In this document: in pieces, positions 1-64,000 of the stretch
Layout of the letters: each line of letters starts with the position of its first letter
Position numbering within the stretch: the stretch's first letter is position 1
DNA from: a virus
Taxonomy: Duplodnaviria; Heunggongvirae; Uroviricota; Caudoviricetes
DNA: 64,000 nucleotides
Direction: 5' to 3' (one strand)
Virus record (IMG/VR): IMGVR_UViG_3300025896_000021
Program-made: the position numbers and the translations under genes
The notes under the pieces: generated by a model
Told to the model about the DNA's origin: nothing
Database searches by the model: none
The model's input: the letters and a program-made list of their open reading frames with translations, nothing else

Positions 1-2
1 GC

Positions 3-415
3 GCCGGTGCTGCTGGTACAGGCGGTGCCAGTGGTGGCCCGGGCGGTGTTGGATTATCTTCTAGCATATCAGGAGCTGCTACTTATTATGCAGGTGGTGG
101 TGGTGGTGGTGGTAATTATAACACAACTGTAAATTATGCTCCAGGGGCCGGTGGAACCGGCGGTGGTGGACGCGGTGGCCTGGATGGAGCAACTGCAACT
201 TCCGGTACTCCAAATACCGGTGGTGGCGGTGGAGCAGGTGCATATAACGGTTCTGGGTATGCATATCCAGCTGGGGCAGGTGGCTCTGGTATCGTTATTA
301 TTCGCTACTCAGACACATATGATGCTGCACCATCAACTACAGGCAGTCCAACTATAACAGTAGCAGGCGGTTATAGAGTTTACAAATGGACCACTAGCGG
401 CACAATAACATTCTA
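3..415 (+). CDS. Gly-rich tail-fibre-like protein, C-terminal part (partial, 5' end outside window)
   Basis: Open frame 3 from the window start to TAA near 413-415. The translation is GGxGG-rich and ends ...GGSGIVIIRYSD..., a motif shared with the C-terminus of the next ORF (GGGAVRIIWGPG). Confidence 0.65.
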
Positions 416-426
416 AGAAAGAAAAT

Positions 427-1899
427 ATGGCAAATTATAATTCAATCAAAAACGCGGCATTAATCGCCCCAACAACTAACCCCGATCTCGGGTCAGCTAA
501 TAACAGATATGGAAATGTCTATTTAAGCGGCAATGTTAACATTGCCGGAACTAGTTTGACTAGTACTAATGCACTTATACCTAGAGTCTCTGCAATAGTT
601 TATGGTACTGGAGCAACAGCAGATGATACTGCAACCGCTCCTGCAGGTGGACTAACTCTTACTCTAACTGGTTCGGGATTTAACTACGGTGCAGCAGTGT
701 ATATAGGCGGCATTCCCGTTAGTGTTGTCACAGTAGTAGACTCAACGCAGATAACATTCACTAGTCCTGCAAAAACAGCAGGTAACTATCCACTAGTCGT
801 ACTCAATCCAGACGGTGCAACTGCAACTCTTATCACTGGTATACAATATTCAGGAACTCCTGCTTGGACGACTACAGCCGGTAGCTTAGGTGCATATACT
901 CAGGGAACTGCATTTAGTGCAACATTGGCAGCAACTAGTGACAGTACAGTTACATATAGCATTACTTCAGGAGCATTGCCAAGTGGTATAACATTGAATA
1001 GTACTACTGGTTTTCTTTCAGGTACTATGCCCACTGTTTCGGGATCAACGACTTATAACTTCACGGTTAGAGCAACCGACGGAGAGAATCAAGACACTGA
1101 TAGAAATTTCAGCGTCAACGTAGCAACTGCACCGCCAACTGGGCAAGTTGCATATACTACACCTGGAACATATTCTTGGACAGTGCCAGGCGGGGTTACT
1201 AGTATTAGTGCAGTGGTTGTGGGCGGTGGCACAGGCGGCAGCGGCTCGGCTACGGGCCAGTATGCCGGCGGTGGAAGTGGCGGCGCTCTTAGGTATATCA
1301 ATTCTGTATCAGTAACCCCTGGAGAAACATTGACTATTCTATCAGGTGCTGGTGGAACTGGTGGCAGTAGTTATGGTGGAAGTGGTGGGACAACATCAAT
1401 TGCTAGAGGCAGTAATATACTACTAAAATCAAGTCCTGGATATAGTAGTACAGTTGGTGCTGGTACATATGGCGGTACCGTTGGTGGATTTGATGGTGGT
1501 AGCCCAGGCACGGGCGGTGGTGGCGCCGGCGGTTATGCCGGTAGCGGCGGTAACGGCGGTAGCCCGTTCGGTGTTGCAGGCACAGGCGGCGCCGGTGGTG
1601 GTGGTGGTGGTTTTAACCAAGCTGGTGGGCGTGCTGGATCAGGTGGCGGCGTTGGTATATTCGGGCAAGGCGACAGCGGTGGTGCCGGCGGAACTGATGG
1701 TAATTATAATGGTTACGGCGGCGGCGGTGGCTCGGGAGGGAGCGCAGGCAACCAGACCGGCCCTGGCGGGTCATATGGTGGTGGTGGTGGTGGCTGCGGG
1801 TCATCGGTCCCGGGCGGCGGCGTCGGTGGAGGTGGAGCAGTTCGTATCATCTGGGGACCAGGACGTTCGTTCCCAAGTACATTGACTACAGACCAATAA
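427..1899 (+). CDS. Gly-rich tail-fibre-like / glycine-rich domain protein (490 aa)
   Basis: ORF track. The N-terminal half is Thr/Ser/Ala-rich with beta-strand-like repeats; the C-terminal half is very Gly-rich (GGxGG runs). It is a paralogue of the preceding partial ORF. Confidence 0.75.
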   Translation: MANYNSIKNAALIAPTTNPDLGSANNRYGNVYLSGNVNIAGTSLTSTNALIPRVSAIVYGTGATADDTATAPAGGLTLTLTGSGFNYGAAVYIGGIPVSVVTVVDSTQITFTSPAKTAGNYPLVVLNPDGATATLITGIQYSGTPAWTTTAGSLGAYTQGTAFSATLAATSDSTVTYSITSGALPSGITLNSTTGFLSGTMPTVSGSTTYNFTVRATDGENQDTDRNFSVNVATAPPTGQVAYTTPGTYSWTVPGGVTSISAVVVGGGTGGSGSATGQYAGGGSGGALRYINSVSVTPGETLTILSGAGGTGGSSYGGSGGTTSIARGSNILLKSSPGYSSTVGAGTYGGTVGGFDGGSPGTGGGGAGGYAGSGGNGGSPFGVAGTGGAGGGGGGFNQAGGRAGSGGGVGIFGQGDSGGAGGTDGNYNGYGGGGGSGGSAGNQTGPGGSYGGGGGGCGSSVPGGGVGGGGAVRIIWGPGRSFPSTLTTDQ

Positions 1900-1970
1900 T
1901 ATATTACGGTAAAGTTCACTCAGAAACATTCCGTTAACTGTTGACTTTCTCCTGTTACAGTAGTAAGTAA

Positions 1971-2663
1971 TTATAACTTTTTAGTTCGACCTTGCCAATG
2001 TCCATCTGGACATTGGTTTCTCATTACAGAAACTATGCCGTTGGTGTACCATTTGTATCCCAAAGCCCCTTTATTCCAACCTCGGTCAATTCCGTACATC
2101 GGGTTATTTTCTCCCAGCATGTTTTTACTATGATTGGGTCTTTTTACACCGCACTTTAGTTTTCTAGCTTCTCTTAGACTTTCTAGGCCAGCGCCTTCTA
2201 ATTTTTTACCAAGTTTTGCTGCACTTATTGCTGTTTTTCTTTCTTGAGTATGAGGGCTACGCTTGACACCTTTGGTTGCAATGCTTTGGTTTTTTCGTGA
2301 AGTCATTGATGATTTAGAACCTAATCTCTTATTTCGGATTTTCTCTTTAGTGTTATCTGAATGAGAGAAACCAGATATACCCTCCCCTCCACTAGTCCTA
2401 TTTCTGAGTATGCCCGTATTTGAATCTTTTCTACCGTACCATTGTATTAATCTTCTTTCTATTGCAAAGGCACCCAACTCAGTTAGGTTAGATTCAACTA
2501 TTGTTATTCTGGTTTTATCTAGTGGTGTTCTAAATAATTCTTTTTTACCGTGTACCCAAGCTCTCTGCATTTTACCCTTACCTATGTAATACGGAGAGTT
2601 ATCTTTTCGGAGATATGCATATACATAAAATCCTGAGGGCGGATTACTTCTACTAAATATCAT
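1971..2663 (-). mobile_element. Free-standing GIY-YIG homing endonuclease gene (230 aa)
   Basis: N-terminal GFYVYAY...SPYYIGKGK matches the GIY-(10)-YIG motif. The C-terminal region is basic and DNA-binding-like. It lies on the opposite strand from its neighbours, in an intergenic slot just before the DNA polymerase operon. Confidence 0.85.
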
Positions 2664-2798
2664 GCTGGTGTTCCTTTCTTAAAATTAAACACTAGAGAGA
2701 ATGGGTACTACAATACCGCGATTCTCACTACTATTTATACCATATATATTGCATCCGTACTCATTTTACTATACAATAGACTTTTAATAGGAGAATTT

Positions 2799-3062
2799 AT
2801 GAGCGATGCAAAAATGTTCAGTGGTGATCAAAAGTTGAAGTTGGTTCAGTTGATTAATGAAGGTATGGCAGTCATGCACGAGATTGATACTCTCAATGGC
2901 GGATTGACTGATACTATCAAAGCGATTGCGGAAGAAATTGAAGTCAAACCAAGCACTTTGAAGAAAGCGATTCGTATCGCACACAAAGCTAGTTTGGGTC
3001 AGACAAACAAAGACCACGAAGAACTCAACACAATTCTAGAAACCGTCGGTAAGACTCTCTAA
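2799..3062 (+). CDS. Hypothetical protein (87 aa)
   Basis: ORF track; AGGAGA RBS upstream; its stop overlaps the polB start (TAATG). Confidence 0.5.
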   Translation: MSDAKMFSGDQKLKLVQLINEGMAVMHEIDTLNGGLTDTIKAIAEEIEVKPSTLKKAIRIAHKASLGQTNKDHEELNTILETVGKTL

Positions 3063-5779
3063 TGTCGTATGTAGACGCTATCCACAGCAGGGATGAAGAC
3101 AAGATTTATGTTGTCGAACGAGATACGAACGGCAAACGCCAGTATGTCGAACACCCTGCTAACTATGTACTCTACTACAGTGATCCTAAGGGCAAGCACC
3201 GTAGCATCTACGGCGATCCAGTGGGTAGATTCAGTACTCGCAAACGTGCAGAGTTTGAGAAAGAACGGCGCATTCATTCAAATAAGAAATTATTTGAATC
3301 AGATGTACCTGTTATTTTTCGTTGTCTCAGTGAGAACTATCTTAAAGCGGATGCACCCGTACTACATACTTGCTTCTTTGACATTGAAGTAGACTTTGAT
3401 CCAGTAAAAGGTTTCAGTCCTACCTCTGATCCTTTCAATCCAGTGACTGCTATCAGTTGTTACTTGGACTGGTTAGATCAACTTGTTACTATGGTCATTG
3501 CTCCTAAGCATATGTCTAAAGAAACTGCACAAGAGATTGTAGACCAGTTCGATAACTGCTTATTGTTTGATAATGAGAAGGAAATGTTTGACGTTTTCTT
3601 TGACTTGATTGAAGATGCTGATGTATTAACTGGCTGGAACTCAGAAGGATACGATATTCCATATATGGTTAATCGTGTTACTAGAGTTATGAGTAAAAAT
3701 GACACACGCAAGTTTTGCTTGATGGGTCAATTGCCTAAACCAAGAGAATACGAACGATTCGGTAAGAAAGAAATGACTTACGACTTGGTCGGTCGTGTTC
3801 ACATGGACTATTTGCAACTTTACAAGAAATACAACTATGAATCCCGTCACAGCTACAAGTTAGATGCGATTGGTGAAATGGAAGTAGGTGAAAACAAAAC
3901 TCAATATGAAGGTACTCTGGATCAGTTGTATAATAAGGACTTTAAAAAGTTCATTGAATACAACAGACAAGATACTATGTTGGTTTTTAAGATTCACAAG
4001 AAACTTAAGTTCCTAGAACTAGCTAATCAACTAGCACACGAAAACACTGTACTGCTTCCAACAGTTATGGGTTCAGTGGCTATGATTGAAATGGCAATTT
4101 TTAACGAAGCACACGAACGCGGTGTTGTTGTACCAGATAAAAAACGAAGGAATGAAGATGCAGATGAAATCCAGCAAGCGGCAGGTGCCTTTGTTGCTAC
4201 GCCCAAAAAAGGCATGCACGAATATGTCGGAGCAGTTGACCTTAACTCGCTCTATCCCTCGGTTATTCGCGCCCTTAACATGGCGGGAGAATCAATCGTT
4301 GCCCAAGTTAGACAGACAATAACTGACAAGTACATGCTTGACAAGGGTCATCTACTTGCAAGTAAGAAAAAGCGTTACAAAGATGGTGACGATGACGTTA
4401 CCGGTGCTATTCTATGGGAAAACTTGTTCGGTGCTTTAGAGTACACTGCAATTATGAACCAAGAGCGCGGAACTATACTGACATTAGACTACGAAGATGG
4501 TCGTTCGGTAGAAATGAGTGCGGCAGAGATTTGGAAGTTAGTCTTTGATAGTAATAAGCCTTGGATGCTAAGTGCAAACGGTACAATCTTCTCATACGAG
4601 AAAGAAGGTATTGTTCCCGGACTACTTACTCGTTGGTACAGTGAACGTAAAGAAATGCAAGCGAAAGCTAAAGCAGCTTATGGAACAGACCAGTATGATT
4701 ATTTTGATAAGCGTCAGCTTGTTCGTAAGATTTTGCTTAACTCTGCATACGGCGCACTATTGAACGAGCATTGCCGATTCTATGACAAGCGTATTGGTCA
4801 AAGTGTAACATTGAGTGGTCGTCAGATTGTTAAGCATATGATGAGTAACATCAATGAATCTATCATGGGCGAGTATACGCACGAAGGTGATGCAATCGTT
4901 TATGGTGATACTGACTCATGTTATTTCAGTGCATGGCCCGCAATCAAAGGTGAAGTTGCTGCTGGTACAATGGAATGGTCTAAAGAAACTTGTATTAGTT
5001 TGTACGACTCTATCGCCGAACAAGCTAACGACAGTTTCCCTCAGTTCATGGAGAAAGCATTTCATGCACCTCGTAAGAACGGTGAGATTATCAAAGCTGG
5101 TCGAGAACTAATCGGTGATCGTGCTATCTTTATCGTTAAAAAGCGTTATGCAATCAATATCTTTGATAAAGAAGGCAAGCGCAAAGACAAAGATGGTTCC
5201 CCCGGCGAGATCAAAGCTATGGGTCTTGACTTGAAACGTGCTGATACTCCTAAGTATGTGCAAGAGTTCTTGATGAATGTACTGCAAATGGTTCTTCAAC
5301 AGGGTCGCCCGCGTGAGGAAGTAGTTGAAGTCGTTAAAGCATTCAAACTTAAGCTAGGTGCGCAGGATAGTTGGACTAAAGGTTCTCCTAAGGGCGTGAA
5401 CAGACTTACATACTACGGTGACTTAGAGACTAACAGCAAGAAAGGTAGAGAAAATATGCCCGGACACGTTCGTGCAGCATTGAACTACAACTACTTGCGC
5501 AGAGTTCACGGTGATCAATACAGTCAACGTATTGTAGACGGTATGAAAGTTGTAGTTTGCAAACTGAAACCTAATCCATTAGGCTTTACATCAATTGCTT
5601 ACCCAACTGATGAGCTACGTTTGCCAGCATGGTTCTGTGAGTTACCATTTGACGATGACGAAATGGAAAAGACATTGGTCGATGAAAAGATTGATAACCT
5701 TTTAGGTGTGTTGAATTGGGATATCCGAAGCAACACTAACGTTAAGTCTACATTTGATGATTTATTCTCATTCGGTTAA
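3062..5779 (+). CDS. 43: Family B DNA polymerase (T4 gp43-like, 905 aa)
   Basis: Exo I motif FFDIEVDF; motif B KILLNSAYGAL (Kx3NSxYG); motif C YGDTDS. The length matches T4 gp43. Confidence 0.95.
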   Translation: MSYVDAIHSRDEDKIYVVERDTNGKRQYVEHPANYVLYYSDPKGKHRSIYGDPVGRFSTRKRAEFEKERRIHSNKKLFESDVPVIFRCLSENYLKADAPVLHTCFFDIEVDFDPVKGFSPTSDPFNPVTAISCYLDWLDQLVTMVIAPKHMSKETAQEIVDQFDNCLLFDNEKEMFDVFFDLIEDADVLTGWNSEGYDIPYMVNRVTRVMSKNDTRKFCLMGQLPKPREYERFGKKEMTYDLVGRVHMDYLQLYKKYNYESRHSYKLDAIGEMEVGENKTQYEGTLDQLYNKDFKKFIEYNRQDTMLVFKIHKKLKFLELANQLAHENTVLLPTVMGSVAMIEMAIFNEAHERGVVVPDKKRRNEDADEIQQAAGAFVATPKKGMHEYVGAVDLNSLYPSVIRALNMAGESIVAQVRQTITDKYMLDKGHLLASKKKRYKDGDDDVTGAILWENLFGALEYTAIMNQERGTILTLDYEDGRSVEMSAAEIWKLVFDSNKPWMLSANGTIFSYEKEGIVPGLLTRWYSERKEMQAKAKAAYGTDQYDYFDKRQLVRKILLNSAYGALLNEHCRFYDKRIGQSVTLSGRQIVKHMMSNINESIMGEYTHEGDAIVYGDTDSCYFSAWPAIKGEVAAGTMEWSKETCISLYDSIAEQANDSFPQFMEKAFHAPRKNGEIIKAGRELIGDRAIFIVKKRYAINIFDKEGKRKDKDGSPGEIKAMGLDLKRADTPKYVQEFLMNVLQMVLQQGRPREEVVEVVKAFKLKLGAQDSWTKGSPKGVNRLTYYGDLETNSKKGRENMPGHVRAALNYNYLRRVHGDQYSQRIVDGMKVVVCKLKPNPLGFTSIAYPTDELRLPAWFCELPFDDDEMEKTLVDEKIDNLLGVLNWDIRSNTNVKSTFDDLFSFG

Positions 5780-5786
5780 ACTCGTG

Positions 5787-5815
5787 TTGACTTGTGCAAT
5801 AAAACCCGCTACAAT
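5787..5815 (+). promoter_or_regulatory. Sigma70-like promoter, TTGACT-17-TACAAT
   Basis: -35 TTGACT and -10 TACAAT with a 17-nt spacer, about 40 nt upstream of the 5854 ORF. Confidence 0.5.
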
Positions 5816-5853
5816 ACACATTACTTCTTCTTAAATATTCTAAAGGAAACAAA

Positions 5854-6585
5854 ATGAAAGATACACTACAAAACATCATCCAGTATACAGCTGGTCTTGG
5901 TAACATTGATTTGATTAAAATCACAGGCACTGATACAGAAACACAAATTGCTGCAATTGCAGAAGACAAGAGTGTCGTTATTACAGGTACATTGGCTAAT
6001 CCGCATCCCGAACTCGTCGGTGTGTTTGGTATGCCTAACTTACCAAAGCTAAAAACTATTCTTGGCTTTGATGAATACGATTCTAATGCGGTCATTACAT
6101 TGACACGCAAGGATCGTGATGGAGTTAGCACTCCCGACACAATTCACTTTGCAACAAAAGCAGGTGACTTTGTGAATGACTATCGTTTGATGGCTAAAGC
6201 TATCATTGAAGAAAAAGTCAAGAGCTTTACCTTCAAGGGTACTGGTTGGAATGTTGAATTTGAACCAAGTATTGCTAGCATCTTGCGTTTGAAGAAGCAA
6301 AGTCAAGCGAACAGTGAAGAAAACACATTCGTTACTAAGACAGAGAATGGCGACTTGAAGATTTACTTCGGTGACGTAAGTACTCACAGTGGTAACTTTG
6401 TGTTTCATGCTGGCGTGAACGGTGTACTAACTAAGTCATATCAATGGCCTGTCACAGTTGTGTCTAACATTCTTGGCTTGCCAGGTGATAAGATGTTCCG
6501 CATCAGCGATCAAGGTGCTGCTGAGATTGTTGTGAACAGTGGTATGGCAACATATCGTTACTTGCTTCCTGCTCAATCAAAATGA
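5854..6585 (+). CDS. Hypothetical protein (243 aa)
   Basis: ORF track; RBS AAGGAAA; no recognisable motif. Confidence 0.6.
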   Translation: MKDTLQNIIQYTAGLGNIDLIKITGTDTETQIAAIAEDKSVVITGTLANPHPELVGVFGMPNLPKLKTILGFDEYDSNAVITLTRKDRDGVSTPDTIHFATKAGDFVNDYRLMAKAIIEEKVKSFTFKGTGWNVEFEPSIASILRLKKQSQANSEENTFVTKTENGDLKIYFGDVSTHSGNFVFHAGVNGVLTKSYQWPVTVVSNILGLPGDKMFRISDQGAAEIVVNSGMATYRYLLPAQSK

Positions 6586-6947
6586 TCAAGGGTCTAGCTA
6601 CCAGTAGTAGGTACACAGTTGTTTCTTCTGGGAACACTAGTGTTCCCTATATTAATCAAAATATGAACAATCCTATACAGGGCATGTTGCGTATCTGTGG
6701 TAGTGACCTGCAAGTATTTGACGGAAACAGTTGGATAGTTATGAATTCAAGTTATGCAAGTGTTGGGCTAACTCCTGATGCAGAATTGTTACTTGACTGG
6801 GCTAGACAAAAACGTGACGAAGAAGTTGCTACCCTAAAATTAGCAGAGACTAATCCTACTATCAAAGATTTGCTGAATACTATTAAGCAAAAGCAAGATC
6901 AAATAGAAATGGTCAAGATTCTAATGAAAAACGAAGTTAAAGTATAA
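6582..6947 (+). CDS. Hypothetical protein (121 aa)
   Basis: ORF track; ATGA-coupled to its neighbours. Confidence 0.5.
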   Translation: MIKGLATSSRYTVVSSGNTSVPYINQNMNNPIQGMLRICGSDLQVFDGNSWIVMNSSYASVGLTPDAELLLDWARQKRDEEVATLKLAETNPTIKDLLNTIKQKQDQIEMVKILMKNEVKV

Positions 6948-8497
6948 TGGATCAAGTTAATCTATCAGCAAGTCACAATCCCGATTGGGCATTGTTTTTA
7001 CCCGCAGTCAGTAGTTTCTATATCAGTGGCTTAGGTAAACAGCGTAAGGGTGAACAATACTTTGATGCTGCACGTATTCCTGCACAATTCAACGGCGATG
7101 TTGAGAAACTAAACTTCCTTAACAGCAAAGAAGGTCTATACTACTACAAGTGGGGCTTGTACTCTGCTGGTCACGCTAACTTAGATACAACTGTCAACGA
7201 TCCCAGTGAGTCAATCATTCGTGAACGTGAAGCCGGTACATTCATGCTAGGTGACAGTGGTGGCTTTCAGATTCTTAAAGGTCAATGGCCTGCAGACTGG
7301 AAAGATCCTAACTGTCCTCGTGCTATGTTAAAGCGTAAAGTTGTATTGAACTGGATGGATACGTACATGGACTATGGTATGTGTCTCGATATTCCATCAC
7401 AGTCATTGACTACTTTTGGCATGAAGGATAAGAACGGTGTAAGTCTTCATGGTATCAGTACTATTGAAGAAGCTATTACTGCTACCCATATCAACAATGA
7501 GTACTTTATTCAGAATCGTTCGGGCAAGTGTAAGTTCTTAAACGTATTGCAGGGTCGTAATCACGGTCAGTCGGAAGATTGGTATGCTGAAATGAAAAAG
7601 TACTGCGACCCAAATCAGTATCCTGACAACCACTTTAATGGTTGGGCATTCGGGGGTCAGAACAAGATTGACGTTCACTTGATGCTAACCCGCATGGTTG
7701 ATATCATCCATGACGGACTGTTGCAAGAAGGTAAGCACGACTTGATTCACTGTTTGGGTACAAGTATCTTAGAGTATGCTGTACTCTTTAGTGATATCCA
7801 ACGAGCTATTCGTAAGTATCACAACCCAAAACTTCAAATCACGTTTGATTGTGCTAGCCCATTCTATAGTGCAGCTAAAGGTCTTGCGTACTTCAACACG
7901 AACATTCAGCACAACAAGAAATGGTCATACAGTATGGAAAAGACTGCGGAGAAAAAGTCGTATGCAAACGACACTCGCAAGTTCCGTGATGCTGTGTTAG
8001 CTGAAGGTATCCATAAGATGTTTACTGATAGTCCGGTGACTGATAAACTAGTGCTTAAGGACCTTTGCTATCGTGGTCAAGGTTTCATTGGTCAGCATGG
8101 TAAAGAAACAAAGACCAGCTGGGATACTCTGAGCTATACCTTACTGCAAAGCCATAATGTGTACACTCACATGTCAGCAGTGCAAGAAGCCAATCGTCAA
8201 TATGATTTGGGCATTGTCCCAAAGATGTTGATGAACGAACAATTTGATAGGGTGTTGTTCAAGGATGTTATTGACGAAGTTTTCTCTAAGAAGAACAAGC
8301 AAGAAGCCATCGAATTGATTAACGCTAATTCTAGACTTTGGATGCAATTCCAATCAGGTAGTCAAGGTATCAGTGGTAAACGTACTGTCAACGCAATGAC
8401 TATGTTTGACCAATTATTTGAAACAGCATCAGAACCCGAAGTTGATGAAGTTATAGAAGACAGTGATGATGCGATTAATGAAGCATTGGGTGAATAA
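6947..8497 (+). CDS. dpdA: DpdA-like DNA-guanine transglycosylase (TGT superfamily, 516 aa)
   Basis: Contains FMLGDSGGFQILKGQW, matching the TGT catalytic-Asp motif (LxxDSGGFQ). There is no CxCxxC zinc site, and the protein is larger than typical phage DpdA. It sits with folE, queD and queE. Confidence 0.7.
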   Translation: MDQVNLSASHNPDWALFLPAVSSFYISGLGKQRKGEQYFDAARIPAQFNGDVEKLNFLNSKEGLYYYKWGLYSAGHANLDTTVNDPSESIIREREAGTFMLGDSGGFQILKGQWPADWKDPNCPRAMLKRKVVLNWMDTYMDYGMCLDIPSQSLTTFGMKDKNGVSLHGISTIEEAITATHINNEYFIQNRSGKCKFLNVLQGRNHGQSEDWYAEMKKYCDPNQYPDNHFNGWAFGGQNKIDVHLMLTRMVDIIHDGLLQEGKHDLIHCLGTSILEYAVLFSDIQRAIRKYHNPKLQITFDCASPFYSAAKGLAYFNTNIQHNKKWSYSMEKTAEKKSYANDTRKFRDAVLAEGIHKMFTDSPVTDKLVLKDLCYRGQGFIGQHGKETKTSWDTLSYTLLQSHNVYTHMSAVQEANRQYDLGIVPKMLMNEQFDRVLFKDVIDEVFSKKNKQEAIELINANSRLWMQFQSGSQGISGKRTVNAMTMFDQLFETASEPEVDEVIEDSDDAINEALGE

Positions 8498-8570
8498 CTT
8501 TATTAATACGGGCAAATTAGGCAGCACAACCAGCAAAAGTAGTGTATAATAACTTAACAGGAAATATTAA

Positions 8571-9017
8571 ATGCAAAGAGAACAAGCACTGACCGAAAAG
8601 CGTCAACGAATTAGACAAGAAGCCAAACGAACTATTTGGGTTACGTTTCGTAAAGAAGGCATTCATTGCTATCCAGCTGCAGGTCATCAACCTGATCTTG
8701 CAACTGGTGATGAGTTCGATGTGAGCTTTCTTGGCACACCACATCGACATATTTTTCACTTCACTGTGGGTATTCAAGTAAACCACAATGAACGTGACAT
8801 TGAGTTTATTCAATTCAAACGTTGGCTTGAGAAATTATATCAAGGCACGCTTGTATTGAATGACAAAAGCTGTGAAACAATTAGTGATGATCTCTATGAG
8901 GCAATTGCTAGTCGCTATCCAGAGCGTGACATTCAAATCTCTGTCGCAGAAGACGGTGAGAACGGATGCACTGTATATTACAACACAACTAAACCTATTA
9001 ACAACCTCGCTATCTAA
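8571..9017 (+). CDS. Hypothetical protein (148 aa)
   Basis: ORF track; possible extended -10 (TGTATAAT) upstream. Confidence 0.5.
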   Translation: MQREQALTEKRQRIRQEAKRTIWVTFRKEGIHCYPAAGHQPDLATGDEFDVSFLGTPHRHIFHFTVGIQVNHNERDIEFIQFKRWLEKLYQGTLVLNDKSCETISDDLYEAIASRYPERDIQISVAEDGENGCTVYYNTTKPINNLAI

Positions 9018-9026
9018 GGAAACAAA

Positions 9027-9233
9027 ATGGCAAAACTAAACCTTCAACCTAACCCACGTGTCTATCAACTCTTTGAGGACCTCGAAGCCTATAAGGAGTT
9101 CTGTGTGGATTACGGTTATAAGTTTGATGAATCAACCCTGTATGATATGCGCAGTTTCGCATATCGTCAACATACCAAGCAGCTTGCTGGTAAGTGGCCT
9201 AAGGATTCATGGGAAGACGCTATCCGTCGATGA
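9027..9233 (+). CDS. Hypothetical protein (68 aa)
   Basis: ORF track; RBS AAGGAAA. Confidence 0.45.
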   Translation: MAKLNLQPNPRVYQLFEDLEAYKEFCVDYGYKFDESTLYDMRSFAYRQHTKQLAGKWPKDSWEDAIRR

Positions 9234-10000
9234 AAGCAGTGTTAGTCACTGGGGGTTTCGACCCTCTGCACTCAGGTCACATTGAATATTTCAATGCCGC
9301 TAGAGAACTCGGCGATAAACTAATCGTCGGGTTGAACAGTGACGAATGGTTGACCCGTAAAAAAGGTCAACCTTTTATGCCTTGGGAAGAACGTGCAACT
9401 ATCGTATCATCATTGTATAATGTGGATAGAGTGATTAACTTTGATGATACCGACGACACTGCCAATGATGCAATACGTAAGGCTAGAAAAATCTTTCCTA
9501 ATCACGAAATCATCTTTGCTAACGGCGGAGACCGAACCAAAGAAAATATTCCAGAAATGGAATTACTTACTCAATACTTAAATTTAAAATTTGTATTTGG
9601 TGTAGGTGGGGAGAGCAAACTAAACAGTAGTAGTTGGATTCTGCGTGAGTGGAAGCAGCCGAAAACATTGCGCTCATGGGGATACTATTGTATACTACAT
9701 GATGTTGATGGATGCAAAGTTAAAGAACTCACCATTGAACCCGGTCAAAGTTTGAGTATGCAACGACATTTCAAACGACATGAGTTCTGGCATGTTACTG
9801 AAGGTGAATGTTACATTGATTCTCAACTGGCTAGTGGTTATGTGTTACCTACACAAAAACTAGTAAAGTTTAGTCAGGTTCAAATTCCATTAGGTGATTG
9901 GCATAAACTAACTAATCCATTTGACAAGCCATGTCGTATTGTAGAGATTCAATACGGCGAAGAGTGTGTAGAAGAAGACATTGAAAGAAAAGATGCGTAA
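9230..10000 (+). CDS. HxGH nucleotidyltransferase (RfaE domain II / cytidylyltransferase-like) fused to a C-terminal cupin
   Basis: Start ATG at 9230 overlaps the upstream stop (ATGA). GGFDPLHSGH ... LIVGLNSDEW ... RVINFDDTDDT resembles heptose-1-P adenylyltransferase and TagD. The C-terminal part has a cupin-like pattern (mannose-6-P isomerase type). Confidence 0.7.
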   Translation: MKAVLVTGGFDPLHSGHIEYFNAARELGDKLIVGLNSDEWLTRKKGQPFMPWEERATIVSSLYNVDRVINFDDTDDTANDAIRKARKIFPNHEIIFANGGDRTKENIPEMELLTQYLNLKFVFGVGGESKLNSSSWILREWKQPKTLRSWGYYCILHDVDGCKVKELTIEPGQSLSMQRHFKRHEFWHVTEGECYIDSQLASGYVLPTQKLVKFSQVQIPLGDWHKLTNPFDKPCRIVEIQYGEECVEEDIERKDA

Positions 10001-11168
10001 ACTATATTACATGGGTCTCGAACCCTACAAAGCACGATACACATTGCAGTTACAAGACTGGAATGAAAGTGTATTCAAGGAAAGAAATCTCGACTACATT
10101 ATCGTTCCTGGTGAAACACTTAGCGACGATCAAGCTATTGTAACAGGACAAGTGCTAGATGCACATGGTCGCACATACTTTGGTATGTCGCAACTTATGA
10201 ATCTAGTAAAGATGATGAAGGCAGGAGAATGTACCAATGAAGATGTTATCTACTTTGAAGATATGTTTCAACCAGGAATTGAATCTTTACCGTACATCCT
10301 TAAACAAATCCCAGAGGAATCGCGCCCAAGGATCTTTGTTCGTTGTCTCGCTCAGTCTATTGATCCAGATGATTTTGTACATGTCTGGGGAATGTCTGAC
10401 TTTATGGGTCACTATGAACGCATGGTTGACTCATTCGTTGATGGTGTACTTGCCACTAATGAAGAAATGGTAATGCATATGAAGATTGCGGGTTGGAAGG
10501 CACCAATTTACAATATCAGTGGGTTAGCATTTGGCAAGAGTGAAGTTCAATCTCGTGTTAGTTCTGTCAAGTCGTTCACTGAACGTACACACCGTGTTGT
10601 TTTTTCAGCACGTTGGGATCAAGAGAAGCAACCTGACTTCTACATGGACCTCATTGAAGCATGGCACAAGCGTCATCCAAGTAGTGGCGTTGAATTCTGT
10701 GTTTGCAGTGGTGGCAGCTTGAAAAGTAACAATGAAAGTTACATGAACCGTACGATGCACATGGTCAACATAGGTCAACTTCAAGTATACGAAGACTTAG
10801 AAAAAAATGATTACTACGATATTGTTAATAATTCTCGCGTGGTGTTCAACTGTGCTCTTCAGGACTGGGTCTCCAACACCGTCTCCGAAGCAGATGCGCT
10901 TGGCTGCAATGTGCTTTATCCTGCTTATCGTAGTTTTCCTGAAACATTTGCTAACGATCATACACGCCTCTACGTCCCTTGGTCTATAGAAGATGCAATG
11001 GACAAACTAGAGAAGTTATTGAAGAAGCCCCACGAGAAAATGGGACAAATCAGCGACCGCAATGATGGAACTATTGACCGTATCATTGATATCTTAGAAG
11101 GTAAAGGTCAACTAATGAAACGCATGACTACTGATTACAGAAAATATACTAGAGAAAGCAAATATTAA
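9981..11168 (+). CDS. Hypothetical protein, possible GT-B glycosyltransferase (395 aa)
   Basis: C-terminal VSNTVSEADALGCNVLYP resembles the GT4 E-x7-E donor-binding motif. The assignment is weak. Confidence 0.45.
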   Translation: MKEKMRKLYYMGLEPYKARYTLQLQDWNESVFKERNLDYIIVPGETLSDDQAIVTGQVLDAHGRTYFGMSQLMNLVKMMKAGECTNEDVIYFEDMFQPGIESLPYILKQIPEESRPRIFVRCLAQSIDPDDFVHVWGMSDFMGHYERMVDSFVDGVLATNEEMVMHMKIAGWKAPIYNISGLAFGKSEVQSRVSSVKSFTERTHRVVFSARWDQEKQPDFYMDLIEAWHKRHPSSGVEFCVCSGGSLKSNNESYMNRTMHMVNIGQLQVYEDLEKNDYYDIVNNSRVVFNCALQDWVSNTVSEADALGCNVLYPAYRSFPETFANDHTRLYVPWSIEDAMDKLEKLLKKPHEKMGQISDRNDGTIDRIIDILEGKGQLMKRMTTDYRKYTRESKY

Positions 11169-11169
11169 A

Positions 11170-11685
11170 ATGGCAACATGGAGTGTAAAACCTACATTTA
11201 AGAAGTCAATCATTGAGCGTAACTATCTTACTAAAGATGGTAACACAGTCATGATTGAAACAGGCTGGCGCTGGGGCGAGTTCACTGTAGAAACTGAGGA
11301 TGACAATCCACCAAACATTGAAGCAGGAGTAGATATCTATGACTGTGACTATGACGCTGAATTAGTTGAAACTAGTGATGGTTGTTGGGAAGAAGTTGAC
11401 ACAGATGAATGCGATGAAGAAACTACAACCTGGATCGAAGAATTCTTTGAAGAAGGTAACAGTTGGCTTGATCTAGAAGAAAACGGCTGGAGTCAAGACG
11501 AGTGTGAAATGATTATTGATTGTGACTTGGAAATCAGAAAGATCAATGATGATGGTTCATATAGTGACCCAGTTGTGATTGACGAATCTGAGGAAGATAA
11601 ACAGATTAGAGAATCACTTCCGACTCCCCAACTGACACCCAACGCAGCATGGCCATTTGGTACTCCGGAAGAAGGAGAAAAATAA
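11170..11685 (+). CDS. Acidic hypothetical protein (171 aa)
   Basis: ORF track; very Asp/Glu-rich. Confidence 0.5.
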   Translation: MATWSVKPTFKKSIIERNYLTKDGNTVMIETGWRWGEFTVETEDDNPPNIEAGVDIYDCDYDAELVETSDGCWEEVDTDECDEETTTWIEEFFEEGNSWLDLEENGWSQDECEMIIDCDLEIRKINDDGSYSDPVVIDESEEDKQIRESLPTPQLTPNAAWPFGTPEEGEK

Positions 11686-11876
11686 TGGCAACACGCAAAA
11701 ATAAACAGATTGACAACAGTGGAGTTGTAAAAGGTAACCATTTGACCGTAACTACTTTCTCTGATGGTAGAACTGTGTTAGAATGGGATGACGAAGCATT
11801 ATTAAAAGAAGTGCAAGAAGCACTCAAATCGGTAGAACAAAAACCAAAACGCAAATTAACAAAGGAAAAACAATGA
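11685..11876 (+). CDS. Hypothetical basic protein (about 63 aa)
   Basis: Internal ATG overlapping the upstream stop (TAATG), in the same frame as the 11649 track ORF. Confidence 0.4.
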   Translation: MATRKNKQIDNSGVVKGNHLTVTTFSDGRTVLEWDDEALLKEVQEALKSVEQKPKRKLTKEKQ

Positions 11877-12061
11877 GCGCACATACAGAAATTGAAACAC
11901 AATTAGCAGCATACCAAGCTGAATCAGCAAAGTTTGAAGCAGGCAACGCAGCAGCAGGTACCCGCGCCCGCAAAGCATTGGGTGAACTGTCTAAAGCAGT
12001 TAAGGCTCGTCGTAACGAGATTACCGAGACTAAGAACGCACGAAAAGAAGCTAAGGCTTAA
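11873..12061 (+). CDS. Hypothetical protein (62 aa)
   Basis: ORF track; ATGA overlap. Confidence 0.4.
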   Translation: MSAHTEIETQLAAYQAESAKFEAGNAAAGTRARKALGELSKAVKARRNEITETKNARKEAKA

Positions 12062-12074
12062 TTAGTGATAAATA

Positions 12075-12106
12075 AAATGTAAGCTACACAACGGTAGCTT
12101 ACATTT
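12075..12106. terminator. Hairpin with 12-13 bp stem (AATGTAAGCTAC...GTAGCTTACATT)
   Basis: Perfect inverted repeat immediately after the 11873 ORF. The T-run lies on the minus side, so the transcription direction it terminates is ambiguous. Confidence 0.35.
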
Positions 12107-12137
12107 CAAAAACAAACCATCACAAAGGAAGGTTATC

Positions 12138-12812
12138 ATGAGTTACAATAAACAAAAATGCGATCCAGAATTGGGTCAACGAGTTCACGAACATCTAGTT
12201 AAGATGGGAGTTGAGACTCCTACCAATCCAAACAGCTATGATCGTAAAGAAAAGATCGACCACATTGAAGCACACTTTACGCATATTATGCGTATCTTGG
12301 GTCTTGACTTATCAGACGATAGTTTGATTGAAACACCAAAGCGTGTTGCTAAGATGTACGTCAACGAAATATTTTGGGGTCTTGACTACGAAGCATTCCC
12401 CAAATGCACTACAGTTGACAACAAGATGAAGTACAACGAAATGGTGTGCGAACGCAATGTCAATGTACAATCAAACTGTGAACATCACTTTGTCGTCATT
12501 GACGGTCTTGCCACTGTTGCTTATGTACCAAAAGATAAAGTACTTGGATTGAGTAAGATCAATCGTATTGTAGAATATTTCTCGAAGCGTCCTCAAATTC
12601 AAGAACGACTTACCGAGCAAGTGTTTTATGCATTGCAGTATATCTTGGGCACAGAAGATGTTGCGGTTATGATTGATGCACAACATTATTGCGTTAAGAG
12701 TCGCGGTGTAGAAGATACTGGTAGTTCAACTGTCACTAGCAAACTAGGTGGTGGATTCAAAAGTGATCCAGCAGCTAGAGCAGAGTTCTATCAACTAGCA
12801 CGTGGTCGATAA
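12138..12812 (+). CDS. folE: GTP cyclohydrolase I (FolE)
   Basis: NCEHHFV ... KINRIVEYFSKRPQIQERLTEQV matches the FolE active-site and signature regions. Confidence 0.9.
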   Translation: MSYNKQKCDPELGQRVHEHLVKMGVETPTNPNSYDRKEKIDHIEAHFTHIMRILGLDLSDDSLIETPKRVAKMYVNEIFWGLDYEAFPKCTTVDNKMKYNEMVCERNVNVQSNCEHHFVVIDGLATVAYVPKDKVLGLSKINRIVEYFSKRPQIQERLTEQVFYALQYILGTEDVAVMIDAQHYCVKSRGVEDTGSSTVTSKLGGGFKSDPAARAEFYQLARGR

Positions 12813-12994
12813 TGAAAATTATCCCTATATGGCGTAAAGCCGTTTACGCTTTCTTTGCGCCATTGTTCATTTTTGTTTGGATGATCTTTCATCCAAAACT
12901 AGTTTGGGCACAAGCAAAGAAAGAATGGAATACGCCATCAGCTTGTAACTGTGATTGTAATCAAGGACGCAGATGTAATTGCGGTAAACAATGA
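12812..12994 (+). CDS. Small membrane protein with Cys-rich tail (60 aa)
   Basis: ORF track; hydrophobic segment followed by CNCDCNQGRRCNCG. Confidence 0.4.
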   Translation: MKIIPIWRKAVYAFFAPLFIFVWMIFHPKLVWAQAKKEWNTPSACNCDCNQGRRCNCGKQ

Positions 12995-13305
12995 ACGAAC
13001 TTACCAGACCAACGCCACCAAAGGCAAGACTAAGATGTGACGCATGTGGTACTATCGGCGAGGATAGAAAGCATAATAGTGTAATTTGCAGGTTTTTCCA
13101 ATGGCTAGATAAAACATTTCGGAGTAGAAGAATGATTGATGAAAATGGATATGAGTGGGAAGTATACTATAATGGTGTGTTGCTTGGTAGAACAAACACC
13201 GAAGGAAGACACCAACTTGTCAAAGAAAAAGTAGAGCATCCAATTGGCATACCGGAGATTGAATTTAAGTTGGTCTTGAAACAACATTTTGGAGTTGAAG
13301 AATGA
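12991..13305 (+). CDS. Hypothetical protein ending in HFGVEE (104 aa)
   Basis: ORF track. The C-terminal HFGVEE and the junction DNA motif are shared with five other small genes. Confidence 0.5.
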   Translation: MNELTRPTPPKARLRCDACGTIGEDRKHNSVICRFFQWLDKTFRSRRMIDENGYEWEVYYNGVLLGRTNTEGRHQLVKEKVEHPIGIPEIEFKLVLKQHFGVEE

Positions 13306-13502
13306 ATGAAAAAATTAAAGAACTTGCACTACAAGCAGGTGGTAGTCACTATCCCGATGTTGGTGGCAAAACACTAGAAAAGTTTGCCGAGTTGATTGTG
13401 CGGGAATGTGCTAGGGTAGCATTTGAAAGCGATTTGACAATGGCTATAGGACAATGGGGTGCCGACTCTGCAATTTTAAAACATTTCGGAGTTGAAGAAT
13501 GA
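13302..13502 (+). CDS. Small protein of the MNE(R/K)IKELA...KFAELIVREC...HFGVEE family (66 aa)
   Basis: Full-length paralogue of the 33180, 50953 and 57615 genes. Confidence 0.55.
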   Translation: MNEKIKELALQAGGSHYPDVGGKTLEKFAELIVRECARVAFESDLTMAIGQWGADSAILKHFGVEE

Positions 13503-13753
13503 AACTTGAATACACATCCGGCCCAGGCTGGACGAGAGTTGCACCAGTATACGAGCTTGGTGAAAAATACACTAGTATTATTGGCTGGCGTAGAGGACAC
13601 GGTCGTCCTTCCAAAGAAACAGTTGAAAGTTTATATCCAGACTGCAAGTTTGTTGGAGTAAACTATTACACGGGATGGTGCCCCAACACATTTAACCGTA
13701 AGACTTTTACTCACGTTTGTGTTGAACGAACATTTGGAGATAAATTATGCTAA
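13499..13753 (+). CDS. Hypothetical protein (84 aa)
   Basis: ORF track; ATGA coupling. Confidence 0.45.
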   Translation: MKLEYTSGPGWTRVAPVYELGEKYTSIIGWRRGHGRPSKETVESLYPDCKFVGVNYYTGWCPNTFNRKTFTHVCVERTFGDKLC

Positions 13754-13947
13754 AAGATAGAAGAACCTTAATGGAGCAAGAGATTGCTAAATTGAAGAAA
13801 ATATGTGGTGAAATGTATATTGCTGCAATACGAGGTGTTCAGACCGAAGAAGAACTTGCCATTTATGATGGTCACTTAGAAAAGTTGGGAACTATGGTAA
13901 CAGAACTGTCAATTATTAATGACATGATTAGTAAAGGTCACGAATGA
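13747..13947 (+). CDS. Hypothetical protein (66 aa)
   Basis: ORF track. Confidence 0.4.
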   Translation: MLKDRRTLMEQEIAKLKKICGEMYIAAIRGVQTEEELAIYDGHLEKLGTMVTELSIINDMISKGHE

Positions 13948-14107
13948 ACTTACAACCTAAAGATACAAGCAAGGGACATTTTTATGTCAGCCTTGTAAAG
14001 AGTGTACTACGCATTGGCGCAGGCACATCATTGATTATGGTAGGCTTCCTCGAAGCAGGCACATTGCTAATTGTTGCAGAAGTTCTAGGCATTGTAGAGG
14101 AATTGGT

Positions 14108-14395
14108 GTGACAGGTTCGCACAATGAGTTCATAGATGAGCTAAGGAAAGATCCAGTGAAACTTAAAAAGTTTCTACGTGATGTAATGGGGCCGTCTTGT
14201 AGAATCATTGAGGGAGTTGAGAAAGAACATATGTTAACTGTGTTCAGGCTCATTAAACCCACTGACACAAGTAACAATCAACATACTTGGACTACAGTGT
14301 ATCATCATGCAGGCAAAGAGTATCACCTAACTGACGGTGTTGGATTTGACGAATTAACAGAGATACTACCGGAGAACGATGATGAGAAATCTTGA
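14108..14395 (+). CDS. Hypothetical protein (95 aa)
   Basis: ORF track. Confidence 0.4.
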   Translation: MTGSHNEFIDELRKDPVKLKKFLRDVMGPSCRIIEGVEKEHMLTVFRLIKPTDTSNNQHTWTTVYHHAGKEYHLTDGVGFDELTEILPENDDEKS

Positions 14396-14582
14396 ATTAG
14401 TTGATGCAGTAATAGCACTGCACGAGATTGCACGAACAGTAGAAACTGAAGTAGGTCACGGTCAATTGAGCGAAGATATCCGTAGTTGCGCTGACAGACT
14501 ACATGAACTTAGTATCTCTGAAAGAGAACACGAAGTTAGAATGAAAGATGCGATAAACAAGGCTAAAAATGATATTCAATAA
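14379..14582 (+). CDS. Hypothetical protein (67 aa)
   Basis: ORF track. Confidence 0.4.
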   Translation: MMRNLELVDAVIALHEIARTVETEVGHGQLSEDIRSCADRLHELSISEREHEVRMKDAINKAKNDIQ

Positions 14583-15027
14583 GATCAAAGAACTAAAAGA
14601 CAAGGGACTAAAGATTGGCATCACCTTTAGCCAATTTGACCTATTGCATGCGGGACATATCGCAATGCTTAGCCAAGCTAAGAACCATTGTGATTATCTT
14701 ATTGCTGCACTGCAAAACAATGCTCAATGGGATCGTCCTGAAAAGAACGAACCTATTCAAAGTATCGTTGAAAGACAGATTAGTTTAAGTGCTGTAAGGT
14801 TTGTAGATGAAATCGTAGTCTACAACACCGAGAAGGACCTTGAAGATATCTTACTCACACTACCTATTGATGTTCGCATTTTGGGTGTAGAGTACAGAGA
14901 CAAAGAATTTACGGGCAAAGATATCTGTGCCCAAAGAAACATTGAATTAGTGTTCAATGGACGTGACCACTCTTTTAGCTCTAGTAGCTTGAGAAAAAGA
15001 GTAGTGGAAGCACAAAAAGGTAAATAA
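14569..15027 (+). CDS. Cytidylyltransferase-like HxGH nucleotidyltransferase (152 aa)
   Basis: ITFSQFDLLHAGHIAML ... YLIAAL ... VDEIVVY resembles glycerol-3-P cytidylyltransferase and RfaE domain II (GxFDxxHxGH). Confidence 0.7.
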   Translation: MIFNKIKELKDKGLKIGITFSQFDLLHAGHIAMLSQAKNHCDYLIAALQNNAQWDRPEKNEPIQSIVERQISLSAVRFVDEIVVYNTEKDLEDILLTLPIDVRILGVEYRDKEFTGKDICAQRNIELVFNGRDHSFSSSSLRKRVVEAQKGK

Positions 15028-15103
15028 GAGTAGCGGCCTTTTAGGGCATCATCCCGCTTTACAAATTCTGCTGCCTATGATATAATATAACATAGGAAAA
15101 ATA

Positions 15104-15583
15104 ATGTCAAAGAAATATTTCAGTACAAAAACATACAAGCAGATTGGACCAGTTGCTTATCGTCAATGGCGTGCAGATAGTCATTGCAATCTAATTCACG
15201 GTTATGCAATGTCGTTTCATTTTGAATTTGAAGCAGACACCCTAGACGCACGAAACTGGGTAACTGACTTTGGTGGACTAAAGCCACTCAAAGCATTGCT
15301 AGAAGATTGGTTTGATCACACATTATTAGTTGCACAAGATGACCCAATGCGTGAAGAATTACTTAACTTGGGTAAACTGAAACTAGCGAAGATTACAGAA
15401 GTAGAAAAGACAGGATGCGAAGGCATTGCTGACTTCTTGTATGAATATGTTAATACAATTTTCTTGCCAAGCTGTGGCAGTGCAGAAGCTGAACGAGTTT
15501 GGTGTACACGGGTTGAAGTGCGTGAGACAGATAACAACATGGCAGGTCGTCAAGGTCGTAGAGAAGATAACGAGTTTCAATAA
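15104..15583 (+). CDS. queD: 6-carboxy-5,6,7,8-tetrahydropterin synthase (QueD)
   Basis: SHCNLIHGYAMSFHFEF ... NWVTDFGGLK fits the QueD / 6-pyruvoyl-tetrahydropterin synthase CxxxHGH motif and fold pattern. Confidence 0.85.
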   Translation: MSKKYFSTKTYKQIGPVAYRQWRADSHCNLIHGYAMSFHFEFEADTLDARNWVTDFGGLKPLKALLEDWFDHTLLVAQDDPMREELLNLGKLKLAKITEVEKTGCEGIADFLYEYVNTIFLPSCGSAEAERVWCTRVEVRETDNNMAGRQGRREDNEFQ

Positions 15584-16431
15584 TGAGTAAATTAAAAATT
15601 AGTGAGTTGTTCTATAGCATTCAGGGTGAAGGGAAGTACATGGGTGTTCCCTCCGTGTTTCTTAGAACATACGGATGCAATTTTACATGCGGTGGCTTTG
15701 GTATGGCCAAGGGAGAAATGAGTAATGAAAGAGATATTATTGCGGTTAAGGCAGAAGATTACACGGATTATAAATCCTTACCACTTGTCAGCACGGGTTG
15801 TGATTCTTATGCATCTTGGGACCCTCGTTTCAAACATCTTAGTCCTGTGCTCGATTCCGATACTATTGCTAACAGCATTTGTGATTTACTGCCTGGACAT
15901 CGTTGGCTCGATGAACACTTGGTTATCACGGGTGGCGAACCGCTTCTTGGTTGGCAAAGAGCGTATCCTGAATTACTTTCGCATGAGAGAATGAAGGGTT
16001 TGCAAGAACTAACATTTGAAACAAACGGTACTCAGATGATTACACCTGAGTTTGGACAGTACTTGCATGACTGGCAAAAGATGAGAATGAAACATTCGGT
16101 CACATTTAGTGTCAGTCCAAAGTTGTCTATCAGCGGTGAGAAAACAGAAGATGCTATCATTCCCGATGTGATCAATCAATATCAAAACTATGGCTCGGTG
16201 TATCTCAAGTTTGTAGTAGCAACTGAATCCGATGTGAAAGAAGCTGAGGATACAGTGTTAGCATACAAGCGTAAAGGATTCAAGGGTCATATTTACTTGA
16301 TGCCATGCGGTGGGGTAGAATCACTATACAATCTAAATGCTAAGAATGTTGCAATCGCAGCAATGAATCGTGGCTGGCGTTATAGTGATAGACTACAGGT
16401 GCCATTGTTTAAGAACGAGTGGGGCACATGA
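15583..16431 (+). CDS. queE: 7-carboxy-7-deazaguanine synthase (QueE, radical SAM)
   Basis: N-terminal SIQGEGKYMGVPSVFLRTYGCNFTC and LVITGGEPLL match QueE. The start is ATGA-coupled to queD. Confidence 0.85.
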   Translation: MSKLKISELFYSIQGEGKYMGVPSVFLRTYGCNFTCGGFGMAKGEMSNERDIIAVKAEDYTDYKSLPLVSTGCDSYASWDPRFKHLSPVLDSDTIANSICDLLPGHRWLDEHLVITGGEPLLGWQRAYPELLSHERMKGLQELTFETNGTQMITPEFGQYLHDWQKMRMKHSVTFSVSPKLSISGEKTEDAIIPDVINQYQNYGSVYLKFVVATESDVKEAEDTVLAYKRKGFKGHIYLMPCGGVESLYNLNAKNVAIAAMNRGWRYSDRLQVPLFKNEWGT

Positions 16432-16679
16432 TTGCAACTAGAATTATAGACAATGACATGGGTGCAGTATTAAAAGTACCTCTAACTGGTAGAGGCACTA
16501 TTCATGGTATTACTATTGTGATTGATGCGGTTAAACTTCCTGAATTTGATATAAGCCTCTTAGAAATATTATCAGTTGACAAGTGCATAGCACGGTTCAC
16601 TACGCACGTAGAAGAACATATATCGGATATAGAAGACCGAGTAAAGTTTATTGACTATTACAAGAAATGGGTAAAATAA
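16419..16679 (+). CDS. Hypothetical protein (86 aa)
   Basis: ORF track. Confidence 0.4.
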   Translation: MGHMIATRIIDNDMGAVLKVPLTGRGTIHGITIVIDAVKLPEFDISLLEILSVDKCIARFTTHVEEHISDIEDRVKFIDYYKKWVK

Positions 16680-18028
16680 TGAAATTATACAGCAAACGAA
16701 TTGCATTCTTAATAAGTGACCAACACTTTATCCCCCACGGTGGAATTGGTTCCTTCTGTAAGAGTTTTACAGAAATGTGTGGCCGATTGAATTGGAAAGT
16801 TGACATTATCTTAGACAAAGCGCCTACTGGTACCTTTGACACAGTTATTAAAAATGCAGGCGCAAATCTAGTATGGCCACTTGAACCACTAAAGTACAGT
16901 GACCACACTGCTACCTTTGCGTTTAGTGATACCATCAACTTTGAAAAGATTATCAACTTTCGCAAAGCATTACTAGAAGCATTTGAAGAAAACGTATATG
17001 ACATGGTGGTGTGTAATACGCAGGAAGCAATGACTGCTGCCTATGCTATGACTATTAACAAGTATATCCCTGTGATATTCTACACCCACTTACATTCAAT
17101 GATTTTTCGTGATAGTCAGGGTAGCGATGTGTTCTTAGATAGCTATCATAATTTCTATAACAAGCATATGGAGTTTACTGATATCGTCATCGGAACACAA
17201 AGTCAAAAGAATATAGATGAGTTAACAAAGTACGGCGCGACAAATACCGCACTTCTACGCATGCCTATGAGTGAGCGTGGTCTATTAGAACACAATGTTA
17301 CTAAGCGAAGTGGGGTGTTATTCATTGGTCGTTGGGAAGAAGGCAAGAACCCAGATGCATATATTCGTGCAATGAAAGAAGCACAACTTCCTTGCAAAGT
17401 AATGACTAACAGCAATGGTGCAAAGAAGTTTGAGAAAGCGTTTGCTGATGCAGGTATTATTGATTATGAAATCAAAGCGGGCATCACTGGTCAAGAAAAA
17501 GTAGACTTTATCACAAGTTCTAGTGTGTTCTTTATGCCAAGTCTGCGTGAGAACTATCCTTTTGCTTTCTTGGAATGTCTTGGTCACATGCCATGCGTAG
17601 TATTAGACAATCAAGATTGGTCAGATAATTTTGATGAAAAATATTTTCATAAAGTAAATGTCAAGAATGTAGCAGAGACAATTAACGCAGTGTACGGATC
17701 AATACAAAGTACGGAGGCACTGGACTATGTACGTGAACTAGACGACCAAGTTGCACATGGTTGGGTAAGTTTTCTAGATAACTTTGTTGGTAAGCGTAGT
17801 AATACATCAGCCGCAAAGATTAACACTTACGAGACAATCAAGTATCGTGATTACATTTCTCAGTTGAATCGCAAGCATTTGGCACGAGAAGACTTTGAAA
17901 GTGTGTTGTCAAACAAGTACAAGTTTATCAATGTTTGGTACACTGACAATGACACATACTTAAGCAAAGACCCAACATTTAAACCAGTAGAGGAAGTAAC
18001 AGGCGCAAGTCTGTTTGAATTCGCATGA
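16667..18028 (+). CDS. GT-B fold glycosyltransferase (GT4-like, about 450 aa)
   Basis: C-terminal FFMPSLRENYPFAFLECLGHMPCVVLD matches the GT4 E-x7-E motif. The alternative start ATG at 16679 overlaps the upstream stop. Confidence 0.6.
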   Translation: MGKIMKLYSKRIAFLISDQHFIPHGGIGSFCKSFTEMCGRLNWKVDIILDKAPTGTFDTVIKNAGANLVWPLEPLKYSDHTATFAFSDTINFEKIINFRKALLEAFEENVYDMVVCNTQEAMTAAYAMTINKYIPVIFYTHLHSMIFRDSQGSDVFLDSYHNFYNKHMEFTDIVIGTQSQKNIDELTKYGATNTALLRMPMSERGLLEHNVTKRSGVLFIGRWEEGKNPDAYIRAMKEAQLPCKVMTNSNGAKKFEKAFADAGIIDYEIKAGITGQEKVDFITSSSVFFMPSLRENYPFAFLECLGHMPCVVLDNQDWSDNFDEKYFHKVNVKNVAETINAVYGSIQSTEALDYVRELDDQVAHGWVSFLDNFVGKRSNTSAAKINTYETIKYRDYISQLNRKHLAREDFESVLSNKYKFINVWYTDNDTYLSKDPTFKPVEEVTGASLFEFA

Positions 18029-18855
18029 AAAAGATTTTGATTACAGGTAACTCAGGTTACATCGGTTCGCATCTTACTAAGATGTTGAAGGGTGAATACG
18101 AGATTCACGGGCTAGATTTAGTGCCTAACAAAATTGATGTTGACAAGCAGCATATTATTGACATTCGTAGGTTGTTTGAACTTCACTACGAATACGATGC
18201 AGTCATTCATTTAGCTGCATTAGTGAACGTAGGCGAGAGTGAATTGAAACCACTGAGTTACTATATCACTAACTTGAACGGCACAATGAATGTACTAAGT
18301 AAAATAAAGACAAAGAACTTTATATTTGCTAGTACCGGCGCCGCAGTCAGTTGTGAGTCAGCATATGGAATCAGCAAAAGAGCAGCAGAAGATGTGGTTC
18401 GTGAATATTGTACTCAGCACAAGGTTACTCCATACACTATCTTTAGATTCTACAATGTGATCGGTAGTGATGGCTTTGCCCCGACAAATCCAGACGGACT
18501 GATGTACAATCTATTGAGAGCTAAAGAGACAGGTGAATTTACTATCTTTGGTAAAGACTATGATATCAGCAGTGACGGTACGTGTGTGCGTGACTATGTT
18601 CACGTGAATGAAATCTGTGATGCATTACGTACAGCAATTGAGAAGCCTAGCAACAGTGTTGAATCATTAGGGCATGGTGTGGGATACACTGTGCAAGAAA
18701 TTGTAGACAAGTTCCAGATCGTCAATGATGTTGACTTTGATGTGAAATATGGTCCTAGAAGAAAGGGCGACATTGCTAGTTCGGTATTAGAAGACGTGTC
18801 ACCTTACATGAGGAACCTCTATACTATGGACGAATTGTTAAAGGTTGACAATTAA
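18025..18855 (+). CDS. NAD-dependent epimerase/dehydratase or sugar reductase (extended SDR, 276 aa)
   Basis: N-terminal Rossmann motif ILITGNSGYIGSHL; catalytic YGISK (YxxxK). Confidence 0.75.
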   Translation: MKKILITGNSGYIGSHLTKMLKGEYEIHGLDLVPNKIDVDKQHIIDIRRLFELHYEYDAVIHLAALVNVGESELKPLSYYITNLNGTMNVLSKIKTKNFIFASTGAAVSCESAYGISKRAAEDVVREYCTQHKVTPYTIFRFYNVIGSDGFAPTNPDGLMYNLLRAKETGEFTIFGKDYDISSDGTCVRDYVHVNEICDALRTAIEKPSNSVESLGHGVGYTVQEIVDKFQIVNDVDFDVKYGPRRKGDIASSVLEDVSPYMRNLYTMDELLKVDN

Positions 18856-18902
18856 ACATCTTTGTGTTATGATACGTTCTACTCAATATTTATGGATGAC
18901 TT

Positions 18903-19937
18903 ATGACTATTAAACGTATCGGCTTTGCCTGCAAATTTTCTGAAATCAATAGCAAGGGTGAGGTATCTAGTATACCCGAACTAAACACAGGTGGCACAAC
19001 TCTTGCCTGGGCAAAGCGTCAAAGTAAGTCAGTAGCAGAAGAAAAAATCATTGAAGTTGCAAAACGCAACATCCTGCATACTCACAATCTGGTCAAGCGT
19101 GTCGCCTCACTGCGACCCGAACTACGCATGGTTCGTCTTACTAGTGACATGCTTTCATTCTACACACATCCCGACTGGCAAGGTTTCTGGCAAGACACTG
19201 ACATTCAAAACAAGCTAGCACATTGGTTTGCGCCCATCGGTGAGACTGCACGAGCCAATGATGTTCGTCTTTCGTTTCACCCTGACCAGTTTGTAGTTTT
19301 AGCAAGCGACCGTGAAGAAGTAGTAAATAACAGTATCAGAGAATTTGAATATCATACTGACATGGTTCGTTGGATGGGCTATGGCAAGACATTTCAAGAC
19401 TTCAAAGTTAATGTACACATCAGTGGTCGTAAAGGTCCGCAGGGCATTCGTGATGTATACAATCGTTTGTCACCCGAAGCCCGCAACACACTTACACTAG
19501 AGAATGAAGAATACACACATGGACTACTTGACTGCTTATCGTTATCTGACCTCGTCCCTACGGTCATGGACATTCACCATAATTGGATTCGTGAGGGAGA
19601 ATACGTTCAACCTAATGATGCGATTGTACAACGGGTTATTGATTCTTGGCGTGGCGTTCGCCCTACTTGCCATTACAGTGTTAGCCGCGAAGATGTACTC
19701 ACAGGTCATTCCGTTGCACAACTACCCGATCATGGCGCGCTGATTGCAGCAGGACACAATAAACAAAAACTACGGGCACACAGTGACTATTACTGGAATG
19801 ACGCAGTGAACGATTGGGCACTGACTTTCTATGAAAATTTTGACATGATGTGCGAAAGCAAAGCTAAAAACTTAGCCAGCTTCAAACTTTATGATACATA
19901 CAATAATGCTAAACAAACTAAAAACCCTATTCTCTAA
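18903..19937 (+). CDS. uvdE: UV damage endonuclease (UvdE family)
   Basis: RIGFACKF ..., LSFHPDQFVVL, TLENEE..., RAHSDYYW align with conserved UvdE blocks (for example Bacillus UvsE). Confidence 0.8.
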   Translation: MTIKRIGFACKFSEINSKGEVSSIPELNTGGTTLAWAKRQSKSVAEEKIIEVAKRNILHTHNLVKRVASLRPELRMVRLTSDMLSFYTHPDWQGFWQDTDIQNKLAHWFAPIGETARANDVRLSFHPDQFVVLASDREEVVNNSIREFEYHTDMVRWMGYGKTFQDFKVNVHISGRKGPQGIRDVYNRLSPEARNTLTLENEEYTHGLLDCLSLSDLVPTVMDIHHNWIREGEYVQPNDAIVQRVIDSWRGVRPTCHYSVSREDVLTGHSVAQLPDHGALIAAGHNKQKLRAHSDYYWNDAVNDWALTFYENFDMMCESKAKNLASFKLYDTYNNAKQTKNPIL

Positions 19938-20379
19938 AAAGCCTGATCCAGTAGTCGAACCCATTGTCGTTGCTGTTGCAGAGCCTGCGCCCGTAAAGGT
20001 GAAGAAACCTCGCAAGCCCAAAGAAAAGAAGGTTGAAAAGGTTGAGAAGGAACTTACTGCTAAAGAAAAAGCTACATTAGCAGGTGAACCCTATGTCAAT
20101 ATTCTCAGCATGGAAGTCGATCCAGACAATATCAATGCAGGTTCCTTCGAACTAGACTGGAATGAGAAGTTCATTTTGAATCTCAGTCGTGTTGGTTACC
20201 AGATGAAAGAGAACGACAAAGAATCGGACATCATTGACCGATGGTTTCAGAGCGTATGCCGCAACGTAGCTTTAGAAGTCTATGAGCAGGCCCAAGCGGA
20301 TCCGGAGAACCGAGACGCCCGAGACTTGCGAAAAATGAATACTAAAGACTTAGGCGACGGTAGAACCGAAGTAAGTTGA
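19891..20379 (+). CDS. Hypothetical protein with Lys-rich segment (about 160 aa)
   Basis: ORF track. It overlaps the uvdE 3' end, so the true start may be an internal ATG. Confidence 0.45.
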   Translation: MIHTIMLNKLKTLFSKKPDPVVEPIVVAVAEPAPVKVKKPRKPKEKKVEKVEKELTAKEKATLAGEPYVNILSMEVDPDNINAGSFELDWNEKFILNLSRVGYQMKENDKESDIIDRWFQSVCRNVALEVYEQAQADPENRDARDLRKMNTKDLGDGRTEVS

Positions 20380-20386
20380 TAAAAGG

Positions 20387-20415
20387 TTGACATTTAATGA
20401 ATTTGGTGCTATAAT
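20387..20415 (+). promoter_or_regulatory. Early sigma70-type promoter, TTGACA-17-TATAAT family
   Basis: TTGACAtttaatgaatttggtgcTATAAT, about 33 nt upstream of the 20448 ATG. Confidence 0.7.
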
Positions 20416-20447
20416 AGAGACTTCTTACAAGCAACTGGATTCATAAA

Positions 20448-21641
20448 ATGGCAACTAAAATAGCATTCATATTTCCCTGGACCGATGTACCAAAAGGTCA
20501 GCTAGTTGATATCTCAAAAATCAAAAATCCACTTGATAGTAAACGGTTGAAGTCAGCAAAGCCTAAAACATTAGCACAATCAGTAGCGGAGCTTGAAAAG
20601 AATCCTCTCGTTGCTAACGTATTAGCAGATTTGAAAAAGCGTGGCAAAACGTTTAATCCAGCCAAAATCGGCGTATTCAAAAATCAAAAGATTGGACGAG
20701 CAACTTTCTTGGAAGAAACCCAACGACTCGTAATTGCAAAGCACGTAGCTGATATTATGAATGGTTGTCAGGAAGAGTTACTGAGCCCTGTATTTGCTAC
20801 TGTCAGCGCAGACGGTAAAACTAATCCCTCATTTGATACTCAACACGGCATTAACGTAGTTGGATTATTTGCAAAGCATGGCTTGTGGGACGGGGTAGAC
20901 CCGACCAAATGGGAAGACTTTGAATTCCCGTTCTTTATTGTTAACAACACAGATACAGCATTTGCCAACGAAGCTGCCTATCACCGAAATGGTAAAGGTC
21001 AAAAGAAATGGACCGGCTTTGATTTTCACCGAATCAAAGTTGTAGGTGTTCGTCAACATAATTCCACAGATAAAACTTATGTGGATGCTGAAAAGCGTCA
21101 AGCTATTTGCGAAAAGCACGAAGCAATCCCTGTCCAAGCAAATCATTCGCAACGCGGCAAAGCAGGTACATTGGATCGGGTTGACCCGATATACAATTGG
21201 AAATTAAAGACACTTGACTTTATTATGGGTACGCACAAAAAATACTGGCATGGCACAAAATTTGATAGTGCTGCGTACGGCTTGTATGGTCACTTGTATG
21301 ATAATATGAAAGCCAAACATATCCCAATGACCGGTCCTCAATGGAGTGAGTTTTTGGATAACTTTCACGCTATCATTAAAAAGTGTTTCACTGATTTGTC
21401 TACCTTGCGTAAAGAAACAGAAGCAGCACACGTTGCATGGCATACTGACGCATATCCTAACATCAAAAATCACAAACTTAATTCAACTAATTGTGCTTTG
21501 GCTATTGTTTTGAAAATTTATCAAAACTTGCATGGATCTCATCCACTGACCAACGATGCGAATGATTTTAACTACAATGGGTATGACCTTTACAATTATT
21601 TGGACGCAGTTGATGTTATTGACGCAGTAAAAAATGCCTAA
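20448..21641 (+). CDS. Hypothetical protein (397 aa)
   Basis: ORF track; has its own promoter; no recognisable motif. Confidence 0.6.
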   Translation: MATKIAFIFPWTDVPKGQLVDISKIKNPLDSKRLKSAKPKTLAQSVAELEKNPLVANVLADLKKRGKTFNPAKIGVFKNQKIGRATFLEETQRLVIAKHVADIMNGCQEELLSPVFATVSADGKTNPSFDTQHGINVVGLFAKHGLWDGVDPTKWEDFEFPFFIVNNTDTAFANEAAYHRNGKGQKKWTGFDFHRIKVVGVRQHNSTDKTYVDAEKRQAICEKHEAIPVQANHSQRGKAGTLDRVDPIYNWKLKTLDFIMGTHKKYWHGTKFDSAAYGLYGHLYDNMKAKHIPMTGPQWSEFLDNFHAIIKKCFTDLSTLRKETEAAHVAWHTDAYPNIKNHKLNSTNCALAIVLKIYQNLHGSHPLTNDANDFNYNGYDLYNYLDAVDVIDAVKNA

Positions 21642-22077
21642 TATAGTTCTTCCTAACAAGTGCGGCTGGTTGTATGTATTGCATCATCATCAGTCAGATT
21701 TATGGGGGTTCGGTAAGCACATCAAAAATGCTAACATCAAAAACTATTTGGTAAAAAATTACATACTCCCTAGTATTAACAAAACTCAAACATTTGATTA
21801 TCTTTATTACGGCAGGGCAAGTGAAATTTCTGCACTTGAAGACTATCTCAAAAATGAGTACGGCGATCAACTATTGGTCTTGTTTGAGAAAAGATTAGAA
21901 TGGTTCCATGATGAATCTAAAATTGACGGAGAACGTATAGTAGATATTGTAGAGACAAGAGCTAAAGTTAGCTACCCTGAAATTTATAGAGTGAAAAAAG
22001 AATTTCTCCCATTCAGCCCAACTAATATCTTTTCGGGCATCAACGATGATCCTGACAAGTATTTGGAACAAATTTAA
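21634..22077 (+). CDS. Hypothetical protein (147 aa)
   Basis: ORF track. Confidence 0.5.
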   Translation: MPNIVLPNKCGWLYVLHHHQSDLWGFGKHIKNANIKNYLVKNYILPSINKTQTFDYLYYGRASEISALEDYLKNEYGDQLLVLFEKRLEWFHDESKIDGERIVDIVETRAKVSYPEIYRVKKEFLPFSPTNIFSGINDDPDKYLEQI

Positions 22078-22078
22078 C

Positions 22079-22107
22079 TTGACATTTTTTAAATATACGA
22101 CTATAAT
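22079..22107 (+). promoter_or_regulatory. Early promoter, TTGACA-17-TATAAT
   Basis: TTGACAttttttaaatatacgacTATAAT, just upstream of rnh. Confidence 0.65.
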
Positions 22108-22113
22108 AGACAC

Positions 22114-23121
22114 ATGACTACATATGCCCTCATCGATACTGCCAACACTTTTTTTCGTGCCCGTCACGTGGCCGCGCGCGGCACTGACGCAGAAGAAAAA
22201 GTTGCACAAGCCTTGCACATTACATTCGCATCAGTCAATCAAGCTGTTCGCAAATATGGAATTGATCATGTCGTATTCTGTTTAGAGGGCAGGTCGTTTC
22301 GCAAGGACATGTATGCTCCGTATAAAAAGAATCGCATTGTTGATGCACAATCAGTTACTGAGGCTGAGGCTGAGGAAAGCAAACTTTTTTGGGACACGTA
22401 TGAAAAATTCACTACGTATCTCAAAGACCGTACTAATGTAAGTGTCCTCAGGCATCCTCAGGCAGAAGCTGACGATATGATTGCCCGATTCCTCGCACTG
22501 CATCCCGAAGACGAACATTTTATCATCAGCACCGATACAGATTACAACCAGTTGATCACCGATAAAGTTAAACAATATAATGGGGTGCTCGGCGAGCTTG
22601 CAACACTGGCCGGATATTTTAAAGAGTCGGGCAAGCCCGTATTAGACAAAGAAAAAAATCCCAAGTTGCTTGAGGATCCTGAGTATCTACTTTTTCGCAA
22701 GTGCATTAGGGGAGATTCAAGCGATAATATTTTCAGTGCTTTTCCGGGAGTGCGTGAAGTTGGTAGTAAAAACAAAGTTGGTATCAAAGAGGCATTTGAA
22801 GACCGTCACAAAATGGGATTTTCGTGGAACAATCTGATGTTGCAACGCTGGTCCGATCATGAGGGCAATGAGGTTCGTGTCAAAGATGCATATGAACGCA
22901 ATCGCACACTTATCGATTTGACAGCACAGCCCCAAGATTTGAAAGATGCGTTTGATAAAACTATCAAGGAATCTTTGCAACCCCGAAATACAACACAAGT
23001 TGGCATCCATTTAATGAAGTTCGCGGGCAAGTATGATTTACCCAAGATTGCAGATCAAGCGGAAACATACTCAAAATGGCTCAACAGTACTTACAACGGT
23101 CCTTTAATTGAAAGTAAATAA
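22114..23121 (+). CDS. rnh: 5'-3' exonuclease / RNase H (FEN family)
   Basis: N-terminal ALIDTANTFFRARH (PIN-like 5' nuclease motif) and ISTDTDYNQL metal-binding block. Confidence 0.8.
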   Translation: MTTYALIDTANTFFRARHVAARGTDAEEKVAQALHITFASVNQAVRKYGIDHVVFCLEGRSFRKDMYAPYKKNRIVDAQSVTEAEAEESKLFWDTYEKFTTYLKDRTNVSVLRHPQAEADDMIARFLALHPEDEHFIISTDTDYNQLITDKVKQYNGVLGELATLAGYFKESGKPVLDKEKNPKLLEDPEYLLFRKCIRGDSSDNIFSAFPGVREVGSKNKVGIKEAFEDRHKMGFSWNNLMLQRWSDHEGNEVRVKDAYERNRTLIDLTAQPQDLKDAFDKTIKESLQPRNTTQVGIHLMKFAGKYDLPKIADQAETYSKWLNSTYNGPLIESK

Positions 23122-23326
23122 CATGAACAAAAATATTAGAATTAATCTAGGTGAGATTGCCTCTATCCTTGATCAAGAACAGTTTGGTACATTGATTGAT
23201 GCAATGATTGAACAATATGCTTCATTGTATGGCTTTGAAGATAATGATATTGAGCCTGAAGTACCTGACTACAGTGTAGAGAATACTTCTTTGGCACAAT
23301 CATACCTTAAGAAGTTTCAACTGTGA
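23108..23326 (+). CDS. Hypothetical protein (72 aa)
   Basis: ORF track. Confidence 0.4.
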   Translation: MKVNNMNKNIRINLGEIASILDQEQFGTLIDAMIEQYASLYGFEDNDIEPEVPDYSVENTSLAQSYLKKFQL

Positions 23327-23787
23327 AAACAATTTTCTATGTCAAGGAAGGTAGGAAGTATATTCCTATCTCTGAGTATGATGACAACTTTTCATCAAGC
23401 ATAGGTTACGGTGATCATCTACTATCAGTGCATAAGAATGGATCAAGTCGTCAGAAAATTAATCCAGCATTTGCTCCAATGATTGCTGCAGGTAGATATG
23501 GTAAGGATGCAGTTACTGATTCAATTCGCAGTGCATTAGCACTACGACCTACTAGCACTCCTATTACTGAAGGACAGCGCAATGCTTGGAAAAAATTGTC
23601 AGAAGAATTTGGCAATGATGTATACAATCTAACTTGGCCAGCAGCACAAGATGCTGCTGATGCCGCAGTTGCAGCAATGCAAATAGAAGCAGAGAAATTA
23701 CTCTCAGTACCAAGTGTACGAAAAGCATACGAACATTTTATGTTTCTGTGCGAACTAACAAAGGATCAACATGAATCTAATAGCTAA
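23323..23787 (+). CDS. Hypothetical protein (154 aa)
   Basis: ORF track. Confidence 0.5.
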   Translation: MKTIFYVKEGRKYIPISEYDDNFSSSIGYGDHLLSVHKNGSSRQKINPAFAPMIAAGRYGKDAVTDSIRSALALRPTSTPITEGQRNAWKKLSEEFGNDVYNLTWPAAQDAADAAVAAMQIEAEKLLSVPSVRKAYEHFMFLCELTKDQHESNS

Positions 23788-24226
23788 ACCAATTATCAAA
23801 AATCAATATTGGGTAGTAACCGATGGTGACAAAAAAGTAGGCAATGTAACCGCTGAGGGTACTGGATTTGATGTTAAAATTGGCAACAACATCGAACACT
23901 ACAATTCTACTAAAGCCATTCAGAAGACAAAGCATATTGAATTTTCTAAAATTGAAAAGTCAAAGATTACTGACCCGCCCTTTGCAATATTCCCCACTGA
24001 CCGAACTACTATCTATAACAGCATACTAGATGTTCGTAAAAAGCTACACCTATATACTACTACGCCTAAAAGCAAATGCTACTATGCTGCTGGCTGGTTT
24101 GCCATTCAACAAGGAACTGAGTTTGTAAGTATTTTTTGCCCGAAGTATATCTTTATTCAACGTTATGACTACATCGGCCCATTCAAAACAGAAAAAGAGG
24201 CAAATAGTAGCATAAATAGTGTATGA
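23771..24226 (+). CDS. Hypothetical protein (151 aa)
   Basis: ORF track. Confidence 0.5.
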   Translation: MNLIAKPIIKNQYWVVTDGDKKVGNVTAEGTGFDVKIGNNIEHYNSTKAIQKTKHIEFSKIEKSKITDPPFAIFPTDRTTIYNSILDVRKKLHLYTTTPKSKCYYAAGWFAIQQGTEFVSIFCPKYIFIQRYDYIGPFKTEKEANSSINSV

Positions 24227-24411
24227 GCAATATAAAGAAGTTTATTGATAAGATCGCCGTAGCTGAAGGTAGACAATCACGTGAAGTCATTTTGACATTG
24301 AATGATGCTAAAGAGTTACGTGATGAGCTTACGAAAATCTTATTAGACCAACGTGAATACACTAAAGAACCTGAAACTATTCAAGTTGTAATGTCAGGTG
24401 GGAAATGGTAA
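24223..24411 (+). CDS. Hypothetical protein (62 aa)
   Basis: ORF track. Confidence 0.4.
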   Translation: MSNIKKFIDKIAVAEGRQSREVILTLNDAKELRDELTKILLDQREYTKEPETIQVVMSGGKW

Positions 24412-24706
24412 TATGAGCAGGACACAACCAAAAGTCGTACTAGAACTAGTAGACAAAACAACTTACAAGTGTGACCAGATTGTAGAAGCCGCTGGCATAT
24501 GGGCAGTATTCTATGATGGATCACCTATCAACTTAAAAAGCCAACACTACTTGGATAGTGAAGCTGTGCCTAAGTACAAGAAGACCAGTTTCAGTAATCC
24601 TGGTCATGCAAGAAACCTGTGTCGTAAACTTAACGCACAATTCAAAAGTGATAAATTTAGTGTCGTGTTTATGAACAATGGTACTAAAGTTTATCCCGAT
24701 GAGTAA
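24398..24706 (+). CDS. Hypothetical protein (102 aa)
   Basis: ORF track. Confidence 0.45.
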   Translation: MGNGNMSRTQPKVVLELVDKTTYKCDQIVEAAGIWAVFYDGSPINLKSQHYLDSEAVPKYKKTSFSNPGHARNLCRKLNAQFKSDKFSVVFMNNGTKVYPDE

Positions 24707-25100
24707 ACCATCCGTCAAGGAACTTATAACTCAAGCTGTAGTAGGTCAGATGCCAGAGGGCTGGACTGACTGGACCGTAGAAGAGGCTATGAAGAAATGG
24801 TGGCAAACTGGTTTGCGCGGAGATAGCCTTCGTCTAACAGAAATAGGTGACATGGCTTTCCGTTTAGGTGAAATAGAGTTTTACCAATATGATTTTACGG
24901 CTAAGATAGAGGGCAGCTATCATAGCTACATACTTGAACTAAGCAGAAAAATCAAATGCCCCTATTACCTGGGGGTAAATAAAAGTGAAGGTAAAAAGAA
25001 TCAGCCCTACATTAGACTATACGATAGTAAGATTGCTATGATGGTCAGCTTGTATGGTAACATTGATTCTTATCTCAAATCACTAAAGGTAAGAAGATGA
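24678..25100 (+). CDS. Hypothetical protein (140 aa)
   Basis: ORF track. Confidence 0.5.
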   Translation: MVLKFIPMSKPSVKELITQAVVGQMPEGWTDWTVEEAMKKWWQTGLRGDSLRLTEIGDMAFRLGEIEFYQYDFTAKIEGSYHSYILELSRKIKCPYYLGVNKSEGKKNQPYIRLYDSKIAMMVSLYGNIDSYLKSLKVRR

Positions 25101-25352
25101 TAGAACCCAAGAAAAGCTCAAACCCATTTATCAACATGGCAAATGAAGCAAAGAAAAACAGCCCACGGCTACCAATGACAAAAACACCTGCTCAAAAGAT
25201 GGGAAAGCCAAGCAAGGGCTTTGCAGGCGCACCGGTTAGAAAAACTGGGCGCGGTGGATAATTACCCAAATCGTGTCAACGGAAACGTTGGCAGAGGCGT
25301 TATATATGTAGAGATTAAAATTCTCTATTCATTAACTTAAAGGAAACTTAAA

Positions 25353-25625
25353 ATGAAATCAGCAATCGTAATCTTAGCCACTGCATTTGCAGTAACCGCT
25401 TTCGCAGCAGACGCAGTTAAAGCACCAGCAGCTCCAGTCGCACCCGCAGCAGTTGTCGCACCAGTTGCAGCAGCATCTACTCCGGCGAAGCCTGAAATCA
25501 AATTGGCTAAGAAGAAAGACCATAGCAAGGACAAAAAGGCAGCGCCTGCAAAAAGCACTGTCAAGGACGCAGTACCAGCAGTTCCTGCTAAGCCAGCAGT
25601 CGTCGCAGCTCCAGCAGCTAAGTAA
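25353..25625 (+). CDS. Ala/Pro/Lys-rich histone-H1-like protein with N-terminal signal-peptide-like segment (90 aa)
   Basis: MKSAIVILATAFAVTAFAADA followed by repeats such as PAAPVAPAAVVAPVAAAS...KKDHSKDKKAAPAK. RBS AAAGGAAA upstream. Confidence 0.55.
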   Translation: MKSAIVILATAFAVTAFAADAVKAPAAPVAPAAVVAPVAAASTPAKPEIKLAKKKDHSKDKKAAPAKSTVKDAVPAVPAKPAVVAAPAAK

Positions 25626-25875
25626 TCTAGACGATTCGGACGACGACTCTAATGGTCCAGATGATCTGGATCTGCAACGAGGATATAGTCGTCCGAAGCT
25701 AGTCAATAGTGATAATGATACAGATGAACTATCTGATTATGTCACTAGTAGATTGGCACTTTCTAGAGAATTAGCTATGCAGAAATATAGAGAAATCTAT
25801 ATGCTGGCATAAATAGATATGAAGTTAGAGTTCTTCATAAAAACTCAATTAAACACACACACTTAGGAGATAATT

Positions 25876-26169
25876 ATGTTTAACGCATCCTCACACGCCT
25901 TTATCGACGGCGTTTCTGATTTCAAATTGAAATTTGTCGACCAAGCCGTCAAGCACGACGGTATCAAAAATGCACTTAACGGTTTCGTTGAAGCGCAACG
26001 CAAGTACACTAAAACAGCAGCCGATGCAGGAATGCAATCTATGATGGCTTTAGGTATGATTTTTTCTAGCAAAACATTTTATGATGATGTTAGTGAACAA
26101 ATCAAAACTCTAGTACCAGCTACTGATCTTTTCAAAACTACTAAAGCCAAAGCTAAGAAGGCTGTTTAA
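25876..26169 (+). CDS. Hypothetical protein (97 aa)
   Basis: ORF track; strong RBS TTAGGAGA. Confidence 0.5.
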   Translation: MFNASSHAFIDGVSDFKLKFVDQAVKHDGIKNALNGFVEAQRKYTKTAADAGMQSMMALGMIFSSKTFYDDVSEQIKTLVPATDLFKTTKAKAKKAV

Positions 26170-26465
26170 TCATGGTCCTGTTAAAATCACTCAATAATTA
26201 TTTGATTGATCTATTCAGTGTCTTTGAGAAACCGCAAACTTATGGTTCAGCATTAGAAGCATATATTGTTTCTCATAACCCTCAGGATGGCTGTGACATT
26301 GATAGACTGCAACGACAGTTTGATCAAGCGCAAGCCCGTCGTAATAGCGCTGGATGGGTAATATGATTAAGCAAATTCTAAATTCAATCTGGGATGTCAT
26401 GCTAGCCATTTCAAAAGCTAAGTCTGCTAGATACAATCGCAACCCACAATCATTCTGGTACTAAC

Positions 26466-27020
26466 ATGCCATATGTGGTAAGAAAAGTTCTTCAACATGA
26501 GTACGAAAAATACCGTACTCATTTGAAGGCACTTGATGTAGAGAGTAGACACTTGCGCTTTGGCTTTATGGTCAACGATGAAATATTAGACAAACTGTGC
26601 GATGGCTTTGATACAGATCACGCCCATCATATTTTGTTTTGTATTGAAAATGACAATTTAGAGTTTATCGCCGTAGGGCATATCGCTACTACTGATGGTA
26701 TGGAACTGGCATTCAGTGTTCTTAAAGACCATCAAGGTAAGGGTATGGGTGATGCATTAATGAAACGATGTATTCAATGGTGTCGCACTCATAATATACT
26801 AAAAGGTTGTATGGTTTGTCTAAGCCACAACCGAGCTATCAGACATTTGTGTGTCAAGCATGGAATTCATTTTCATACTGAACACGGAGAGACGGAAGCT
26901 GACATTGAATTAGACGCACCCGGATTTGGTACTTTTATCAAAGAAGGCATGGATAGCAATTTTGCTATGTTAGATTATGTGGGTAAACGAAATCGTTTAC
27001 CTTGGATCTTCACATCATAA
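26466..27020 (+). CDS. GNAT-family N-acetyltransferase-like protein (184 aa)
   Basis: HQGKGMGDALMKRCIQW resembles the GNAT motif A acetyl-CoA binding pattern (Q/RxxGxG/A). Confidence 0.5.
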   Translation: MPYVVRKVLQHEYEKYRTHLKALDVESRHLRFGFMVNDEILDKLCDGFDTDHAHHILFCIENDNLEFIAVGHIATTDGMELAFSVLKDHQGKGMGDALMKRCIQWCRTHNILKGCMVCLSHNRAIRHLCVKHGIHFHTEHGETEADIELDAPGFGTFIKEGMDSNFAMLDYVGKRNRLPWIFTS

Positions 27021-27074
27021 ATGCTTGACAATATCTTGAAATAGATATAAAATAAACACACACAGGAGATAGAC

Positions 27075-27341
27075 ATGACAGATTTTACACCAAAACTTCC
27101 AGAAGTTAAATTCAACAAAAACGGATATGAAATTCGTGCTGACGTTCTAGCAATGGCTAAGGACATCGTCATGCAAGACTATAACGTTAAGGTTGCAGGT
27201 TGGCAACTGACTGCTGCCAAAGATGAAAAGACTGGGCAACTCGTTACATCAATCGCAATGCCAGAGTTTCCAGGAATGGAAAAGATTCTAGAAGCTGCTG
27301 AAAAGATGTATGGTTTCGTGAACCAAGCAACTAAGAAGTAA
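27075..27341 (+). CDS. Hypothetical protein (88 aa)
   Basis: ORF track; RBS CAGGAGA. Confidence 0.5.
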   Translation: MTDFTPKLPEVKFNKNGYEIRADVLAMAKDIVMQDYNVKVAGWQLTAAKDEKTGQLVTSIAMPEFPGMEKILEAAEKMYGFVNQATKK

Positions 27342-27344
27342 GAC

Positions 27345-27368
27345 AAAAAGCCCCTTAATCGGGGCTTT
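27345..27368 (+). terminator. Hairpin terminator, 8-bp stem AAAGCCCC-TTAAT-GGGGCTTT
   Basis: Perfect 8-bp stem directly after the 27075 ORF stop. The U-tract is weak. Confidence 0.5.
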
Positions 27369-27375
27369 CCTACGG

Positions 27376-27404
27376 TTGACGTTAAATCGTTTTGGGTATA
27401 TAAT
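27376..27404 (+). promoter_or_regulatory. Early promoter, TTGACG-17-TATAAT (conserved-spacer family)
   Basis: TTGACGttaaatcgttttgggtaTATAAT. The downstream ATG at 27411 lies only 6 nt past the -10, so the mRNA is probably leaderless. Confidence 0.65.
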
Positions 27405-27410
27405 ACACTC

Positions 27411-27662
27411 ATGTTTAAATATACAGCACATCCAGAAGTCATCCGTAAGTACAAGAGCATCCGCCAGAACTCCAAGAAGCCCTGGGACGACCAGTTTTTC
27501 TTTGCAGTGGAAATCTGTGGTAGTTCTAAAGCCTACTTCGCCTGCGGTGACTTCTGGAAGCACTACAAGACAATGGAGTTCTACAGTGTAGAGAAGCGTA
27601 CGGAAGTTCCGGTCAACGGTGTTCTGATTCCAGTGCATTATTTTACGGAAACCAAAACTTGA
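27411..27662 (+). CDS. Hypothetical small early protein (83 aa)
   Basis: ORF track. Confidence 0.5.
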   Translation: MFKYTAHPEVIRKYKSIRQNSKKPWDDQFFFAVEICGSSKAYFACGDFWKHYKTMEFYSVEKRTEVPVNGVLIPVHYFTETKT

Positions 27663-27687
27663 CATTAAATGGTTTTGGGTATATAAT
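27659..27687 (+). promoter_or_regulatory. Early promoter, TTGACA-17-TATAAT (conserved-spacer family)
   Basis: TTGACAttaaatggttttgggtaTATAAT followed by the conserved leader gtacacatacactgaaaaacaaggaac. Confidence 0.75.
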
Positions 27688-27718
27688 GTACACATACACT
27701 GAAAAACAAGGAACTAAT

Positions 27719-27931
27719 ATGAAACTCAATATCAACGACAAAGTAGAATGGTTTTCTGCTGCAGGCTTGCTGAATGGTTCTATCAAGAATGTGGTTCTGA
27801 GCGAAAATGCTCAATATGAGACTGTTCCTTGGATTGACATTGAAGTTATCAACAAATTTGGTCGTCCTTACTCGGTTCGTCTGTGCGCAACTCACAGCAA
27901 CCTGATCATGATGCAAGTATCCAAAATTTGA
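27719..27931 (+). CDS. Hypothetical small early protein (70 aa)
   Basis: ATG follows the RBS AAGGAAC. The track ORF 27659.. begins with TTG inside the promoter and is trimmed here. Confidence 0.5.
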   Translation: MKLNINDKVEWFSAAGLLNGSIKNVVLSENAQYETVPWIDIEVINKFGRPYSVRLCATHSNLIMMQVSKI

Positions 27932-27956
27932 CATTAAATGGATTTGGGTATATAAT
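27928..27956 (+). promoter_or_regulatory. Early promoter, TTGACA-17-TATAAT (conserved-spacer family)
   Basis: TTGACAttaaatggatttgggtaTATAAT plus a leader identical to that of the 27659 promoter. Confidence 0.75.
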
Positions 27957-27987
27957 GTACACATACACTGAAAAACAAGGAACACAA

Positions 27988-28218
27988 ATGCAAATCGGAA
28001 CTATCATCAAGTCTTTTGACTTCCCCGGCAACTTGAACTGCTACATGGTTGGTACTGTGACTAAGGTAGAAGGTGACTTCATTACTTGCGTGACAATCAA
28101 ACAAGTGTTTGACGGCAAAGCATTGCCCAACGAAAAGTTCAACAAAGAGTTCCGCACAGTGGTTCAGGGTGCTGGTATGTTTGACGAATCCTTTCAACGA
28201 GTAGTCGTTGTAGGTTGA
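27988..28218 (+). CDS. Hypothetical small early protein (76 aa)
   Basis: ATG after AAGGAAC; trimmed from the track ORF 27883... Confidence 0.5.
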   Translation: MQIGTIIKSFDFPGNLNCYMVGTVTKVEGDFITCVTIKQVFDGKALPNEKFNKEFRTVVQGAGMFDESFQRVVVVG

Positions 28219-28243
28219 CATTAAATGGTTTCGGTGATATAAT
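28215..28243 (+). promoter_or_regulatory. Early promoter, TTGACA-17-TATAAT (conserved-spacer family)
   Basis: TTGACAttaaatggtttcggtgaTATAAT followed by leader agaatcttaaacagtaacaaggaa. Confidence 0.75.
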
Positions 28244-28273
28244 AGAATCTTAAACAGTAACAAGGAATACATC

Positions 28274-28447
28274 ATGGCAGGCAAAGCAAAATCGGTCTAT
28301 CTCACAGTCACCCCAATTGGTACGCTGTCGAGCGTATTTCGTAAGGTGTTCTTTGACGCTAAGGCATACAATGAATTCGTGAAGTCAGAGGAATTCATGG
28401 AGAAGTATCCTACTGCACAATTTCAAATTCTCAAGGAAATTTATTGA
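28274..28447 (+). CDS. Hypothetical small early protein (about 57 aa)
   Basis: Read by hand and below the track cutoff. ATG follows the RBS AAGGAAT after the promoter. Coordinates are +/-1. Confidence 0.4.
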   Translation: MAGKAKSVYLTVTPIGTLSSVFRKVFFDAKAYNEFVKSEEFMEKYPTAQFQILKEIY

Positions 28448-28598
28448 TCACTACACTTTCCGCGACTATCCTCAACCCTAACAACAAACACACAATGATC
28501 AAAACTATTCAACCGCAACTTCCAAAGCCTATCAAGTCCTCAACTGGTGGCACTATCACTTACACTAAAACAGGGTTGATTCACACACAGAAATAAAG

Positions 28599-28627
28599 GT
28601 TGACGGTAAATGGCTTTGGGTATATAA
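28599..28627 (+). promoter_or_regulatory. Early promoter, TTGACG-17-TATAAT (conserved-spacer family)
   Basis: TTGACGgtaaatggctttgggtaTATAAT followed by leader agaatcttaaacagtaaagaacaggac. Confidence 0.75.
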
Positions 28628-28661
28628 TAGAATCTTAAACAGTAAAGAACAGGACTATAAA

Positions 28662-28868
28662 ATGGTATTCGAAACACAAGTTATCAACAACATCGCTCCT
28701 TTGCTTGACTCTGGCGAACGTGCTGAATTCTCATATGGTTCACTGTTTGTTGAATGTTCTGAAAAAACTGCCCGTTCAGTGTTTCACAAATTGTCGTATG
28801 ACGCTGGTCTCGGTAAGGTGAAAATCTCCAAGACTCCGGTAGAATACGTGTTTGACTTTGTAGCTTAA
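28662..28868 (+). CDS. Hypothetical small early protein (68 aa)
   Basis: ORF track. Confidence 0.5.
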   Translation: MVFETQVINNIAPLLDSGERAEFSYGSLFVECSEKTARSVFHKLSYDAGLGKVKISKTPVEYVFDFVA

Positions 28869-28885
28869 AAATTGTAGGAGTTAAT

Positions 28886-29083
28886 ATGGTGATAGTAGCA
28901 AAAATGACAGATGGCAAGATAGTCCAAGTTGTACGTGTTGCTGACACCGTAGGCTTCTCTACTGACAAGGACTGGGTTATGGTTTGTTTTGACTTTGAAA
29001 AGATAGACCGTAAGCGTGAGCATTTCAAGTGGGTCCCAGCAACTACTAGGTTTGACTGGGTTCGTGAATTTTCTTTTGAGTAA
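28886..29083 (+). CDS. Hypothetical protein (65 aa)
   Basis: ORF track; RBS TAGGAG. Confidence 0.45.
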   Translation: MVIVAKMTDGKIVQVVRVADTVGFSTDKDWVMVCFDFEKIDRKREHFKWVPATTRFDWVREFSFE

Positions 29084-29088
29084 TTATA

Positions 29089-29216
29089 TGAAAAACTTTC
29101 TAATTGGCACCGTGTTTGGTATCGTTGTCGCAACTGTAGGCTTTAGTGGTATTGCTAGGTTGCTTGACAACGGTATCGCTAAGACAAAAGAAATCGCAAC
29201 AGAAGGAGCAAAATAA
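29089..29216 (+). CDS. Small membrane protein (about 42 aa)
   Basis: Internal ATG of the 29016 track ORF. The product MKNFLIGTVFGIVVATVGFSGIA has a single TM helix. Coordinates are +/-1. Confidence 0.35.
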
Positions 29217-29647
29217 TGGGTCTCGACATGTACGCTTATATTGCCCGTGAAGGTCAACGCTCTGAATACAATGAACAAGGAAGTGACTGGGATCCTGAAA
29301 CTCGTGAATGGGTTGCTAAAGGCCCTGTAACTAAACCAATTGAACTTGCTTACTGGCGCAAGCATCCTTCATTGCATGGTTACATGGAACAGTTGTGGCA
29401 GAAGAAAGGTATGCCAGGTACAGGCAACACTGATGCTGACTTTAATGGCATTGAACTTGAGCTAACTTGGCAAGACGTTGATGACCTTGAACAGGTAGTG
29501 CGACACGGAAAACTTCCATTCACTGAAGGTTTCTTCTTTGGCAAGCCTAGCGACAATACCTACTACGAACATGACCTCAAATTTTGTGCTGATGCTAAGG
29601 TAGAATTGTTCTTGGGTTTCAAAGTGTTTTATAATTCAAGTTGGTAA
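29216..29647 (+). CDS. Hypothetical protein (143 aa)
   Basis: ORF track; ATGG overlap. Confidence 0.5.
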   Translation: MGLDMYAYIAREGQRSEYNEQGSDWDPETREWVAKGPVTKPIELAYWRKHPSLHGYMEQLWQKKGMPGTGNTDADFNGIELELTWQDVDDLEQVVRHGKLPFTEGFFFGKPSDNTYYEHDLKFCADAKVELFLGFKVFYNSSW

Positions 29648-29648
29648 T

Positions 29649-30011
29649 ATGACTATCTTAACACTGGACAAGATGATTGACTTTGATACTAGCGAAATAG
29701 GTTATATGGGCATGGAAGTGCCTGTGCATACCCAAGAAGCAATCACTAGTTACTTGTTGCGTGGTTGGCAGCCCGGCGGGTTTCTGACTAGTATGCTTGC
29801 TGGTGATATGTTTCGTGCAGTGAATAGTGCTGACACCGGTAACCGACAAATGATGTGGGCTATCGGTAGATTCATTATGACTAATCTTCCTAATGGTAGT
29901 TGGGGTAGCTATGAACGGGTAGAAGATTGGTGCAATGACAAGAAGGGTATCCGCACTGAATATGTGACAGACATTGAAAAGAACTATATCTGGAAGACAC
30001 TAAAGGCTTGA
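29649..30011 (+). CDS. Hypothetical protein (120 aa)
   Basis: ORF track. Confidence 0.5.
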   Translation: MTILTLDKMIDFDTSEIGYMGMEVPVHTQEAITSYLLRGWQPGGFLTSMLAGDMFRAVNSADTGNRQMMWAIGRFIMTNLPNGSWGSYERVEDWCNDKKGIRTEYVTDIEKNYIWKTLKA

Positions 30012-30065
30012 CAATAAATCATACCTGTGTTATACTTGTAGCTTAAATCAGACAACGGAGTAAAA

Positions 30066-31424
30066 ATGTCAGCATCTTGGATCAACAAACTTAACGAATC
30101 AGACAGTCGCCTTCACAAAGAAGATGTAGTAAGGCAAGCATTGGAAGCTGCTATTCTGGGCAGCATCAACTCGCAAGCATTTCTGGGACTCGCTAAGGCA
30201 TGTTACAATCCCTACGTAACATTTGGTGTTAAGAAAGTTCCTGATACAGTCGGTCTAATTGATTCAGAAAATCCCTGGAGTGACTTCAATGAACTATTGG
30301 TTCAGCTATCACAGCGCCAATTGACTGGTCACGCTGCACGTGATGCTATTCAAGAAATGGCAGAACGCTTTGACAGTGAAGAATGGAATACATTCTGTGC
30401 CGCAGTGTTGCGTCGGGACCTTCGTGCAGGTATCTCGTCAACTACTATCAACAAAATCTGTAAAAAGACAGAATACGAAATCCCAATCTTTGGTTGCCAG
30501 CTTGCAACTAACAGTGAAGGTCGTCCTGAAATGAAGGGCATGAAACGACTTGAGCCTAAGTTGGATGGTGTTCGTGCATTGTTCACTGTTATCCCTAGTG
30601 ACGGTGATGTGACGATTATCTGTTTCAGTCGCAATGGTAAAGTGTTTGAAAACTTTACTCACATTGAAGACCAGATTGCCAACAGTTGGACTAAGCTAGT
30701 TCGTGCATGTACAAACGTAGATCAAGGTCGCAGCCTCATTAATGGTTTCGTACTTGATGGTGAAGTGATCGGTAATACATTCCAAGAACTCATGCGCCAA
30801 GCACGCCGCAAAACTGACGCACAAGCCGACGATTCAGTACTCAATATTTTTGACATTATCCCGCTTGAAGACTTCCGTCGAGGTCATTGGAATGCTCAGT
30901 TGACTAAGCGTATTGCACTACTTGATGCAATTCGTCCTGTGATTGATACAATGGACAATGTTGAACTACTTCCTCACATCATGGTTGACCTCGACACTGC
31001 CGCAGGTAAGGATCAACTTGAGCGTTATGCTAAAGACAACGTGAACGCAGGGTTCGAAGGTATTATGATTAAGAACATGGATGCTCCATATTTGTGCAAA
31101 CGGTCAACTGACTGGATGAAGTGGAAACCCACTATTACTGTAGACTTGGAGGTCGTAGGTGTTGAAGAAGGTACTGGACGCAATGAAGGTCGACTTGGAG
31201 CACTGGTCTGCTCCGGAGTGGACGACGGAAAGGAAATCACTGTCAATGTTGGTAGTGGGTTTAGTGATGGTGATAGAGATAGTTATTGGACTGACTCTGC
31301 TATCGTTATTGGTCGCACCGCTGAGGTCATGTGTGACGTGATTACACAAAATCAAGATGGAACGTATTCTCTACGATTCCCCCGATTTGTTCGGTTTCGT
31401 GATGACAAACAACAGGTAGTATGA
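30066..31424 (+). CDS. ATP-dependent DNA ligase
   Basis: Motif I KLDGVR (RLEPKLDGVRAL) carrying the adenylation lysine; the length fits a T4/T7-type ligase. Confidence 0.85.
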   Translation: MSASWINKLNESDSRLHKEDVVRQALEAAILGSINSQAFLGLAKACYNPYVTFGVKKVPDTVGLIDSENPWSDFNELLVQLSQRQLTGHAARDAIQEMAERFDSEEWNTFCAAVLRRDLRAGISSTTINKICKKTEYEIPIFGCQLATNSEGRPEMKGMKRLEPKLDGVRALFTVIPSDGDVTIICFSRNGKVFENFTHIEDQIANSWTKLVRACTNVDQGRSLINGFVLDGEVIGNTFQELMRQARRKTDAQADDSVLNIFDIIPLEDFRRGHWNAQLTKRIALLDAIRPVIDTMDNVELLPHIMVDLDTAAGKDQLERYAKDNVNAGFEGIMIKNMDAPYLCKRSTDWMKWKPTITVDLEVVGVEEGTGRNEGRLGALVCSGVDDGKEITVNVGSGFSDGDRDSYWTDSAIVIGRTAEVMCDVITQNQDGTYSLRFPRFVRFRDDKQQVV

Positions 31425-31600
31425 TGATTAAAGTATTTTTAGCATTTGTGATATTGACAGTTGTATTTGGATTTGGTATATCTTGGGTCAGAACATTGTC
31501 AGGAAAAGAAGTATGGGGCTTGACAAAATCAATAACCTATGCTATAATGTGTTCAATACTATCACTGATAGTGTTAGTTGGTTTAGTAATTTTATTTTAA
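31421..31600 (+). CDS. Small membrane protein (59 aa)
   Basis: Read by hand. ATGATGA overlaps the ligase stop. There are two hydrophobic helices. A promoter for the next gene is embedded inside. Confidence 0.35.
   Translation: MMIKVFLAFVILTVVFGFGISWVRTLSGKEVWGLTKSITYAIMCSILSLIVLVGLVILF
31520..31549 (+). promoter_or_regulatory. Sigma70-like promoter, TTGACA-18-TATAAT
   Basis: TTGACAaaatcaataacctatgcTATAAT upstream of the SPFH lipoprotein gene. Confidence 0.5.
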
Positions 31601-31606
31601 GGAAAC

Positions 31607-32404
31607 ATGATGAAACGTATTTTGACTCTCTCTATTTTGGCTGCTGCTGTTTTGGCAACAGGTTGTACTCGTATTGAAACTGGCGAGGTTGGCGTGCGTG
31701 TCGGCTTTGACAAACAGGTCCAAAGTGGTGAACTATTGCCTGGATCTTTCAATCAAACTTTTATCGGTGATGTACTGACATTCCCTATCAAGGACGTTAA
31801 TGTCACCCTGGAGAATATGACTCCTGTGGCTGCTGACAACTCCACAATGAAGGACTTTGATGCTGTGGTTGTTTACAACATCAATCCATCGCAGGTGTCA
31901 GAATTGTATTCAACTAAGAACAAGAGTTTCCACGCAGAGTTCAAAGGTGATACTTACGTGATGTACAACTACATTGTGCAAACTGCTCGTAATGCTATCT
32001 ACAAGGCAGCACGTAAGCACGAAGCATTGGACATGGCTGACAAGCGCAATGAAATGGAAAAGTTCATTCAGGACGAGATCGTGCGTAACATGGCTGAAGA
32101 AAAGCTGGACGGTGCAATCACTATCAGCCAAGTAATGATTCGTAATGTTGTGCCTAGCGACACCGTTGTTGAAAGTGCCAATGCATTGGTTCGTAGTAAG
32201 AACGAATTGAAGCAAAAGGAAGTTGAAGTTAAGACTGCCGAAGCTGAAAGCCGTCGTATGGCAGCATTGGCTAATAACAGTGGCAGTTCAATTGCATTCA
32301 TGCAAGCACAAGCTATGTTGAACATCTCCGAAGGCATCAAGAACGGCAAGGTCCAGACTATTGTTGTTCCAAGTAACTTCAATGCATTGATGATGCCTAA
32401 ATAA
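31607..32404 (+). CDS. SPFH/band-7 (stomatin-prohibitin-HflC-like) lipoprotein
   Basis: Lipobox LATGC after a signal peptide. The N-terminal region resembles an SPFH domain, and the C-terminal half is a coiled-coil/Ala-rich region typical of HflK/C or YbbK. Confidence 0.6.
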   Translation: MMKRILTLSILAAAVLATGCTRIETGEVGVRVGFDKQVQSGELLPGSFNQTFIGDVLTFPIKDVNVTLENMTPVAADNSTMKDFDAVVVYNINPSQVSELYSTKNKSFHAEFKGDTYVMYNYIVQTARNAIYKAARKHEALDMADKRNEMEKFIQDEIVRNMAEEKLDGAITISQVMIRNVVPSDTVVESANALVRSKNELKQKEVEVKTAEAESRRMAALANNSGSSIAFMQAQAMLNISEGIKNGKVQTIVVPSNFNALMMPK

Positions 32405-32460
32405 CCCCTGCAGTGTGCGTAACGGCAATGTCAATAAGTCCGTTTCGATAAGGAAATAAA

Positions 32461-32655
32461 ATGAAAATTAGTCCAGGATGGTGGTTGGTATATGTCAGTA
32501 TAGTTTATTCTATCGCTGGCATCATTAATATTTGGTTCTATAAATTTAGTCCTATTGAGTACATACAGTTTGCATATTGTCTTGTACTAGGTTTACCTTT
32601 ATGGATCCCTCCTCTAGCTCATTGGGTCGGCGTTAAAACTTTTTGGAGATTGTAA
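32461..32655 (+). CDS. Small membrane protein (64 aa)
   Basis: ORF track; two TM segments. Confidence 0.45.
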   Translation: MKISPGWWLVYVSIVYSIAGIINIWFYKFSPIEYIQFAYCLVLGLPLWIPPLAHWVGVKTFWRL

Positions 32656-32900
32656 TGGCTAGTCTTGCAGAATACTTTGCAGCAAACAGATATATCGGTA
32701 AATGGCAGATCGGTGACCGGGTGTCCGGTAAGTGGAATAAAATCCCCTTTATCGGATCGGTCGGCAACGATTCTGTTGTTAACGAAGTCGAAGGTCCAAG
32801 AGTAACTATTCACTTGGATCTCCCAATTAAGTATCAAGATGTGATTCACAATGTTATAATTGTAAAACCAAAAGACATTAAGAAGCTAATAGAACTTTAA
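32643..32900 (+). CDS. Hypothetical protein (85 aa)
   Basis: ORF track. Confidence 0.45.
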   Translation: MEIVMASLAEYFAANRYIGKWQIGDRVSGKWNKIPFIGSVGNDSVVNEVEGPRVTIHLDLPIKYQDVIHNVIIVKPKDIKKLIEL

Positions 32901-32908
32901 GGAATGAT

Positions 32909-33187
32909 ATGGTACAAATTGTAAAAAGCGAATGGCATCAAGTTGAAAAACGATATAGCATGGAAGTCAATGAAGACACTGTGCGAGAAATTTATCCTGA
33001 TATGGATGATGAAGAAATCGCTAACGTGATGGAAGAAATCACAGATGGTGACTACGATTATCAGCAACTTATTGAAGATAGTAATGATGCAAAAGTCTAT
33101 CTTGATTGGGACTGGATGGATGAAGATGATTGGTGGACTGACCGTAAAGGTGGATACGAAGTAACATATGAAGCTCAGGATGAATAA
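32909..33187 (+). CDS. Acidic hypothetical protein (92 aa)
   Basis: ORF track; D/E/W-rich. Confidence 0.45.
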   Translation: MVQIVKSEWHQVEKRYSMEVNEDTVREIYPDMDDEEIANVMEEITDGDYDYQQLIEDSNDAKVYLDWDWMDEDDWWTDRKGGYEVTYEAQDE

Positions 33188-33395
33188 TAAATTTAAAGAA
33201 CTAGCCGACACAGCAAATGCATATACTGATGTGAGTGGACGATGGGTTAGTGCAGCAGGTATGGAAAAGTTCGCCGAGTTGATTGTTCGGGAATGTATTG
33301 AGACATTGAGATTGGTCCCATACGATAGTGATAGAGAATTTGGTGACGAGGTTATCTATCAAGAACGATTGAAGAAACATTTCGGAGTTGAATGA
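33180..33395 (+). CDS. Small protein of the ...KFAELIVREC...HFGVE family (71 aa)
   Basis: Trimmed to the ATG that overlaps the upstream stop (MNNKFKELADTANAY...). Paralogue of the 13302, 50953 and 57615 genes. Confidence 0.5.
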   Translation: MNNKFKELADTANAYTDVSGRWVSAAGMEKFAELIVRECIETLRLVPYDSDREFGDEVIYQERLKKHFGVE

Positions 33396-33700
33396 TGAAA
33401 ATGTATATCGCAATCAAAGAGTGGGTGCCAACTGGTCACGCTCTTAATGTTGCTGCACACGCCGGCTTGATTGGTTGGTTAGAATTTCAACACTTGCCCG
33501 AAACACAAGATTGGCTTAAAGACAGTTTTAAGAAAGTTACCTGTCAGGTAAGCGACGAAGAATTTGCCGAGTTGAAGAAGGTTGAACACTGCAAAGTTAT
33601 CACCGAAAGCAGACTTGACAATGACGAAGTGGGCATTGTGTTTGCTCCACGTAAGAAAGAAGACTGGCCAGAAATTATGAAAACATTGAGGTTATGGTAA
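33392..33700 (+). CDS. Hypothetical protein (102 aa)
   Basis: ORF track. Confidence 0.45.
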   Translation: MMKMYIAIKEWVPTGHALNVAAHAGLIGWLEFQHLPETQDWLKDSFKKVTCQVSDEEFAELKKVEHCKVITESRLDNDEVGIVFAPRKKEDWPEIMKTLRLW

Positions 33701-33897
33701 TGAAAGACTTAACAGGAATGTCACATGTTTTTCCGGACGGTGCAAGGATTGAAGTAGCGCAAATTAAACAGCGTGAAGATGGTCCTTGGGTTCACTACTA
33801 CATTAGTATGGGTTCTAGCTTGCCCAGAAAACTAGTTATGAAGTATGGAGAATTTATGGATCACTACAAACACTTGTTCGGTGAACCAGAAGAATAA
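33694..33897 (+). CDS. Hypothetical protein (67 aa)
   Basis: ORF track. Confidence 0.4.
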   Translation: MVMKDLTGMSHVFPDGARIEVAQIKQREDGPWVHYYISMGSSLPRKLVMKYGEFMDHYKHLFGEPEE

Positions 33898-33904
33898 ATA
33901 TACT

Positions 33905-35437
33905 ATGTTAAAGAAAATATTCACATTCAGCCAGCTTACACTATTAGTGGCACTCTCACTTAGTTCAGTAGCAGCATATTACAGTATCATTGGACTAACC
34001 GCTATCTTTGCAGGTGCGGTCGTTCCTGTTATCATCATGGGGTCTATTCTTGAAGTAGGAAAGATCACCACGACAGTATGGCTGCGTAAGTATTGGAAAC
34101 GTGCAGGCTGGATGTTGAAACTTTATCTAGTGCCCGCAGTCATTGCACTTGCACTACTTACCTCAATGGGCATCTTTGGATTCTTGAGTAAAGCACACAT
34201 GGAGCAAGGCATTACATCAGGTGATGCAGGCTCTAAGGTAGCATTGTTTGACGAGAAGATCAGTATCCAACGTGAGAATATCAAGAGTGACCGTGCTATG
34301 TTGGCTCAGATGGATACTCAGGTTAATGATATCATGAGCAAAGGCGACAGTGAACGAAGCGTAGAACGAAGCGTCGCCATTCGTAAGCAACAAGCACCTG
34401 AACGTGCAAAGATTCTAAAAAGTATTGAAGCATCTAATAAAGAGATTCAATCACTGAATGAGCAACGAGCACCTCTTGCAAGTGAGTTACGAAAAATTGA
34501 AGCAGAAGTAGGTCCGATCAAGTATATTGCTGCATTGATTTACGGTGACAATGCTGATGCAAACATGCTAGAAGCCGCAGTACGATGGGTTATCATCTTG
34601 CTTGTTGTCGTGTTCGATCCACTTGCTATTGCACTAGTACTGGCAGCTAATGCAAGTAAAGAATGGGACCTCGAAGAAGAACCTAAGATTGAAGTTCCAG
34701 TAAATGAATACCGGGATGATGACGATGAGGTTTTTGAAGATGGATACAAAACAGATTTTCCTGAAATAGTTGAAGAACCTATTATAGAAGAAGTAAAAAA
34801 ACCCGTTGAAGAAGAACCGATAGCAGAAATATTAGTCATTGAACCAACCGTTGAGGAAGACGAAGCGTTCAGTAAAATAGAATCAACTACAGTCGAACTT
34901 TTGGTACCAGAATTATCTATCGAAGAACAAATGGCGGACACTGTGGATACCGAAATAGTTGCTATCCCACAGTTCGCTTCATTTGAAGGAATCAAAGATC
35001 CTGTAACTAAAGAATGGATTCAGACTGGTCCAGTATTTGAACCTAAGACTAGTTCATCATTCAAAGATGTTGGTGACGGCTATGTTGAGTTTGAAGGTAA
35101 GAAAATGAGCAAGCGGGTGTTGCAGTCACTGCGTCCAGACTTGTTCAACTTAAAAGAAGACAATCCAAGAGAAATTGAAATTGGGTTTGGTAGTTCATTG
35201 CCTAGTGCAGCCAAGATGGGTGACACTTTTATCAAAATTGACACTATGCCGCACGTTGTATACAAGAACAATGGTAGCAAGTGGATTGAAATAAACAAAC
35301 AAGCTACTGGCGCATATTTGGGCAACGTTGCTTATTTGCATCATTTAATGGAAAAGATTAGTACAGGTGAATATGATCCTGAGTTGCTAACTGACTATGA
35401 GCAGGAAGCAATTACTAATCACATCAAAGTCAATTGA
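33905..35437 (+). CDS. Large membrane protein with coiled-coil and acidic repeat region (about 510 aa)
   Basis: Trimmed to MLKKIFTF.... It has 3-4 N-terminal TM helices, a coiled-coil, another TM, then an E/P/I/V acidic low-complexity region. Confidence 0.55.
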   Translation: MLKKIFTFSQLTLLVALSLSSVAAYYSIIGLTAIFAGAVVPVIIMGSILEVGKITTTVWLRKYWKRAGWMLKLYLVPAVIALALLTSMGIFGFLSKAHMEQGITSGDAGSKVALFDEKISIQRENIKSDRAMLAQMDTQVNDIMSKGDSERSVERSVAIRKQQAPERAKILKSIEASNKEIQSLNEQRAPLASELRKIEAEVGPIKYIAALIYGDNADANMLEAAVRWVIILLVVVFDPLAIALVLAANASKEWDLEEEPKIEVPVNEYRDDDDEVFEDGYKTDFPEIVEEPIIEEVKKPVEEEPIAEILVIEPTVEEDEAFSKIESTTVELLVPELSIEEQMADTVDTEIVAIPQFASFEGIKDPVTKEWIQTGPVFEPKTSSSFKDVGDGYVEFEGKKMSKRVLQSLRPDLFNLKEDNPREIEIGFGSSLPSAAKMGDTFIKIDTMPHVVYKNNGSKWIEINKQATGAYLGNVAYLHHLMEKISTGEYDPELLTDYEQEAITNHIKVN

Positions 35438-35508
35438 CCGAAATAGTAGACAGTATATCCATGTTGAGTTATACTGTCTACATCTTATAACTTCCTTGAA
35501 GGATTCTC

Positions 35509-36165
35509 GTGTTTACAAAACTTTCCACACTGGCACTATTACTTGCTCTTACTGCATGTTCAACCACTAAACAGGCACCTAGTATTGAAGGTGGTCAAAT
35601 CACTGCTATCAATGCCCAAAAGTTGTCTACGAATTTTAAACGCAAGGGTGTTAAAATTGAGTGGGACTGTGCTTGGGGTACAGGCATGTTGGAATCTACC
35701 TGCATCAAAGGTGATATCAAAGCGATTGAAGTTACTGCGTATGCGACTAGCAATGGCAACAGTGAAAACAACCGCGAAGCTGCGTTCAAAGTCGCTGAAA
35801 TGAAAGCTAAGGCTAAACTGCGTCATTTCATTAGTGAAGACGTGTACAGCTCAAGTGTCCAAAACGTTATGACCAAGAACGTTGAAAAAGCAAATGACAG
35901 GATCAAGAACCGAATCAAGTCTGACGAAGAAGTTGCAATGTCTGATGAGGATGCGGCAAAAGACACAAACTTTGCAATTCGTGAAAACTCAAATGACACC
36001 GTTCGTACTGTAACTGAAAGCATTCGCACACAGGCTGCTGGTATCCTTAAAGGTATCCAAGTTCAGGATGAATCTATCGTTGACCGTCAAACAGTCGCAG
36101 TGACTATTCGTTGGGACAAGGATAGCGAATCGGCTTCTAACTATTTCAGCAAGAAATTTAAATGA
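35509..36165 (+). CDS. Lipoprotein (218 aa)
   Basis: Signal peptide with lipobox LTAC|S. Confidence 0.55.
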   Translation: MFTKLSTLALLLALTACSTTKQAPSIEGGQITAINAQKLSTNFKRKGVKIEWDCAWGTGMLESTCIKGDIKAIEVTAYATSNGNSENNREAAFKVAEMKAKAKLRHFISEDVYSSSVQNVMTKNVEKANDRIKNRIKSDEEVAMSDEDAAKDTNFAIRENSNDTVRTVTESIRTQAAGILKGIQVQDESIVDRQTVAVTIRWDKDSESASNYFSKKFK

Positions 36166-37118
36166 TACGCTGGCTTATTGTGCTACTTCTTTTTGTAGGA
36201 GTAGCACATAGTCAACCTGTTGACAAAAACGATCCTGGCTATATCCAAGTAATGGGTATTGGTAAAACCGTTGATGAAGCAAAACGTAATGGTTTCAAAA
36301 ATGCTATCTCTATGAAAGTGGGGTCAGCACTATTGAGTGAAAATCAGCTTACCAATAATAAACTGGTTAAAGAAGATATAGTTGACTACAGCGCTGGTTA
36401 CATTGATACCTTTACTATCATTGATACTATTATTAAACCAGATAGTGTCGTAGTTATTATGCAAGTGGTAGTTAAGTCTAGTAAAATTCATGAACGAATC
36501 CTTAATAAGGGTAAGGATGAAAAAGAATTAGATGGGGCTAGACTTTCAAATCAGTATCTCAGTTATCTCACCGAAAGAAAAAGTGGTGATAATTTTCTAA
36601 GTGCTGTGTTGAATGACTATCCTGCCCGAGCATTTAACATTACACAAGGTGCTCATGAATTTAAACTGAACACCCAACGAAACGCAGTATTGGTAATCCC
36701 ATTTGAGATGCGTTGGAGCAAACCATTTTTAGTATCATTGCATGAGTCGTTGAAATTGCTTTCGGATGGATCGTACAATGCACCTAGTAGTATAGTTGTA
36801 GGGCACAGCTCCTATAAGTTCAATGACTATGGTAAGTATGCACTGATTAAACAACAAATGAATGGTGGGTTGCAACTTCAAGCAGTTATGATTAATAGAA
36901 GTGATCAGGCAATCGCTACTCGCTGTTTCATGATTCCACCTGTGTTTTCTGGTTCGTATTCGTCCTCTACTTATGTAGTGGATTCCAGAGAAGTTATAAA
37001 ATCAGTCATTCAAATTGAAATTGACGCCGAAATGACCACAGCATTGTCAAATGCGGCACGAGTAGAATTATCAGCAGTAACTACTTGTTCAAATAGTACA
37101 AAACCGTTTAGGGAATGA
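36162..37118 (+). CDS. Secreted/periplasmic protein (318 aa)
   Basis: Cleavable signal peptide MIRWLIVLLLFVGVAHS|QP; ATGA-coupled to the lipoprotein gene. Confidence 0.55.
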   Translation: MIRWLIVLLLFVGVAHSQPVDKNDPGYIQVMGIGKTVDEAKRNGFKNAISMKVGSALLSENQLTNNKLVKEDIVDYSAGYIDTFTIIDTIIKPDSVVVIMQVVVKSSKIHERILNKGKDEKELDGARLSNQYLSYLTERKSGDNFLSAVLNDYPARAFNITQGAHEFKLNTQRNAVLVIPFEMRWSKPFLVSLHESLKLLSDGSYNAPSSIVVGHSSYKFNDYGKYALIKQQMNGGLQLQAVMINRSDQAIATRCFMIPPVFSGSYSSSTYVVDSREVIKSVIQIEIDAEMTTALSNAARVELSAVTTCSNSTKPFRE

Positions 37119-37125
37119 TAAGTAT

Positions 37126-38334
37126 ATGAATATGAACGAAGACCATAATTTAATAGACCATTGCAACTTTTGTGGCAACAGTAAAGACGCTGTAAAGAAA
37201 CTAATCGTCGGTGAGGGCATTGCTATTTGCAATGACTGTGTTGATCTATGCCAAACATTAATTGAAGATGAATCTTCGGTTAGTGTAGCAGAACCTCCTG
37301 AGCCAGTACATGATCCAGAAGCTATTAAAGAGTATTTGGATAAACATGTTATTGGACAAGACGAAGCCAAGATGGTTCTTAGCGTAGCTATTGCTAATCA
37401 TTATAAACGAATCAACAATCCACCAAAAGATATTGAAATTCAAAAGGGTAATGTTCTCATTGTAGGTCCTACTGGTAGTGGTAAAACTCTATTAGCTAAG
37501 ACAGCAGCGAAATATCTCAAAGTGCCCTTTGTCGTAGCAGATGCGACTAGTTTGACCGAAGCAGGTTATGTAGGTGATGACGTTGAGAGCATGATTAATA
37601 TGCTTATCAATGCAGCCGATGGCGATGTTAAACTTGCAGAGCGTGGTATCATCTTTATTGATGAAATTGACAAGATCGCCCGCAAAGGTGAAAGTGCTAG
37701 TATCACACGTGACGTATCGGGCGAAGGTGTACAGCAAGCACTACTCAAATTAGTAGAAGGTACGACTTGTCGTATCCCTGCACAAGGTGGACGTAAGCAT
37801 CCGGGTGGTGAAATGTCAGAAATTAACACCAAAGACATTCTCTTTATCGCAGGTGGAGCCTTTGTTGGATTGAAAGATGTTATTGCCACTCGTATGAATG
37901 GCACTAGCATTGGGTTTCATGCTTCTATCAGTGATAGCAAAGTTGAAGGTGAACTAACAAAGGTTAGTCCTGATGATTTAACTAGATATGGAATGATTCC
38001 TGAGTTTATCGGACGTTTCACTACAACAGTAAGCATTGGTGAATTGAATAAAGAGCAATTGGTACATATTCTCACTGATGTTAAGAACAACTACATTAGT
38101 CAGTATAAGTATTTGTTAAGTTTGGACAACATCCAGCTATCATTTACTACTGATGCTTTAGAACAGATGGCAGAAAACACACTGCTATTGAAGACTGGTG
38201 CTAGAGGCTTACATACAGAAATTGAACGTGTGCTTATGTGCCACATGTTTCACACTAGGTTGTATAAGAAAAACAACATAACAATTCTGTTAATTGATAA
38301 AGAACGGGTAATAAACCCGGCTCCTATCATTTAA
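37126..38334 (+). CDS. clpX: ClpX-like AAA+ unfoldase
   Basis: N-terminal C4 zinc-binding domain (CNFCGNS...CNDC). Walker [17 protein letters not shown], Walker [11 protein letters not shown] and the GYVG pore loop are present. Confidence 0.85.
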
Positions 38335-38428
38335 TAGTCGCATATATTGCACAAGAGGGTGCAATATATATTATAGTAGATGCCTTCGGGGTCTATCACA
38401 AAAATCTTGCTTTCTAAAGGAGAAAAAA

Positions 38429-40330
38429 ATGAGCAAAGTCATCGGTATCGACTTAGGTACCACAAATTCATGCGTAGCCGTCATCGAAAACGGAATCCCC
38501 AAAATAATTGAAAACAGCGAAGGTACTAGAACCACGCCAAGTATCGTAGCATATGCTAACGGTGAAATCTTGGTAGGTGCAAGTGCTAAACGTCAAGCAG
38601 TTACAAACCCCAAAAACACAATTTATGCTAGCAAGCGATTGATCGGACGTAAGTTTGATGAACAAGCTGTACAAAAAGACATTGACTTGATGCCATACAC
38701 TATTATCAAGAATGAGAATGGTGATGCTTGGGTTCAAGTCAACGAAGATAAGCTAGCGCCCCCGCAAATCTCTGCCGAAGTCTTGCGTAAGATGAAGAAG
38801 ACCGCAGAAGATTATCTTGGTCACGAAGTAACTCAAGCAGTTATCACAGTGCCAGCATACTTTAATGATAGTCAACGTCAAGCAACTAAGGATGCAGGTC
38901 GTATTGCTGGATTAGAAGTGTTGCGTATTATCAATGAACCAACTGCGGCAGCACTTGCGTACGGTGTTGACAAGCAAGACAAGAAAGACCGCAAGATTGC
39001 AGTCTATGACTTGGGTGGTGGTACGTTTGACGTATCTATCATTGAAATTGCAGACGTTGATGGTGATAAACAGTTTGAAGTATTGTCTACGAATGGTGAT
39101 ACATTCTTAGGTGGTGAAGACTTTGACCAACGCATTATGGATTTCTTGGTTGATACATTCAAACAAGAACAGGGCATTGACTTGAAAAAGGATATGCTTG
39201 CATTGCAACGTTTGAAAGAAGCGGCAGAAAAAGCTAAGATTGAATTGTCTAGTTCTGCAAGCACTAGTGTTAACTTGCCTTACGTTACTGCGGATGCAAG
39301 TGGTCCAAAGCATTTGAACATTACAATCAATCGTTCTAAACTAGAAAGTCTAGTTGAAGAATTGATCCTACGTAGCATTGAGCCATGCAAGATTGCTATG
39401 AAAGATGCAGGCGTTACTAACGCAGACATTGACGAGGTTATCCTCGTCGGTGGTATGACACGTATGCCTAAAGTTGTTGAAGCAGTTGAGAAATTCTTCG
39501 GCAAGGCACCTCGTAAAGATGTTAACCCAGACGAAGCAGTAGCAGCAGGCGCAGCTATTCAAGGTGATGTGCTAGGTGGTGGACGTAAAGACGTATTGTT
39601 GCTTGATGTGACTCCACTAAGTCTTGGTATCGAGACTATGGGCGGTGTAATGAGTAAGTTGATTCAAAAGAACACAACTATTCCTACTAAAGCTAGTCAA
39701 ACATTCAGTACAGCGGAAGATAATCAACCTGCAGTTACTATCAAAGCATTTCAAGGTGAACGTGAGCTAGCACAGTTCAATAAACTATTGGGTGAGTTCA
39801 ATCTTGAAGGTATTGTTCCAGCAAGACGCGGTATGCCTCAGATTGAAGTTACATTGGACATCGATGCTAACGGTATCTTGAGTGTAAGTGCTAAAGATAA
39901 GAACACTGGCAAAGAAAATAAGATCACTATCAAAGCTAATAGTGGATTGACCGAAGCTGAAATTCAAGCAATGGTTAAAGACGCTGAACTTAATGCAGAA
40001 TCTGATAAGAAGGCACGTGAGTTAATTGAAGCACGTAACAGTGCAGAAGGTACACTACGTACATTCAAGGAAGACTTTGACAAGTATGGTGACAAAGTAA
40101 CTGCCGAAGAGAAAACACTAGCGGAAGACGCTATCAAAGCATTGGAAGAAGCAGTTAAGGGTGAAGACGTATCTGTTATCCAAGAAGCTATTCCCAAACT
40201 GTACGAAGCAATTGGACCAATTACTAAGGTGAAACAGGATGCAGAGGCAGCAGAGCAATCATCTGCTACTGAAGCACCGGTTGATGATAACGTAGTTGAT
40301 GCAGAAGTGAAGGAGAGTAAGAATGTCTAA
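38429..40330 (+). CDS. dnaK: DnaK (Hsp70) chaperone
   Basis: [22 protein letters not shown] and the rest of the sequence read as a canonical full-length Hsp70 (633 aa). Confidence 0.95.
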
Positions 40331-40772
40331 TGGAACACTAACGCTACGTTCAATTGATATTCCATCAATTCATAAGTTTGGTATTGGGTTTGAATCAGTG
40401 TTAGATGAACTGATGCGAATGAATGCAGGGCAGACAACTACAAACTACCCTCCCTATAACATTGTTAAACGTTCTGAAAATGACTTTGATATTGAACTAG
40501 CAGTTGCTGGGTTTACTGAAGGGGAAATTGATATCCAAATTGAAAATAGGGTGTTAGTCATCACCGGAACGAAGCACATGAACTTTGATGAACCTAAAGA
40601 GTATCTACACCATGGTATTAGTAATAGGAATTTTGTGCGTGAGTTTACTCTCGCTGAACACGTAGAAGTCAAAGACGCAGAAAATGCTAACGGTATCTTA
40701 ACTCTTCACCTAGAACGAAAACTTCCTGAAGAAATGAAGCCAAAGAGTATTGCTATTAAATACAATACCTAA
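40323..40772 (+). CDS. Hsp20/alpha-crystallin family small heat-shock protein
   Basis: C-terminal alpha-crystallin-like block ...[14 protein letters not shown]... similar to IbpA/B; overlaps the dnaK stop. Confidence 0.6.
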
Positions 40773-40807
40773 TATAATAGACACTGCACACACAATGAAA
40801 GAAAAAA

Positions 40808-41119
40808 ATGGCACAAACACAAATTGATTCAGTCGTTAGCATTAAACCCATCATTGATATCCCTGAGCCACCGCTGTTCAAGGTAATCTATATCAATGAT
40901 GAATTGACTAGTATGGAGTTTGTTATTCGTACTTTAGTGGATCATTTTCATTATACAAGTGACACCGCAGTTGGTATCACTACTGGCATTCATGAATCCG
41001 GTAGTGCAGTAGTTGCAGTGTTGCCGTATGAAATTGCCGAACAAAAAGGCATTGAAGTAACTATGGAAGCACGTACAGAAGGCTACCCGCTACAAGTTAA
41101 GATTGAAGCTGCGTCTTAA
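40808..41119 (+). CDS. clpS: ClpS-like Clp adaptor protein
   Basis: PLFKVIYINDELTSMEFVIRTLVDHF matches the ClpS core (YKVxLxNDDxTPMEFV). Confidence 0.75.
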   Translation: MAQTQIDSVVSIKPIIDIPEPPLFKVIYINDELTSMEFVIRTLVDHFHYTSDTAVGITTGIHESGSAVVAVLPYEIAEQKGIEVTMEARTEGYPLQVKIEAAS

Positions 41120-41811
41120 ATCTCTACTTCTATGCGTTTAGCATAGTACGGACTTCTATTATAACAGGGGTTATTTATATAATTGATACTATCAAAAGTA
41201 GTATCAATTATTTTTTGGGTAGAGCCGAATACCCAATGTGAAACTTTATTCGCCGTATCATTCTCTAATGATTCTTCTGGAGAGGTGTCACCGTACATTT
41301 TAGGAATCTCTCCGTAAAATAGTTTAGTTAACGGAACACTATTTGAAATAATGACAATTTTCTTCACATCCAAGTGAAGCTGTAACTTGTCAATCGTACT
41401 ATCTAAGTATGAAAAGTCTTCATACCCCGCAACAATCAATTCAACTTCTGCTGCTGCATCTTCGGGAACATAATTTCCATACCAACCATTGATCCCAATC
41501 AATGCAACACCTTCAATAACAACCACGTTGTCATGTAGATACACGACCTTGCTCATGGGTTTGCATATTTTTTTAATTTCTTTATGGGTGAACTGCCTAG
41601 TTTTTATCCCAGAGTTCTCAAGCGCGCCGTCTATGTAGAAGATTCCCTGATAGTGTTCACACAATGTTTTAAGCACTGTTCTAACTACGGTCAGATCCTC
41701 ACTTATATTACCAGGTATGATGCAATACAAACTTGTTGCTTTGTCGTCCCATTCAAAAAGACTGTCGGGTGTTAAGTGTAAGTCACTTATGATATCAAAA
41801 CCAAAATTCAT
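41116..41811 (-). CDS. Calcineurin-like metallophosphoesterase (231 aa)
   Basis: N-terminal DIISDLHL metal-binding motif; convergent with clpS. Confidence 0.6.
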   Translation of the reverse strand: MNFGFDIISDLHLTPDSLFEWDDKATSLYCIIPGNISEDLTVVRTVLKTLCEHYQGIFYIDGALENSGIKTRQFTHKEIKKICKPMSKVVYLHDNVVVIEGVALIGINGWYGNYVPEDAAAEVELIVAGYEDFSYLDSTIDKLQLHLDVKKIVIISNSVPLTKLFYGEIPKMYGDTSPEESLENDTANKVSHWVFGSTQKIIDTTFDSINYINNPCYNRSPYYAKRIEVEI

Positions 41812-41873
41812 ATAAGTATTTATGTGGGAATAGGACGCTAGCGTCCTATTTCTTTTAGTACAAGTAAAACAAA

Positions 41874-42164
41874 TTACTTTGCACTTTTAGCTTTAGCTGC
41901 GGCGCCCGCTGCAGGCTTTTTAGCTACGGTTCTAGCTGCTGCTTTAGGTTTAGCTGCTGGCCCAGCGGCAACCTTCTTAGCGGGTGCTCTAGGTTTAGCT
42001 GGCGCTTTGACTACGGGAGCAACTGGCGCCACCGGTGAAATAGCTGCTTCAACGACAACGGGTGCTGCCTCAACTTCAACCTTATACGGTACTACTTCCT
42101 GAACTGCTACTTCGGGTGCAGCAGAAGCGCCGAAACCAAAGAATTTTTTGATAGATTTGAACAT
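41874..42164 (-). CDS. Histone H1-like Ala/Lys/Pro-rich protein (96 aa)
   Basis: C-terminus carries repeats such as KAPAKPRAPAKKVAAGPAAKPKAAARTVAKKPAAGAAAKAKSAK. Confidence 0.55.
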   Translation of the reverse strand: MFKSIKKFFGFGASAAPEVAVQEVVPYKVEVEAAPVVVEAAISPVAPVAPVVKAPAKPRAPAKKVAAGPAAKPKAAARTVAKKPAAGAAAKAKSAK

Positions 42165-42221
42165 GTTATAATCTCCTTCTACTACTATTTAGAAAAGGAT
42201 TAGAACCGTGAAAAAAAACTT

Positions 42222-42731
42222 TTGGTACTAAATAGTTGTATGTACTACGAAAGTCTAACTCTCAAAGAACTGATGGATACTCCTTTGCCGCCGATAACAT
42301 ATCAAAGGAGACTAATGTTTCGTCCTACACTAGCTGAAGCCAAGTATACATATAACCTGCTTAATAAGCAGGTTTTTGCCGGCGAATTACTAATGCCAAC
42401 ACTTGATATAGCTGCTAGAAGACAAAAATACTGGGGAATGTGTATAGGATCCATAGAACAGCACAAGACTGGTAGCTATTGTGAGATAGAGTTGATGGAT
42501 AAATGGCACTGTAGACAGTGGTTTGTGACTATTCTAGCTCACGAAATGGCTCATCAGCATCAATGGGATATAAACGGGCCTGCAAGAGCAAGACAGGGCA
42601 AAGACTGGTTAATGAGTCACGGCCCTAGCTTCTTTACGTTCAGAAATAGGTTAGGGGAACATAACATTCCCCTAAAGACTGCGCATAGAATGCGCAAGTG
42701 GTTTAAATATCAGGACTTATTTAAGACGTGA
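42222..42731 (+). CDS. Putative HExxH zinc metallopeptidase (SprT-like)
   Basis: ILAHEMAHQHQW contains an HExxH motif; the size fits an SprT-like domain. Confidence 0.45.
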   Translation: MVLNSCMYYESLTLKELMDTPLPPITYQRRLMFRPTLAEAKYTYNLLNKQVFAGELLMPTLDIAARRQKYWGMCIGSIEQHKTGSYCEIELMDKWHCRQWFVTILAHEMAHQHQWDINGPARARQGKDWLMSHGPSFFTFRNRLGEHNIPLKTAHRMRKWFKYQDLFKT

Positions 42732-43938
42732 TGTTTGGATTCTTCACTACGTTACCATATTGATCCACTAGAATAACATCCTTAGTACCCTTCTTACCGA
42801 TACCGCGTGTTAGTGTAGCAGCAAGAGTACGCAATCCTGGAAGAGGATTCATACGTGTGCTATCATTTCTGATCTGCCAAACCATCAAATGACTCTCTGG
42901 AATCTCATCCTTGTTAGTAATAACTGCATGACAAGCAACTTCAATGTTGTTTCCTTTTTGTGTAAAGTGTTCAGGACCGAAGTCTTGGATAACAATTCCA
43001 CCTCTTGGATTCAAGTCACTACCAAAGATAGCATTCATAGCTTCTTGTGTAGTAGGTTCCATGACAATTTCTTTGTTTAGCTTCCAAACTGGGGTTTTCT
43101 CACCTGTACGCTTGTTAGTACGTTCTGCAATTTGAGTTAGTTTGACAATACCTTCGTCTTGCAGTTTTTGAAGGATTTCCTTAGCTCTGGCCCCGAAAGC
43201 TGTGTCTGAACTCTCCCAAAAGTCTGCGCTAAGTTCTTTAATGCTGATTGGAAGAACACCTCTTGCACTACGCAACACAATATCTGCTTTTCTACCGCCA
43301 GATGTTTCTTTACCGGTCATTTCTGCTTCGGTTGCGTTCTTGATAGTCATTTTCTTGCCACGTTTGTCTTTGAAAGTGACATTAGCCATGCCATATTTCT
43401 CAATTACTGACTGGATCGTACTAGCTAGTTCAAGCTCATTGCTCATTCCGGCTGATTTTTCAGCTTGCTTACCCGCATCCTTGATAACTACGCATACAGG
43501 GCTGTTGTCAAATACTGCGCCACCTAGACTACTCAATCCAGGATCGTTAACATATTGCACTGCCTCGTCAAATTCAGCCTTGAGCAATGCGATAACTTCT
43601 TTCATAATCGCAACTCGGTACTCATTCTTCTTAGCACCATCTGGAATCTGTACGATAACATTGATTTTGTTACCGTTAATCTTGAAATCCTCGTATCCAC
43701 CTGCTCGTAGAACTGCTTCTACTTCGGGTTTAGTCACAGCCTTAATCTCAGTTGGGTCTACGCCCTTAGTAGGCTTAACTAGTGCTTTGACAACTGGCTT
43801 AGCTTCTGGCTTGGTCACCGTTTTTGCTACTGGCTTAGCTTTCACTACGGGTGTAGTCGTCGGTTGAGGAGCTACAACTGGAGCTGCTAATGGGTCAACG
43901 GCTTCTACCAGAGTTGTTGCAAATTCGTAATGTCTCAT
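42721..43938 (-). CDS. Hypothetical protein with H1-like AKP-rich N-terminus (405 aa)
   Basis: N-terminal KAKPVAKTVTKPEAKPVVKALVKPTKG repeats followed by a globular domain of unknown function. Confidence 0.55.
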   Translation of the reverse strand: MRHYEFATTLVEAVDPLAAPVVAPQPTTTPVVKAKPVAKTVTKPEAKPVVKALVKPTKGVDPTEIKAVTKPEVEAVLRAGGYEDFKINGNKINVIVQIPDGAKKNEYRVAIMKEVIALLKAEFDEAVQYVNDPGLSSLGGAVFDNSPVCVVIKDAGKQAEKSAGMSNELELASTIQSVIEKYGMANVTFKDKRGKKMTIKNATEAEMTGKETSGGRKADIVLRSARGVLPISIKELSADFWESSDTAFGARAKEILQKLQDEGIVKLTQIAERTNKRTGEKTPVWKLNKEIVMEPTTQEAMNAIFGSDLNPRGGIVIQDFGPEHFTQKGNNIEVACHAVITNKDEIPESHLMVWQIRNDSTRMNPLPGLRTLAATLTRGIGKKGTKDVILVDQYGNVVKNPNITS

Positions 43939-44024
43939 GTATAATCTCTATAAAGTTAGTGAAGTGATGATTCTATCACACATATTGTATTTATCGCAAA
44001 TTATTTTTAACAAAGGCAAAAAAA

Positions 44025-44615
44025 ATGAGTTTAGTTCCAATCGTAATCGAAACAACCAGCAAGGGTGAGCGCAGTTATGACATTTATAGTCGTTTGTTGC
44101 GTGACCGAGTCATTTTGCTCGAAGGCGAAGTGCATGATCAAATGGCAAATCTGATTGTTGCCCAGCTATTGTTCTTGGAAAGTGAAGACAGTGGCAAAGA
44201 CATTTCAATGTACATTAATAGTCCGGGTGGATCAGTGACTGCGGGTATGGCTATCTATGATGCAATGCAGTTTATCAAGCCCGATGTACAAACAATCGTT
44301 ATGGGTCAAGCCTGTTCAATGGGCAGCTTGCTTGCAACATCAGGTGCTAAAGGTAAGCGCATGATGTTGCCAAACGCACGTCACATGATCCATCAACCAT
44401 CGGGCGGTAGTCGCGGTCAAGCAACTGACATGCTGATTCAGGTTACTGAGATTTTGGCTATGAAGAAAGTGCTGACCCAAATCTATGTTGACCACAACAG
44501 TACCGGTAAAACATTCGACCAGTTCAGTGCTGACATGGAACGTGACAATTTCATGAGTGCAAAAGCTGCACTAGATTACGGACTCATTGATAGCATTCTG
44601 ACTAAACGAATTTAA
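44025..44615 (+). CDS. clpP: ClpP serine protease
   Basis: [17 protein letters not shown] ... [11 protein letters not shown] ... HQPSGG match the ClpP catalytic Ser/His context. Confidence 0.9.
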
Positions 44616-44635
44616 TTGCTCTCATAAGAACAAAC

Positions 44636-44667
44636 AGCCCTGAAAAGTGCCATTTTTGGGGCTTTTT
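44636..44667 (+). terminator. Weak hairpin plus T-run after clpP
   Basis: AGCCC ... GGGGCT followed by TTTTT; short stem. Confidence 0.3.
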
Positions 44668-44694
44668 GCTTCTATGAGAACAAAAATTCTGAGG

Positions 44695-44723
44695 TTGACT
44701 TTAACTAGGTTTGGTGATATAAT
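44695..44723 (+). promoter_or_regulatory. Early promoter, TTGACT-17-TATAAT
   Basis: TTGACTttaactaggtttggtgaTATAAT, 7 nt before the ATG at 44730. Confidence 0.65.
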
Positions 44724-44729
44724 AGCTGT

Positions 44730-45875
44730 ATGAAACATACTTTACCAGTCATCCTAATTTCACTTCTATTGTCCGCATGCGGGGGAGGCGGAGGTACCAA
44801 TCCAGTCGTACCGGTGACTGTAACAGCGCCTGCCATAGCTGGATCGCTCTATGATACCTCATACAAGAATTTTAAATCTTATCCTATAGATACGATTACA
44901 TTCCCTACAAGCAATTACGGATTGTCTGGTTGGGTTCCTGTAGCATATGGGTTTGGTGAGTTCAACAAGCAAGGTGAACTTGGGGTATTCACTGCTAATC
45001 AAAATTATACAACGCAGCACGATAGCTTTTCAACTGTAACCAGTGATGTGAAATACCTAAGTGACTTCACTTTTTGGACTATAAATTCGGATAAAACACT
45101 TACTAAGGTGTCAAGCGTCAAGGGGTGTTTGCATCCACGCAAAGCGATTGTTGCAGATTTTAACAAAGATGATATCCCGGATGTACTAGTTGCATGTCAT
45201 GGCTATGACGATGTTCCTTTCCCCGGAGAAAAAAGTAAACTCTTACTCAGCAATGGACGAGGTAACTACGTACTAAGCGATGTACTAGACGCAGAATTCA
45301 ATCACGGTGTATCGGCTGCGGATATAAACGGTGATGTGTATCCCGATTTAGTTCGTGCTGCTGGCGGCACATTAGCTATTTTTATAAACCAACGTAATGG
45401 TACCTTCGTCAAGCAACCAACCGGAATCAATGATAATACAACTACGGGCTACTTCAATGTTGAGTTAGTCGATTTAAATAATGACGGAGTTATTGATATC
45501 ATTGCAAGCGGTAATGACTGGGATCAGAATGGAGCGACATCAAGTCCTACTAAGGTGTGGTACGGTGATGGAAATGGCATTTTTGGTAACACTACAACTG
45601 TAATCCCACCGCTTCCCGGGCACGGTGTAGTCAACGACTTCACTATCATTACTACTAACAGTGTGGCTATGTTGTACGTCAGTCGAACCAGTGATAACTC
45701 CAGTGTAGGTGGTTGGTATCGAGGAATGGCAATACAGGCTTATAATTTTTCTACAGGAATTTCAACTTTGCTAGTTGATGACCAATCTGTTAATTGGGTT
45801 CCGTGGTTGATTCCTAAATCTCGGGGAAACGTAATTGGAATCGGGCCCTACAATTCTAGTGCTTCTTACCAATAA
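44730..45875 (+). CDS. FG-GAP/VCBS-repeat lipoprotein (381 aa)
   Basis: Lipobox LSAC|GGGGG, then repeated DxNxDGxxD-like segments (DFNKDDIPDVLVA, ADINGDVYPDLV, VDLNNDGVIDII). Confidence 0.55.
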   Translation: MKHTLPVILISLLLSACGGGGGTNPVVPVTVTAPAIAGSLYDTSYKNFKSYPIDTITFPTSNYGLSGWVPVAYGFGEFNKQGELGVFTANQNYTTQHDSFSTVTSDVKYLSDFTFWTINSDKTLTKVSSVKGCLHPRKAIVADFNKDDIPDVLVACHGYDDVPFPGEKSKLLLSNGRGNYVLSDVLDAEFNHGVSAADINGDVYPDLVRAAGGTLAIFINQRNGTFVKQPTGINDNTTTGYFNVELVDLNNDGVIDIIASGNDWDQNGATSSPTKVWYGDGNGIFGNTTTVIPPLPGHGVVNDFTIITTNSVAMLYVSRTSDNSSVGGWYRGMAIQAYNFSTGISTLLVDDQSVNWVPWLIPKSRGNVIGIGPYNSSASYQ

Positions 45876-45904
45876 TTGACATTAAATGGTTTCGGTGATA
45901 TAAT
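45876..45904 (+). promoter_or_regulatory. Early promoter, TTGACA-17-TATAAT (conserved-spacer family)
   Basis: TTGACAttaaatggtttcggtgaTATAAT followed by leader agaatcttaaacagtagagaacaggaaac. Confidence 0.75.
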
Positions 45905-45937
45905 AGAATCTTAAACAGTAGAGAACAGGAAACATAA

Positions 45938-48094
45938 ATGATTATCAATGCAGCACCGCAAAACGAAGCAATCATGTCCAACGTAGGACAGATTGGTGAG
46001 TTCCGCATTCGCAATAGTGCGAAGGCTTTTAACATTCTTTCATCAGGTTTGTACGCAAACAAGATTCGTGCAATCGTGCGTGAACTTTCTTGCAACGCGG
46101 TTGACTCGCATACCGCAGCCGGTAAACAAGACACGCCCTTTGACGTTCACTTGCCCAACAGTCTTGAACCTTGGTTCAGTATCCGTGACTATGGTACAGG
46201 TCTTTCAGGTGATCAAGTCACTAACATCTACACCACTTATTTTGAGTCCACAAAGACTGATTCTAACGAATTCATCGGAGCATTGGGTCTCGGTTCAAAA
46301 TCTCCCTTCAGTTACACCGACAACTTTACAGTCACTGCGGTTAAAGATGGCGTTAAGGGTGTTTACACAGCCTTTATCAATGAAGCAGGTGTCCCGTCTA
46401 TCGCTAAAATGATGGAAGAACAAACTACTGACCCAGCTGGTGTTGAGGTTAAGTTTGCTGTGGAAGATCGTTCCGATTTTGACAAGTTTCGTACTGAGGC
46501 CCGCTATGTTTACGAGTACTTCAAACTGCGTCCAGTAGTTAGTGGTTACTCTGAATTCAAGTTCCGAGACCCTGCGTACAAGGAAGAAAACATCATCCCT
46601 GGTGTTCACTATACTGATGGCGGACAATATAGCTATGCTATCATGGGTAACATCAAGTATCCGTTGACTGACATTCCTAGTGCTGATAAGGCTCTCGGTG
46701 GTCTGCAAGGTTTGTTGAGTTGTGGACTAGTGATGGAGTTTGCTATCGGCGAACTTGACTTCCAAGCAAGTCGTGAGGGCTTGAGCTACATTCCACAAAC
46801 TATCAACGCTATCAAAAATAAGTTGGAACTGTTGAACGCACAATTGGCAATTCACATTGCTACTGAGGCTGACAAGATTACCAACTTGTGGGAACGTGCT
46901 TTCTATTTGGAAAAGCGTCATGAGGAAAAATTGTTCAATCAGGCTGTTGTCAAGTATATCACTGACACCAAGTTTGAGTTGTATACCCCGAACCTCAATC
47001 GTTGGAATGCTATGAAGAAATTCAAATTTCCAGTGAAAGAGTTGGCATCCAAGTACAATATTACTATTCGTGCTTTCAGTCGGAGTCGTGGTTACAATGC
47101 TTGCTCTACGATCAAGCCAGTTCATGGATACAACAATGTTAACGGTACTACTGTTTACTTTGATGAATGGGAAATTTCAGTAAATAGCAGTGTTTGTTTT
47201 GTTATCAACGATACAAAGGTCGGTGCTACTGAACGAGCTAAATTTCACTGGAAAAATTCTAAGAGTGATAATCATAACACTTCGGTATATGTGATTGATG
47301 TGGTTGATAAGACTAAGCCAGTGAACACAAAGGCATTCTTTGCTGCATTGTCTAGTCCTCCGGAAGATAAGATTGTGGTAGCAAGTTCTTTGCTTGAGAA
47401 GGAACGTGCAAGTGGTATTGGCCAGAACGTTACTATCATGCGCTTGGAAGAAGGTAGCCGACGCAGGTACAATGAACGTGCCCCGATGGTATGGCATGAC
47501 GGTGGTAAGGCCTCTAACTTTGATGCTACTAAAACTTACTACTACTTGCCCTTGAGTGGTTACAAGAACCTCGGCGTTGTTGAGGATGTTAAGAGTTTGG
47601 ACGTTCATCTGCGCAAGAGTGGTATCTACACTCAAGACATTTACGGTGTGCGTAAGACTGATATTGAAAACATCAAAACTCAAAAGAACTGGGTTAACCT
47701 TGACGAACACATTAAGGGTAAACTGGCTCTGTTGGGACAAGCTGATGTGATGGGTTTGGTCAAACAGAGTATTGACTACAAAGAACTTTTCCAGTATAAT
47801 GCTACTATGCTTGTGAAAAGTGCAACAAGCCCTTATCTAGTGTTGTTCAACACGTTCAAGGATGTGAAAGAAGCTGACACTAGTTTGCGTCAGAGTTTGG
47901 AATGGTTGTGCCGTCAGTACAAGGTAGCTACGTCAACAAATGTTGACCCAACTACACTGATTGATAAGTACAGAAAAGAGGTTGAGACTATTAAAAAGCG
48001 TTACCCGCTAATTAAAAGTCTTAGCAAGTACAGCATCGAAGGTGCTGATTTGGCAGAGTATATTAATTTGATTGACCAGGCTAAAGGAGTCTAA
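45938..48094 (+). CDS. rIIA: rIIA-like protein with N-terminal GHKL (histidine-kinase-like) ATPase domain (718 aa)
   Basis: N-box ELSCNAVDS, G1 IRDYGTGL, G2 GALGLGSKS. Size and position next to the rIIB-sized ORF match T4 rIIA. Confidence 0.65.
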   Translation: MIINAAPQNEAIMSNVGQIGEFRIRNSAKAFNILSSGLYANKIRAIVRELSCNAVDSHTAAGKQDTPFDVHLPNSLEPWFSIRDYGTGLSGDQVTNIYTTYFESTKTDSNEFIGALGLGSKSPFSYTDNFTVTAVKDGVKGVYTAFINEAGVPSIAKMMEEQTTDPAGVEVKFAVEDRSDFDKFRTEARYVYEYFKLRPVVSGYSEFKFRDPAYKEENIIPGVHYTDGGQYSYAIMGNIKYPLTDIPSADKALGGLQGLLSCGLVMEFAIGELDFQASREGLSYIPQTINAIKNKLELLNAQLAIHIATEADKITNLWERAFYLEKRHEEKLFNQAVVKYITDTKFELYTPNLNRWNAMKKFKFPVKELASKYNITIRAFSRSRGYNACSTIKPVHGYNNVNGTTVYFDEWEISVNSSVCFVINDTKVGATERAKFHWKNSKSDNHNTSVYVIDVVDKTKPVNTKAFFAALSSPPEDKIVVASSLLEKERASGIGQNVTIMRLEEGSRRRYNERAPMVWHDGGKASNFDATKTYYYLPLSGYKNLGVVEDVKSLDVHLRKSGIYTQDIYGVRKTDIENIKTQKNWVNLDEHIKGKLALLGQADVMGLVKQSIDYKELFQYNATMLVKSATSPYLVLFNTFKDVKEADTSLRQSLEWLCRQYKVATSTNVDPTTLIDKYRKEVETIKKRYPLIKSLSKYSIEGADLAEYINLIDQAKGV

Positions 48095-48095
48095 A

Positions 48096-49112
48096 ATGAG
48101 TTTTCCGTATATCGTTCAAGGTAATAACATTACCGTAGTGATTGGCAACAAGCCACACACAATTAGTAAATCACACATCACCTATCAAAAGGTGTTGGAT
48201 GCTATCAAGGCAAGTGATTGGGACTTGGTTAAGAATATCATCGAGCCTATCAAGGTTGTGTTGAATTTTGGTGCTGGTAACGTAAGTGTCCAGGGTGAGG
48301 AATTGTTCTGGAAAGGCAAACCAATGCACAATGCATTGACTAGCCGAATGATTGCAATGTTGCAAGATGGCTTCCCAGTTGAACCTCTCGTGGCGTTCAT
48401 GGAAAACTTGATGGCTAACCCATCTAAGCGGGCTGTCACTGAGTTGTATGGCTTCTTGGAAAAGAACAGTTTGCCAATCACTCCTGATGGTTGCTTCTTG
48501 GCTTACAAGAAAGTTCGCAGCGATTACATGGACATTCACAGTGGTACCTTTAACAACAGTGTTGGTTACATCTGTGAAATGGAACGCAACGAAGTTGACG
48601 ACAACAAGGATCAAACTTGTAGTACTGGTTTGCACTTCTGCTCACAGGAATATCTGCCACACTTTGGTAATGGTTCTGACAGCCGTGTTATGATTTTGAA
48701 AATCAATCCTGCTGATGTGGTCTCTATCCCTAGCGACTATAACAACGCTAAGGGTCGTACATGCAAGTACGAAGTTATCGGTGAAATCGGTAATGATGGT
48801 GATGAAGTTGATACTGCATTTTCTAAGCCGGTGCAAAGTAACGCAAGTAACAACATTCATAAGCCAGTAGTAACTGCTCCTAAGACTGGCTCTAGTGAAT
48901 TCTATCGTGGTTACACTGATGGCTACGAAGAATTCAATGAGCACAACCCTGGTGTTCGTTACAACAGGGACTACGAAGAAGGCTTTAGTAAAGGTACGGA
49001 CGATTTTGAATGGGGAGTCGCCCCTCGGTATCAATACGTGACCGTCGCAAAGACTGCCCCAGTATCAAACGCAGCAGATGGTCCTTGGCCCTTCCCTAAT
49101 GAAATGGGTTAA
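48096..49112 (+). CDS. rIIB: rIIB-like protein (about 338 aa)
   Basis: Follows rIIA with an AAGGAG RBS. The call rests on size and position only. Confidence 0.45.
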   Translation: MSFPYIVQGNNITVVIGNKPHTISKSHITYQKVLDAIKASDWDLVKNIIEPIKVVLNFGAGNVSVQGEELFWKGKPMHNALTSRMIAMLQDGFPVEPLVAFMENLMANPSKRAVTELYGFLEKNSLPITPDGCFLAYKKVRSDYMDIHSGTFNNSVGYICEMERNEVDDNKDQTCSTGLHFCSQEYLPHFGNGSDSRVMILKINPADVVSIPSDYNNAKGRTCKYEVIGEIGNDGDEVDTAFSKPVQSNASNNIHKPVVTAPKTGSSEFYRGYTDGYEEFNEHNPGVRYNRDYEEGFSKGTDDFEWGVAPRYQYVTVAKTAPVSNAADGPWPFPNEMG

Positions 49113-49116
49113 GTAG

Positions 49117-49147
49117 AAAAAGAGTACTTCGGTACTCTTTTTTTCGG
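49117..49147 (+). terminator. Rho-independent terminator AGAGTAC-TTCG-GTACTCT plus T7
   Basis: 7-bp stem, tetraloop, TTTTTTT tail. An identical element lies at 55038. Confidence 0.6.
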
Positions 49148-49156
49148 GTTAAAAGG

Positions 49157-49185
49157 TTGACAGTAAATGGATGGTATGATATACT
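49157..49185 (+). promoter_or_regulatory. Promoter TTGACA-17-TATACT
   Basis: Immediately follows the terminator; about 30 nt upstream of the HD-domain gene. Confidence 0.6.
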
Positions 49186-49215
49186 GTAAGTACAGTAAGA
49201 GAAAGGGCACAAATT

Positions 49216-49659
49216 ATGAAAAAAGGTCACATGTTAGCTACAATGCTTGTCATTGTTACAAACGCACATGACGGTCAATTTGACAAAGGCGGAGCTCCTT
49301 ACATTCTGCACCCTCTGAAAGTTATGCATTACCTGAAAAGTGATGACGAGGAACTGATGTGCATGGCTCTTGGTCATGATGTAATTGAAGACACTTCGGT
49401 GACTTACAAGGACCTTCGTGATGCTGGTATCAGTGAAAGAGTTATTGATGGTATCTGGAGACTGACCAAGCAACCCGGTCAAACTCTTGAGGAATACAAA
49501 GAAGGTGTCTTTGCGAACGTAGATGCAATGCGTGTCAAGATGGCTGATTTACGTCACAACACTGATATCCGTCGATTGAAAGGTGTGACTGAAAAAGACA
49601 TTGCTAGGATGGCAAAGTATCATACTTTTTACATGGAAATCAAAGCAAGATTGGGTTGA
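49216..49659 (+). CDS. HD-domain hydrolase, RelA/SpoT-type (small alarmone hydrolase-like)
   Basis: H...HD motif: ALGHDVIEDT resembles the (p)ppGpp hydrolase domain of Rel/SpoT/Mesh1. Confidence 0.65.
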   Translation: MKKGHMLATMLVIVTNAHDGQFDKGGAPYILHPLKVMHYLKSDDEELMCMALGHDVIEDTSVTYKDLRDAGISERVIDGIWRLTKQPGQTLEEYKEGVFANVDAMRVKMADLRHNTDIRRLKGVTEKDIARMAKYHTFYMEIKARLG

Positions 49660-49925
49660 GAATATGCACTATAGAATGACTACATACGAACGTATAGCCG
49701 AAAAACTACTGAAGGGTCAGCCAAAAGCTAAACCTTTCGGTATGTTGTGCGGCAACAAGTTTTTGACAGGGACCAAAAGCCTGCATCGGACAAAGCAGTC
49801 AAGAGTTTGGAGACTTTTCTGGCGATTAAAGTTTGACAGAAAAAGTAAAGTCTGATATAATAAGATAAATAAACATACAAGCAACGAGATAGACTCCGCG
49901 CTGACATTATTGAAAGGATTTTTCA

Positions 49926-50951
49926 ATGTCAAAAAAGTACGATACCCTAGTCCTCATTGGACGCTTTCAACCATTTCACACTGCTCACTTACTATTGGCA
50001 GGTCGTGCAACTGCACTAGCTGACAATTTGATCTTTATCTGCGGTAGTGCTAATCAGCCCCGCACTTATAAGAATCCGTTTACCTTTGATGAACGTAGGC
50101 AAATGATTAAGTATGCCACAAATGGCTTCAGTGGTACACTAACAGTTAGTGTAGAACCTAACCCAGATACAATTTACAACGACCAAGCATGGGCAGTTCG
50201 TGTACAGGCATTGGTTGCTAAACACACTAAGCCCGGTGACAAAATTGGTATCATCGGTCACAGAAAAGACCCAAGCTCATTCTACTTAGACATGTTCCCT
50301 CAATGGGGCTTTGAAGAAGTTGAATTGCTAGAGCCACTTGATGCTACTGACATTCGCAGTTTGTATTTCAAGCGTGATGTGAATATGAATTTTATCCGTA
50401 ACGTTGTTCCTCCTACTACTTTTGACTTCTTGGAACAATTCAAAGAGTCCAAAGAATACGAACAAGTTATCCGTGAGCGTGAGTTTTTGATTGAGAACGC
50501 AAAACAATATTCTAGCTTGAAATACCCTCCTATTTTCTCTACTGCGGATGCTGTCGTGATTCAATCAGGGCATGTACTAATGATTAAACGCCGTGCTGAA
50601 CCAGGTCGTGGCTTGTGGGCATTGCCCGGTGGTTATGTTAACGCAAACACTGACAAGACTGTATTGGATGCGGCTATTCGTGAATTGCGTGAAGAAACAT
50701 TAATCAAAGTGCCCGGTCCTGTACTGCGCGGTAGTATTGTTGACAATCGTGTGTTTGATGCTGTGGATCGCTCACCACGTGGTCGTATTATCACACACTG
50801 TTTCAAAATCGTATTGCCCGACGGTGAGTTGCCAAAAGTAAAAGGCAGTGACGATGCTGAAAAAGCACGATGGGTTCCTATCGCAGAGGTGCGTAGTGAA
50901 GAATGTTTTGAAGACCACTATGACATGGTCATGTGGGCAGTTGGAGCTTGA
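49926..50951 (+). CDS. natV: Bifunctional NMN adenylyltransferase / Nudix hydrolase (NatV-like)
   Basis: N-terminal LIGRFQPFHTAH (HxGH nucleotidyltransferase); C-terminal Nudix box GGYVNANTDKTVLDAAIRELREETLI. Confidence 0.85.
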   Translation: MSKKYDTLVLIGRFQPFHTAHLLLAGRATALADNLIFICGSANQPRTYKNPFTFDERRQMIKYATNGFSGTLTVSVEPNPDTIYNDQAWAVRVQALVAKHTKPGDKIGIIGHRKDPSSFYLDMFPQWGFEEVELLEPLDATDIRSLYFKRDVNMNFIRNVVPPTTFDFLEQFKESKEYEQVIREREFLIENAKQYSSLKYPPIFSTADAVVIQSGHVLMIKRRAEPGRGLWALPGGYVNANTDKTVLDAAIRELREETLIKVPGPVLRGSIVDNRVFDAVDRSPRGRIITHCFKIVLPDGELPKVKGSDDAEKARWVPIAEVRSEECFEDHYDMVMWAVGA

Positions 50952-50952
50952 T

Positions 50953-51177
50953 ATGAACGAACGAATTAAAGAACTTGCTGAACAGGCTGGCGCTGGCCGA
51001 AGGGCAGGCATTAGCGGGCTTGTATTTCGTAACAATGAATTAGAAAAGTTCGCCGAGTTGATTGTTCGGGAATGTTTGAGCATTGTTGAACCTACAGAAG
51101 ACAGTGGTGACGAATGGTGCGTTACTCTTAAAGGAACTGCACAAGAGATTAAAGAACATTTCGGAGTTGAAGAATGA
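50953..51177 (+). CDS. Small protein of the MNERIKELAEQAG...KFAELIVREC...HFGVEE family (74 aa)
   Basis: Trimmed to the MNERIKELAEQAG ATG just after the natV stop. Confidence 0.5.
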   Translation: MNERIKELAEQAGAGRRAGISGLVFRNNELEKFAELIVRECLSIVEPTEDSGDEWCVTLKGTAQEIKEHFGVEE

Positions 51178-51344
51178 TTATATTTGATAAAGAGTATATT
51201 GGTGAATCCGTTGTAGATATGGATCGTGATGTTAATGAATTCTTTTCTGATTCATTGATTGACGATTTTGATATTCCGCAAGATGACAACGGTATCATGC
51301 AAGGTAGCTTTCGTGTAACAGTACAGTGGATTCCAGCAAAATGA
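51174..51344 (+). CDS. Hypothetical acidic protein (about 56 aa)
   Basis: Read by hand; ATGA-coupled to both neighbours. Confidence 0.35.
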   Translation: MIIFDKEYIGESVVDMDRDVNEFFSDSLIDDFDIPQDDNGIMQGSFRVTVQWIPAK

Positions 51345-51538
51345 CAACACAACATTACAATCGTTTAGAAAACGGACCAATGGACGAGATTGACGCTGCA
51401 ATTTGGAGCGGAGACTTGTTCCACAATCGTGCAAACATTGCTGAATTCCGTGAACAGATGGCACGATGGGAACGAGGTTTGCAATCGTGTGAAGATATAC
51501 TAAGTGAAGTACCGGAGAGGTCGAATGATGGCAAATGA
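51341..51538 (+). CDS. Hypothetical protein (about 65 aa)
   Basis: Internal ATG of the track ORF 51326, overlapping the upstream stop. Confidence 0.4.
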   Translation: MTTQHYNRLENGPMDEIDAAIWSGDLFHNRANIAEFREQMARWERGLQSCEDILSEVPERSNDGK

Positions 51539-52106
51539 AACAATTGTTACAGTAGCAGACAAACTAAAAATGGCGGCAGAAGCCGGAATTATATTTCCAC
51601 ACTATACAAACACAGATAACCCAATTGACTTTCCAATGAATATCGATAAACTAAAACATACAAAAGGTAACCTACTTGACCTAGCAGAAGCAGGTGAGTT
51701 TGATATTATTGTGCAGGGCTGTAACTGCTTTAACACAATGGGCGGCGGCATTGCCCGAGAGATTGCAGAACGCTATCCCATGTGTCAAGAAATTGACCGA
51801 CTAACCGAACGTGGCGAACATATGAAGTTAGGCAATTGGACAGAGTTTGATTCTGGTAAATTCACTATCATCAACGCCTACACTCAATACAATATGAGTC
51901 AAGGTACAGATGTTTTTGAGTATGTGGCATTTGAATTGATTTTGCTAAAACTCATTCATGTGTATGGTGACAAGCGAATCGGCTTACCCTACATTGGCAT
52001 GGGACTTGCAGGTGGTGATAAGGATGCTATCATTAGTATGATTGAAGCATTTGCATACGGTGTTGCTGCCAAAGGTGGCTCCGTTACCCTAGTAGAATTT
52101 GCATGA
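51525..52106 (+). CDS. Macro-domain protein (ADP-ribose binding/processing)
   Basis: FDIIVQGCNCFNTMGGGIAREIAERYP matches macro-domain glycine-rich motif 1. Confidence 0.65.
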   Translation: MMANETIVTVADKLKMAAEAGIIFPHYTNTDNPIDFPMNIDKLKHTKGNLLDLAEAGEFDIIVQGCNCFNTMGGGIAREIAERYPMCQEIDRLTERGEHMKLGNWTEFDSGKFTIINAYTQYNMSQGTDVFEYVAFELILLKLIHVYGDKRIGLPYIGMGLAGGDKDAIISMIEAFAYGVAAKGGSVTLVEFA

Positions 52107-52333
52107 ACAGCAAGCAACGTCGGCAATCAGAACGAAATCATCCACATACAATCGTGTTGAAACAACCTAACAACATGCGATATTTTGAATGGGATGATCA
52201 TCTATACACACTGAAAGTTTGGTGCAATAAGAATGCACAAGCAGGTTGGAAACAACAAGAAAGTTTTCAAGCTGCTAACTTTAGATTTACTAAACACAAG
52301 GACGCAATGATATTTGCCCTAAAGTGGTTGTAA
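52103..52333 (+). CDS. Hypothetical protein (76 aa)
   Basis: ORF track. Confidence 0.4.
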   Translation: MNSKQRRQSERNHPHTIVLKQPNNMRYFEWDDHLYTLKVWCNKNAQAGWKQQESFQAANFRFTKHKDAMIFALKWL

Positions 52334-52337
52334 AAGG

Positions 52338-52366
52338 TTGACATAAAAATGGTTTTATGTTATACT
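52338..52366 (+). promoter_or_regulatory. Promoter TTGACA-17-TATACT
   Basis: Upstream of nadV. Confidence 0.55.
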
Positions 52367-52422
52367 GTTATTAAGTCCTAGAGATAGACTCTAGGCAATT
52401 TAGAAAATAAAGGAACTTTATT

Positions 52423-53856
52423 ATGAAACTCGCAAAAAACATTATCCTCAATTCGGATAGCTACAAATACAGTCAATTCAACCAGTATCCAGCAGGTACT
52501 GAGTATGTTTACTCTTACATTGAATCGCGCGGCGGACAATGGAACGATACAGTCTATTTTGGACTGCAAGCATTTATTAAAGAGTATCTCACCACCCCAA
52601 TTACAAAGGAAGACATTGATGTTGCAGAAGCCATTATCACAGCGCACGGCGAACCGTTCAATCGAGCGGGTTGGGACTATATCTTGGAAGCCCATGGTGG
52701 ACGACTCCCCGTCGTTATCAAGAGCGCCCCAGAGGGACTTATCATCCCCACAAAAAATGTGTTGGCTACTATCGAAAACACCGATCCAAAATGCTTCTGG
52801 CTTACAAGTTTCCTAGAAACTGCATTGCTCCGCGCAATTTGGTATCCTACTACTGTAGCAACTAATAGCTACGAATCTAAAAAAATTATCCTTGCTGCAT
52901 TGGAGAAAACAGGTGACCCTACTCTTATCGATTTTAAGTTGCATGACTTTGGCTCTCGCGGTGTTTCTTCTATGGAGTCAGCGGGACTCGGCGGAGCAGC
53001 CCACCTCATTAATTTTATGGGGTCGGACACTGTATCCGCTTTACTTGTTGCTCGGGAGTATTACAATGCTGATATCGCTGGATTTAGTATCCCAGCTATG
53101 GAGCACTCTACAGTAACATCATGGGGAAAAGAAAATGAAGTTGACGCATACCGCAACATGGTCAAACAAAATGCCAAGCAAGGTGGCATCTTTGCAGCAG
53201 TCTCGGACAGCTACGACATTTACCAAGCCTGCGAACTCTGGGGCACCGTACTCAAACAAGACGTCCTTGACAGTGGCGCAACTTTGGTCGTCCGCCCAGA
53301 CTCGGGTAACCCCAGTGATGTGGTTGTAAAGTGTTTGTACATTCTTGAAAAACATTTTGGTTCTACTACTAATGCTAAAGGCTACCGTGTACTAAACCCA
53401 GCAGTGCGTATCCTTCAGGGTGATGGTATCAATCACGCTAGCATCCACAGCATTTTGTTCTGTATGGAAATCGCAGGGTTCTCAGCAGACAACGTGGCGT
53501 TCGGTCAAGGTGGTGCATTGCTGCAACAAGTAAACCGTGACACAATGCAGTGGGCAATGAAGTGCAGTGCAGTTGGTATTCGTGAATGGGTAGAAGACGG
53601 TGATCAAGGGTCAGGATGGAAACTTACCTGGCGCGATGTGTACAAAGACCCCGTCACTGACAGTGGCAAGCGTAGCAAGCGTGGTCGTGTTACACTTTGG
53701 GAATCAGGTGGCGAATATCAATCATCGGTTACTATGCCAATGGGATGGACTGATAAAGGTACGGTTTGGACTGAGGTTCTTGAAGAAGTCTACCGTGATG
53801 GTGCTCTTGTAAAAGAAATCACCTTTGAAGAAGTTCGGGCAAACGCTCGTAAATAA
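52423..53856 (+). CDS. nadV: Nicotinamide phosphoribosyltransferase (NadV/NAMPT)
   Basis: N-terminal NIILNSDSYKYSQF and overall NAMPT-like sequence (477 aa). Confidence 0.85.
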   Translation: MKLAKNIILNSDSYKYSQFNQYPAGTEYVYSYIESRGGQWNDTVYFGLQAFIKEYLTTPITKEDIDVAEAIITAHGEPFNRAGWDYILEAHGGRLPVVIKSAPEGLIIPTKNVLATIENTDPKCFWLTSFLETALLRAIWYPTTVATNSYESKKIILAALEKTGDPTLIDFKLHDFGSRGVSSMESAGLGGAAHLINFMGSDTVSALLVAREYYNADIAGFSIPAMEHSTVTSWGKENEVDAYRNMVKQNAKQGGIFAAVSDSYDIYQACELWGTVLKQDVLDSGATLVVRPDSGNPSDVVVKCLYILEKHFGSTTNAKGYRVLNPAVRILQGDGINHASIHSILFCMEIAGFSADNVAFGQGGALLQQVNRDTMQWAMKCSAVGIREWVEDGDQGSGWKLTWRDVYKDPVTDSGKRSKRGRVTLWESGGEYQSSVTMPMGWTDKGTVWTEVLEEVYRDGALVKEITFEEVRANARK

Positions 53857-53860
53857 AACA

Positions 53861-53898
53861 ATGAGGGCCTTGACAAGCCCTCATTTTTATAGTATACT
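53861..53898 (+). terminator. Terminator hairpin ATGAGGGC...GCCCTCAT plus T5, with an embedded TTGACA-17-TATACT promoter
   Basis: 8-bp stem. The loop contains TTGACA, and TATACT lies 17 nt downstream, so the element doubles as a promoter. Confidence 0.5.
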
Positions 53899-53931
53899 GT
53901 ACACACATTAACACACAATAGAGAATTTAAA

Positions 53932-55023
53932 ATGAGCTATTTTCTGAAATCTGGTAACACGTTCCGAGTGTCTTCAAAAGAGGCAATGGACTTGCATGAC
54001 TATTTGCCCGCCGGCAATTACACCATCAAAGCAGATATGATGGGTAATCTGTTCCTAGAACAGATTGAGTCCTTTGAGATTAAGGGCAAGCGTTACGGCG
54101 ATCTGGACAGTAACACTGACCGTATCATCAGTACCTTCATGTCACGTGCAGCTAGCACTGGCGTAATGCTGACTGGTGAAAAAGGTTCTGGTAAAAGTTT
54201 GCTTGCCAAAGCATTGAGTATCCAAACTGCTACGATGGGTATCCCAACTATTGTTATCAATCAGCCGTGGACTGGTGATAAGTTCAATCAACTTATTCAA
54301 TCTATTGAGCAACCTTGTATGGTGTTGTTTGACGAGTTTGAAAAAGTCTACAGTTCTGATGACCAAGAAGCAATGTTGACATTGTTGGATGGTGTGTTCC
54401 CAAGCAAGAAATTGTTTGTGATTACATGTAACGACAAATGGCGGGTTGACAGTCACATGCGTAATCGTCCTGGTCGTATTTTCTACATGCTGGACTACAA
54501 GGGTTTGACACAGGATTTCATCATTGAATACTGTAATGACAACTTGAACGACAAGAGCCATATTGAACGTATCTGTGCTATCACAAGTTTGTTCAGCCAA
54601 TTCAACTTTGATATGCTTAAGGCATTGGTTGAAGAAATGAATCGTTACAACGAACCTCCAGAAGCTGCATTGCGTATGCTTAACGTCAAGCCAGAGTTTG
54701 ACAGTGGTAACAAATACAATGTGTCGTTGACAATCAAGGGTGTGCCAGTTGAACCCGACAAGCTCAATAACAAAGAATGGAAAGGTAATCCTTTGCAAGC
54801 TGAAATTGAAATCGGCTACAAGCGTATGCTTCCACCTGACCCCACTGATGACGAGGATGATGCTGATAATAACTACGATTGGGAAGAAGCACACTTTGTT
54901 CCAGCTGACTTGCAAAAGATTGATCCACAATCTGGTACATTCATCTTCATGAACAAAGAAGGTGAATCAGTGACTTTGACCAAAGTCAAAGAAAAGACTT
55001 ACAGCTACATGGATGCATTCTGA
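53932..55023 (+). CDS. AAA+ ATPase (363 aa)
   Basis: Walker A GEKGSGKS; Walker B MVLFDEFEK. Confidence 0.6.
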   Translation: MSYFLKSGNTFRVSSKEAMDLHDYLPAGNYTIKADMMGNLFLEQIESFEIKGKRYGDLDSNTDRIISTFMSRAASTGVMLTGEKGSGKSLLAKALSIQTATMGIPTIVINQPWTGDKFNQLIQSIEQPCMVLFDEFEKVYSSDDQEAMLTLLDGVFPSKKLFVITCNDKWRVDSHMRNRPGRIFYMLDYKGLTQDFIIEYCNDNLNDKSHIERICAITSLFSQFNFDMLKALVEEMNRYNEPPEAALRMLNVKPEFDSGNKYNVSLTIKGVPVEPDKLNNKEWKGNPLQAEIEIGYKRMLPPDPTDDEDDADNNYDWEEAHFVPADLQKIDPQSGTFIFMNKEGESVTLTKVKEKTYSYMDAF

Positions 55024-55037
55024 TCGGTAGCATATAG

Positions 55038-55066
55038 GAAAGAGTACTTCGGTACTCTTTTTTTTG
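55038..55066 (+). terminator. Rho-independent terminator AGAGTAC-TTCG-GTACTCT plus T9
   Basis: Identical stem-loop to the 49117 element. Confidence 0.6.
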
Positions 55067-55067
55067 G

Positions 55068-55096
55068 TTGACATTTAATCAATTTGGGTGTATAAT
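55068..55096 (+). promoter_or_regulatory. Early promoter, TTGACA-17-TATAAT
   Basis: TTGACAtttaatcaatttgggtgTATAAT directly after the terminator. Confidence 0.7.
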
Positions 55097-55128
55097 GTAT
55101 CTTTACACAGACACACTGGAGATGGTTA

Positions 55129-55665
55129 ATGAGCAAAGTCCTAATCGGCGTCACTTGTACTGCACTGGTCGCGGTACTTGGAGTTCAACAATATCAACTG
55201 GCAACAATTTCACAGGATGTAGCTGAAATTAAACAAGCATTCATTACTCAAACGAATGAGCAGGTTGCATTCACTGAAAAAGACCAAGATTGTTTAGCTA
55301 AAAATGTTTACTACGAAGCTGGCATTGAAAGTGAAAAAGGCAAATATGCAGTCGCACAAGTTACACTCAACCGATTGAAATCCGGTAAATGGGGTAACAG
55401 CGTTTGCAGCGTAGTCCATGCAAAAAGTCAGTTTTCCTGGACATTGAAAAAGAAGTTAGAGAAACCTAGTGGCACGGCGTGGGCTGATAGTCAATGGGTC
55501 GCTCACCGAGTATTGCACGGAGATCGGGTTACACCTCTTAAGGACGCAATGTTCTACCATGCTGAATACGTCAGTCCAAAGTGGCGTGATCCTGTTGCAA
55601 AAATACAACAGATTGGTCAGCACATCTTCTATACCAAAGCAAAAATGAAGGTAACCAATATTTGA
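55129..55665 (+). CDS. SleB-like cell-wall hydrolase (Hydrolase_2 family) with N-terminal signal-anchor; candidate SAR-type endolysin
   Basis: N-terminal TM segment VLIGVTCTALVAVLGV. CLAKNVYYEAG...AVAQVTLNRLKS matches the SleB-family core. Confidence 0.6.
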   Translation: MSKVLIGVTCTALVAVLGVQQYQLATISQDVAEIKQAFITQTNEQVAFTEKDQDCLAKNVYYEAGIESEKGKYAVAQVTLNRLKSGKWGNSVCSVVHAKSQFSWTLKKKLEKPSGTAWADSQWVAHRVLHGDRVTPLKDAMFYHAEYVSPKWRDPVAKIQQIGQHIFYTKAKMKVTNI

Positions 55666-55690
55666 CGTTAAATGGGTTTGGTGATATAAT
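55662..55690 (+). promoter_or_regulatory. Early promoter, TTGACG-17-TATAAT (conserved-spacer family)
   Basis: Followed by leader agaatcttaaacagtcaagaggag. Confidence 0.75.
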
Positions 55691-55720
55691 AGAATCTTAA
55701 ACAGTCAAGAGGAGTTCAAG

Positions 55721-55939
55721 ATGGGTTACAAGATCGTTGCAGACAAAGACACAATGGACATGATGCGTACAAAGTACGGTCCTCGCAAAGGTCTTGAGGG
55801 CCCGTTCAACTTCTCGGGACGAGTGTTGTATTATGACAACAAAGAAGGTCAGTACTACGATCCTACTACCGACTTCTATCTGGAACAAAGTGAAATGGAC
55901 ATGATCCACAAACGGATCACTGACATTCTCAAGGCTTGA
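55721..55939 (+). CDS. Hypothetical small early protein (72 aa)
   Basis: ORF track. Confidence 0.5.
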   Translation: MGYKIVADKDTMDMMRTKYGPRKGLEGPFNFSGRVLYYDNKEGQYYDPTTDFYLEQSEMDMIHKRITDILKA

Positions 55940-55964
55940 CATTAAATGGTTTTGGGTATATAAT
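55936..55964 (+). promoter_or_regulatory. Early promoter, TTGACA-17-TATAAT (conserved-spacer family)
   Basis: TTGACAttaaatggttttgggtaTATAAT. Confidence 0.75.
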
Positions 55965-55997
55965 ACATACATAGACAGTTAATTAAAGGACACGAAA

Positions 55998-56297
55998 ATG
56001 CAAGCACTCACAGAACGTCAAAAAACTCTCATTGTCAATAACGTGGTCAAGGCAGTGAAAAACATTGATAACCTGAACAAGACTGGTTACAACTTTTTGT
56101 ATCTGTGCAGTGGTTTCATTGCACACTATGACATGTACGGTTTCATCTCCAACTATTCTGATGGTACTTTGGAACAAGATATCCTGTCCTATGCAGGTCA
56201 GAATCAATGGAAAAACTTTCGTCCCGGCGAACGTGATTACGAATACTACATGGCAAAGGCCGATGTTTACAATCGGATCCTCGCAGAAATCGCTTGA
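55998..56297 (+). CDS. Hypothetical small early protein (99 aa)
   Basis: ORF track. Confidence 0.5.
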   Translation: MQALTERQKTLIVNNVVKAVKNIDNLNKTGYNFLYLCSGFIAHYDMYGFISNYSDGTLEQDILSYAGQNQWKNFRPGERDYEYYMAKADVYNRILAEIA

Positions 56298-56322
56298 CAT
56301 TAAATGGTTTTGGGTATATAAT
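56294..56322 (+). promoter_or_regulatory. Early promoter, TTGACA-17-TATAAT (conserved-spacer family)
   Basis: Overlaps the stop of the upstream ORF; leader agaatcttagacagtaaagaaaaggac. Confidence 0.75.
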
Positions 56323-56354
56323 AGAATCTTAGACAGTAAAGAAAAGGACTCAAA

Positions 56355-56600
56355 ATGTTAGTTATCAAGCGTTTCAAACAGACCCAGAAGTTTCGTGTTA
56401 TCGTTGGTCCAGCATGTTTCTATTCTACCGCTAAACAGATTCGCAATAATGTCGGTGACTTTTACAAGTGCAATGCTGCTACTCAAAAGGCGCTTGATGC
56501 ACTAGAATTCACCCGCTCCGGAGATGGAATCGCTGACCAATGTGCATGCGGTATCGCTGGAACTTGGGAAGATTTGGCAATTCAGTTGACTATGGCTTGA
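56355..56600 (+). CDS. Hypothetical small early protein (81 aa)
   Basis: ORF track. Confidence 0.5.
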   Translation: MLVIKRFKQTQKFRVIVGPACFYSTAKQIRNNVGDFYKCNAATQKALDALEFTRSGDGIADQCACGIAGTWEDLAIQLTMA

Positions 56601-56625
56601 CATTAAATGGTTTTGGTGATATAAT
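56597..56625 (+). promoter_or_regulatory. Early promoter, TTGACA-17-TATAAT (conserved-spacer family)
   Basis: Leader agaatcttaaacagtcaaaaggaaatc. Confidence 0.75.
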
Positions 56626-56655
56626 AGAATCTTAAACAGTCAAAAGGAAATCAAA

Positions 56656-57081
56656 ATGTCTACTCGTTCAGCAATTGGTGTGATGCATGGTGATGTGTGT
56701 AAAGCAATTTACTGTCATTCTGACGGCTACTTGAGCTACAATGGCAAGGTCCTGCTTGCTAACTATGATTCGTCCAAGGCTAACTTCTTGGTTGCAATGG
56801 GTGACATGAGCGTGTTGGGCAAAGAAATCGGCGAGAAAATTGACTTCAACGACCGCATGGTTTACGAAGGTGACAACATTGCTAAACAATGTCGTTTCTA
56901 TGGTCGTGATCGCGGTGAGACTGGTATCGAGTTCAAAACATTTTTCAATGACCAAGAGTTGTTTGAGGGCATTGACGCTGAATATTTCTACGTGATGAAA
57001 GACGGTGTCTGGTTCGTGAGTGAAGGTGCAGAGTGGACCGTGTTGAGCGAGGCTCTTGCTAAAGAAATGGCGGCTGCATAA
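56656..57081 (+). CDS. Hypothetical protein (141 aa)
   Basis: ORF track. Confidence 0.5.
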   Translation: MSTRSAIGVMHGDVCKAIYCHSDGYLSYNGKVLLANYDSSKANFLVAMGDMSVLGKEIGEKIDFNDRMVYEGDNIAKQCRFYGRDRGETGIEFKTFFNDQELFEGIDAEYFYVMKDGVWFVSEGAEWTVLSEALAKEMAAA

Positions 57082-57245
57082 TGAACAATAGTATTACGGA
57101 ACAGCTACTAGCCCTTGCATATCTCAAGGAAGACGAAGTGTATGACTCCAGTGAGCGTGACGAGTTTGATTGTCTCATTGCATTGATTGAAGACGGCACT
57201 ATCGACACCTTTGAAGAACTTGCTAAGTATGGAGTTGAAGAATGA
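57081..57245 (+). CDS. Small acidic protein ending ...KYGVEE (about 54 aa)
   Basis: Read by hand. It ends with the same GGAGTTGAAGAATGA junction motif as the HFGVEE family. Coordinates are +/-1. Confidence 0.35.
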   Translation: MNNSITEQLLALAYLKEDEVYDSSERDEFDCLIALIEDGTIDTFEELAKYGVEE

Positions 57246-57421
57246 ACACAGTTTGGGTATTAATCGCATTAGTTTCTAACGGTCACTTTGTCCATACCGT
57301 TGTGCCCACTATGGAGTTTTCTACTCAGCAAAAATGTGAAGCTGCTATTGTTGCGTTTGACCAAGACGCACAAGGCAAAACAGGCTCCGTTAGAATGCGT
57401 TGCGTAAGGATTGAAAAATGA
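57242..57421 (+). CDS. Hypothetical small protein (about 59 aa)
   Basis: Read by hand; ATGA-coupled on both sides. Confidence 0.35.
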   Translation: MNTVWVLIALVSNGHFVHTVVPTMEFSTQQKCEAAIVAFDQDAQGKTGSVRMRCVRIEK

Positions 57422-57618
57422 ACGATGTAACTGGCAAATTGTTAACAGTGGGTGATAATATTGTATTAATACCCCAAAATGGTTATACAGATTCACTGTC
57501 AATGGGCGTCATCATTGGGTTCACCCCAAAGAAAGTAAAGATCCAATTGACCGATAAGTGTTGGTCATATTCGGCAGATGAATGTTTGAAATTTCCAGAA
57601 CAGGTGGCAAAGGTATGA
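57418..57618 (+). CDS. Hypothetical protein (66 aa)
   Basis: ORF track. Confidence 0.45.
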   Translation: MNDVTGKLLTVGDNIVLIPQNGYTDSLSMGVIIGFTPKKVKIQLTDKCWSYSADECLKFPEQVAKV

Positions 57619-57848
57619 ACGAACGAATCCGAGAACTTGCTGAACAGGCTGGATGGCTCGATGATAAGCAGTTTTCTACCCTGGACAAACTTTGGCAGTG
57701 GCAAAATTTTGATAAAGAAAAGTTCGCCGAGTTGATTGTTAAGGAATGTGCTGACATTGCCAAGCACCATGTGATGAATATATCAACTTATGGTGATGCT
57801 GAATTTGTTGATGAACAGATTCGAGAACATTTTGGAGTTGAAGCATAA
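57615..57848 (+). CDS. Small protein of the MNERIRELAEQAG...KFAELIVKEC...HFGVEA family (77 aa)
   Basis: Trimmed to the ATG overlapping the upstream stop. Confidence 0.5.
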   Translation: MNERIRELAEQAGWLDDKQFSTLDKLWQWQNFDKEKFAELIVKECADIAKHHVMNISTYGDAEFVDEQIREHFGVEA

Positions 57849-58180
57849 TGGAAGCAGTAGTAGAAACGACTGAATGGTCAGACAAAAGTGTTCTAGGCAA
57901 TCATACTTACTTGTTTGATGGTAGCAAGATGGTTGCATACGTCAAGCGAGGTGATACAGTTCCTTTCTACTTTAAAAACCCGATCACAATTGACAAGCGT
58001 GGTCGCAAGTTTGTAGCTGTCAAAGTTAATCCCTTCAAGGTGATCAAAGAAAAAGATACAGTTATCAAAGTGTCCGGTAGCAAAGGTGCAGTCTACTCTA
58101 TTGATACAGAAGCAAAAACATGTACATGCCCCGGATATATGTTTCGGGGTGCTTGCAAGCATTTGGTAGCGATAGCATGA
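57848..58180 (+). CDS. SWIM zinc-finger protein (110 aa)
   Basis: C-terminal CTCPGYMFRGACKHLVAI is a CxC...CxH SWIM motif. Confidence 0.55.
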   Translation: MEAVVETTEWSDKSVLGNHTYLFDGSKMVAYVKRGDTVPFYFKNPITIDKRGRKFVAVKVNPFKVIKEKDTVIKVSGSKGAVYSIDTEAKTCTCPGYMFRGACKHLVAIA

Positions 58181-58443
58181 TTTATTACAAGATTAGAAGT
58201 AAAGACAACCCAGCGATGTTTGTGAGTGGTACTCCAACTTATAATCACTATGACAATATGGGAAGAGTTTTTCAAAAGATTGGTAAATTGCGTACATTCC
58301 TGACAGGTGTTATGTCAAACCAACATCAGAGTCACAAAATATCAGATTGGGAAATCGTTGAGATTGAAATGGTAGTAAAAGAAGTTAAAGGTGTTCACGA
58401 GGTGATCACCCAAAAGAAATTAATAGAATTGTTAACAAAATGA
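58177..58443 (+). CDS. Hypothetical protein (about 88 aa)
   Basis: Internal ATG of the track ORF 58120, overlapping the upstream stop (ATGA). Confidence 0.45.
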   Translation: MIYYKIRSKDNPAMFVSGTPTYNHYDNMGRVFQKIGKLRTFLTGVMSNQHQSHKISDWEIVEIEMVVKEVKGVHEVITQKKLIELLTK

Positions 58444-59282
58444 AAATAGCATTATGCAGTGACCTGCACTTAGAGTTTCAAGATATCAACCTCAAGAACA
58501 CAGAGGGTGCAGAGGTCCTTATTCTGTCAGGTGACATTATGGTCGCTGACTATTTGCATGACCATCCTGCACCCGATCCATACACATCAGGTGGTATGCG
58601 TGACTTTGGTCACAAAATGTTAATGAGTGTACGATTCCGTGACTTCCTAAAGCGTTGCAGTTTTGAGTTCCCGCATGTTATCTATGTTGCAGGCAATCAC
58701 GAATTCTATCACGGTAAGTGGAAGGGTTCTATTGATGACCTGCGCTTTCAATGCGGTCAATTACCTAACGTTTACTTTTTGGAAAACGATATCAAGACTA
58801 TCGGTGAGCATACGTTCATTGGTTGTACATTGTGGACCGACTGTAACAAAGGTGATCCATTGACACTTCATGCCTTGACTGACATGATGAACGACTTCCG
58901 CATCATCCGTAACGATGAAGCTGGATATACTAAACTACGTCCTGCTCATACGGTTAGTCGTCATAGGAATAGTCTCAGTTATATCAAAAACATTGTTGAA
59001 GGTATGCATGATGAAAAGTTTGTAGTTGTTGGGCACCACGCTCCTACTACTCTGAGTACGCATGAACGCTATGTCGGTCAGGACCTTATGAACGGTGGTT
59101 ACCGCTCGGACCTTAGCGAGTTCATCATGGATCGTCCTCAGATCAAATTGTGGACTCATGGTCACACTCATGATCCGTTTGACTATGTAGTTGGTGAAAC
59201 TCGTGTGGTTTGCAACCCTCGAGGCTATGCAGGTCATGACGAACATGCCGATATTTTTGAGTTGAAGTTTCTGGACATCTAA
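58440..59282 (+). CDS. Calcineurin-like metallophosphoesterase (280 aa)
   Basis: Motifs ALCSDLHLEF, LILSGDIM, YVAGNHEFY and GHTH are present. Confidence 0.7.
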   Translation: MKIALCSDLHLEFQDINLKNTEGAEVLILSGDIMVADYLHDHPAPDPYTSGGMRDFGHKMLMSVRFRDFLKRCSFEFPHVIYVAGNHEFYHGKWKGSIDDLRFQCGQLPNVYFLENDIKTIGEHTFIGCTLWTDCNKGDPLTLHALTDMMNDFRIIRNDEAGYTKLRPAHTVSRHRNSLSYIKNIVEGMHDEKFVVVGHHAPTTLSTHERYVGQDLMNGGYRSDLSEFIMDRPQIKLWTHGHTHDPFDYVVGETRVVCNPRGYAGHDEHADIFELKFLDI

Positions 59283-59300
59283 GTTTACTTTGTTCACCGA

Positions 59301-59340
59301 ATACTATTGTACAGGACATCAAGTTCTGTTACAATAGTAT
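59301..59340. promoter_or_regulatory. 14-bp inverted repeat (ATACTATTGTACAG / CTGTTACAATAGTAT), candidate operator
   Basis: Near-perfect palindrome with an 11-nt spacer, 35 nt upstream of a small HTH-like gene. A second short hairpin, CGCTGT-GACGAA-CAGCG, follows. Confidence 0.45.
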
Positions 59341-59377
59341 CACGCTGTGACGAACAGCGAAACATTAAAGGAAATTT

Positions 59378-59638
59378 ATGATGACTATGACTACTAAAAG
59401 CGAACGCCTTGTTGAGGCATTTACAAAAGGGCAGGAACTAACTGCAAAGCAAATTACCCAACGTTTTGGTTTTGCTAATCCAACTGCAACTGTAAGCGAC
59501 TTGCGCTTGCGTGTCGGTTTGGCAATTTATGCTAATAAGCGTACCAACAAACTAGGTGATACTTACACTAAGTATCGTTTGGGTACCCCTAGCCGCGAAG
59601 TTGTCGCTGCTGGTTACAAAGCACTTGCAAAGGCTTAA
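59378..59638 (+). CDS. Small putative DNA-binding protein, HTH-like (86 aa)
   Basis: LTAKQITQRFGFANPTATVSDLR has a helix-turn-helix-like pattern. Confidence 0.45.
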   Translation: MMTMTTKSERLVEAFTKGQELTAKQITQRFGFANPTATVSDLRLRVGLAIYANKRTNKLGDTYTKYRLGTPSREVVAAGYKALAKA

Positions 59639-59653
59639 TTTGCTATAAGGTTC

Positions 59654-59683
59654 AATGGGCACCTAAAGCCCATTACAAATTTT
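59654..59683 (+). terminator. Hairpin AATGGGC-ACCTAAA-GCCCATT plus T-rich tail
   Basis: 7-bp stem after the 59378 ORF stop, followed by ACAAATTTTT. Confidence 0.4.
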
Positions 59684-59704
59684 TAGATATTGACTAGGAG
59701 TATT

Positions 59705-60223
59705 ATGAGTTTCTTTCACAACATTATGAACAAACTAGGTCGATATCGATTGATTCCAGATCGTGCGACAGGTGAAGACTATCTACATCGGTACTATCTG
59801 TTCCTGAAGGACCGTAGTTGGTTCCCCTTCAACGTCACACTGCACAAAATTGTTCGCAGTGATGACCAAATCATGCATGATCACCCGTGGGGCTACATGA
59901 CGATTATCCTTAAAGGTGGTTACTGGGAACACACTCCTATCTTTGCCAACGATGGTAGAAAATTAGCAGAGTTTCAAACATGGCGTGGTCCGGGCTCTAT
60001 CATCAAGCGTAGTGCAAATGAGTTTCACTGGCTTGAACTAGATGAAAGTGTAGGACCTGCTACTACATTGTTCTTCATGGGTCGTCAACAACGTGAATGG
60101 GGCTTTCTAGTACAAACTAAGAAAGGTCTGCATCGCTGGATCAAGTGGACAGATTATCTAAGTGGATGGAAAAACTATCATCAAAAATATGTAGTAAAAG
60201 CTGCAAGCAAAAAGAAAGAATAA
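59705..60223 (+). CDS. Hypothetical protein (about 172 aa)
   Basis: Trimmed to the ATG after the AGGAG RBS. Confidence 0.5.
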   Translation: MSFFHNIMNKLGRYRLIPDRATGEDYLHRYYLFLKDRSWFPFNVTLHKIVRSDDQIMHDHPWGYMTIILKGGYWEHTPIFANDGRKLAEFQTWRGPGSIIKRSANEFHWLELDESVGPATTLFFMGRQQREWGFLVQTKKGLHRWIKWTDYLSGWKNYHQKYVVKAASKKKE

Positions 60224-60224
60224 T

Positions 60225-60443
60225 ATGTACGTAACATTAACAAACGCAACCGAAGCCCATAAGGGAAATAGCATAGCAATTAATGCAAATCTAATTGCTA
60301 CGGTGCATGACGCACTAGTCACCCGGGAGAATGGAGTAACAGAGCGCATCACTTATGTATTCTGTCCACCTCATGGTACTTGGGAAGTATCAGAACCGCT
60401 TGAAGATTTAGTTACTGTGTTGAACTCGATAAAACGAAAATGA
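60225..60443 (+). CDS. Hypothetical protein (72 aa)
   Basis: ORF track. Confidence 0.45.
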   Translation: MYVTLTNATEAHKGNSIAINANLIATVHDALVTRENGVTERITYVFCPPHGTWEVSEPLEDLVTVLNSIKRK

Positions 60444-60721
60444 ACGACCAAACAAGAGAAATCATGTTGATCCTGCAAGAAGAAGGTGCAGAGGTCATTC
60501 AAGCGGTGAGCAAGTGTATGCGTTTTGGTCCCGATCAAATCAAGCCAAACAAGGAAGTGTCCAACATCGGTATGCTTGAAGAAGAAATTGGTGACTTTTT
60601 GGCAATGGTTGAATTGCTAACTGACTTAGATATCGGGGTGACTACCGAAGGTCTAGCATTGGCTAAGAAGAATAAATTTGAAAAACTAAAGGTGTGGTCT
60701 AATTTGACTATCAACAAATGA
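60440..60721 (+). CDS. MazG-like nucleoside triphosphate pyrophosphohydrolase (93 aa)
   Basis: EExxE-type motif LQEEGAEV and a second acidic motif LEEEIGDFL on an all-alpha MazG/HisE-like core. Confidence 0.55.
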   Translation: MNDQTREIMLILQEEGAEVIQAVSKCMRFGPDQIKPNKEVSNIGMLEEEIGDFLAMVELLTDLDIGVTTEGLALAKKNKFEKLKVWSNLTINK

Positions 60722-61056
60722 TGTATGTAGAATTTCTTGAATTTGTCGTAGTGTTCGCTATTGGATTCTTTCTGGGTGAGGTATATCTAGCTAAAAGAAT
60801 CCAATATGTAATGTTGAGTATTGCACAATCAGAAGAAGATACCACTGACGTAGTAGAAGTGTTTAAGCTAAAAACTACTGCAACACCCGACTCCATTCTA
60901 TTGTACGATGACCAAGACATGTTTATTTGCCAAGGTAAAACCCTAGCTGAACTAGCTTCCCGATGCAAAGAGCACAATAACATTCAGTTTGCATCCGTGA
61001 TGCATGACGACAAGATTGTTATCTTTATGGACGGTGAAGTAAAGGAAACAAAATGA
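60718..61056 (+). CDS. Hypothetical protein with N-terminal TM segment (112 aa)
   Basis: ORF track. Confidence 0.45.
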   Translation: MMYVEFLEFVVVFAIGFFLGEVYLAKRIQYVMLSIAQSEEDTTDVVEVFKLKTTATPDSILLYDDQDMFICQGKTLAELASRCKEHNNIQFASVMHDDKIVIFMDGEVKETK

Positions 61057-61589
61057 AAATCAACATAGGTAAGTTTCCTAAAAATGGAAATCAGAAAGTT
61101 GATATACATATCGACAACTGGGATACTTGGAATATGGATAGTACTCTTGCTAAGATTATCTATCCAATGTTGATTCAGTTGAAAGAATCAAAACACGGTG
61201 TTCCTAGTGAGTTAGTGAATGATGTTGGTGGAGAAGATTGGACTGATCAAAGTTGTTTTGATTTCTACAAAGATACCCACAATGAATCATGGGAACTCGC
61301 ATGTAAAAGATGGGATGAAGTATTAGACAAAATAATCTGGAGCTTTCAGCAAATTGCTTACAAAGATTATGATAGTCAATATCATCACGGAGATGCAAAA
61401 TTTGATTGGGTAAAGTCTGATAAGACGTATCCTAATCCTATCACTGGTAAAATTGAACCTACTTATCAAATGGTTGACAAGAATCCCAGTGAACACTGGT
61501 ACGATTACGTTGGGCATCAAAAGCATGAAGAACGAATCCAAGAAGGTCTTGAATTGTTCGGCAAATACTACAGAAGTCTCTGGGACTAA
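61053..61589 (+). CDS. Hypothetical protein (178 aa)
   Basis: ORF track. Confidence 0.5.
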   Translation: MKINIGKFPKNGNQKVDIHIDNWDTWNMDSTLAKIIYPMLIQLKESKHGVPSELVNDVGGEDWTDQSCFDFYKDTHNESWELACKRWDEVLDKIIWSFQQIAYKDYDSQYHHGDAKFDWVKSDKTYPNPITGKIEPTYQMVDKNPSEHWYDYVGHQKHEERIQEGLELFGKYYRSLWD

Positions 61590-61590
61590 T

Positions 61591-61836
61591 ATGGATCCAT
61601 GGGGCCCTATAGTTTCTACTATAGCTAGTGATGCATTTAAAGACACTGAGTTCATTCCGATCAGTAAAAAAGACTATGAAGTATTCTGCAAAGAATATAT
61701 CTTTGATAAGCTGAGAGGTGACAATTTTGGTAGAGCCTTTAGAAAAAGATTCCAGTGCAGTGATAGAGTACTAAGTATGTTTAGAGAACAAGAAGATGCC
61801 ATGAAGCATATTGAATACTGCGGTTACGTTAAATGA
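61591..61836 (+). CDS. Hypothetical protein (about 81 aa)
   Basis: Trimmed to the ATG 2 nt after the upstream stop. Confidence 0.45.
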   Translation: MDPWGPIVSTIASDAFKDTEFIPISKKDYEVFCKEYIFDKLRGDNFGRAFRKRFQCSDRVLSMFREQEDAMKHIEYCGYVK

Positions 61837-62360
61837 AACAAAAATATATTGACTTATATATGGACTGGGCAGATCGCACTGCAAAGTTAAGCCACGCTAA
61901 ACGCCTGCAAGTGGGAGCAGTCATTGTAAAAGATGACTCAGTTATCAGCTATGGTTACAATGGTATGCCTGCAGGTTGGGATAACAATTGTGAGAACGTT
62001 GAATACATGAGCAGAGATGCTGGTGGTTGGCTAAGTCCAGAAGAGATTTACGAAAGCTGGCCCTTTGTTGAAGATGACCTAGACCCCGATTTAGGTTATG
62101 CCAGACGTTATCGTTTAAAAACTAAACCAGAGGTGTTACATGCTGAATCCAATGCGATTGCGAAGCTGGCCAAATCGAGCCAAAGCGGCTGTGATGCTAG
62201 TGTTTTTATTACTCATGCTCCTTGTCTTGATTGTGCCAAGCTCATTTACCAATCTGGTATATCTAGCGTATTCTATCGCAATAGTTATCGGGACGTGGCG
62301 GGAGTAAAATTCTTAGAAAAGAGTGGTGTAAGTGTTACCCAATGCCCTGTTCAAGATTGA
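61833..62360 (+). CDS. cd: dCMP deaminase
   Basis: Zinc-binding motifs HAESNAI and PCLDCAKLI (HxE ... PCxxC). Confidence 0.85.
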   Translation: MKQKYIDLYMDWADRTAKLSHAKRLQVGAVIVKDDSVISYGYNGMPAGWDNNCENVEYMSRDAGGWLSPEEIYESWPFVEDDLDPDLGYARRYRLKTKPEVLHAESNAIAKLAKSSQSGCDASVFITHAPCLDCAKLIYQSGISSVFYRNSYRDVAGVKFLEKSGVSVTQCPVQD

Positions 62361-62519
62361 CGTTGAAATAGGGTTTGGACAACTTGGCCCTGTTATCAAA
62401 TGGGCAAGTGACTACTGTGCAAATAACTGGAGCTATGATATAATAGAGTCAGCAGGTAGAGATGCGGGAATGTATCGATTCTACTTTGATGAAGAAACAG
62501 ACTACGTTAATTTTATACT

Positions 62520-62780
62520 TTGGAAAACATGAAATACTATACCTTCTACCGCGAGAGCAATAACTTTGATGACATTCTAAAAGACATAGCCCTTAAAAAG
62601 TTTGTGACTGAAAAAACTCGATGGACACATTATTTACAGATTGGTATCAGCCTGTACAAGAAAGATGCCGAGAAGATTTTTAGTTACATCACGTTAAAGT
62701 ACGGTGATGAAATTAGAACCAATATCACTAAAGATTACTCACCCAAACCATACGTTGACTACGTACCCATCAGGAAATAA
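62520..62780 (+). CDS. Hypothetical protein (86 aa)
   Basis: ORF track. Confidence 0.45.
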   Translation: MENMKYYTFYRESNNFDDILKDIALKKFVTEKTRWTHYLQIGISLYKKDAEKIFSYITLKYGDEIRTNITKDYSPKPYVDYVPIRK

Positions 62781-62781
62781 T

Positions 62782-63150
62782 ATGACTACCTCAATTTTTA
62801 TCTTACTTATTCTTCTTCAAATCAAACATTGGTACATTGATTTCGTAAATCAATCAATGAACGAAGTTGTTAGCAAAGGCATCTACGGAGATCGTGAGGG
62901 TGTTAATCATAGTGCAAAGCAAGGTATCGGCACTATGATAGCTATCGTACTAGCAGTTGGTACACCGTATATTGCATTCGCTGCAATTCTTGGATTCTTA
63001 GATTTCGTATTGCACTATCATATTGATTGGACAAAAATGAATTATGGAAACAGGGATATTTCTACCCCTGCTTTTTGGAATCATCTTGGATTAGACCAGA
63101 TGGCGCATCAACTTGTCTATCTGTTTATTGCTTGGGCAATGATTATCTAA
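62782..63150 (+). CDS. Membrane protein (about 122 aa)
   Basis: Trimmed to the ATG after the AGGAAA RBS; 3-4 hydrophobic helices. Confidence 0.5.
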   Translation: MTTSIFILLILLQIKHWYIDFVNQSMNEVVSKGIYGDREGVNHSAKQGIGTMIAIVLAVGTPYIAFAAILGFLDFVLHYHIDWTKMNYGNRDISTPAFWNHLGLDQMAHQLVYLFIAWAMII

Positions 63151-63358
63151 TTGATCTACACTGCGGCTCACCTAAGTACAATCCTAGCAAAGCCCGGCTT
63201 ATATTATCAGTTGATCCCGATAGAAAAATTGATTCAACAACTAATACAAATATGATCACTAAATTAGCTAGTGCCCATATTTGCCACAAAGTCCTTAGTG
63301 GTATTGCTTCTATTACCCATTTAGAAATTTGGCAGATTTTCTCCCATAGTTTCTTCAT
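63143..63358 (-). CDS. Small membrane protein (71 aa)
   Basis: ORF track, minus strand; GAGGT RBS. It lies in the same orientation as the minus gene that ends at 63378. Confidence 0.4.
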   Translation of the reverse strand: MKKLWEKICQISKWVIEAIPLRTLWQIWALANLVIIFVLVVESIFLSGSTDNISRALLGLYLGEPQCRSIR

Positions 63359-63377
63359 ATAAATAGTACCTCACTGG

Positions 63378-63914
63378 TTATAACCATAACCAGTAACCTT
63401 GCGCCATTAGAATTAATCCTAATGCACCAACCGCAATGCTACCAGTATACATTTTATTGTTAACTGCTAAAATACTTGCCGATAACAATACGATTGCTAA
63501 TTGAAATAGCATACCCGAGAAAGTTAGCCAAGGGCTGTGTAATCTTGCTTCATCACGTGCTGCTTCTTGTGCCTGTGCCTTTGCTAATAATTCTTTCTTA
63601 CCTTCGCCAGACTTAGGATCGCTTTCATAGCGGTCAATCTTAGCTTGTAGTTTTTCAATACGAACTTTGTCTTTTTCTTTCTTAGCATCTTCTAATTGCC
63701 CTTCAGCAATAGTTTGCTTGATACTCTTTGACTGATAAAACCCATAGGTGTTACTCGCTTTGAGCAAGTTGGTTTGTGCCACACCACTAAAGTTGTTAGA
63801 CAAATAAGTATTGCCCGCCAAGAACAATGCCATAAAGACAATGACTAATCCAGCCTTATCTTTGATCTGTGCTTCACGTTCGCTACGTGAAAGGGGTTTC
63901 TTTTCTTCTGCCAT
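63378..63914 (-). CDS. Membrane protein with central coiled-coil (178 aa)
   Basis: ORF track; two TM helices flank an Ala/Glu/Lys coiled-coil; AGGAGA RBS. Confidence 0.55.
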   Translation of the reverse strand: MAEEKKPLSRSEREAQIKDKAGLVIVFMALFLAGNTYLSNNFSGVAQTNLLKASNTYGFYQSKSIKQTIAEGQLEDAKKEKDKVRIEKLQAKIDRYESDPKSGEGKKELLAKAQAQEAARDEARLHSPWLTFSGMLFQLAIVLLSASILAVNNKMYTGSIAVGALGLILMAQGYWLWL

Positions 63915-63946
63915 AATGTTTCTCCTATTGTATATTTATTTAATAT

Positions 63947-64000
63947 TAATTTTTAGCATAGTCTGCTAATGCTTTCTTATCCTCAGCTAGCCTAGCTTGG
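63947..64000 (-). CDS. Partial CDS (3' end only; rest outside window)
   Basis: Minus-strand frame reads ...QARLAEDKKALADYAKN* up to the window edge. Confidence 0.3.

Follow-up and report, generated by a model that had tools for sequence, protein, structure and literature searches.

A Deazaguanine Gene Cluster in a PA5oct-Like Phage

The stretch of phage DNA analysed here (64 kb; hereafter, the window) carries a cluster of plus-strand genes for a DpdA-like transglycosylase (termed DpdAx), the enzymes FolE, QueD and QueE, a DpdL protein, two glycosyltransferases (GTa and GTb) and several proteins related to sugar nucleotides (Table 1). An earlier sequence-only reading had listed the DpdA-like, FolE, QueD and QueE ORFs, and all four were recovered at the positions given there. 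It had overlooked DpdL, both of the conserved glycosyltransferases and the genes for sugar nucleotides that lie between the other cluster genes.

Table 1. Features of the cluster and their positions in the window.
Feature	Position	Strand	Evidence and remarks
DpdAx, DpdA-like DNA-guanine transglycosylase of a new clade, 516 aa	6947..8497	+	D301 proposed as nucleophile; base pocket with D103 and D148; zinc-site cysteines absent
DpdL, QueD-like T-fold protein, CDG decarboxylase as proposed in the literature, motif LGTPHRHIF	8571..9017	+	tblastn to ACP17 DpdL and phiST CGPG_00067
Conserved 68-aa ORF, function unknown	9027..9233	+	After DpdL in most IMG/VR loci (almost all relatives)
Nucleotidyltransferase (HxGH, HldE-domain-II-like) fused to a cupin (mannose-6-P isomerase C-terminal type)	9209..10000	+	Pfam and NCBIfam
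GTa, GT4-like GT-B glycosyltransferase	9981..11168	+	Weak Pfam Glycos_transf_1 match
Hc1-like basic histone-like protein, role unknown	11873..12061	+	Pfam PF07432; conserved inside the cluster in most relatives
FolE, GTP cyclohydrolase I	12138..12812	+	NCBIfam NF006824, 329 bits (equivalog cut-off 202); Pfam E 4e-61
Small HxGH nucleotidyltransferase (HldE-II/TagD-like)	14569..15027	+	Pfam, NCBIfam, PHROG
QueD (CPH4 synthase), phage type, motif CxxxHGY	15104..15583	+	Pfam PTPS 58.5 bits (passes); PHROG QueD-like E 7.5e-43
QueE (CDG synthase), radical SAM, C32/C36/C73	15583..16431	+	PHROG QueE-like E 4e-53
GTb, second GT4-like glycosyltransferase	16667..18028	+	Weak Pfam Glycos_transf_1 match
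Short GalE-like NAD-dependent NDP-sugar epimerase	18025..18855	+	Pfam Epimerase E 1e-33; NCBIfam galE 156 bits, under cut-off

The source phage, with a genome of roughly 350 kb, is a relative of the Pseudomonas jumbo phage PA5oct. PA5oct and Vibrio phage 2.275.O are its nearest cultured relatives, with 43–49% identity in polB as against 26% to a T4-like phage, and the “T4-like background” proposed earlier is not supported. QueD is 70% identical to the QueD of Acidovorax phage ACP17 and has the CxxxHGY motif in common with the QueD of Cellulophaga phage phiST. QueE shows 49% identity to its BUCT-ZZ01 counterpart and 35% to the KVP40/nt-1 type, and conserves the C-x3-C…C cysteine pattern of phage QueEs.

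DpdAx, an Unrecognised Branch of DpdA

The 516-aa ORF has no match in Pfam, PHROG, NCBIfam or the PDB sequences. Its LGDSGGFQ motif (D103) is the only DSGG[FY]Q among the ORFs of at least 80 aa in the six frames of the window. When the family profile was aligned with hhalign, D103, D148 and D301 fell on D89, D143 and D264 of E. coli TGT, which bears out the relation to TGT/DpdA inferred before; all three are unchanged across 64 diverse members of the family. The absence of the TGT zinc motif CxCxxC was likewise confirmed: “FTDSPVTD” occupies the position of “CNCPVC” in a related phage protein. Residues 300–475 correspond to the C-terminal subdomain of TGT, lengthened by a helical extension, and residues 476–516 form an acidic, disordered tail. 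This region is not a separate enzymatic domain, and an extra catalytic domain in residues 300–516 finds no support.

DpdAx represents a large clade apart from DpdA1-4 and bacterial DpdA, a previously unrecognised branch of DpdA. It comprises 833 clusters at 50% identity, is present at no fewer than 596 IMG/VR loci and has homologues in bacteria. In structure, it is nearest to DNA-acting DpdA, and its gene lies within the replication module, adjoining the DNA polymerase. In PA5oct, QueE, DpdL and a phosphoribosyltransferase (PRTase) are encoded near DpdAx, with FolE and QueD at other sites of the genome. Vibrio phage 2.275.O, of the same clade, has QueF, YhhQ, QueC, Gat, FolE and QueE, and DpdAx is also associated with deazaguanine genes in the metagenomic loci L014 and L016. 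Amongst IMG/VR loci with enough flanking sequence, DpdL was found in 50 of 51 and FolE in 25 of 25. The core claim of the sequence-only reading, a DpdA-type transglycosylase acting with FolE, QueD and QueE in 7-deazaguanine DNA modification, is backed by fold, catalytic residues and gene association across diverged phages. Although no chemistry has been measured, DpdAx is very likely a DNA transglycosylase that inserts a 7-deazaguanine derivative.

DpdL and the Missing QueC

The next ORF after DpdAx carries LxxxHRHxF, described as the signature of DpdL (PMC10516641). Its product is 52% identical to ACP17 DpdL (tblastn, E 7e-32) and 33% identical to phiST CGPG_00067 (E 2e-7), while a small-profile comparison with QueD gave only a weak match (49.6% probability). 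In phiST DNA, G is fully replaced by dDG; decarboxylase activity of DpdL has never been demonstrated, and heterologous expression of dpdA and dpdL yielded no dDG (PMC10516641).

Neither an SGGxDS ORF nor a QueC homologue was found in the window (six-frame ORFs and homology search), as had been reported, and QueF, Gat and YhhQ homologues are missing from these 64 kb as well. None of the four occurs in 80 related IMG/VR loci (±10 kb) or in the PA5oct genome (searched except for the last ~780 bases). A distant queC cannot be excluded, since the window covers just 64 kb of a genome of roughly 350 kb. Two explanations had been offered for the missing gene. The adjacent DpdL and the absence of QueC, QueF, Gat and YhhQ from the related loci and almost all of PA5oct favour a base derived from CDG, and disfavour a queC located elsewhere. 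The presence of DpdL would account for the lack of QueC, and a 7-deazaguanine (dDG-type) base is, therefore, predicted. The base probably derives from CDG through DpdL, without QueC.

Glycosyltransferases and Sugar-Nucleotide Genes

GTa is 64% identical to BUCT-ZZ01 UTS52032, a neighbour of DpdL in that phage, and its GT4 catalytic motifs (D/E)x7E and R…K are invariant. The choice of start codon is uncertain: in public annotations the gene begins 4 or 10 codons further downstream. GTa homologues adjoin DpdA or DpdL in ACP17, X1, BUDD, PA5oct, Phosso and BCSR5, as well as in bacteria; seven separate lineages of phages have a member of the family beside DpdL or DpdA. GTb is 41% identical to BUCT-ZZ01 UTS52035, located between FolE and DpdA2, and 32% identical (E 2.5e-61) to a glycosyltransferase adjoining a bacterial DpdAx in Shimia. 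Homologues of both thus lie inside the BUCT-ZZ01 deazaguanine cluster, despite the DpdA2 there. In a phage collection of 50,697 records, 18 of the 28 with DpdL also have a glycosyltransferase, which is found in 23 records (hypergeometric 6e-58, without phylogenetic independence of the records). Bacterial chromosomes harbour modules of the type Vut_1(YhhQ-like)-GTa-DpdAx-(p585)-GTb, which include a YhhQ-type transporter, but about 40 of 54 bacterial DpdAx loci have no adjacent glycosyltransferase. The Pfam scores of both window proteins are under the gathering thresholds, and the GTa structure model is poor (pLDDT 66.9).

The nucleotidyltransferase–cupin fusion, found in many relatives, has an inferred role in making or editing an NDP-sugar. 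The small HxGH nucleotidyltransferase, which occurs in 18 of the 25 relatives whose flanks are long enough, is inferred to activate the phosphate of a sugar or alditol, and the GalE-like epimerase, which comes after GTb in relatives, to edit the sugar donor.

GT4-type enzymes have been reported to glycosylate 7-deazapurines in huimycin biosynthesis and are proposed to do likewise for dapiramicin (bioRxiv 2026.04.15.718813). Further glycosylation of the deazaguanine in DNA is plausible but unproven, and we put it forward tentatively; if true, a sugar-bearing purine would be a kind of base not yet reported in DNA. Glycosyltransferases are unnecessary for dDG itself, since phiST makes plain dDG without any.

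Other Readings of the Cluster

Plain dDG could be the endpoint, as it is in phiST and Vibrio phage VP1, with the glycosyltransferases and sugar-nucleotide genes serving another purpose, for instance glycosylation of the virion, of the host envelope or of a different base. The DNA of both phages is fully substituted with no sugar reported, dDG offers no obvious acceptor hydroxyl, and envelope-modifying glycosyltransferases are frequent in phage genomes; the many bacterial DpdAx loci that lack one also fit. We nevertheless consider this unlikely, given the physical linkage of GTa and GTb homologues with DpdL or DpdA in bacteria and in unrelated phages. In Phosso, moreover, the glycosyltransferase gene comes right after DpdL, far from other replication genes, and Pfam scans of the larger window ORFs revealed no hydroxymethylase or thymidylate-synthase-like enzyme to create another acceptor.

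If DpdL is not a decarboxylase, the inserted base could be CDG or a CDG derivative, such as a sugar ester or N-glycoside made by the glycosyltransferases. The activity of DpdL is unproven, VH7D DpdA2 inserts CDG with low efficiency, dCDG is known in STSV-2, and the tight linkage with DpdL could mean one common substrate. This is quite improbable, as the DpdL signature together with a FolE/QueD/QueE/DpdA set without QueC matches phiST, the product of which is dDG.

There is only a slim chance of a pre-replicative route, by which the phage polymerase would incorporate the deazapurine after its conversion to a nucleotide, with a secondary role for the TGT-like protein. A PRTase is encoded in the clusters of PA5oct, BUCT-ZZ01, L014, L016 and 6 of 25 IMG/VR loci, with a small kinase in several, and in tubercidin biosynthesis such a PRTase acts on CDG. 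Yet both are absent from the window, where the DpdAx catalytic triad is intact; the PRTase could equally salvage released guanine, and a 2023 study argues that every known case is post-replicative. Hardly credible is a queC elsewhere in the roughly 350-kb genome, giving dPreQ0, dADG or dG+ as in classical DpdA phages, or modification of tRNA instead of DNA: much of the genome was not seen, Vibrio phage 2.275.O does have QueC, QueF and Gat, and TGT-fold enzymes classically act on tRNA, but QueC is missing from the related loci and the searched part of PA5oct, DpdL is present, DpdAx resembles DNA-acting DpdA most, PA5oct DNA is G-modified and the window has no tRNA genes.

Proposed Pathway

We slightly favour the whole scheme in which 7-deazaguanine is made, swapped for DNA guanine after replication and then possibly glycosylated, the modification in this uncultured phage being inferred. 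Homology shows the first part, in which FolE, QueD and QueE convert GTP to 7-carboxy-7-deazaguanine (CDG). The next steps are inferred. DpdL would remove the carboxyl to give 7-deazaguanine, and no QueC would be needed if DpdL acts in this way. In the TGT-fold barrel of DpdAx, D301 is the putative nucleophile on C1′ of dG, and the base pocket would contain D103 and D148; after replication, guanine would be released from the phage's own DNA and the deazapurine installed. The enzyme responsible would be one without a zinc site, separate from DpdA1-4 and bacterial DpdA and encoded in the replication module. More speculatively, the two GT4-like enzymes may put one or two sugars on the deazapurine, using an NDP-sugar supplied by the two HxGH nucleotidyltransferases, the cupin and the epimerase. 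The acceptor atom is speculative because 7-deazaguanine lacks a side-chain hydroxyl; the exocyclic N2 would be most plausible if huimycin and dapiramicin are a guide. The base would end up hypermodified, and restriction enzymes would be blocked by it.

Comparison with Known Systems

The dDG system of phiST (DpdA3, DpdL and FolE/QueD/QueE; PMC10516641) has the same biosynthetic logic, with an LxxxHRHxF DpdL, a CxxxHGY QueD and no QueC, and its cluster also adjoins the DNA polymerase. However, the window transglycosylase is not DpdA3 (hhalign 65% probability only; Foldseek E 0.02; the DSGG motif is absent in phiST), and phiST lacks the glycosyltransferases and sugar-nucleotide genes. In ACP17, Synechococcus phage BUCT-ZZ01 and Xanthomonas phages X1 and BUDD, FolE, QueD, QueE and DpdL are accompanied by an adjacent GTa homologue, as in the window, and BUCT-ZZ01 has a GTb homologue too. 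These phages use DpdA2 (DSGGLQ) instead (BLAST E >1 with the window protein; hhalign 96.5%). Their clusters are uncharacterised and their DNA chemistry is unreported; ACP17 dpdA and dpdL in E. coli gave no dDG (PMC10516641).

The bacterial Dpd system (DpdA/DpdB/DpdC, dPreQ0/dADG; structure 7UI4) differs: sequence identity is 13%, DpdB and DpdC are missing from the window, and preQ0 is probably not the substrate of the window enzyme. HuiG is, like GTa and GTb, of the GT4 type and glycosylates a 7-deazapurine, but the huimycin and dapiramicin enzymes act on free secondary-metabolite bases. The AGT and BGT of T4 are GT-B enzymes that place sugars on a DNA base in hmC glucosylation; they differ in acting on a pyrimidine hydroxymethyl group.

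In PA5oct (Wroclawvirus), which is reported to have a modified G, the orthologous DpdA-like gene (35% identity) stands in the same order, polB-“clamp”-small ORF-DpdAx, along with DpdL (59%), a GTa-family glycosyltransferase, QueE, FolE, QueD and the ClpX/ClpP/ligase neighbourhood. PA5oct differs in having a PRTase, only one glycosyltransferase, the DpdL motif HFH and a polB split by a homing endonuclease. Its DNA resists G-site restriction enzymes and is attacked by nucleases that sense modified G; the publication names QueE and PTPS but no transglycosylase (PMC12191111). No DpdA had been named for PA5oct before.

Cluster Layout and Gene Content

Between 3 and 23 kb of the window, every convincing ORF lies on the + strand, and the genes for FolE, QueD and QueE share this stretch with DpdAx (the 516-aa DpdA-like ORF), DpdL (a proposed CDG decarboxylase) and two GT4-like glycosyltransferases, termed GTa and GTb. 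The family matches of the three biosynthetic enzymes and the TGT fold of DpdAx substantiate the sequence-only reading of a genuine deazaguanine cluster, the main interpretation of which was right.

Features of the window, with positions and strand where determined
Feature	Position (nt)	Strand	Remark
TIG/He_PIG/Gly-rich protein	427-1899
B-family DNA polymerase (polB)	3062-5779	+
243-aa protein	5854-6585	+
121-aa protein	6582-6947	+
DpdAx, DpdA-like, 516 aa	6947-8497	+
DpdL, 148 aa	8571-9017	+
68-aa ORF	9027-9233	+
Nucleotidyltransferase-cupin fusion	9209-10000	+
GTa, GT-B glycosyltransferase	9981-11168	+
Very acidic 171-aa protein	11170-11685	+
Hc1-like basic protein, 62 aa	11873-12061	+
FolE	12138-12812	+	above NCBIfam equivalog cut-off
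Several small ORFs	between FolE and small nucleotidyltransferase	+
Small nucleotidyltransferase	14569-15027	+
QueD	15104-15583	+	above Pfam PTPS cut-off
QueE	15583-16431	+	phage QueE PHROG match, 4e-53
GTb, second glycosyltransferase	16667-18028	+
GalE-like epimerase	18025-18855	+
UvdE-type UV-damage endonuclease	18903-19937	+
5'-3' exonuclease	22114-23121	+
DNA ligase	30066-31424
SPFH protein	31607-32404
ClpX	37126-38334
DnaK/Hsp70	38429-40330		full-length; Pfam E 8e-255
Hsp20	40323-40772
ClpP	44025-44615
NMN adenylyltransferase-Nudix fusion	49926-50951
Nicotinamide phosphoribosyltransferase	52423-53856

In alignments, C32, C36 and C73 of QueE are conserved in the QueEs of phages nt-1, PA5oct, BUCT-ZZ01 and X1, all of which follow the pattern of CxxxC, an insertion of ~36 residues and then the third Cys; QueD carries a CxxxHGY variant common to the QueDs of ACP17 and phiST. 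Of the other genes within the cluster, the 171-aa protein is so extremely acidic that one may ask whether it is a DNA mimic, and the Hc1-like gene is kept in most relatives. The UvdE gene directly follows the GalE-like gene, a position kept in several relatives (L074, L077, L078); that it might act on abasic or distorted sites arising from base exchange is only a guess. A promoter and terminator scan of the window gave no signal above chance, and no tRNA genes were found in it.

Relationship to Jumbo Phage PA5oct

A megablast of 17 kb against 50,697 phage records gave no nucleotide match, and the identical DpdAx protein also turns up in metagenomes, where the contigs bearing it reach 359 kb. 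The polB product shares 46-49% identity with that of PA5oct, 43-47% with that of Vibrio phage 2.275.O and only 26% with that of a T4-like phage, and the gene order in common with PA5oct comprises polB, the 243-aa protein, a small ORF and the transglycosylase, followed at a distance by QueE and further on by RNase H/exonuclease. The T4-like background initially proposed is therefore too loose a description, and the window belongs to a PA5oct-related jumbo phage.

In PA5oct (L005, 5605-10831), a Hef-like homing endonuclease gene interrupts polB; the polB gene of the window is intact. Further downstream, the window harbours a chaperone/protease block (ClpX, DnaK/Hsp70, Hsp20, ClpP), preceded by the genes for DNA ligase and the SPFH protein, and PA5oct has a comparable ClpX/Hsp/ClpS/FtsH/ligase/ClpP region beside its FolE and QueD. 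An NAD+ salvage pair, consisting of the adenylyltransferase-Nudix fusion and the phosphoribosyltransferase, is also present. The first 2000 nt have a GC content of 50%, against ~40% elsewhere; related contigs carry three tandem paralogues of the TIG/He_PIG/Gly-rich protein upstream of polB.

DpdAx Has a Predicted TGT Fold without the Zinc Site

Neither the single protein nor a 64-sequence profile of DpdAx matched anything in Pfam, PHROGs, NCBIfam or the PDB sequences (phmmer/hmmsearch for the latter). The Pfam TGT model PF01702 gave no match at the gathering threshold, and only three of the 64 relatives match it weakly (best E 0.011). The relationship is detected solely by fold and profile-profile methods. 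The AlphaFold2 model (pLDDT 89.7, pTM 0.89) predicts a TGT-type (beta/alpha)8 barrel, for which a Foldseek search against the PDB retrieved tRNA-guanine transglycosylases only (E ~1e-6), and hhalign relates the DpdAx profile to E. coli TGT with 90% probability (E 1.5e-6).

The motif DSGG[FY]Q occurs just once among the window's ORFs of at least 80 aa, at D103 of DpdAx. D103 corresponds to D89 of E. coli TGT (LGDSGGFQ/LTDSGGFQ), D148 to D143 and D301 to the nucleophile D264 (TFDCASPF/MFDCVMPT); S73, D103, S104, G106, D148, P150, H268, G271 and D301 are invariant in 64 diverse members. The zinc site CxCxxC...H is missing from DpdAx, as had been noticed before, and from five other clade members: 'FTDSPVTD' stands opposite 'CNCPVC' of a Vibrio phage GR7B protein, with the downstream HN motif kept. 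The alignment of these two proteins extends to about residue 447; residues 300-420 therefore correspond to the ordinary C-terminal subdomain of TGT, after which come a helical extension and a disordered, acidic tail. The suspicion that the unusual length of the ORF reflects an extra domain found no support, and we reject a separate C-terminal enzymatic domain, given the reach of the alignment and the disorder predicted solely for residues 474-516.

A word-indexed search uncovered more than 6,600 proteins of the DpdAx family, all unannotated; the family forms 833 clusters at 50% identity (E <=1e-3), and a search seeded with a close 13-sequence alignment located at least 596 loci in IMG/VR. DpdAx is encoded with 7-deazaguanine biosynthesis genes, as a DpdA should be, in the window, in PA5oct, in 2.275.O and in metagenomic and IMG/VR loci. 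That it inserts 7-deazaguanine into DNA is inferred, with no more than indirect support from PA5oct, whose DNA shows the behaviour of G-modified DNA.

Placement of DpdAx amongst the DpdA Enzymes

Pairwise BLAST comparisons group DpdAx with PA5oct EST35_0316, the homologues of Sinorhizobium phage Phosso and Vibrio phage 2.275.O, and two metagenomic proteins (E 1e-20 to 1e-99). A separate DpdA2 group, with the motif DSGGLQ, is formed by ACP17, BUCT-ZZ01 and X1 and is linked by tblastn to the DpdA2s of nt-1 and VH7D.

DpdA2 is the nearest of the described subfamilies: the DpdAx family profile matches ACP17 DpdA2 with 96.5% probability (E 1e-9), and Foldseek with the predicted structure against viral models recovers nt-1 DpdA2 at E 5e-8. 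This similarity exists at the profile and fold level only. BLASTP of DpdAx against the DpdA2s of ACP17, ZZ01 and X1 gave E >1 (other clade members match weakly, down to E 0.001), none of the 71 records retrieved by tblastn with ACP17 DpdA2 is PA5oct-like, and we reject membership of DpdA2. DpdA3 can be dismissed likewise, its phiST representative (CGPG_00065) reaching 65% over 82 columns in hhalign and, amongst the predicted structures, E 2e-2 with TM 0.22/0.40.

The profile comparisons rank the GR7B protein first (98.7%), followed by ACP17 DpdA2, E. coli TGT and phiST DpdA3, and Foldseek on the viral models agrees in order, with 2.275.O at E 8e-26 and a mycobacteriophage DpdA at E 5e-4. On the combined BLAST, profile and Foldseek results, we therefore treat DpdAx as a separate, previously unannotated DpdA clade, closest to DpdA2. 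The literature searched, in which the 2023 DpdA study (PMC10516641) was represented without its supplementary tables, gave no name for it. The GR7B protein itself (Vibrio phage vB_VcorM_GR7B; L007, 7617-9233), a 'TGT domain' protein of 538 aa, occupies an intermediate position between the DpdAx clade and DpdA2 and keeps CxCxxC; the zinc-less phage DpdAs may have branched off at this point.

DpdL and the Absence of QueC

Directly downstream of DpdAx, the 148-aa ORF contains 'FLGTPHRHIF', which fits the signature LxxxHRHxF that defines DpdL by replacing CxxxHGH of QueD (PMC10516641). A paralogue of QueD, DpdL has been proposed to convert CDG into 7-deazaguanine by decarboxylation, an activity as yet unproven, and is found in phages that have DpdA, FolE, QueD and QueE but no QueC (PMC10516641). 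The window protein is 52% identical to ACP17 DpdL (E 7e-32), 59% to PA5oct EST35_0318, 61% to the Phosso protein and 33% to phiST CGPG_00067 (E 2e-7), in the last case matching inside that gene; H32, H58, H60, H72, E78, E102 and E127 are invariant in the alignments. HHpred has related DpdL to the QueD T-fold with 99.9% probability (PMC10516641). Our own hhalign test with small seven-sequence profiles was weak (49.6%), Pfam has no match for the window protein, and the DpdL profile retrieved nothing meaningful from the PDB. Membership therefore rests on similarity to named proteins and on the motif; by these sequence data the ORF is DpdL, its decarboxylase activity being inferred and never shown biochemically. 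The sequence-only reading had not mentioned DpdL.

That reading's finding that the window lacks QueC holds: no window ORF of at least 80 aa contains the PP-loop motif SGGxDS, and tblastn with QueC, QueF, Gat, YhhQ, phosphoribosyltransferase and small kinase sequences from relatives detected no match in the window. A second base-modification pathway can be set aside, as Pfam scans of the larger ORFs exposed no hydroxymethylase or thymidylate-synthase-like gene.

The same gene content recurs in 80 IMG/VR loci whose transglycosylase is 52-89% identical to DpdAx. Counting only loci with enough flank, DpdL is present in 50 of 51, FolE in all 25, and QueD and QueE each in 17 of 22; QueC, QueF, Gat and YhhQ occur in none of the 80. 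The PA5oct genome, searched except for its last ~780 bases, encodes FolE, two QueD-like proteins, QueE, DpdL, a DpdA-like protein, a glycosyltransferase and a phosphoribosyltransferase; within the same limits, QueC, QueF and Gat were not found. Its sole PP-loop ORF is TilS-like, sits among tRNA genes and lacks QueC similarity, so that we rejected it as QueC. PA5oct DNA withstands restriction enzymes acting at G sites and is attacked by nucleases that sense modified G, and a 2025 preprint on this phage lists QueE and PTPS but not the transglycosylase (PMC12191111). Vibrio phage 2.275.O has a transglycosylase of the same clade, but one adjoining QueF, a YhhQ-type transporter, QueC, Gat and FolE; the DpdAx clade therefore serves more than one deazaguanine.

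A small phosphoribosyltransferase lies inside the deazaguanine clusters of PA5oct (L005, 15946-16380), BUCT-ZZ01 (L012, 4102-4563), L014 (5962-7777) and L016 (2846-3301), and an AAA_18-type kinase in those of L014 and several IMG/VR loci; the window has neither. The phosphoribosyltransferase, with or without the kinase, could serve salvage of the released guanine or a nucleotide-level route.

A Conserved Pair of Glycosyltransferases

The GT4 hallmarks R211...K216 and (D/E)x7E of GTa persist even when homologues of only ~20% identity are aligned with it; R211, K216, E303 and D295/E-x7-E are invariant across the window, ZZ01, ACP17, X1, PA5oct and L014. The Pfam Glycos_transf_1 scores are 24.3 and 22.8 bits, under the cut-off of 26.4; a profile search of the PDB matched GT1-family proteins (E 2e-4), and the AF2 model of GTa from a shallow alignment is poor (pLDDT 66.9).

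GTa is present in 34 of 35 IMG/VR relatives with enough flank. In the phage collection it has few homologues, each beside DpdL or DpdA: directly after DpdL in BUCT-ZZ01 (64% identical), between DpdA2 and DpdL in ACP17, and adjacent too in X1 and BUDD. The PA5oct gene between the DpdA-like gene and DpdL belongs to the GTa family, and tblastn with it retrieved 22 records, 17 of them DpdL phages, BCSR5 and Phosso included; in Phosso the glycosyltransferase directly follows DpdL, ~170 kb from the transglycosylase. Amongst the 50,697 phage records, 18 of the 28 with DpdL carry one of the 23 glycosyltransferase records (hypergeometric 6e-58), representing about seven independent lineages. GTb shares 41% identity with the product of a BUCT-ZZ01 gene between FolE and DpdA2, so that a T4-like cyanophage with a different DpdA subfamily has both glycosyltransferases within its deazaguanine cluster. 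FolE and QueD flank the small nucleotidyltransferase in most relatives; the GalE-like epimerase follows GTb.

The GTa genes of the window and of the freshwater cyanophage BUCT-ZZ01 (L012, 9010-10176), at 64%, and the FolEs, similar at 62%, are closer than DpdL (34%), QueD (39%) and QueE (49%), and the DpdA subfamilies differ, which suggests gene exchange between freshwater phages.

Bacterial Counterparts

A bacterial scan limited to one genome per species yielded 70 loci, about fifteen of which belong to phage contigs that had been placed in MAG bins. Bacterial chromosomes, isolates and complete genomes included, account for the other 54; these are mostly of Rhizobiales, Sphingomonadales, Rhodobacterales and Burkholderiales, and each encodes a DpdAx homologue of ~400-520 aa, 25-34% identical to the window protein. 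Neighbours include a transporter of the Vut_1/YhhQ family (14 loci; YhhQ is a preQ0 transporter), GTa (13), GTb (7) and a large unknown protein (~30), and one Methylobacterium locus has DpdL as well. In Ochrobactrum sp. MYb379 (L132, 2566-10978), the genes for GmrSD, a large protein (p853), DpdAx, Vut_1 and GTa lie together; in Shimia ponticola (L155, 2512-12240), an ABC-3C gene is followed at a distance by Vut_1, GTa, DpdAx, a large protein (p585) and GTb, the last 32% identical to the window GTb (E 2.5e-61). Neither p853 nor p585 has a Pfam match. The co-occurrence in phages and bacteria indicates that the transglycosylase-glycosyltransferase pairing is old and recurrent and, in bacteria, lies among defence genes. 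The module beside GmrSD or ABC-3C may represent a new system of self-modification or restriction resembling Dpd.

Proposed Pathway and Comparison with Known Systems

Homology shows a route in which FolE converts GTP to H2NTP, QueD yields CPH4 and QueE yields CDG. From there the steps are inferred: DpdL would convert CDG to 7-deazaguanine, and DpdAx would exchange it for G in duplex DNA via a covalent D301-deoxyribose intermediate, as TGT and DpdA do. More speculatively, GTa and GTb may attach sugars from NDP-sugars, whose synthesis would fall to the cupin, the epimerase and the two HxGH nucleotidyltransferases.

In huimycin and dapiramicin, the sugar is attached to the exocyclic 2-amino group. 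As a chemical precedent, glycosylation of 7-deazapurines by GT4-type enzymes is reported for huimycin, and such enzymes are proposed to add a disaccharide in dapiramicin (bioRxiv 2026.04.15.718813). Against a sugar step, phiST DNA contains plain 2'-deoxy-7-deazaguanosine (dDG) (PMC10516641), as does that of Vibrio phage VP1, most bacterial DpdAx loci are without a glycosyltransferase, and the acceptor atom cannot be assigned from sequence. We found no sugar-bearing purine described in natural DNA in the literature searched. We advance only as a tentative hypothesis, which may well fail, that the DNA of this lineage, of PA5oct, ACP17, BUCT-ZZ01 and X1, and of some alpha- and betaproteobacteria carries glycosylated 7-deazaguanine, formed by DpdA-type insertion and subsequent action of one or two GT4-like transferases, plausibly on the exocyclic N2.

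Were glycosylation to occur, it would explain why no product appeared when E. coli was given only dpdA and dpdL (PMC10516641); tying DpdL, of unproven activity, to a conserved glycosyltransferase partner gives a testable reason for that failed reconstitution. The bacterial Vut_1-GTa-DpdAx-p585-GTb module near defence genes would then be a new Dpd-like self-marking system. Sugars on a deazapurine would also constitute a new class of DNA hypermodification, with a bearing on evasion of restriction, CRISPR and glycosylases, on how such phages are sequenced and cloned, and on enzymatic DNA-labelling tools.

Irrespective of the sugars, the DpdAx clade would provide the transglycosylase that had been lacking for the G modification of therapeutic jumbo phages of the PA5oct type, and it is a large addition to the DpdA family, with hundreds of clusters in metagenomes and bacterial chromosomes unseen by Pfam, NCBIfam and PHROG models. 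The system falls within the DpdL-type deazaguanine systems already known, which do without QueC; its new parts are the DpdA clade and the conserved glycosyltransferase pair, for which no published system accounts.

Follow-up and report, generated by a model that had tools for sequence, protein, structure and literature searches.

Why should a phage carry sugar-type enzymes among genes that would make a modified guanine and insert it into DNA? We addressed this question in a window of 64,000 nucleotides (the whole stretch of DNA that was analysed) from a freshwater-type jumbo phage (Table 1). A sequence-only reading had described two nucleotidyltransferases, one of them fused to a cupin, two possible glycosyltransferases and an epimerase interleaved with deazaguanine genes, and had suggested a new hypermodification chemistry. 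The enzyme module is real: all five claimed enzyme types were found on the + strand by Pfam, motifs, and AF2 models with Foldseek. The dpdA gene, which had been placed within 9230-18855, lies upstream of that interval.

Table 1. Genes of the deazaguanine cluster and the associated sugar-type enzymes, in window coordinates
Feature	Coordinates	Strand	Basis and remarks
DpdA-like protein, putative DNA-guanine transglycosylase	6947..8497	+	516 aa; DSGGFQ motif; long subfamily with PA5oct gp168
DpdL, QueD paralogue	8571..9017	+	signature motif; phrog_17812 9.5e-30
Small conserved ORF, 68 aa, function unassigned	9027..9233	+	between DpdL and NTase-cupin gene
HxGH nucleotidyltransferase and PMI-type cupin fusion (NTase-cupin)	9230..10000	+	CTP_transf_like and MannoseP_isomer (Pfam)
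GT4L, divergent GT-B glycosyltransferase-like protein	9993..11168	+	weak Pfam; AF2 and Foldseek
FolE (predicted GTP cyclohydrolase I)	12138..12812	+	PF01227 3.8e-61
NT2, small HxGH nucleotidyltransferase, TagD / HldE-domain-II type	14569..15027	+	CTP_transf_like 1.8e-9
QueD (predicted CPH4 synthase)	15104..15583	+	PF01242 8.4e-16
QueE (predicted CDG synthase, radical SAM)	15583..16431	+	phrog_2076 4.3e-53; weak radical-SAM Pfam matches
GTB453, canonical GT4-family glycosyltransferase	16679..18028	+	GT4 motifs; Glycos_transf_1 7.2e-5 (Pfam)
GalE-like extended SDR, probable UDP-hexose 4-epimerase	18025..18855	+	PF01370 (Epimerase) 1.2e-33

The genes are all co-directional and most junctions are overlaps of 1-17 nt, including the 4-nt overlap between the 68-aa ORF (54-99% identity across nearly all close relatives) and the gene that follows it. 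To this extent the locus is the single coupled block described earlier, but gaps of about 75 nt precede DpdL, FolE and QueD, with sigma70-like -10 elements in at least two of them, a hairpin lies 5' of FolE, and the region from 12812 to 14582 is a run of small, non-conserved ORFs. The gene arrangement is kept in 80 close relatives (DpdA identity 81-94%) and, given this conservation, is not a product of chance. Neighbours of the cluster are DNA polymerase, exonuclease and repair genes; structural or lysis genes are not among them.

FolE, QueD and QueE can be assigned to their families and presumably have the corresponding activities, and QueC is absent from the deazaguanine pathway of the window. 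The DpdA-like ORF has no sequence match in Pfam, NCBIfam or the PDB, and the best structural match of its protein is bacterial DpdA (7ui4), a fold from which transglycosylase activity may be predicted. The motif L-x3-HRH-x-F, which defines DpdL, is present in the window protein as FLGTPHRHIFHF; the role of DpdL as a 7-carboxy-7-deazaguanine (CDG) decarboxylase is a literature proposal only (PMC10516641). The window DpdL is 59% identical to its PA5oct homologue and is homologous to ACP17 gp125 and to proteins of BUDD and BUCT-ZZ01. Both this gene and the absence of QueC had been overlooked in the earlier reading. Together they change the likely acceptor base.

The ORF of GT4L spans 9981-11168, with a probable ATG at 9993, and matches Glycos_transf_1 at 2.6e-5, under the Pfam cut-off. 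Its AF2 model has a pLDDT of 62 (the AF2 models reached 62 and 58, both low confidence) and is used for fold-level statements only. Foldseek against the PDB returned 283 matches at E<=1e-3, and the best 50 of 283 are all GT-B enzymes, mostly retaining glycosyltransferases such as LmbT, MshA, PimB', glycogen synthase, OtsA and T4 alpha-GT. The structure check proposed for this ORF thus confirmed a GT-B fold for the modelled protein. The donor-site motifs R...EK.P and D/E-x7-E do not vary within the family, and GT4L is 74-87% identical in all close relatives. The family is compact (781 clusters at 50% identity in a set of 1.84 billion representatives), and GT4L is therefore not a generic GT4. 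Its acidic pI (5.4-6.2) does not discriminate, because validated DpdA2 enzymes are acidic too.

An important constraint is provided by the genomic context of GT4L elsewhere. Presence of a GT4L homologue, at 24-43% identity to ACP17 gp124, was the sole criterion by which we selected 80 diverse IMG/VR loci (ACP17 itself, L086, is counted among them); the HMMs used were each built from 1-6 sequences. In this set, where several loci are near-duplicates and independent lineages number well below 80, DpdA, DpdL, FolE, QueD or QueE occurs within 8 kb of GT4L in 79 of 80 loci, mostly adjacent; a single locus lacks deazaguanine context. Within the same distance, DpdA and DpdL are each found in 62/80. 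GT4L is located between or beside these two genes in most loci, at 300 bp or less from DpdA in 54 of the 80 and from DpdL in 44. The GT4L-DpdL-DpdA triad also occurs in 11 of 12 bacterial/MAG loci, from Magnetospirillum, Methylobacterium and others. Cultured phages with the linkage come from five unrelated groups (ACP17, BUDD/X1, BUCT-ZZ01, BCSR5 and PA5oct, where the triad is gp168-gp167-gp166). QueC/QueF was not found across about 270 loci; the exceptions are three controls, the phages pf16, 2.275.O and VH7D, which have DpdA and lack GT4L. GT4L is thus almost confined to deazaguanine clusters of the QueC-less branch. Co-occurrence with DpdL is imperfect in both directions, since there are GT4L loci without detectable DpdL (for example, L149, L155, L160 and L161) and DpdL phages without GT4L (phiST has DpdL, and GT4L nowhere in its genome); GT4L thus has no fixed link to a single defined acceptor.

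The second glycosyltransferase, GTB453 (ORF 16667-18028, probable start 16679), matches Pfam weakly; its classical GT4 motifs are GGIG in the N-terminal part, GRWEEGKNP and ENYPFAFLE, the last an exact E-x7-E, and its profile matched the GT4 enzymes TreT (1.9e-4) and WlaC in the PDB. Homologues lie within the deazaguanine clusters of BUCT-ZZ01 (41% identity) and of two further loci (L087 and L123), and close relatives carry two allele classes of about 44% identity. The extended SDR, whose nearest PDB relatives are UDP-glucose 4-epimerases (4.9e-32), comes after GTB453 in some 70 of the 80 relatives. An SDR adjoins GT4L in three other loci (L090, L148 and L157), as does a truncated one in PA5oct (gp164).

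The nucleotidyltransferases are more ambiguous. The NTase-cupin ORF (9209-10000, probable start 9230) matches CTP_transf_like at 8.7e-14 and, in its C-terminal cupin, MannoseP_isomer at 1e-17 as well as Cupin_2; two NCBIfam matches fall under cut-off (rfaE domain II, 7e-23, and the C-terminal part of GMP_PMI, 1.3e-16). Its N-terminal domain is closest to ethanolamine-phosphate and glycerol-3-phosphate cytidylyltransferases. The fusion, highlighted earlier as an unusual architecture, is indeed present. It is nevertheless a dispensable accessory, because about 25 of the roughly 60 close relatives that are informative lack it and the closest cultured relatives of its NTase domain are in cyanophages (47-53% identity; their annotations name heptose or glycerol-phosphate nucleotidyltransferases, and no que genes were noted with these matches); a homologue search found the full-length fusion in no cultured phage. 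NT2 is kept in nearly all close relatives, and in 13 unrelated viral loci the gene immediately preceding DpdL-GT4L-DpdA is a homologue of it. Its nearest PDB entry is TagD (9.6e-13), and its NCBIfam matches are again under cut-off (rfaE domain II, 2.9e-18; TagD, 3.3e-14). In the 9-14 kb or so that flank GT4L in BUCT-ZZ01, ACP17 and BUDD, neither NT2 nor an SDR was found. Both NTases are no less similar to CTP:phospho-alcohol cytidylyltransferases (TagD, ECT) than to sugar-1-phosphate transferases, and the earlier label "nucleotide-sugar" is not established. The claim that the sugar enzymes are part of the deazaguanine system is supported by comparative evidence, strongly for both glycosyltransferases and moderately for NT2 and the epimerase, the fusion being an accessory. 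Neither glycosyltransferase turned up in related phages without dpdA/que genes, whereas for the NTase of the fusion the closest cultured relatives are the cyanophage proteins with no que genes noted.

The explanation we favour, with roughly half of our confidence behind it, is a QueC-less 7-deazaguanine DNA-modification system with added glycosylation. FolE, QueD and QueE would yield CDG, DpdL would probably decarboxylate it to 7-deazaguanine, and the DpdA-like transglycosylase would put this deaza base in the place of guanine in the DNA of the phage. GT4L could then transfer a glycosyl group from a nucleotide-activated donor to the deazaguanine base, either free or in DNA, and GTB453 could add a second sugar or use a second site. 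Donors may be supplied or diversified by the epimerase, a GalE-like enzyme of the UDP-Glc to UDP-Gal type, by NT2 and, in genomes that have it, by the fusion; this donor supply by the NTases and SDR is the weakest link of the glycosylation reading. A further argument against glycosylation is that C7 of 7-deazaguanine offers no obvious O or N handle, so an unusual linkage, or action before decarboxylation, must be assumed; a sugar could be attached to the carboxylate at C7 of CDG as an acyl glycoside, or as a C-glycoside to C7/C8 of the electron-rich pyrrole ring. The product would probably be a previously undescribed sugar-bearing modified guanine in DNA, and we found no publication in the literature describing such a system. 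The interpretation in the sequence-only reading is thus partly supported, with the sugar on the DNA base still predicted from gene content.

It is rather unlikely, in our view, that GT4L is needed for base synthesis or insertion and no sugar is kept, the final DNA containing plain dDG or dCDG. GT4L might make a transient glycosylated or activated CDG or 7-deazaguanine intermediate for DpdA or DpdL, or be a structural partner of DpdA, like DpdB in bacterial Dpd. Such a role would fit the position of GT4L next to DpdL and DpdA, the insufficiency of ACP17 DpdL plus DpdA in E. coli (PMC10516641), the bare triads of Magnetospirillum and Methylobacterium (no NT2, SDR or GTB453 found within 8 kb) and a phosphoribosyltransferase gene, recurrent in GT4L/deazaguanine clusters, that suggests free-base or nucleotide-level chemistry. 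However, phiST, with DpdA3, DpdL and FolE/QueD/QueE and without QueC, has DNA with plain, fully substituted dDG by mass spectrometry (Hutinet et al. 2023, PMC10516641), and achieves this without GT4L. Further, if no sugar is kept, there is no easy explanation for a canonical second GT4 and a GalE-like epimerase, and the invariant donor-site residues of GT4L favour catalysis over scaffolding.

The kinship of both NTases with TagD and ethanolamine-phosphate cytidylyltransferase, their closest solved relatives, and the direct coupling of NT2 to DpdL-GT4L-DpdA in 13 loci leave a small chance that glycerol-phosphate, ethanolamine-phosphate or another phospho-alcohol is transferred in place of a sugar, from a CDP donor made via NT2 or the fusion, or that such a group decorates a first sugar. 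Against this, TagF-type glycerophosphotransferases are missing from the best 50 of 283 GT4L structural matches, among which are GT4, GT5 and GT20 enzymes that transfer hexosyl groups, rfaE domain II (a sugar-1-phosphate adenylyltransferase) scores at least as well as TagD in NCBIfam, and the epimerase and PMI-type cupin indicate hexose chemistry. That the sugar enzymes instead target host or virion glycans (LPS, capsule, protein glycosylation) and are linked to the deazaguanine genes only by a common early-gene neighbourhood, we consider very improbable: the cyanophage kinship and dispensability of the fusion would agree with it, whereas GT4L, GTB453, NT2 and SDR each recur within deazaguanine clusters of unrelated phages, GT4L leaves that context only once in 80 viral loci, and the genes have DNA polymerase, exonuclease and repair genes as neighbours, away from structural and lysis genes.

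Like phiST, the window has a CDG-terminal pathway without QueC, an LxxxHRHxF DpdL, a TGT-superfamily insertase and an adjoining DNA polymerase. Unlike the window, the 79-kb phiST genome has no GT4L, GT4, epimerase or HxGH NTase, and its 259-aa DpdA3 is unmatched by the window-type DpdA profile, whereas the 516-aa window protein groups with PA5oct gp168. The insertase links the window to bacterial Dpd (DpdA/DpdB/DpdC, dPreQ0 and dADG), its best structural match being DpdA 7ui4; however, the window lacks preQ0 (no QueC), the scan of its ORFs identified neither DpdB nor DpdC, a restriction module was likewise not identified, and Dpd itself is without glycosyltransferases.

In T-even hmC glycosylation, phage GT-B enzymes likewise lie in a DNA-metabolism region as transferase pairs or variable sets, and T4 alpha-GT is rank 25 among the GT4L Foldseek matches. 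The T4 alpha- and beta-glucosyltransferases and the enzymes of arabinosyl-hmC phages use a hydroxyl of a modified pyrimidine as acceptor, whereas the partner here would be a purine-replacing deaza base without a hydroxyl; the scanned ORFs of the window gave no sign of an hmC pathway, and T4 GT families had no Pfam or PHROG match. Eukaryotic tRNA queuosine is glycosylated to manQ by the GT4-family GTDC1/QTMAN and to galQ by B3GNTL1. ManQ offers the parallel of a GT4-type GT-B enzyme acting on a 7-deazaguanine derivative already in nucleic acid. For both, it is RNA that is modified, at the cyclopentenediol hydroxyl of queuosine, and QueC, QueF, QueA and QueG are needed, steps that are absent here; no Pfam match to the GTDC1 N-terminal domain was reported for the window ORFs. 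In MshA/MshB and BshA/BshB, a GT4 moves GlcNAc onto a small acceptor and a PIG-L-family deacetylase follows. MshA and BshA are among the best GT4L structural matches, and the Burkholderia phage BCSR5 has a PIG-L-like sugar deacetylase ORF upstream of GT4L with one small ORF between; this match is under the Pfam cut-off (4.7e-5) and in one phage only, and the window has no such gene.

The expected role of the proposed glycosylated base would be to shield phage DNA against restriction and other DNA-targeting defences, as in other phage hypermodifications. The DNA of PA5oct is resistant at G-containing restriction sites (PMC12191111).

The genes that the sequence-only reading had named in this region (two HxGH nucleotidyltransferases, one of them with a cupin, a GT4-like protein, a second GT-B protein, an SDR, and folE, queD and queE) were identified correctly. 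They belong to a densely packed, co-directional DNA-metabolism region that runs on the plus strand from ~3 kb to 23 kb of the window, with ORFs defined stop-to-stop in 64 kb of a ~359-kb genome. The placement of dpdA inside 9230-18855 had to be revised: no transglycosylase ORF lies there, and the sole candidate is ORF 6947-8497. A further component that the reading had missed is DpdL, a QueD paralogue.

Features of the window, with coordinates, strand and match values or neighbouring genes
Feature	Coordinates	Strand	Remarks
Fibre-like protein with TIG, He_PIG and glycine-rich domains	427-1899	+	
ORF with weak NUMOD3 motif	1971-2663	-	
Family-B DNA polymerase	3062-5779	+	structural-protein homologue next
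DpdA-family ORF, 516 aa	6947-8497	+	
DpdL, 148-aa ORF	8571-9017	+	68-aa ORF (p68) next
NTase-cupin, HxGH nucleotidyltransferase fused to PMI-type cupin	9230-10000	+	
GT4L, weakly GT4-like protein, 391 aa	9993-11168	+	acidic protein and two small ORFs next, before FolE
Hc1-type histone-like DNA-binding protein, 62-aa ORF	11873-12061	+	between GT4L and FolE
FolE	12138-12812	+	3.8e-61
Eight small overlapping ORFs, 55-104 aa	12812-14582	+	between FolE and NT2
NT2, second HxGH nucleotidyltransferase	14569-15027	+	
QueD	15104-15583	+	8.4e-16
QueE	15583-16431	+	PHROG match 4.3e-53; 86-aa ORF next
GTB453, GT4 protein, 449 aa	16679-18028	+	
Extended SDR	18025-18855	+	UvdE, then 5'-3' exonuclease, downstream
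UvdE-type UV-damage endonuclease	18903-19937	+	1.3e-37; directly 3' of the SDR
SPFH/Band-7 protein, ClpX, full-length DnaK (Hsp70, 7.7e-255) and ClpP	31607-32404, 37126-40330, 44025-44615		
NMN adenylyltransferase-Nudix fusion and nicotinamide phosphoribosyltransferase	49926-50951 and 52423-53856		

Genes overlap by 1-17 nt at most junctions of the cluster, and the block is tightly packed and, as had been proposed, co-directional. It does not hold together as a single unit, since gaps of ~75 nt precede the genes at 5854, 8571, 12138 and 15104, and sigma70-like elements occur in three of these four gaps: TTGACT-N17-TACAAT at 5780-5853, and TGnTATAAT-like -10 boxes upstream of DpdL (8498-8570) and QueD (15028-15103). 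The gap before FolE (12062-12137) holds a hairpin formed by the inverted repeat GTAAGCTAC...GTAGCTTAC, and another element, TTGACA-N17-TATAAT, lies in the gap at 20380-20447. Thus, the cluster probably comprises several transcription units, transcribed by host polymerase. Within it, PF07432 is listed for the gene that matches the 62-aa ORF on two near-identical contigs (L185/L186) whose DpdA is identical to that of the window. The run of small ORFs between FolE and NT2 looks like a hypervariable insertion zone; several share an ...HFGVEE peptide at their ends, and for the one that we tested (12991-13305), none of 80 close relatives has a homologue. UvdE was not found at its position in the relatives fetched, whose downstream flanks seldom extend so far.

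The DpdA-family ORF carries the TGT/DpdA-like motif DSGGFQ, and FolE, QueD and QueE are all encoded with it in the window. It matches nothing in Pfam, NCBIfam, PHROGs or PDB sequences; its cultured homologues are gp168 of phage PA5oct and relatives (34.6% identity), with clear synteny between the window region and PA5oct, and proteins of Sinorhizobium phage Phosso and Vibrio phage 2.275.O. A profile of its subfamily aligns to a DpdA2-type profile that includes the experimentally validated VH7D enzyme, with every motif in order across 180 columns but at E 7.4e-4 and a probability of only 25.7%, and the only near-significant Foldseek match of its low-confidence AF2 model is archaeosine TGT. We regard it as an insertase of the DpdA family, in a long subfamily distinct from the 259-aa DpdA3 of phage phiST; identity with that DpdA3 was rejected when the two profiles failed to match. 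Another dpdA candidate, ORF 20448-21641, was dropped for want of support.

DpdL is recognised by the signature LxxxHRHxF, which replaces the QueD motif CxxxHGH and is present as FLGTPHRHIFHF, together with DpdA, FolE, QueD and QueE and without QueC. HMMs built from phages pf16 and 2.275.O found neither QueC nor QueF in the 64-kb window or in ~270 related loci, and detected both genes in control phages. The preQ0, preQ1, G+ and ADG branches all depend on QueC (preQ0 synthase). Because neither gene was detected, the pathway of the window is predicted to have 7-carboxy-7-deazaguanine (CDG) or 7-deazaguanine as its end product rather than preQ0. The same signature and gene context (DpdA, FolE, QueD and QueE without QueC) define this QueD paralogue in phages (Hutinet et al. 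2023, PMC10516641). Decarboxylation of CDG by DpdL has been proposed but never demonstrated, and reconstitution of deoxy-7-deazaguanine (dDG) in E. coli with DpdA and DpdL of Acidovorax phage ACP17 failed (PMC10516641). A tblastn search with a DpdL-containing ORF of Chryseobacterium was uninformative because the N-terminal half of that ORF is an HNH endonuclease.

The divergent glycosyltransferase-like protein GT4L has a GT-B fold. Its AF2 model (pLDDT 62, like that of DpdA of low confidence) gave 283 PDB matches at E<=1e-3 in Foldseek, of which the best 50 are all GT-B enzymes, mostly retaining glycosyltransferases, at TM 0.5-0.58; LmbT, MshA, PimB', glycogen synthase, OtsA, BshA and SenB are among the structural matches listed. 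T4 alpha-glucosyltransferase bound to DNA (1y6g) ranks 25 and resembles GT4L at the level of the fold only, and no Pfam or PHROG match to the T4-type DNA glucosyltransferase families (GT63/GT72) was found in the window. The elements R...EK.P and D/E-x7-E are invariant across homologues down to 21% identity (E-x7-E in ACP17, PA5oct and Xanthomonas phage BUDD; D-x7-E in the window and cyanophage BUCT-ZZ01) and correspond to the phosphate- and sugar-binding residues of GT4 enzymes, and the N-terminal domain has invariant positions of its own (EP...RYT, Q, D, D, E). The Glycos_transf_1 score of 24.3 bits is below the Pfam cut-off of 26.4, no NCBIfam or PHROG family matches, and profile searches of PDB sequences gave marginal matches to GT4 C-domains only. 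With phmmer, only 781 clusters among 1.84 billion representatives were retrieved, 215 of them at E<=1e-30, so GT4L is a separate compact family and not a generic GT4. The extra length of a 655-aa representative (P0396) is a low-complexity tail and no informative fusion. Isoelectric points are no guide to whether these enzymes bind DNA or act on small molecules, since all the proteins, including the validated DpdA2, are acidic.

The genomic context of GT4L is the evidence that bears most directly on its role. A total of 321 IMG/VR contigs encode a DpdA 81-94% identical to that of the window, and the 80 that we fetched keep the order DpdA-DpdL-p68-[NTase-cupin]-GT4L-...-FolE-...-NT2-QueD-QueE-...-GTB453-SDR, with GT4L 74-87% identical wherever the contig extends to it. 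Among cultured phages, every GT4L homologue lies within a deazaguanine cluster: QueE-PRTase-QueD-FolE-GTB453 homologue-DpdA2-DpdL-GT4L in BUCT-ZZ01, DpdA2-GT4L-DpdL-QueE in ACP17, and GT4L-DpdA2-DpdL-QueE in Xanthomonas phages BUDD and X1. Burkholderia phage BCSR5 also has its GT4L in such a cluster, and in PA5oct the GT4L is gp167, 36% identical to gp124 of ACP17, with gp168 (DpdA) and gp166 (DpdL) on either side. More distant homologues in IMG/VR could be retrieved only with an alignment query, single-protein scans with ACP17 gp124 and PA5oct gp167 having returned only ACP17 itself or nothing; a megablast of window positions 9000-19000 against cultured phages gave no match.

The sequence-only reading had held that sugar genes in related phages lacking dpdA/que genes would refute its proposal, and across several sets we found no such pattern for GT4L. 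In 80 diverse viral loci selected solely by GT4L and then scanned within 8 kb, at least one of DpdA, DpdL, FolE, QueD and QueE is present in 79, DpdA in 62 and DpdL in 62, with DpdA within 300 bp of GT4L in 54 loci and DpdL in 44; these counts come from HMMs built on one to six sequences each, from many truncated contigs and from several near-duplicate loci. The GT4L-DpdL-DpdA triad also occurs in 11 of 12 bacterial/MAG loci, including Magnetospirillum, Methylobacterium and Lentilitoribacter, and those of the first two genera are possibly prophages. These triads (L173-L183) lie on contigs of bacterial chromosomes that reach 1.4 Mb in length and may belong to prophages or to a cellular Dpd-like island; the only further match nearby is often a weak QueD-like one. 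Phages that combine DpdA with QueC/QueF (pf16, 2.275.O, VH7D) lack GT4L. So does the entire genome of phiST, a phage with DpdL whose DNA mass spectrometry showed to be plain dDG. GT4L was also missing within 8 kb in four further cultured phages with DpdL, so we rejected the idea that GT4L accompanies every DpdL, and in the HMM scan some GT4L loci had no detectable DpdL. Given its presence with deazaguanine genes nearly everywhere and its absence from these QueC/QueF phages and some DpdL phages, GT4L is an addition to the QueC-less branch that is optional yet highly specific to it.

The second glycosyltransferase, GTB453, has the GT4 motifs HGGIGSF, GRWEEGKNP and ENYPFAFLE (a GGxG loop, GR...KG and an exact E-x7-E), with a Pfam score (22.8 bits) under the cut-off and a profile match to the GT4 enzyme TreT (1.9e-4). 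Homologues lie inside the clusters of BUCT-ZZ01 (41% identity) and two further loci (L087, L123), and in the lineage of the window the SDR almost always comes next. GTB453 falls into two allele classes ~44% identical in phages that share 70-98% identity in the flanking genes (L002-L081, P0121-P0240). QueD also shows two classes in this lineage (about 51-60% versus 86-89%), and locus L042 is clearly mosaic, with NT2 at 98%, p68 at 99% and GTB453 at 44%. The SDR has the NAD-binding GxxGxxG motif as GNSGYIG and the catalytic YxxxK as YGISK; its best 30 PDB matches are all UDP-glucose/galactose 4-epimerases (from 4.9e-32), so its closest similarity is to GalE; at 276 aa versus ~338 aa for GalE, it is a putative UDP-hexose 4-epimerase. 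In three loci of PA5oct type an SDR likewise comes after GT4L, and PA5oct gp164 is a truncated one.

Both nucleotidyltransferases have the HxGH motif (HSGH in NTase-cupin, HAGH in NT2) and exceed the PF01467 cut-off of 21 bits (52.3 and 38.3 bits, respectively). Their best NCBIfam score is to HldE domain II and their best PDB match is to TagD or ECT; neither reaches an equivalog cut-off (HldE, TagD, CoaD) that would assign a substrate. In 13 unrelated loci, probably of marine origin, an NT2 homologue immediately precedes DpdL-GT4L-DpdA. NTase-cupin is absent from ~25 of 60 informative close-relative loci, and we therefore rejected it as a core component. A type-I phosphoribosyltransferase, absent from the window, recurs in GT4L/DpdL clusters, including PA5oct (L001, 15946-16380), BUCT-ZZ01 (L082, 9102-9563), L089-L091, 11 of the 80 loci L189-L268 and some relatives in the window's lineage, where it lies between QueD and QueE. 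It may point to handling of the deaza base at the nucleotide level, as in tubercidin and toyocamycin biosynthesis. In phiST, a similar ORF lies elsewhere in the genome. In BCSR5 a PIG-L-like deacetylase, below cut-off, is encoded one small ORF upstream of GT4L, an arrangement that echoes MshA/MshB logic. The BCSR5 interval from DpdL to GT4L (L166, 8357-11105) encodes AAA_28, PAPS-reductase-like and PIG-L-like (GlcNAc deacetylase family) proteins, all weak matches, and in BUDD a PAPS_reduct-domain protein adjoins FolE (8.4e-13).

What the data establish are the gene families with their folds, the conservation of donor-site residues and an exclusive genomic association; the pathway that we infer from them as most likely is one in which FolE, QueD and QueE would make CDG, DpdL would convert it, probably to 7-deazaguanine, DpdA would insert the deaza base into DNA, and GT4L, then GTB453, would transfer glycosyl groups from NDP donors supplied or diversified by the epimerase and nucleotidyltransferases. 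Glycosylation could take place either on the free base or in DNA. Given the loci without detectable DpdL, the CDG carboxylate may be the acceptor; phages with DpdL would require a C-glycoside attached to the pyrrole ring. It is possible, if somewhat short of probable, that GT4L-bearing phages replace guanine with a glycosylated 7-deazaguanine, the first sugar-bearing purine-type DNA base, made by a dedicated, unrecognised GT-B family as a possibly unprecedented C-glycoside (pyrrole ring) or acyl glycoside (C7 carboxylate). Equally tentatively, its carriers would comprise thousands of environmental jumbo-phage contigs, PA5oct, ACP17, BUDD, X1, BUCT-ZZ01 and the Magnetospirillum and Methylobacterium loci. 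The main rival is that GT4L is needed for making or inserting the base and leaves no sugar behind, which would also explain the failure of ACP17 DpdA and DpdL in E. coli but leaves the second glycosyltransferase and the epimerase unexplained. Remodelling of host glycans, which the sequence-only reading had offered as the alternative, is now unlikely for the glycosyltransferases, GT4L being tied to deazaguanine genes in 79 of 80 viral loci.

The eight described 7-deazaguanine DNA bases have small C7 substituents and, as had been stated, none bears a sugar; neither a glycosylated deazaguanine in DNA nor a glycosyltransferase associated with such clusters is described in the full-text literature that we searched. 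The deazaguanine system of the window is of a known kind, with possibly unprecedented chemistry. Eukaryotic tRNA contains glycosylated queuosines, one of which is the product of a GT4-family enzyme; the likeness to the present system is one of analogy, with no homology shown. If the glycosylated base is real, it would be a new class in the phage DNA-modification repertoire, with bearing on restriction and CRISPR evasion, type IV restriction, DNA-glycosylase defences that sense modified G, and the sequencing and cloning of such DNA. PA5oct DNA resists restriction at G-containing sites and is reported to carry an unidentified modified G (PMC12191111); the proposed glycosylation offers a concrete candidate explanation for this observation and for the failed dDG reconstitution with ACP17 DpdA and DpdL. 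The DpdL-GT4L-DpdA triad is a simple genomic marker with cultured carriers, including the therapy-candidate Pseudomonas phage PA5oct, and a GT-B enzyme directed at nucleic acid or nucleobase would possibly be useful for labelling deazaguanine DNA.

Elsewhere in the window, positions 1-2000 have 50% G+C versus ~40% in the remainder and encode the fibre-like protein, whose counterpart on the near-identical contig L185 ends a tandem array of three paralogues. Near the polymerase, the minus strand has a single ORF of appreciable size, the one with the NUMOD3 motif, which may encode a homing endonuclease; the polymerase gene of PA5oct is split by one. The phage also encodes its own SPFH/Band-7 protein, ClpX, DnaK and ClpP. 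The nicotinamide phosphoribosyltransferase and the NMN adenylyltransferase-Nudix fusion form an NAD-salvage pair, and pairs of this kind have been reported to counter NAD-depleting defences.

Follow-up and report, generated by a model that had tools for sequence, protein, structure and literature searches.

The window, the whole 64-kb stretch of DNA analysed here, comes from an uncultured jumbo phage of ~359 kb in the T4 superfamily; its DNA polymerase is 42-48% identical to those of Phosso, Atu_ph07 and RaK2 and less than 50% identical to that of any deposited phage, and an rIIA gene is present. Searching the window with TTGACNTTAAATGGTTTTGGNNATATAAT and allowing up to 3 mismatches, we found 11 matches, all on the plus strand, against 0.00 expected from 100 shuffles, and the repeat family is confirmed as real. 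These strict copies start at 27376, 27659, 27928, 28215, 28600, 44695, 45876, 55662, 55936, 56294 and 56597, and three looser copies with 5-8 spacer mismatches start at 20387, 55068 and 49157. The general layout is GG-TTGACA-N17-TATAAT followed by an A-rich, unstructured leader of ~30 nt with a Shine-Dalgarno site. The members of this family, here called type A, and the features around them are:

20387..20447, plus strand: looser promoter and leader, 6 spacer mismatches, TGn, related leader AGAGACTTCTTACAAG, before a 397-aa gene
27345..27370, plus strand on the terminator reading (the scan itself called the minus strand): stem-loop AAAAAGCCCCTTAATCGGGGCTTT, directly 5' of the promoter at 27376
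27376..27404, plus strand: type A promoter, TTGACG-N17-TATAAT, 1 spacer mismatch; 83-aa ORFan at 27411-27662, its ATG 7 nt past the -10
27659..27718, plus strand: type A promoter with 0 mismatches and leader GTACACATACACTGAAAAACAAGGAAC; ATG 27719, 70-aa ORFan; upstream stop is the TGA within the -35
27928..27987, plus strand: type A promoter with 1 mismatch and leader GTACACATACACTGAAAAACAAGGAAC; ATG 27988, 76-aa ORFan; upstream stop is the TGA within the -35
28215..28273, plus strand: type A promoter, GGTGA variant (TGn extended -10), and leader AGAATCTTAAACAGT...AAGGA; ATG 28274, 57 aa; upstream stop within the -35
28600..28661, plus strand: type A promoter with TTGACG and AGAATCTTAAACAGT leader; ATG 28662, 68 aa
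44636-44663: terminator upstream of the promoter at 44695
44695..44723, plus strand: divergent type A promoter, TTGACT, 5 spacer mismatches, TGn; ATG 7 nt past the -10
44730-45875: gene for a 381-aa FG-GAP lipoprotein-like product, a candidate leaderless mRNA from the promoter at 44695
45876..45937, plus strand: type A promoter, GGTGA variant, and AGAATCTTAAACAGT leader, before rIIA (45938-48094)
49116..49215, plus strand: composite of a hairpin with the same sequence as that at 55037 and a divergent promoter at 49157-49185 (TATACT, 8 spacer mismatches); ATG 49216, HD-domain protein
53860..53898, plus strand: non-family promoter with its -35 TTGACA in the loop of a G+C-rich hairpin, AATGAGGGCC-TTGACA-AGCCCTCATT
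55037..55128, plus strand: terminator-promoter composite of hairpin AAGAGTACTTCGGTACTCTTTTTTTT, looser type A promoter at 55068-55096 (5 mismatches) and leader; ATG 55129, cell-wall hydrolase
55662..55720, plus strand: type A promoter with TTGACG, GGTGA variant, and AGAATCTTAAACAGT leader; ATG 55721, 72 aa; upstream stop within the -35
55936..55997, plus strand: type A promoter with 0 mismatches and leader ACATACATAGACAGTTAATTAAAGGAC; ATG 55998, 99 aa; upstream stop within the -35
56294..56354, plus strand: type A promoter with 0 mismatches and leader AGAATCTTAGACAGT; ATG 56355, 81 aa; upstream stop within the -35
56597..56655, plus strand: type A promoter, GGTGA variant, and AGAATCTTAAACAGT leader; ATG 56656, 141 aa, phrog_1987; upstream stop within the -35

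An earlier, sequence-only reading of this DNA had described at least 15 such copies, each with an invariant 17-nt spacer and a small gene behind it, and many with a near-identical leader. The spacer length holds in 14 of 14 family copies, with 0-1 hexamer mismatch. The count comes down to 13 at up to 6 spacer mismatches, or 14 if the copy at 49157 is included. Fourteen of the listed sites belong to the family, with 28599 corrected to 28600, and two fall outside it: 22079 is a perfect TTGACA-N17-TATAAT whose spacer differs at 11 of 17 positions, which is chance level, and the site at 52338 is weak and shifted, a derivative whose spacer has 9 of 17 mismatches. The leader is near-identical in part of the family, AGAATCTTAAACAGT being present at 0-1 mismatch in six copies (28215, 28600, 45876, 55662, 56294 and 56597) and partially at 55936, whereas the leader common to 27659 and 27928, GTACACATACACTGAAAAACAAGGAAC, is a different one, and the copies at 27376 and 44695 have none; these two are candidates for leaderless mRNAs, since their ATG lies 7 nt after the -10. 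Small products of 57-141 aa follow nine copies, but the others are of 147, 178, 381, 397 and 718 aa, the last being rIIA.

Hairpins are found only at the copies that open an array (27345-27370, 44636-44663, 49116-49145 and 55037-55065), and for the remaining nine to ten, folding is not in excess (z = -0.4 to +2.4). Each array starts after a terminator hairpin and is free of internal terminators, so that each gene would receive both its own strong start and read-through from upstream. Comparable repeated cassettes, the promoter-early stem-loops (PeSLs), are known from the T4-type phages RB49/phi1, PST/T4 and nt-1/KVP40 (Arbiol 2010, PMC2839356; Comeau 2014, PMC4122927). Classical composites of terminator and promoter occur in the window at 27345, 49116 and 55037. 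We read the stem-loop at 27345-27370 as the stem-loop half of a PeSL-type composite that insulates the 27.4-28.9 kb array; the composite at 55037-55128 has the classical PeSL layout and opens the 55-57 kb array, and the hairpin-loop -35 at 53860-53898 is classical PeSL architecture in the same window.

The proposal that these are early-type promoters for RNA polymerase with the host primary sigma factor is well supported by the number of strict copies, strand bias, ATG spacing and the kinship of the phage with T4-type jumbo phages, and it is from such sequence features that we infer promoter activity, early timing and recognition by the host polymerase. Across 715 kb of protein-anchored relatives, the consensus TTGACA-N17-TATAAT occurs 582 times on the gene strand versus 8 times on the other. 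The first ORF-opening ATG lies 26-34 nt or exactly 6-7 nt past the -10, ~14% of the clade's promoters being without a leader, and AGGA-type Shine-Dalgarno sites precede the downstream ATG. Upstream, 150 of 339 type A contexts use the TGA within the -35 as the stop codon of the preceding gene. G stands at -37 and -36 in 58-72% of the promoters (GG in 8 of the 14 window copies), and the copies carry a GT-rich/TGn sequence, TTTGGGTA or TTTGGTGA, just 5' of -12. Enrichment for A is confined to -40..-38 (0.53-0.66), and information falls to ~0 upstream of -41, leaving about three A's and GG before the -35; the sequence further upstream is mostly coding.

Several of these traits recur in T4-like early promoters, where G-36, the GTTGAC motif, C at -3..-1 and a block rich in G and T on the 5' side of -12 have been described (PMC1524935), as well as extra consensus regions beyond the hexamers (PMC2988021). 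The likeness to this group (T4, RB69, RB49, RB43, 44RR, Aeh1 and KVP40; PMC1524935, PMC2988021) extends to use of the host primary sigma, which is predicted here, to G-36, to GTTGAC as in RB49, RB43 and Aeh1, to the GT-rich/TGn sequence, to C near -1, to added consensus beyond the hexamers and to the placement of many promoters before novel ORFs. In contrast, about three A's appear to be what is left of the A-rich UP-like element that spans -40..-44 in T4-like promoters; the hexamers match the sigma70 consensus exactly instead of reading GTTTAC; and the copies are far more uniform, many genomes carrying identical 29-mers, with several discrete families of spacer and leader side by side. It has been described that sigma70 senses the spacer near -18 (PMC3130263). 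PA5oct, a related jumbo phage in the RaK2-like group, has TTGAC/TATAATA motifs near RNA-seq start sites (bioRxiv 10.1101/406421); the sigma70-type promoters and the A right after the -10 are as here, but that paper reports no conserved spacer or leader and no cassette behaviour.

The family is widespread in metagenomes. At least 119 IMG/VR contigs contain the exact 20-mer, against 0 of 50,697 deposited phage genomes; megablast of 26-30 kb of the window against deposited phages gave no match, and a 57-nt cassette gave only marginal matches (E ~0.4). Type A makes up 55-62 of 314 consensus promoters in the protein-anchored relatives, alongside other discrete families of spacer and leader, and is gone where anchor-protein identity drops below ~50%. 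The type A spacer is paired with an AGA..CTTA.ACAGT leader in 33 of 62 cases, and spacer and leader types also recombine. Genome contigs (596 Gb) gave 20 single matches, about the number calculated for a pattern with 18 specified bases, and only two of these (L153 and L164) run on into TATAAT, so they offer no clue to the host. A search for the host with the phage DnaK returned, among all 120 matches listed (81-100% identity), metagenomic proteins or generically labelled DnaK.

What is repeated is the cassette and not the gene behind it. In 121 non-redundant contexts the cassette is a sharp-edged conserved block of ~65 nt whose flanks carry ~0 bits, and the downstream proteins are unrelated across copies and mostly ORFans; those behind 27659 and 27928, for example, are unrelated to each other. 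This lack of similarity among downstream proteins, which extends even to two genes behind identical 56-nt cassettes, leads us to reject a recent tandem duplication of the promoter together with its gene. The earlier suggestion of promoter-leader cassette duplication survives in the sense that cassettes alone appear to have been copied, exchanged and replaced at gene junctions before unrelated genes, and fails as recent tandem duplication without constraint. Comparison with relatives shows the same plasticity. Orthologues of rIIA have, at the same position, a type A cassette, a cassette of another family or no promoter. The 27411 gene is flanked by two copies in the window, while L009 lacks the unit of promoter and gene and has a single promoter at the junction; L027 has a 1.4-kb insertion between two cassette copies at the 56597 site; and the module of promoter 49157 and gene 49216 lies upstream of rIIA in L120 and L037, unlike in the window. 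Altogether we found 42 distinct single-gene indels of 195-1419 nt bounded by direct repeats of the promoter cassette; recombination is the presumed copying mechanism. In RB49/phi1, recombination of PeSL cassettes has been shown experimentally, and recombination between neighbouring cassettes yields mini-circles (PMC2839356, PMC4122927).

At the same time, the cassettes are constrained beyond the hexamers, as the sequence-only reading had suspected. Within the spacer, T.AAT (about -28..-24) and TTTGG (-20..-16) are nearly invariant and adjacent positions vary freely in two independent sets of copies, in both of which mismatches depend strongly on position along the cassette (chi-square 200, df 31); the leader, too, has near-invariant positions in both. 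Retained orthologous cassettes are also much more similar than 4-fold degenerate sites. Orthologues of the 56656 gene with a 4-fold-site identity of 0.38-0.54 keep 15 of 15 leader positions and 10-14 of 17 spacer positions. At saturated third-position divergence, at least 12 of 17 spacer matches are kept in 24% of orthologues versus a binomial expectation of 3%, and the leader is kept at 15 of 15 in 13%, in statistics whose pairs are not phylogenetically independent. Orthologous cassettes are bimodal, either strongly retained or replaced outright. Averaged over all pairs, spacer and 4-fold-site identities run in parallel (0.71/0.89, 0.75/0.79, 0.60/0.67, 0.53/0.55, 0.40/0.48 and 0.28/0.30), but we reject neutral spacer drift as their explanation, because the average mixes the two modes. 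Two copies from one locus resemble each other slightly more than copies from different loci do (0.729 vs 0.709; reached in 0 of 1000 permutations). Neutral gene conversion alone would not produce one consensus across genomes with saturated synonymous sites; selection or horizontal exchange of cassettes between co-infecting relatives may, either of them, account for the constancy.

We consider it fairly probable (roughly 60%) that the repeats are T4-type early promoter-leader cassettes, PeSL-like but mostly without a stem-loop, which are copied by recombination and held by position-specific selection. The 5' edge of such a cassette would often give the upstream gene its stop, in the form of the TGA in TTGACA; GG, TTGACA, the 17-nt spacer and TATAAT would be read by host primary-sigma RNA polymerase; and the ~30-nt unstructured, A-rich leader with its Shine-Dalgarno site would start the next gene, usually an ORFan. 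Homologous recombination between cassettes would insert, delete, relocate and replace gene modules, and could overwrite one family with another. Purifying selection would act on G-37/G-36, on T.AAT around -28..-24, on TTTGG around -20..-16, on the A after the -10, on the pyrimidine before the start and on TTA/CAG in the initial transcribed region, so that the likeness of the copies beyond the hexamers would reflect a portable unit together with selection at particular positions. The simplest cause of this selection would be a full polymerase footprint and a 5'-UTR tuned for strong binding, promoter escape and translation. In T5 PN25, where the initial transcribed sequence matters, and in lambda PL and trp/tac, the whole footprint from -40 to +20 influences strength and promoter escape; these are single promoters and not a multicopy recombining family. 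The start of the type A spacer (A/T, T, A, A, A/T, T) presumably resembles lambda PL TTGACATAAAT... and trp/tac TTGACAATTAATCAT..., a likeness that we take as a lead only.

For the transcribed part of the cassette, and compatibly with the recombining-cassette explanation, the leader could act mainly as RNA, through its primary sequence, as a translational enhancer rich in A/U (S1-/epsilon-like contact), or as the target either of a RegA-like repressor or of a nuclease resembling RegB or RNase E; we hold this as a tentative, rather doubtful possibility. Its core, TA(A/G)ACAG(T/C)AA, is kept in distant relatives with unrelated spacers and is extended in many relatives to CAGTTAATTAAAGGA, which reaches the Shine-Dalgarno site, and the complete retention of the leader at 4-fold-site identities of 0.38-0.54 would fit a role in the transcript. 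However, the most conserved leader positions are common to all 240 non-A consensus promoters of the clade, which share an A after the -10, a pyrimidine at -1, T at +2 and A at ~+7, and this argues for start-site and escape constraints at the DNA level; moreover, the ~14% of promoters without a leader manage without it. A structured 5'-UTR element found no support, and a riboswitch or attenuator is rejected: 0 pairs remain in the consensus fold computed for 24 leaders, Rfam gave no match in the window, and 14 of 14 window leaders fold less stably than their shuffled versions (z = +0.5 to +2.5). Such weak folding is what an accessible ribosome-loading region would be expected to show. No RegA or RegB homologue was seen among ~50 window proteins searched against Pfam and PHROGs, a scan that leaves many small ORFs outside.

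Extra recognition by a phage factor or modified RNA polymerase, which had been suggested from conservation beyond the hexamers, is a weaker candidate, and we found no support for it. The type A spacer and initial transcribed sequence would then be the site of a dedicated trans-acting factor, whether a DNA-binding regulator (encoded or injected) or a phage-modified, Alt-like polymerase; this is unlikely, as is the related idea that type A forms a separately timed regulon, for instance immediate-early and later silenced, with genes joining and leaving it through cassette exchange. It is true that T.AAT, TTTGG and several leader positions are near-invariant beside free neighbours, and since the spacers of the 240 non-A promoters are uninformative except for TG at -15/-14, the two spacer blocks are not a general requirement of the polymerase and leave room for a family-specific reader. 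The same 240 promoters, with the leader positions that the families have in common, nevertheless count against a dedicated factor, and T4-like early promoters in general have G-36, the GT-rich block and C at -1 (PMC1524935). Several discrete families with a clade-specific distribution would be expected under co-evolution with a lineage-specific protein, yet orthologous genes freely switch families or lose the promoter, and spacer types recombine with leader types. In T4, Alt acts in a sequence-dependent way and stimulates only a subset of the early promoters (PMC2988021), but no candidate regulator was identified in the window: Pfam and PHROGs, run on the same ~50 proteins with many small ORFs outside the scan, gave no homologue of Alt, AsiA or MotA and no obvious DNA-binding regulator. 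Furthermore, the conserved blocks lack dyad symmetry; inspection of the cassette by eye for dyads and LexA- or IHF-like boxes gave only a 4+4 palindrome, CATTAAATG, which is lost in the common variant TTGACAATAAAT. The most specific version, in which T.AAT, TTTGG and CTTA..CAG are read by a lineage-specific phage factor and type A is a temporally distinct regulon evolving by cassette swapping, seems quite improbable; if true, it would be a portable, factor-addressed promoter module in a widespread jumbo-phage clade known only from IMG/VR metagenome contigs.

Least probable by far, and already largely refuted by the retention and position-specific data, is that the similarity only records recent duplication or gene conversion of promoter-leader segments, spacer and leader being free of functional constraint: cassettes clearly are copied and exchanged, average spacer identity tracks 4-fold-site identity and within-locus copies are the more alike, but that average blends replaced with strongly retained cassettes, mismatches are far from uniform in both independent sets, one consensus spans genomes with saturated synonymous divergence, and the flanking genes are not duplicated.

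These probable early-promoter cassettes are a variant of the swappable T4-like early-promoter cassettes already known and not a new kind of system. Like PeSLs, they are a repeated composite that runs from an upstream stop codon through a near-perfect TTGACA-N17-TATAAT to a Shine-Dalgarno site and start codon; they are found among ORFans where the genomes are plastic, at the borders of segments that related genomes have inserted, deleted, replaced or relocated, and they have a sequence flavour of their own lineage. Unlike PeSLs, 9-10 of the 14 family copies have neither a stem-loop nor an A/T-rich upstream region, the upstream gene ending inside the -35; conservation in the spacer and over the first ~15 transcribed bases is specific to position; and the phage is a distant jumbo relative whose family is known only from metagenomes. 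The finding extends PeSL-style shuffling of regulatory cassettes from cultured T4-like phages to a large, uncultured clade of jumbo phages, and shows that a cassette can behave in this way without a stem-loop. The clade also offers natural variants, in the hundreds, of a promoter with perfect consensus whose spacer and initial-transcribed positions are either frozen or free, a data set on what RNA polymerase, or a factor, reads between the hexamers and downstream of them. In practical terms, the cassettes flag gene starts, leaderless ones included, and recombination joints in metagenomic contigs of jumbo phages.

A search of the window with TTGACNTTAAATGGTTTTGGNNATATAAT, allowing up to three mismatches, returned 11 matches, all on the + strand, where shuffled sequences give an expectation of 0.00, and a relaxed scan added three further members, at 20387, 55068 and 49157. 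These sites form a real repeat family, here called type A (GG-TTGACA, a conserved spacer and TATAAT, mostly with an A-rich leader and a Shine-Dalgarno sequence; copies are named by their start coordinate), in which all spacers are 17 nt long and no copy has more than one hexamer mismatch. The whole window holds 24 + strand sites with this spacing and at most one hexamer mismatch, and 13 of them carry a type A spacer (at most 6/17 mismatches). The family listed in the sequence-only reading is thus sound (11 strict and 3 looser members), apart from one start that moves from 28599 to 28600 and two sites that drop out: 22079 matches the promoter consensus perfectly and has a spacer of unrelated sequence (11/17 mismatches), and 52338 is a weak, shifted derivative (9/17 mismatches). 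Its claim of a near-identical leader holds for AGAATCTTAAACAGT (0-1 mismatch) in six copies, with a related leader at 55936, and fails elsewhere: 27659 and 27928 share a leader distinct from AGAATCTTAAACAGT, and 27376 and 44695 have no leader, the ATG lying 7 nt past the -10.

The reading that we favour, at a probability of about 0.6, is that of predicted early promoter-leader cassettes that would be read by the host polymerase, swapped through homologous recombination and also held by position-specific selection, which would act over the polymerase footprint and the 5'-UTR. A role of the leader at the RNA level, possibly alongside this, we consider possible but doubtful. The leader core TA(A/G)ACAG(T/C)AA is kept in distant relatives despite unrelated spacers, and in many relatives leader conservation reaches the Shine-Dalgarno sequence, as CAGTTAATTAAAGGA. 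All 14 window leaders are less stably folded than shuffled sequences (z = +0.5 to +2.5), the consensus fold of 24 diverse leaders has zero base pairs, and an Rfam scan of the window gave no matches. Three genes have their ATG exactly 7 nt past a consensus -10, lack a Shine-Dalgarno sequence and are candidates for leaderless mRNAs:

22079-22116: promoter region of the FEN-type nuclease gene, ATG at 22114
27376-27413: promoter region of an 83-aa ORFan, ATG at 27411
44695-44732: promoter region of an FG-GAP lipoprotein-like gene, ATG at 44730

Among 813 distinct consensus promoters of the clade, 111 have the first ORF-opening ATG 6-7 nt past the -10, and a distance of 8-20 nt is almost never seen; some of the ATGs at 6-7 nt may be in-frame upstream ATGs. 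The exact 11-mer GAGATAGACTC has only two copies in the window, at 49886-49896 and 52381-52391, both within the unusually long leaders of two NAD-salvage genes:

49926-50951: NMN-adenylyltransferase/Nudix gene, NatV-like by domain reading
52423-53856: NAMPT gene

In the NAMPT leader, GAGATAGACTC centres a perfect 7-bp inverted repeat, CCTAGAG-ATAGA-CTCTAGG (hairpin 52377-52395), and relatives keep GATAGAC in the leader of the NMN-adenylyltransferase/Nudix gene. The 11-mer may be a shared regulatory site of the two genes.

The exact 20-mer TTGACATTAAATGGTTTTGG occurs in at least 119 IMG/VR stretches, which hold 394 copies at up to five mismatches and the exact 29-mer 139 times. Genes common to the window and these contigs have just 67-79% DNA identity, with the exception of fragment L011 (99.9%). 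The 57-nt cassette (promoter plus leader) found no real match among deposited phages, and a genome_contigs scan for the cassette pattern gave matches at chance level only. Against ascertainment bias, relatives were sampled blind to promoters through two protein anchors, rIIA (27 loci, 55-96% identity) and the 141-aa product of 56656-57081 (80 loci, 42-92% identity). In 715 kb of anchored loci, 582 consensus promoters lie on the gene strand versus 8 on the opposite strand, and 55 of 314 non-redundant promoters carry a type A spacer (0.4 expected). Spacers cluster into discrete families, including type A (62 members),.AtAATTCCCaaTtTGC (32) and ATAAATc.aaa.TcTGa (30), and leaders do likewise, linked to the spacer families, type A coming with an AGA..CTTA.ACAGT leader in 33/62. 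The type A share of promoters is 0.38-0.67 at anchor identities of at least 75-80%, 0.26-0.29 at 60-80%, 0.06 at 50-60% and 0 below 50%, while the density of consensus promoters remains 0.4-1.25 per kb at all anchor distances; type A is therefore clade-specific and not required by the polymerase. The 240 non-A promoters have uninformative spacers except for TG at -15/-14, and have in common GG at -37/-36, an A after the -10, a pyrimidine at -1 and T at +2. That the type A blocks are missing from these promoters would suit a lineage-specific factor recognising them, but Pfam and PHROGs scans of about 50 window proteins found no candidate and families swap freely at orthologous genes, so that we regard such a factor as unlikely. 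Further multicopy cassette families occur in related metagenomic loci (L121-L128, L183, L200 and others), for example TTGACAATAAATCCAAACTCTGATACAAT with leader ACTTGTATTGACACTG; the leader start ACTTGTAT, from other-family cassettes in relatives, stands behind no promoter of the window. Distant relatives also have G+C-rich hairpins within the promoter spacer, such as TTGACACGGGCTCCGGCCCGTGTTATAAT.

With regard to the favoured reading, of cassettes both exchanged and selected, related loci differ at promoter copies. In L009, a single promoter links the 27345 terminator straight to the orthologue of 27719-27931, and the window has at this junction an extra gene (27411-27662) between two promoter copies. 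Where the window has promoter 56597, L027 carries a 1.4-kb insertion flanked by two copies, and in L120 and L037 the module of promoter 49157 and an HD-domain gene is found upstream of rIIA. The rIIA promoter itself is type A in the window, of another family in L120, L121 and L126, and absent in L145 and L122. An all-against-all comparison of loci gave 247 distinct tight-junction insertions, 106 with a consensus promoter at the joint; 42 insertions of 195-1419 nt, mostly single-gene, are bounded by promoter-containing direct repeats of at least 25 nt, and degraded half-cassettes are found at some joints.

Averaged over orthologous promoter-gene units, spacer identity follows identity at 4-fold degenerate codon positions, and neutral drift of the spacer, as these averages suggested, was dropped because the distribution is bimodal. 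For type A reference copies whose orthologues have a third-position identity below 0.55, 70% of partner spacers have at most 7/17 matches and, judged from their sequences, are replaced cassettes, and the leader is kept at 15/15 in 13%. The sequence-only reading had proposed setting spacers against neutral expectation, and retained spacers do exceed it, 24% having at least 12/17 matches versus a binomial expectation of 3% at p = 0.45, in pairs and copies that are not fully phylogenetically independent. Some orthologues of 56656-57081 keep the leader at 15/15 and the spacer at 10-14/17 though 4-fold-site identity is 0.38-0.54, and others have a wholly different cassette family or lack a promoter. 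The anchored loci gave 27 non-redundant copies, among which the spacer is invariant at positions 4, 6, 10, 11, 13 and 14 and the leader at positions 3, 6 and 8; variation affects 22-63% of copies at positions 1, 7-9 and 15-17 of the spacer and 4, 5, 7, 10 and 15 of the leader (position dependence of mismatches: chi-square 200, df 31). An independent set of 77 copies repeats this spacer profile, and its free position 9 shows each of the three alternative bases. Position-dependent mismatches in both sets, whose copies are likewise not fully independent phylogenetically, indicate that specific cassette positions are held and that copying alone is insufficient. The interpretation in the sequence-only reading is right in part: constraint beyond the hexamers is upheld, and pure duplication without constraint, named there as an outcome that would speak against it, is largely refuted and highly improbable.

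In L177, some 60-90 nt 5' of position 3001, an orthologous promoter has a spacer matching the window copy at 15/17 and TCGACA as its -35, at an anchor protein identity of just 51-55%; this near-perfect type A spacer may have been retained over a deep divergence, or the cassette may have been acquired horizontally. The rIIA gene (45938-48094) has a consensus promoter inside its own coding sequence, in the 3' portion (47772-47800) and ahead of the ORF that follows (48072-49112), which is presumably rIIB. Both hexamers of this promoter stay in place in every rIIA relative, the most distant having 55% protein identity, and its spacer tracks the rIIA coding sequence.

Across 121 contexts with non-redundant flanks, the conserved block has a sharp 5' edge about 5 nt ahead of the -35 (AAA, then GG), spans the 29-mer and the first ~25 transcribed bases and ends at the Shine-Dalgarno sequence, the flanks holding ~0 bits. 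The upstream ORF stops at the TGA within TTGACA at 7 of the 14 window copies (27659, 27928, 28215, 55662, 55936, 56294 and 56597); the related loci repeat this at 150 of 339 type A contexts and 243 of 779 consensus promoters (distinct ones in both counts), versus 20 and 91 for upstream stops through the other two frames at the -35. Arrays at 27.4-28.9 kb and 55.0-57 kb start 3' of terminator hairpins (27345-27370 and 55037-55065), and no hairpins were found inside them. The proteins encoded downstream of the window copies have no mutual relationship, even behind two cassettes identical across 56 nt, and most have no Pfam or PHROGs family. The same terminator hairpin AAGAGTACTTCGGTACTCTTTTTTT (UUCG loop) stands at 49116-49145 and 55037-55065; since both copies are followed by GG-TTGACA, these are true terminator-promoter composites.

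Promoter-early stem-loop cassettes (PeSLs) are repeated in plastic regions of T4-type genomes, in the order upstream stop codon, A/T-rich tract, sigma70-consensus promoter, stem-loop, Shine-Dalgarno sequence and start codon; they were shown to be strong promoters and terminators, and their recombination yields indels and mini-circles (PMC2839356, PMC4122927). Features described for T4-like early promoters are conservation of G at -36 (GTTGAC in RB49, RB43 and Aeh1), a block rich in G and T 5' of -12, a C near -1 and "additional regions of consensus" (PMC1524935, PMC2988021). The spacer near -18 is sensed by sigma70 (PMC3130263), and the related jumbo phage PA5oct has TTGAC/TATAATA motifs at RNA-seq start sites (bioRxiv 10.1101/406421). 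Type A resembles PeSLs in promoter, boundaries, location and indels, but most copies lack the stem-loop and the A/T tract, and the family is therefore classed as a stem-loop-less variant of the PeSL/T4 early-promoter kind. A PeSL-like arrangement in the window is the non-family promoter 53860-53898, whose -35 lies in a hairpin loop.

A search with 26-30 kb of the window found no close DNA relative among 50,697 deposited phages. The window's B-family DNA polymerase has 48% identity to Sinorhizobium phage Phosso and Agrobacterium phage Atu_ph07 and 42% to RaK2, GAP32 and CBB, its genes include rIIA, ATP-dependent ligase, NAMPT, a FEN-type nuclease and UvdE, and a 359,393-bp contig carries an identical DnaK; as far as gene content and protein identity go, these mark the window as a piece of an uncultured jumbo phage of the T4 superfamily. 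It has a protein-quality-control set (37126-44615):

37126-38334: ClpX
38429-40330: full-length DnaK/Hsp70 (847 bits)
40323-40772: Hsp20
44025-44615: ClpP

Among the matches listed for DnaK are 120 relatives at 81-100% identity, all metagenomic and some on 170-360 kb contigs. Positions 1-1899 have 50% G+C versus ~40% in the rest of the window, with GGT-rich repeats encoding glycine-rich proteins; from its TIG, He_PIG and Gly_rich_2 domains, the 490-aa ORF there is probably a structural or fibre protein. A T4-type late-promoter motif, TATAAATA, lies at 2739 on the minus strand, ~70 nt upstream of the minus-strand gene 2663-1971. The cluster 9209-18855 includes:

12138-12812: GTP cyclohydrolase I
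15104-15583: 6-pyruvoyl-tetrahydropterin synthase (PTPS family), read as QueD-like

It also encodes three cytidylyltransferase-like proteins, a cupin/mannose-6-P-isomerase fusion, an NAD-dependent epimerase and two glycosyltransferases (weak matches), and might function in glycan synthesis or in DNA modification of the 7-deazaguanine type. Modification of the phage DNA, should it occur, could affect how its promoters are recognised.
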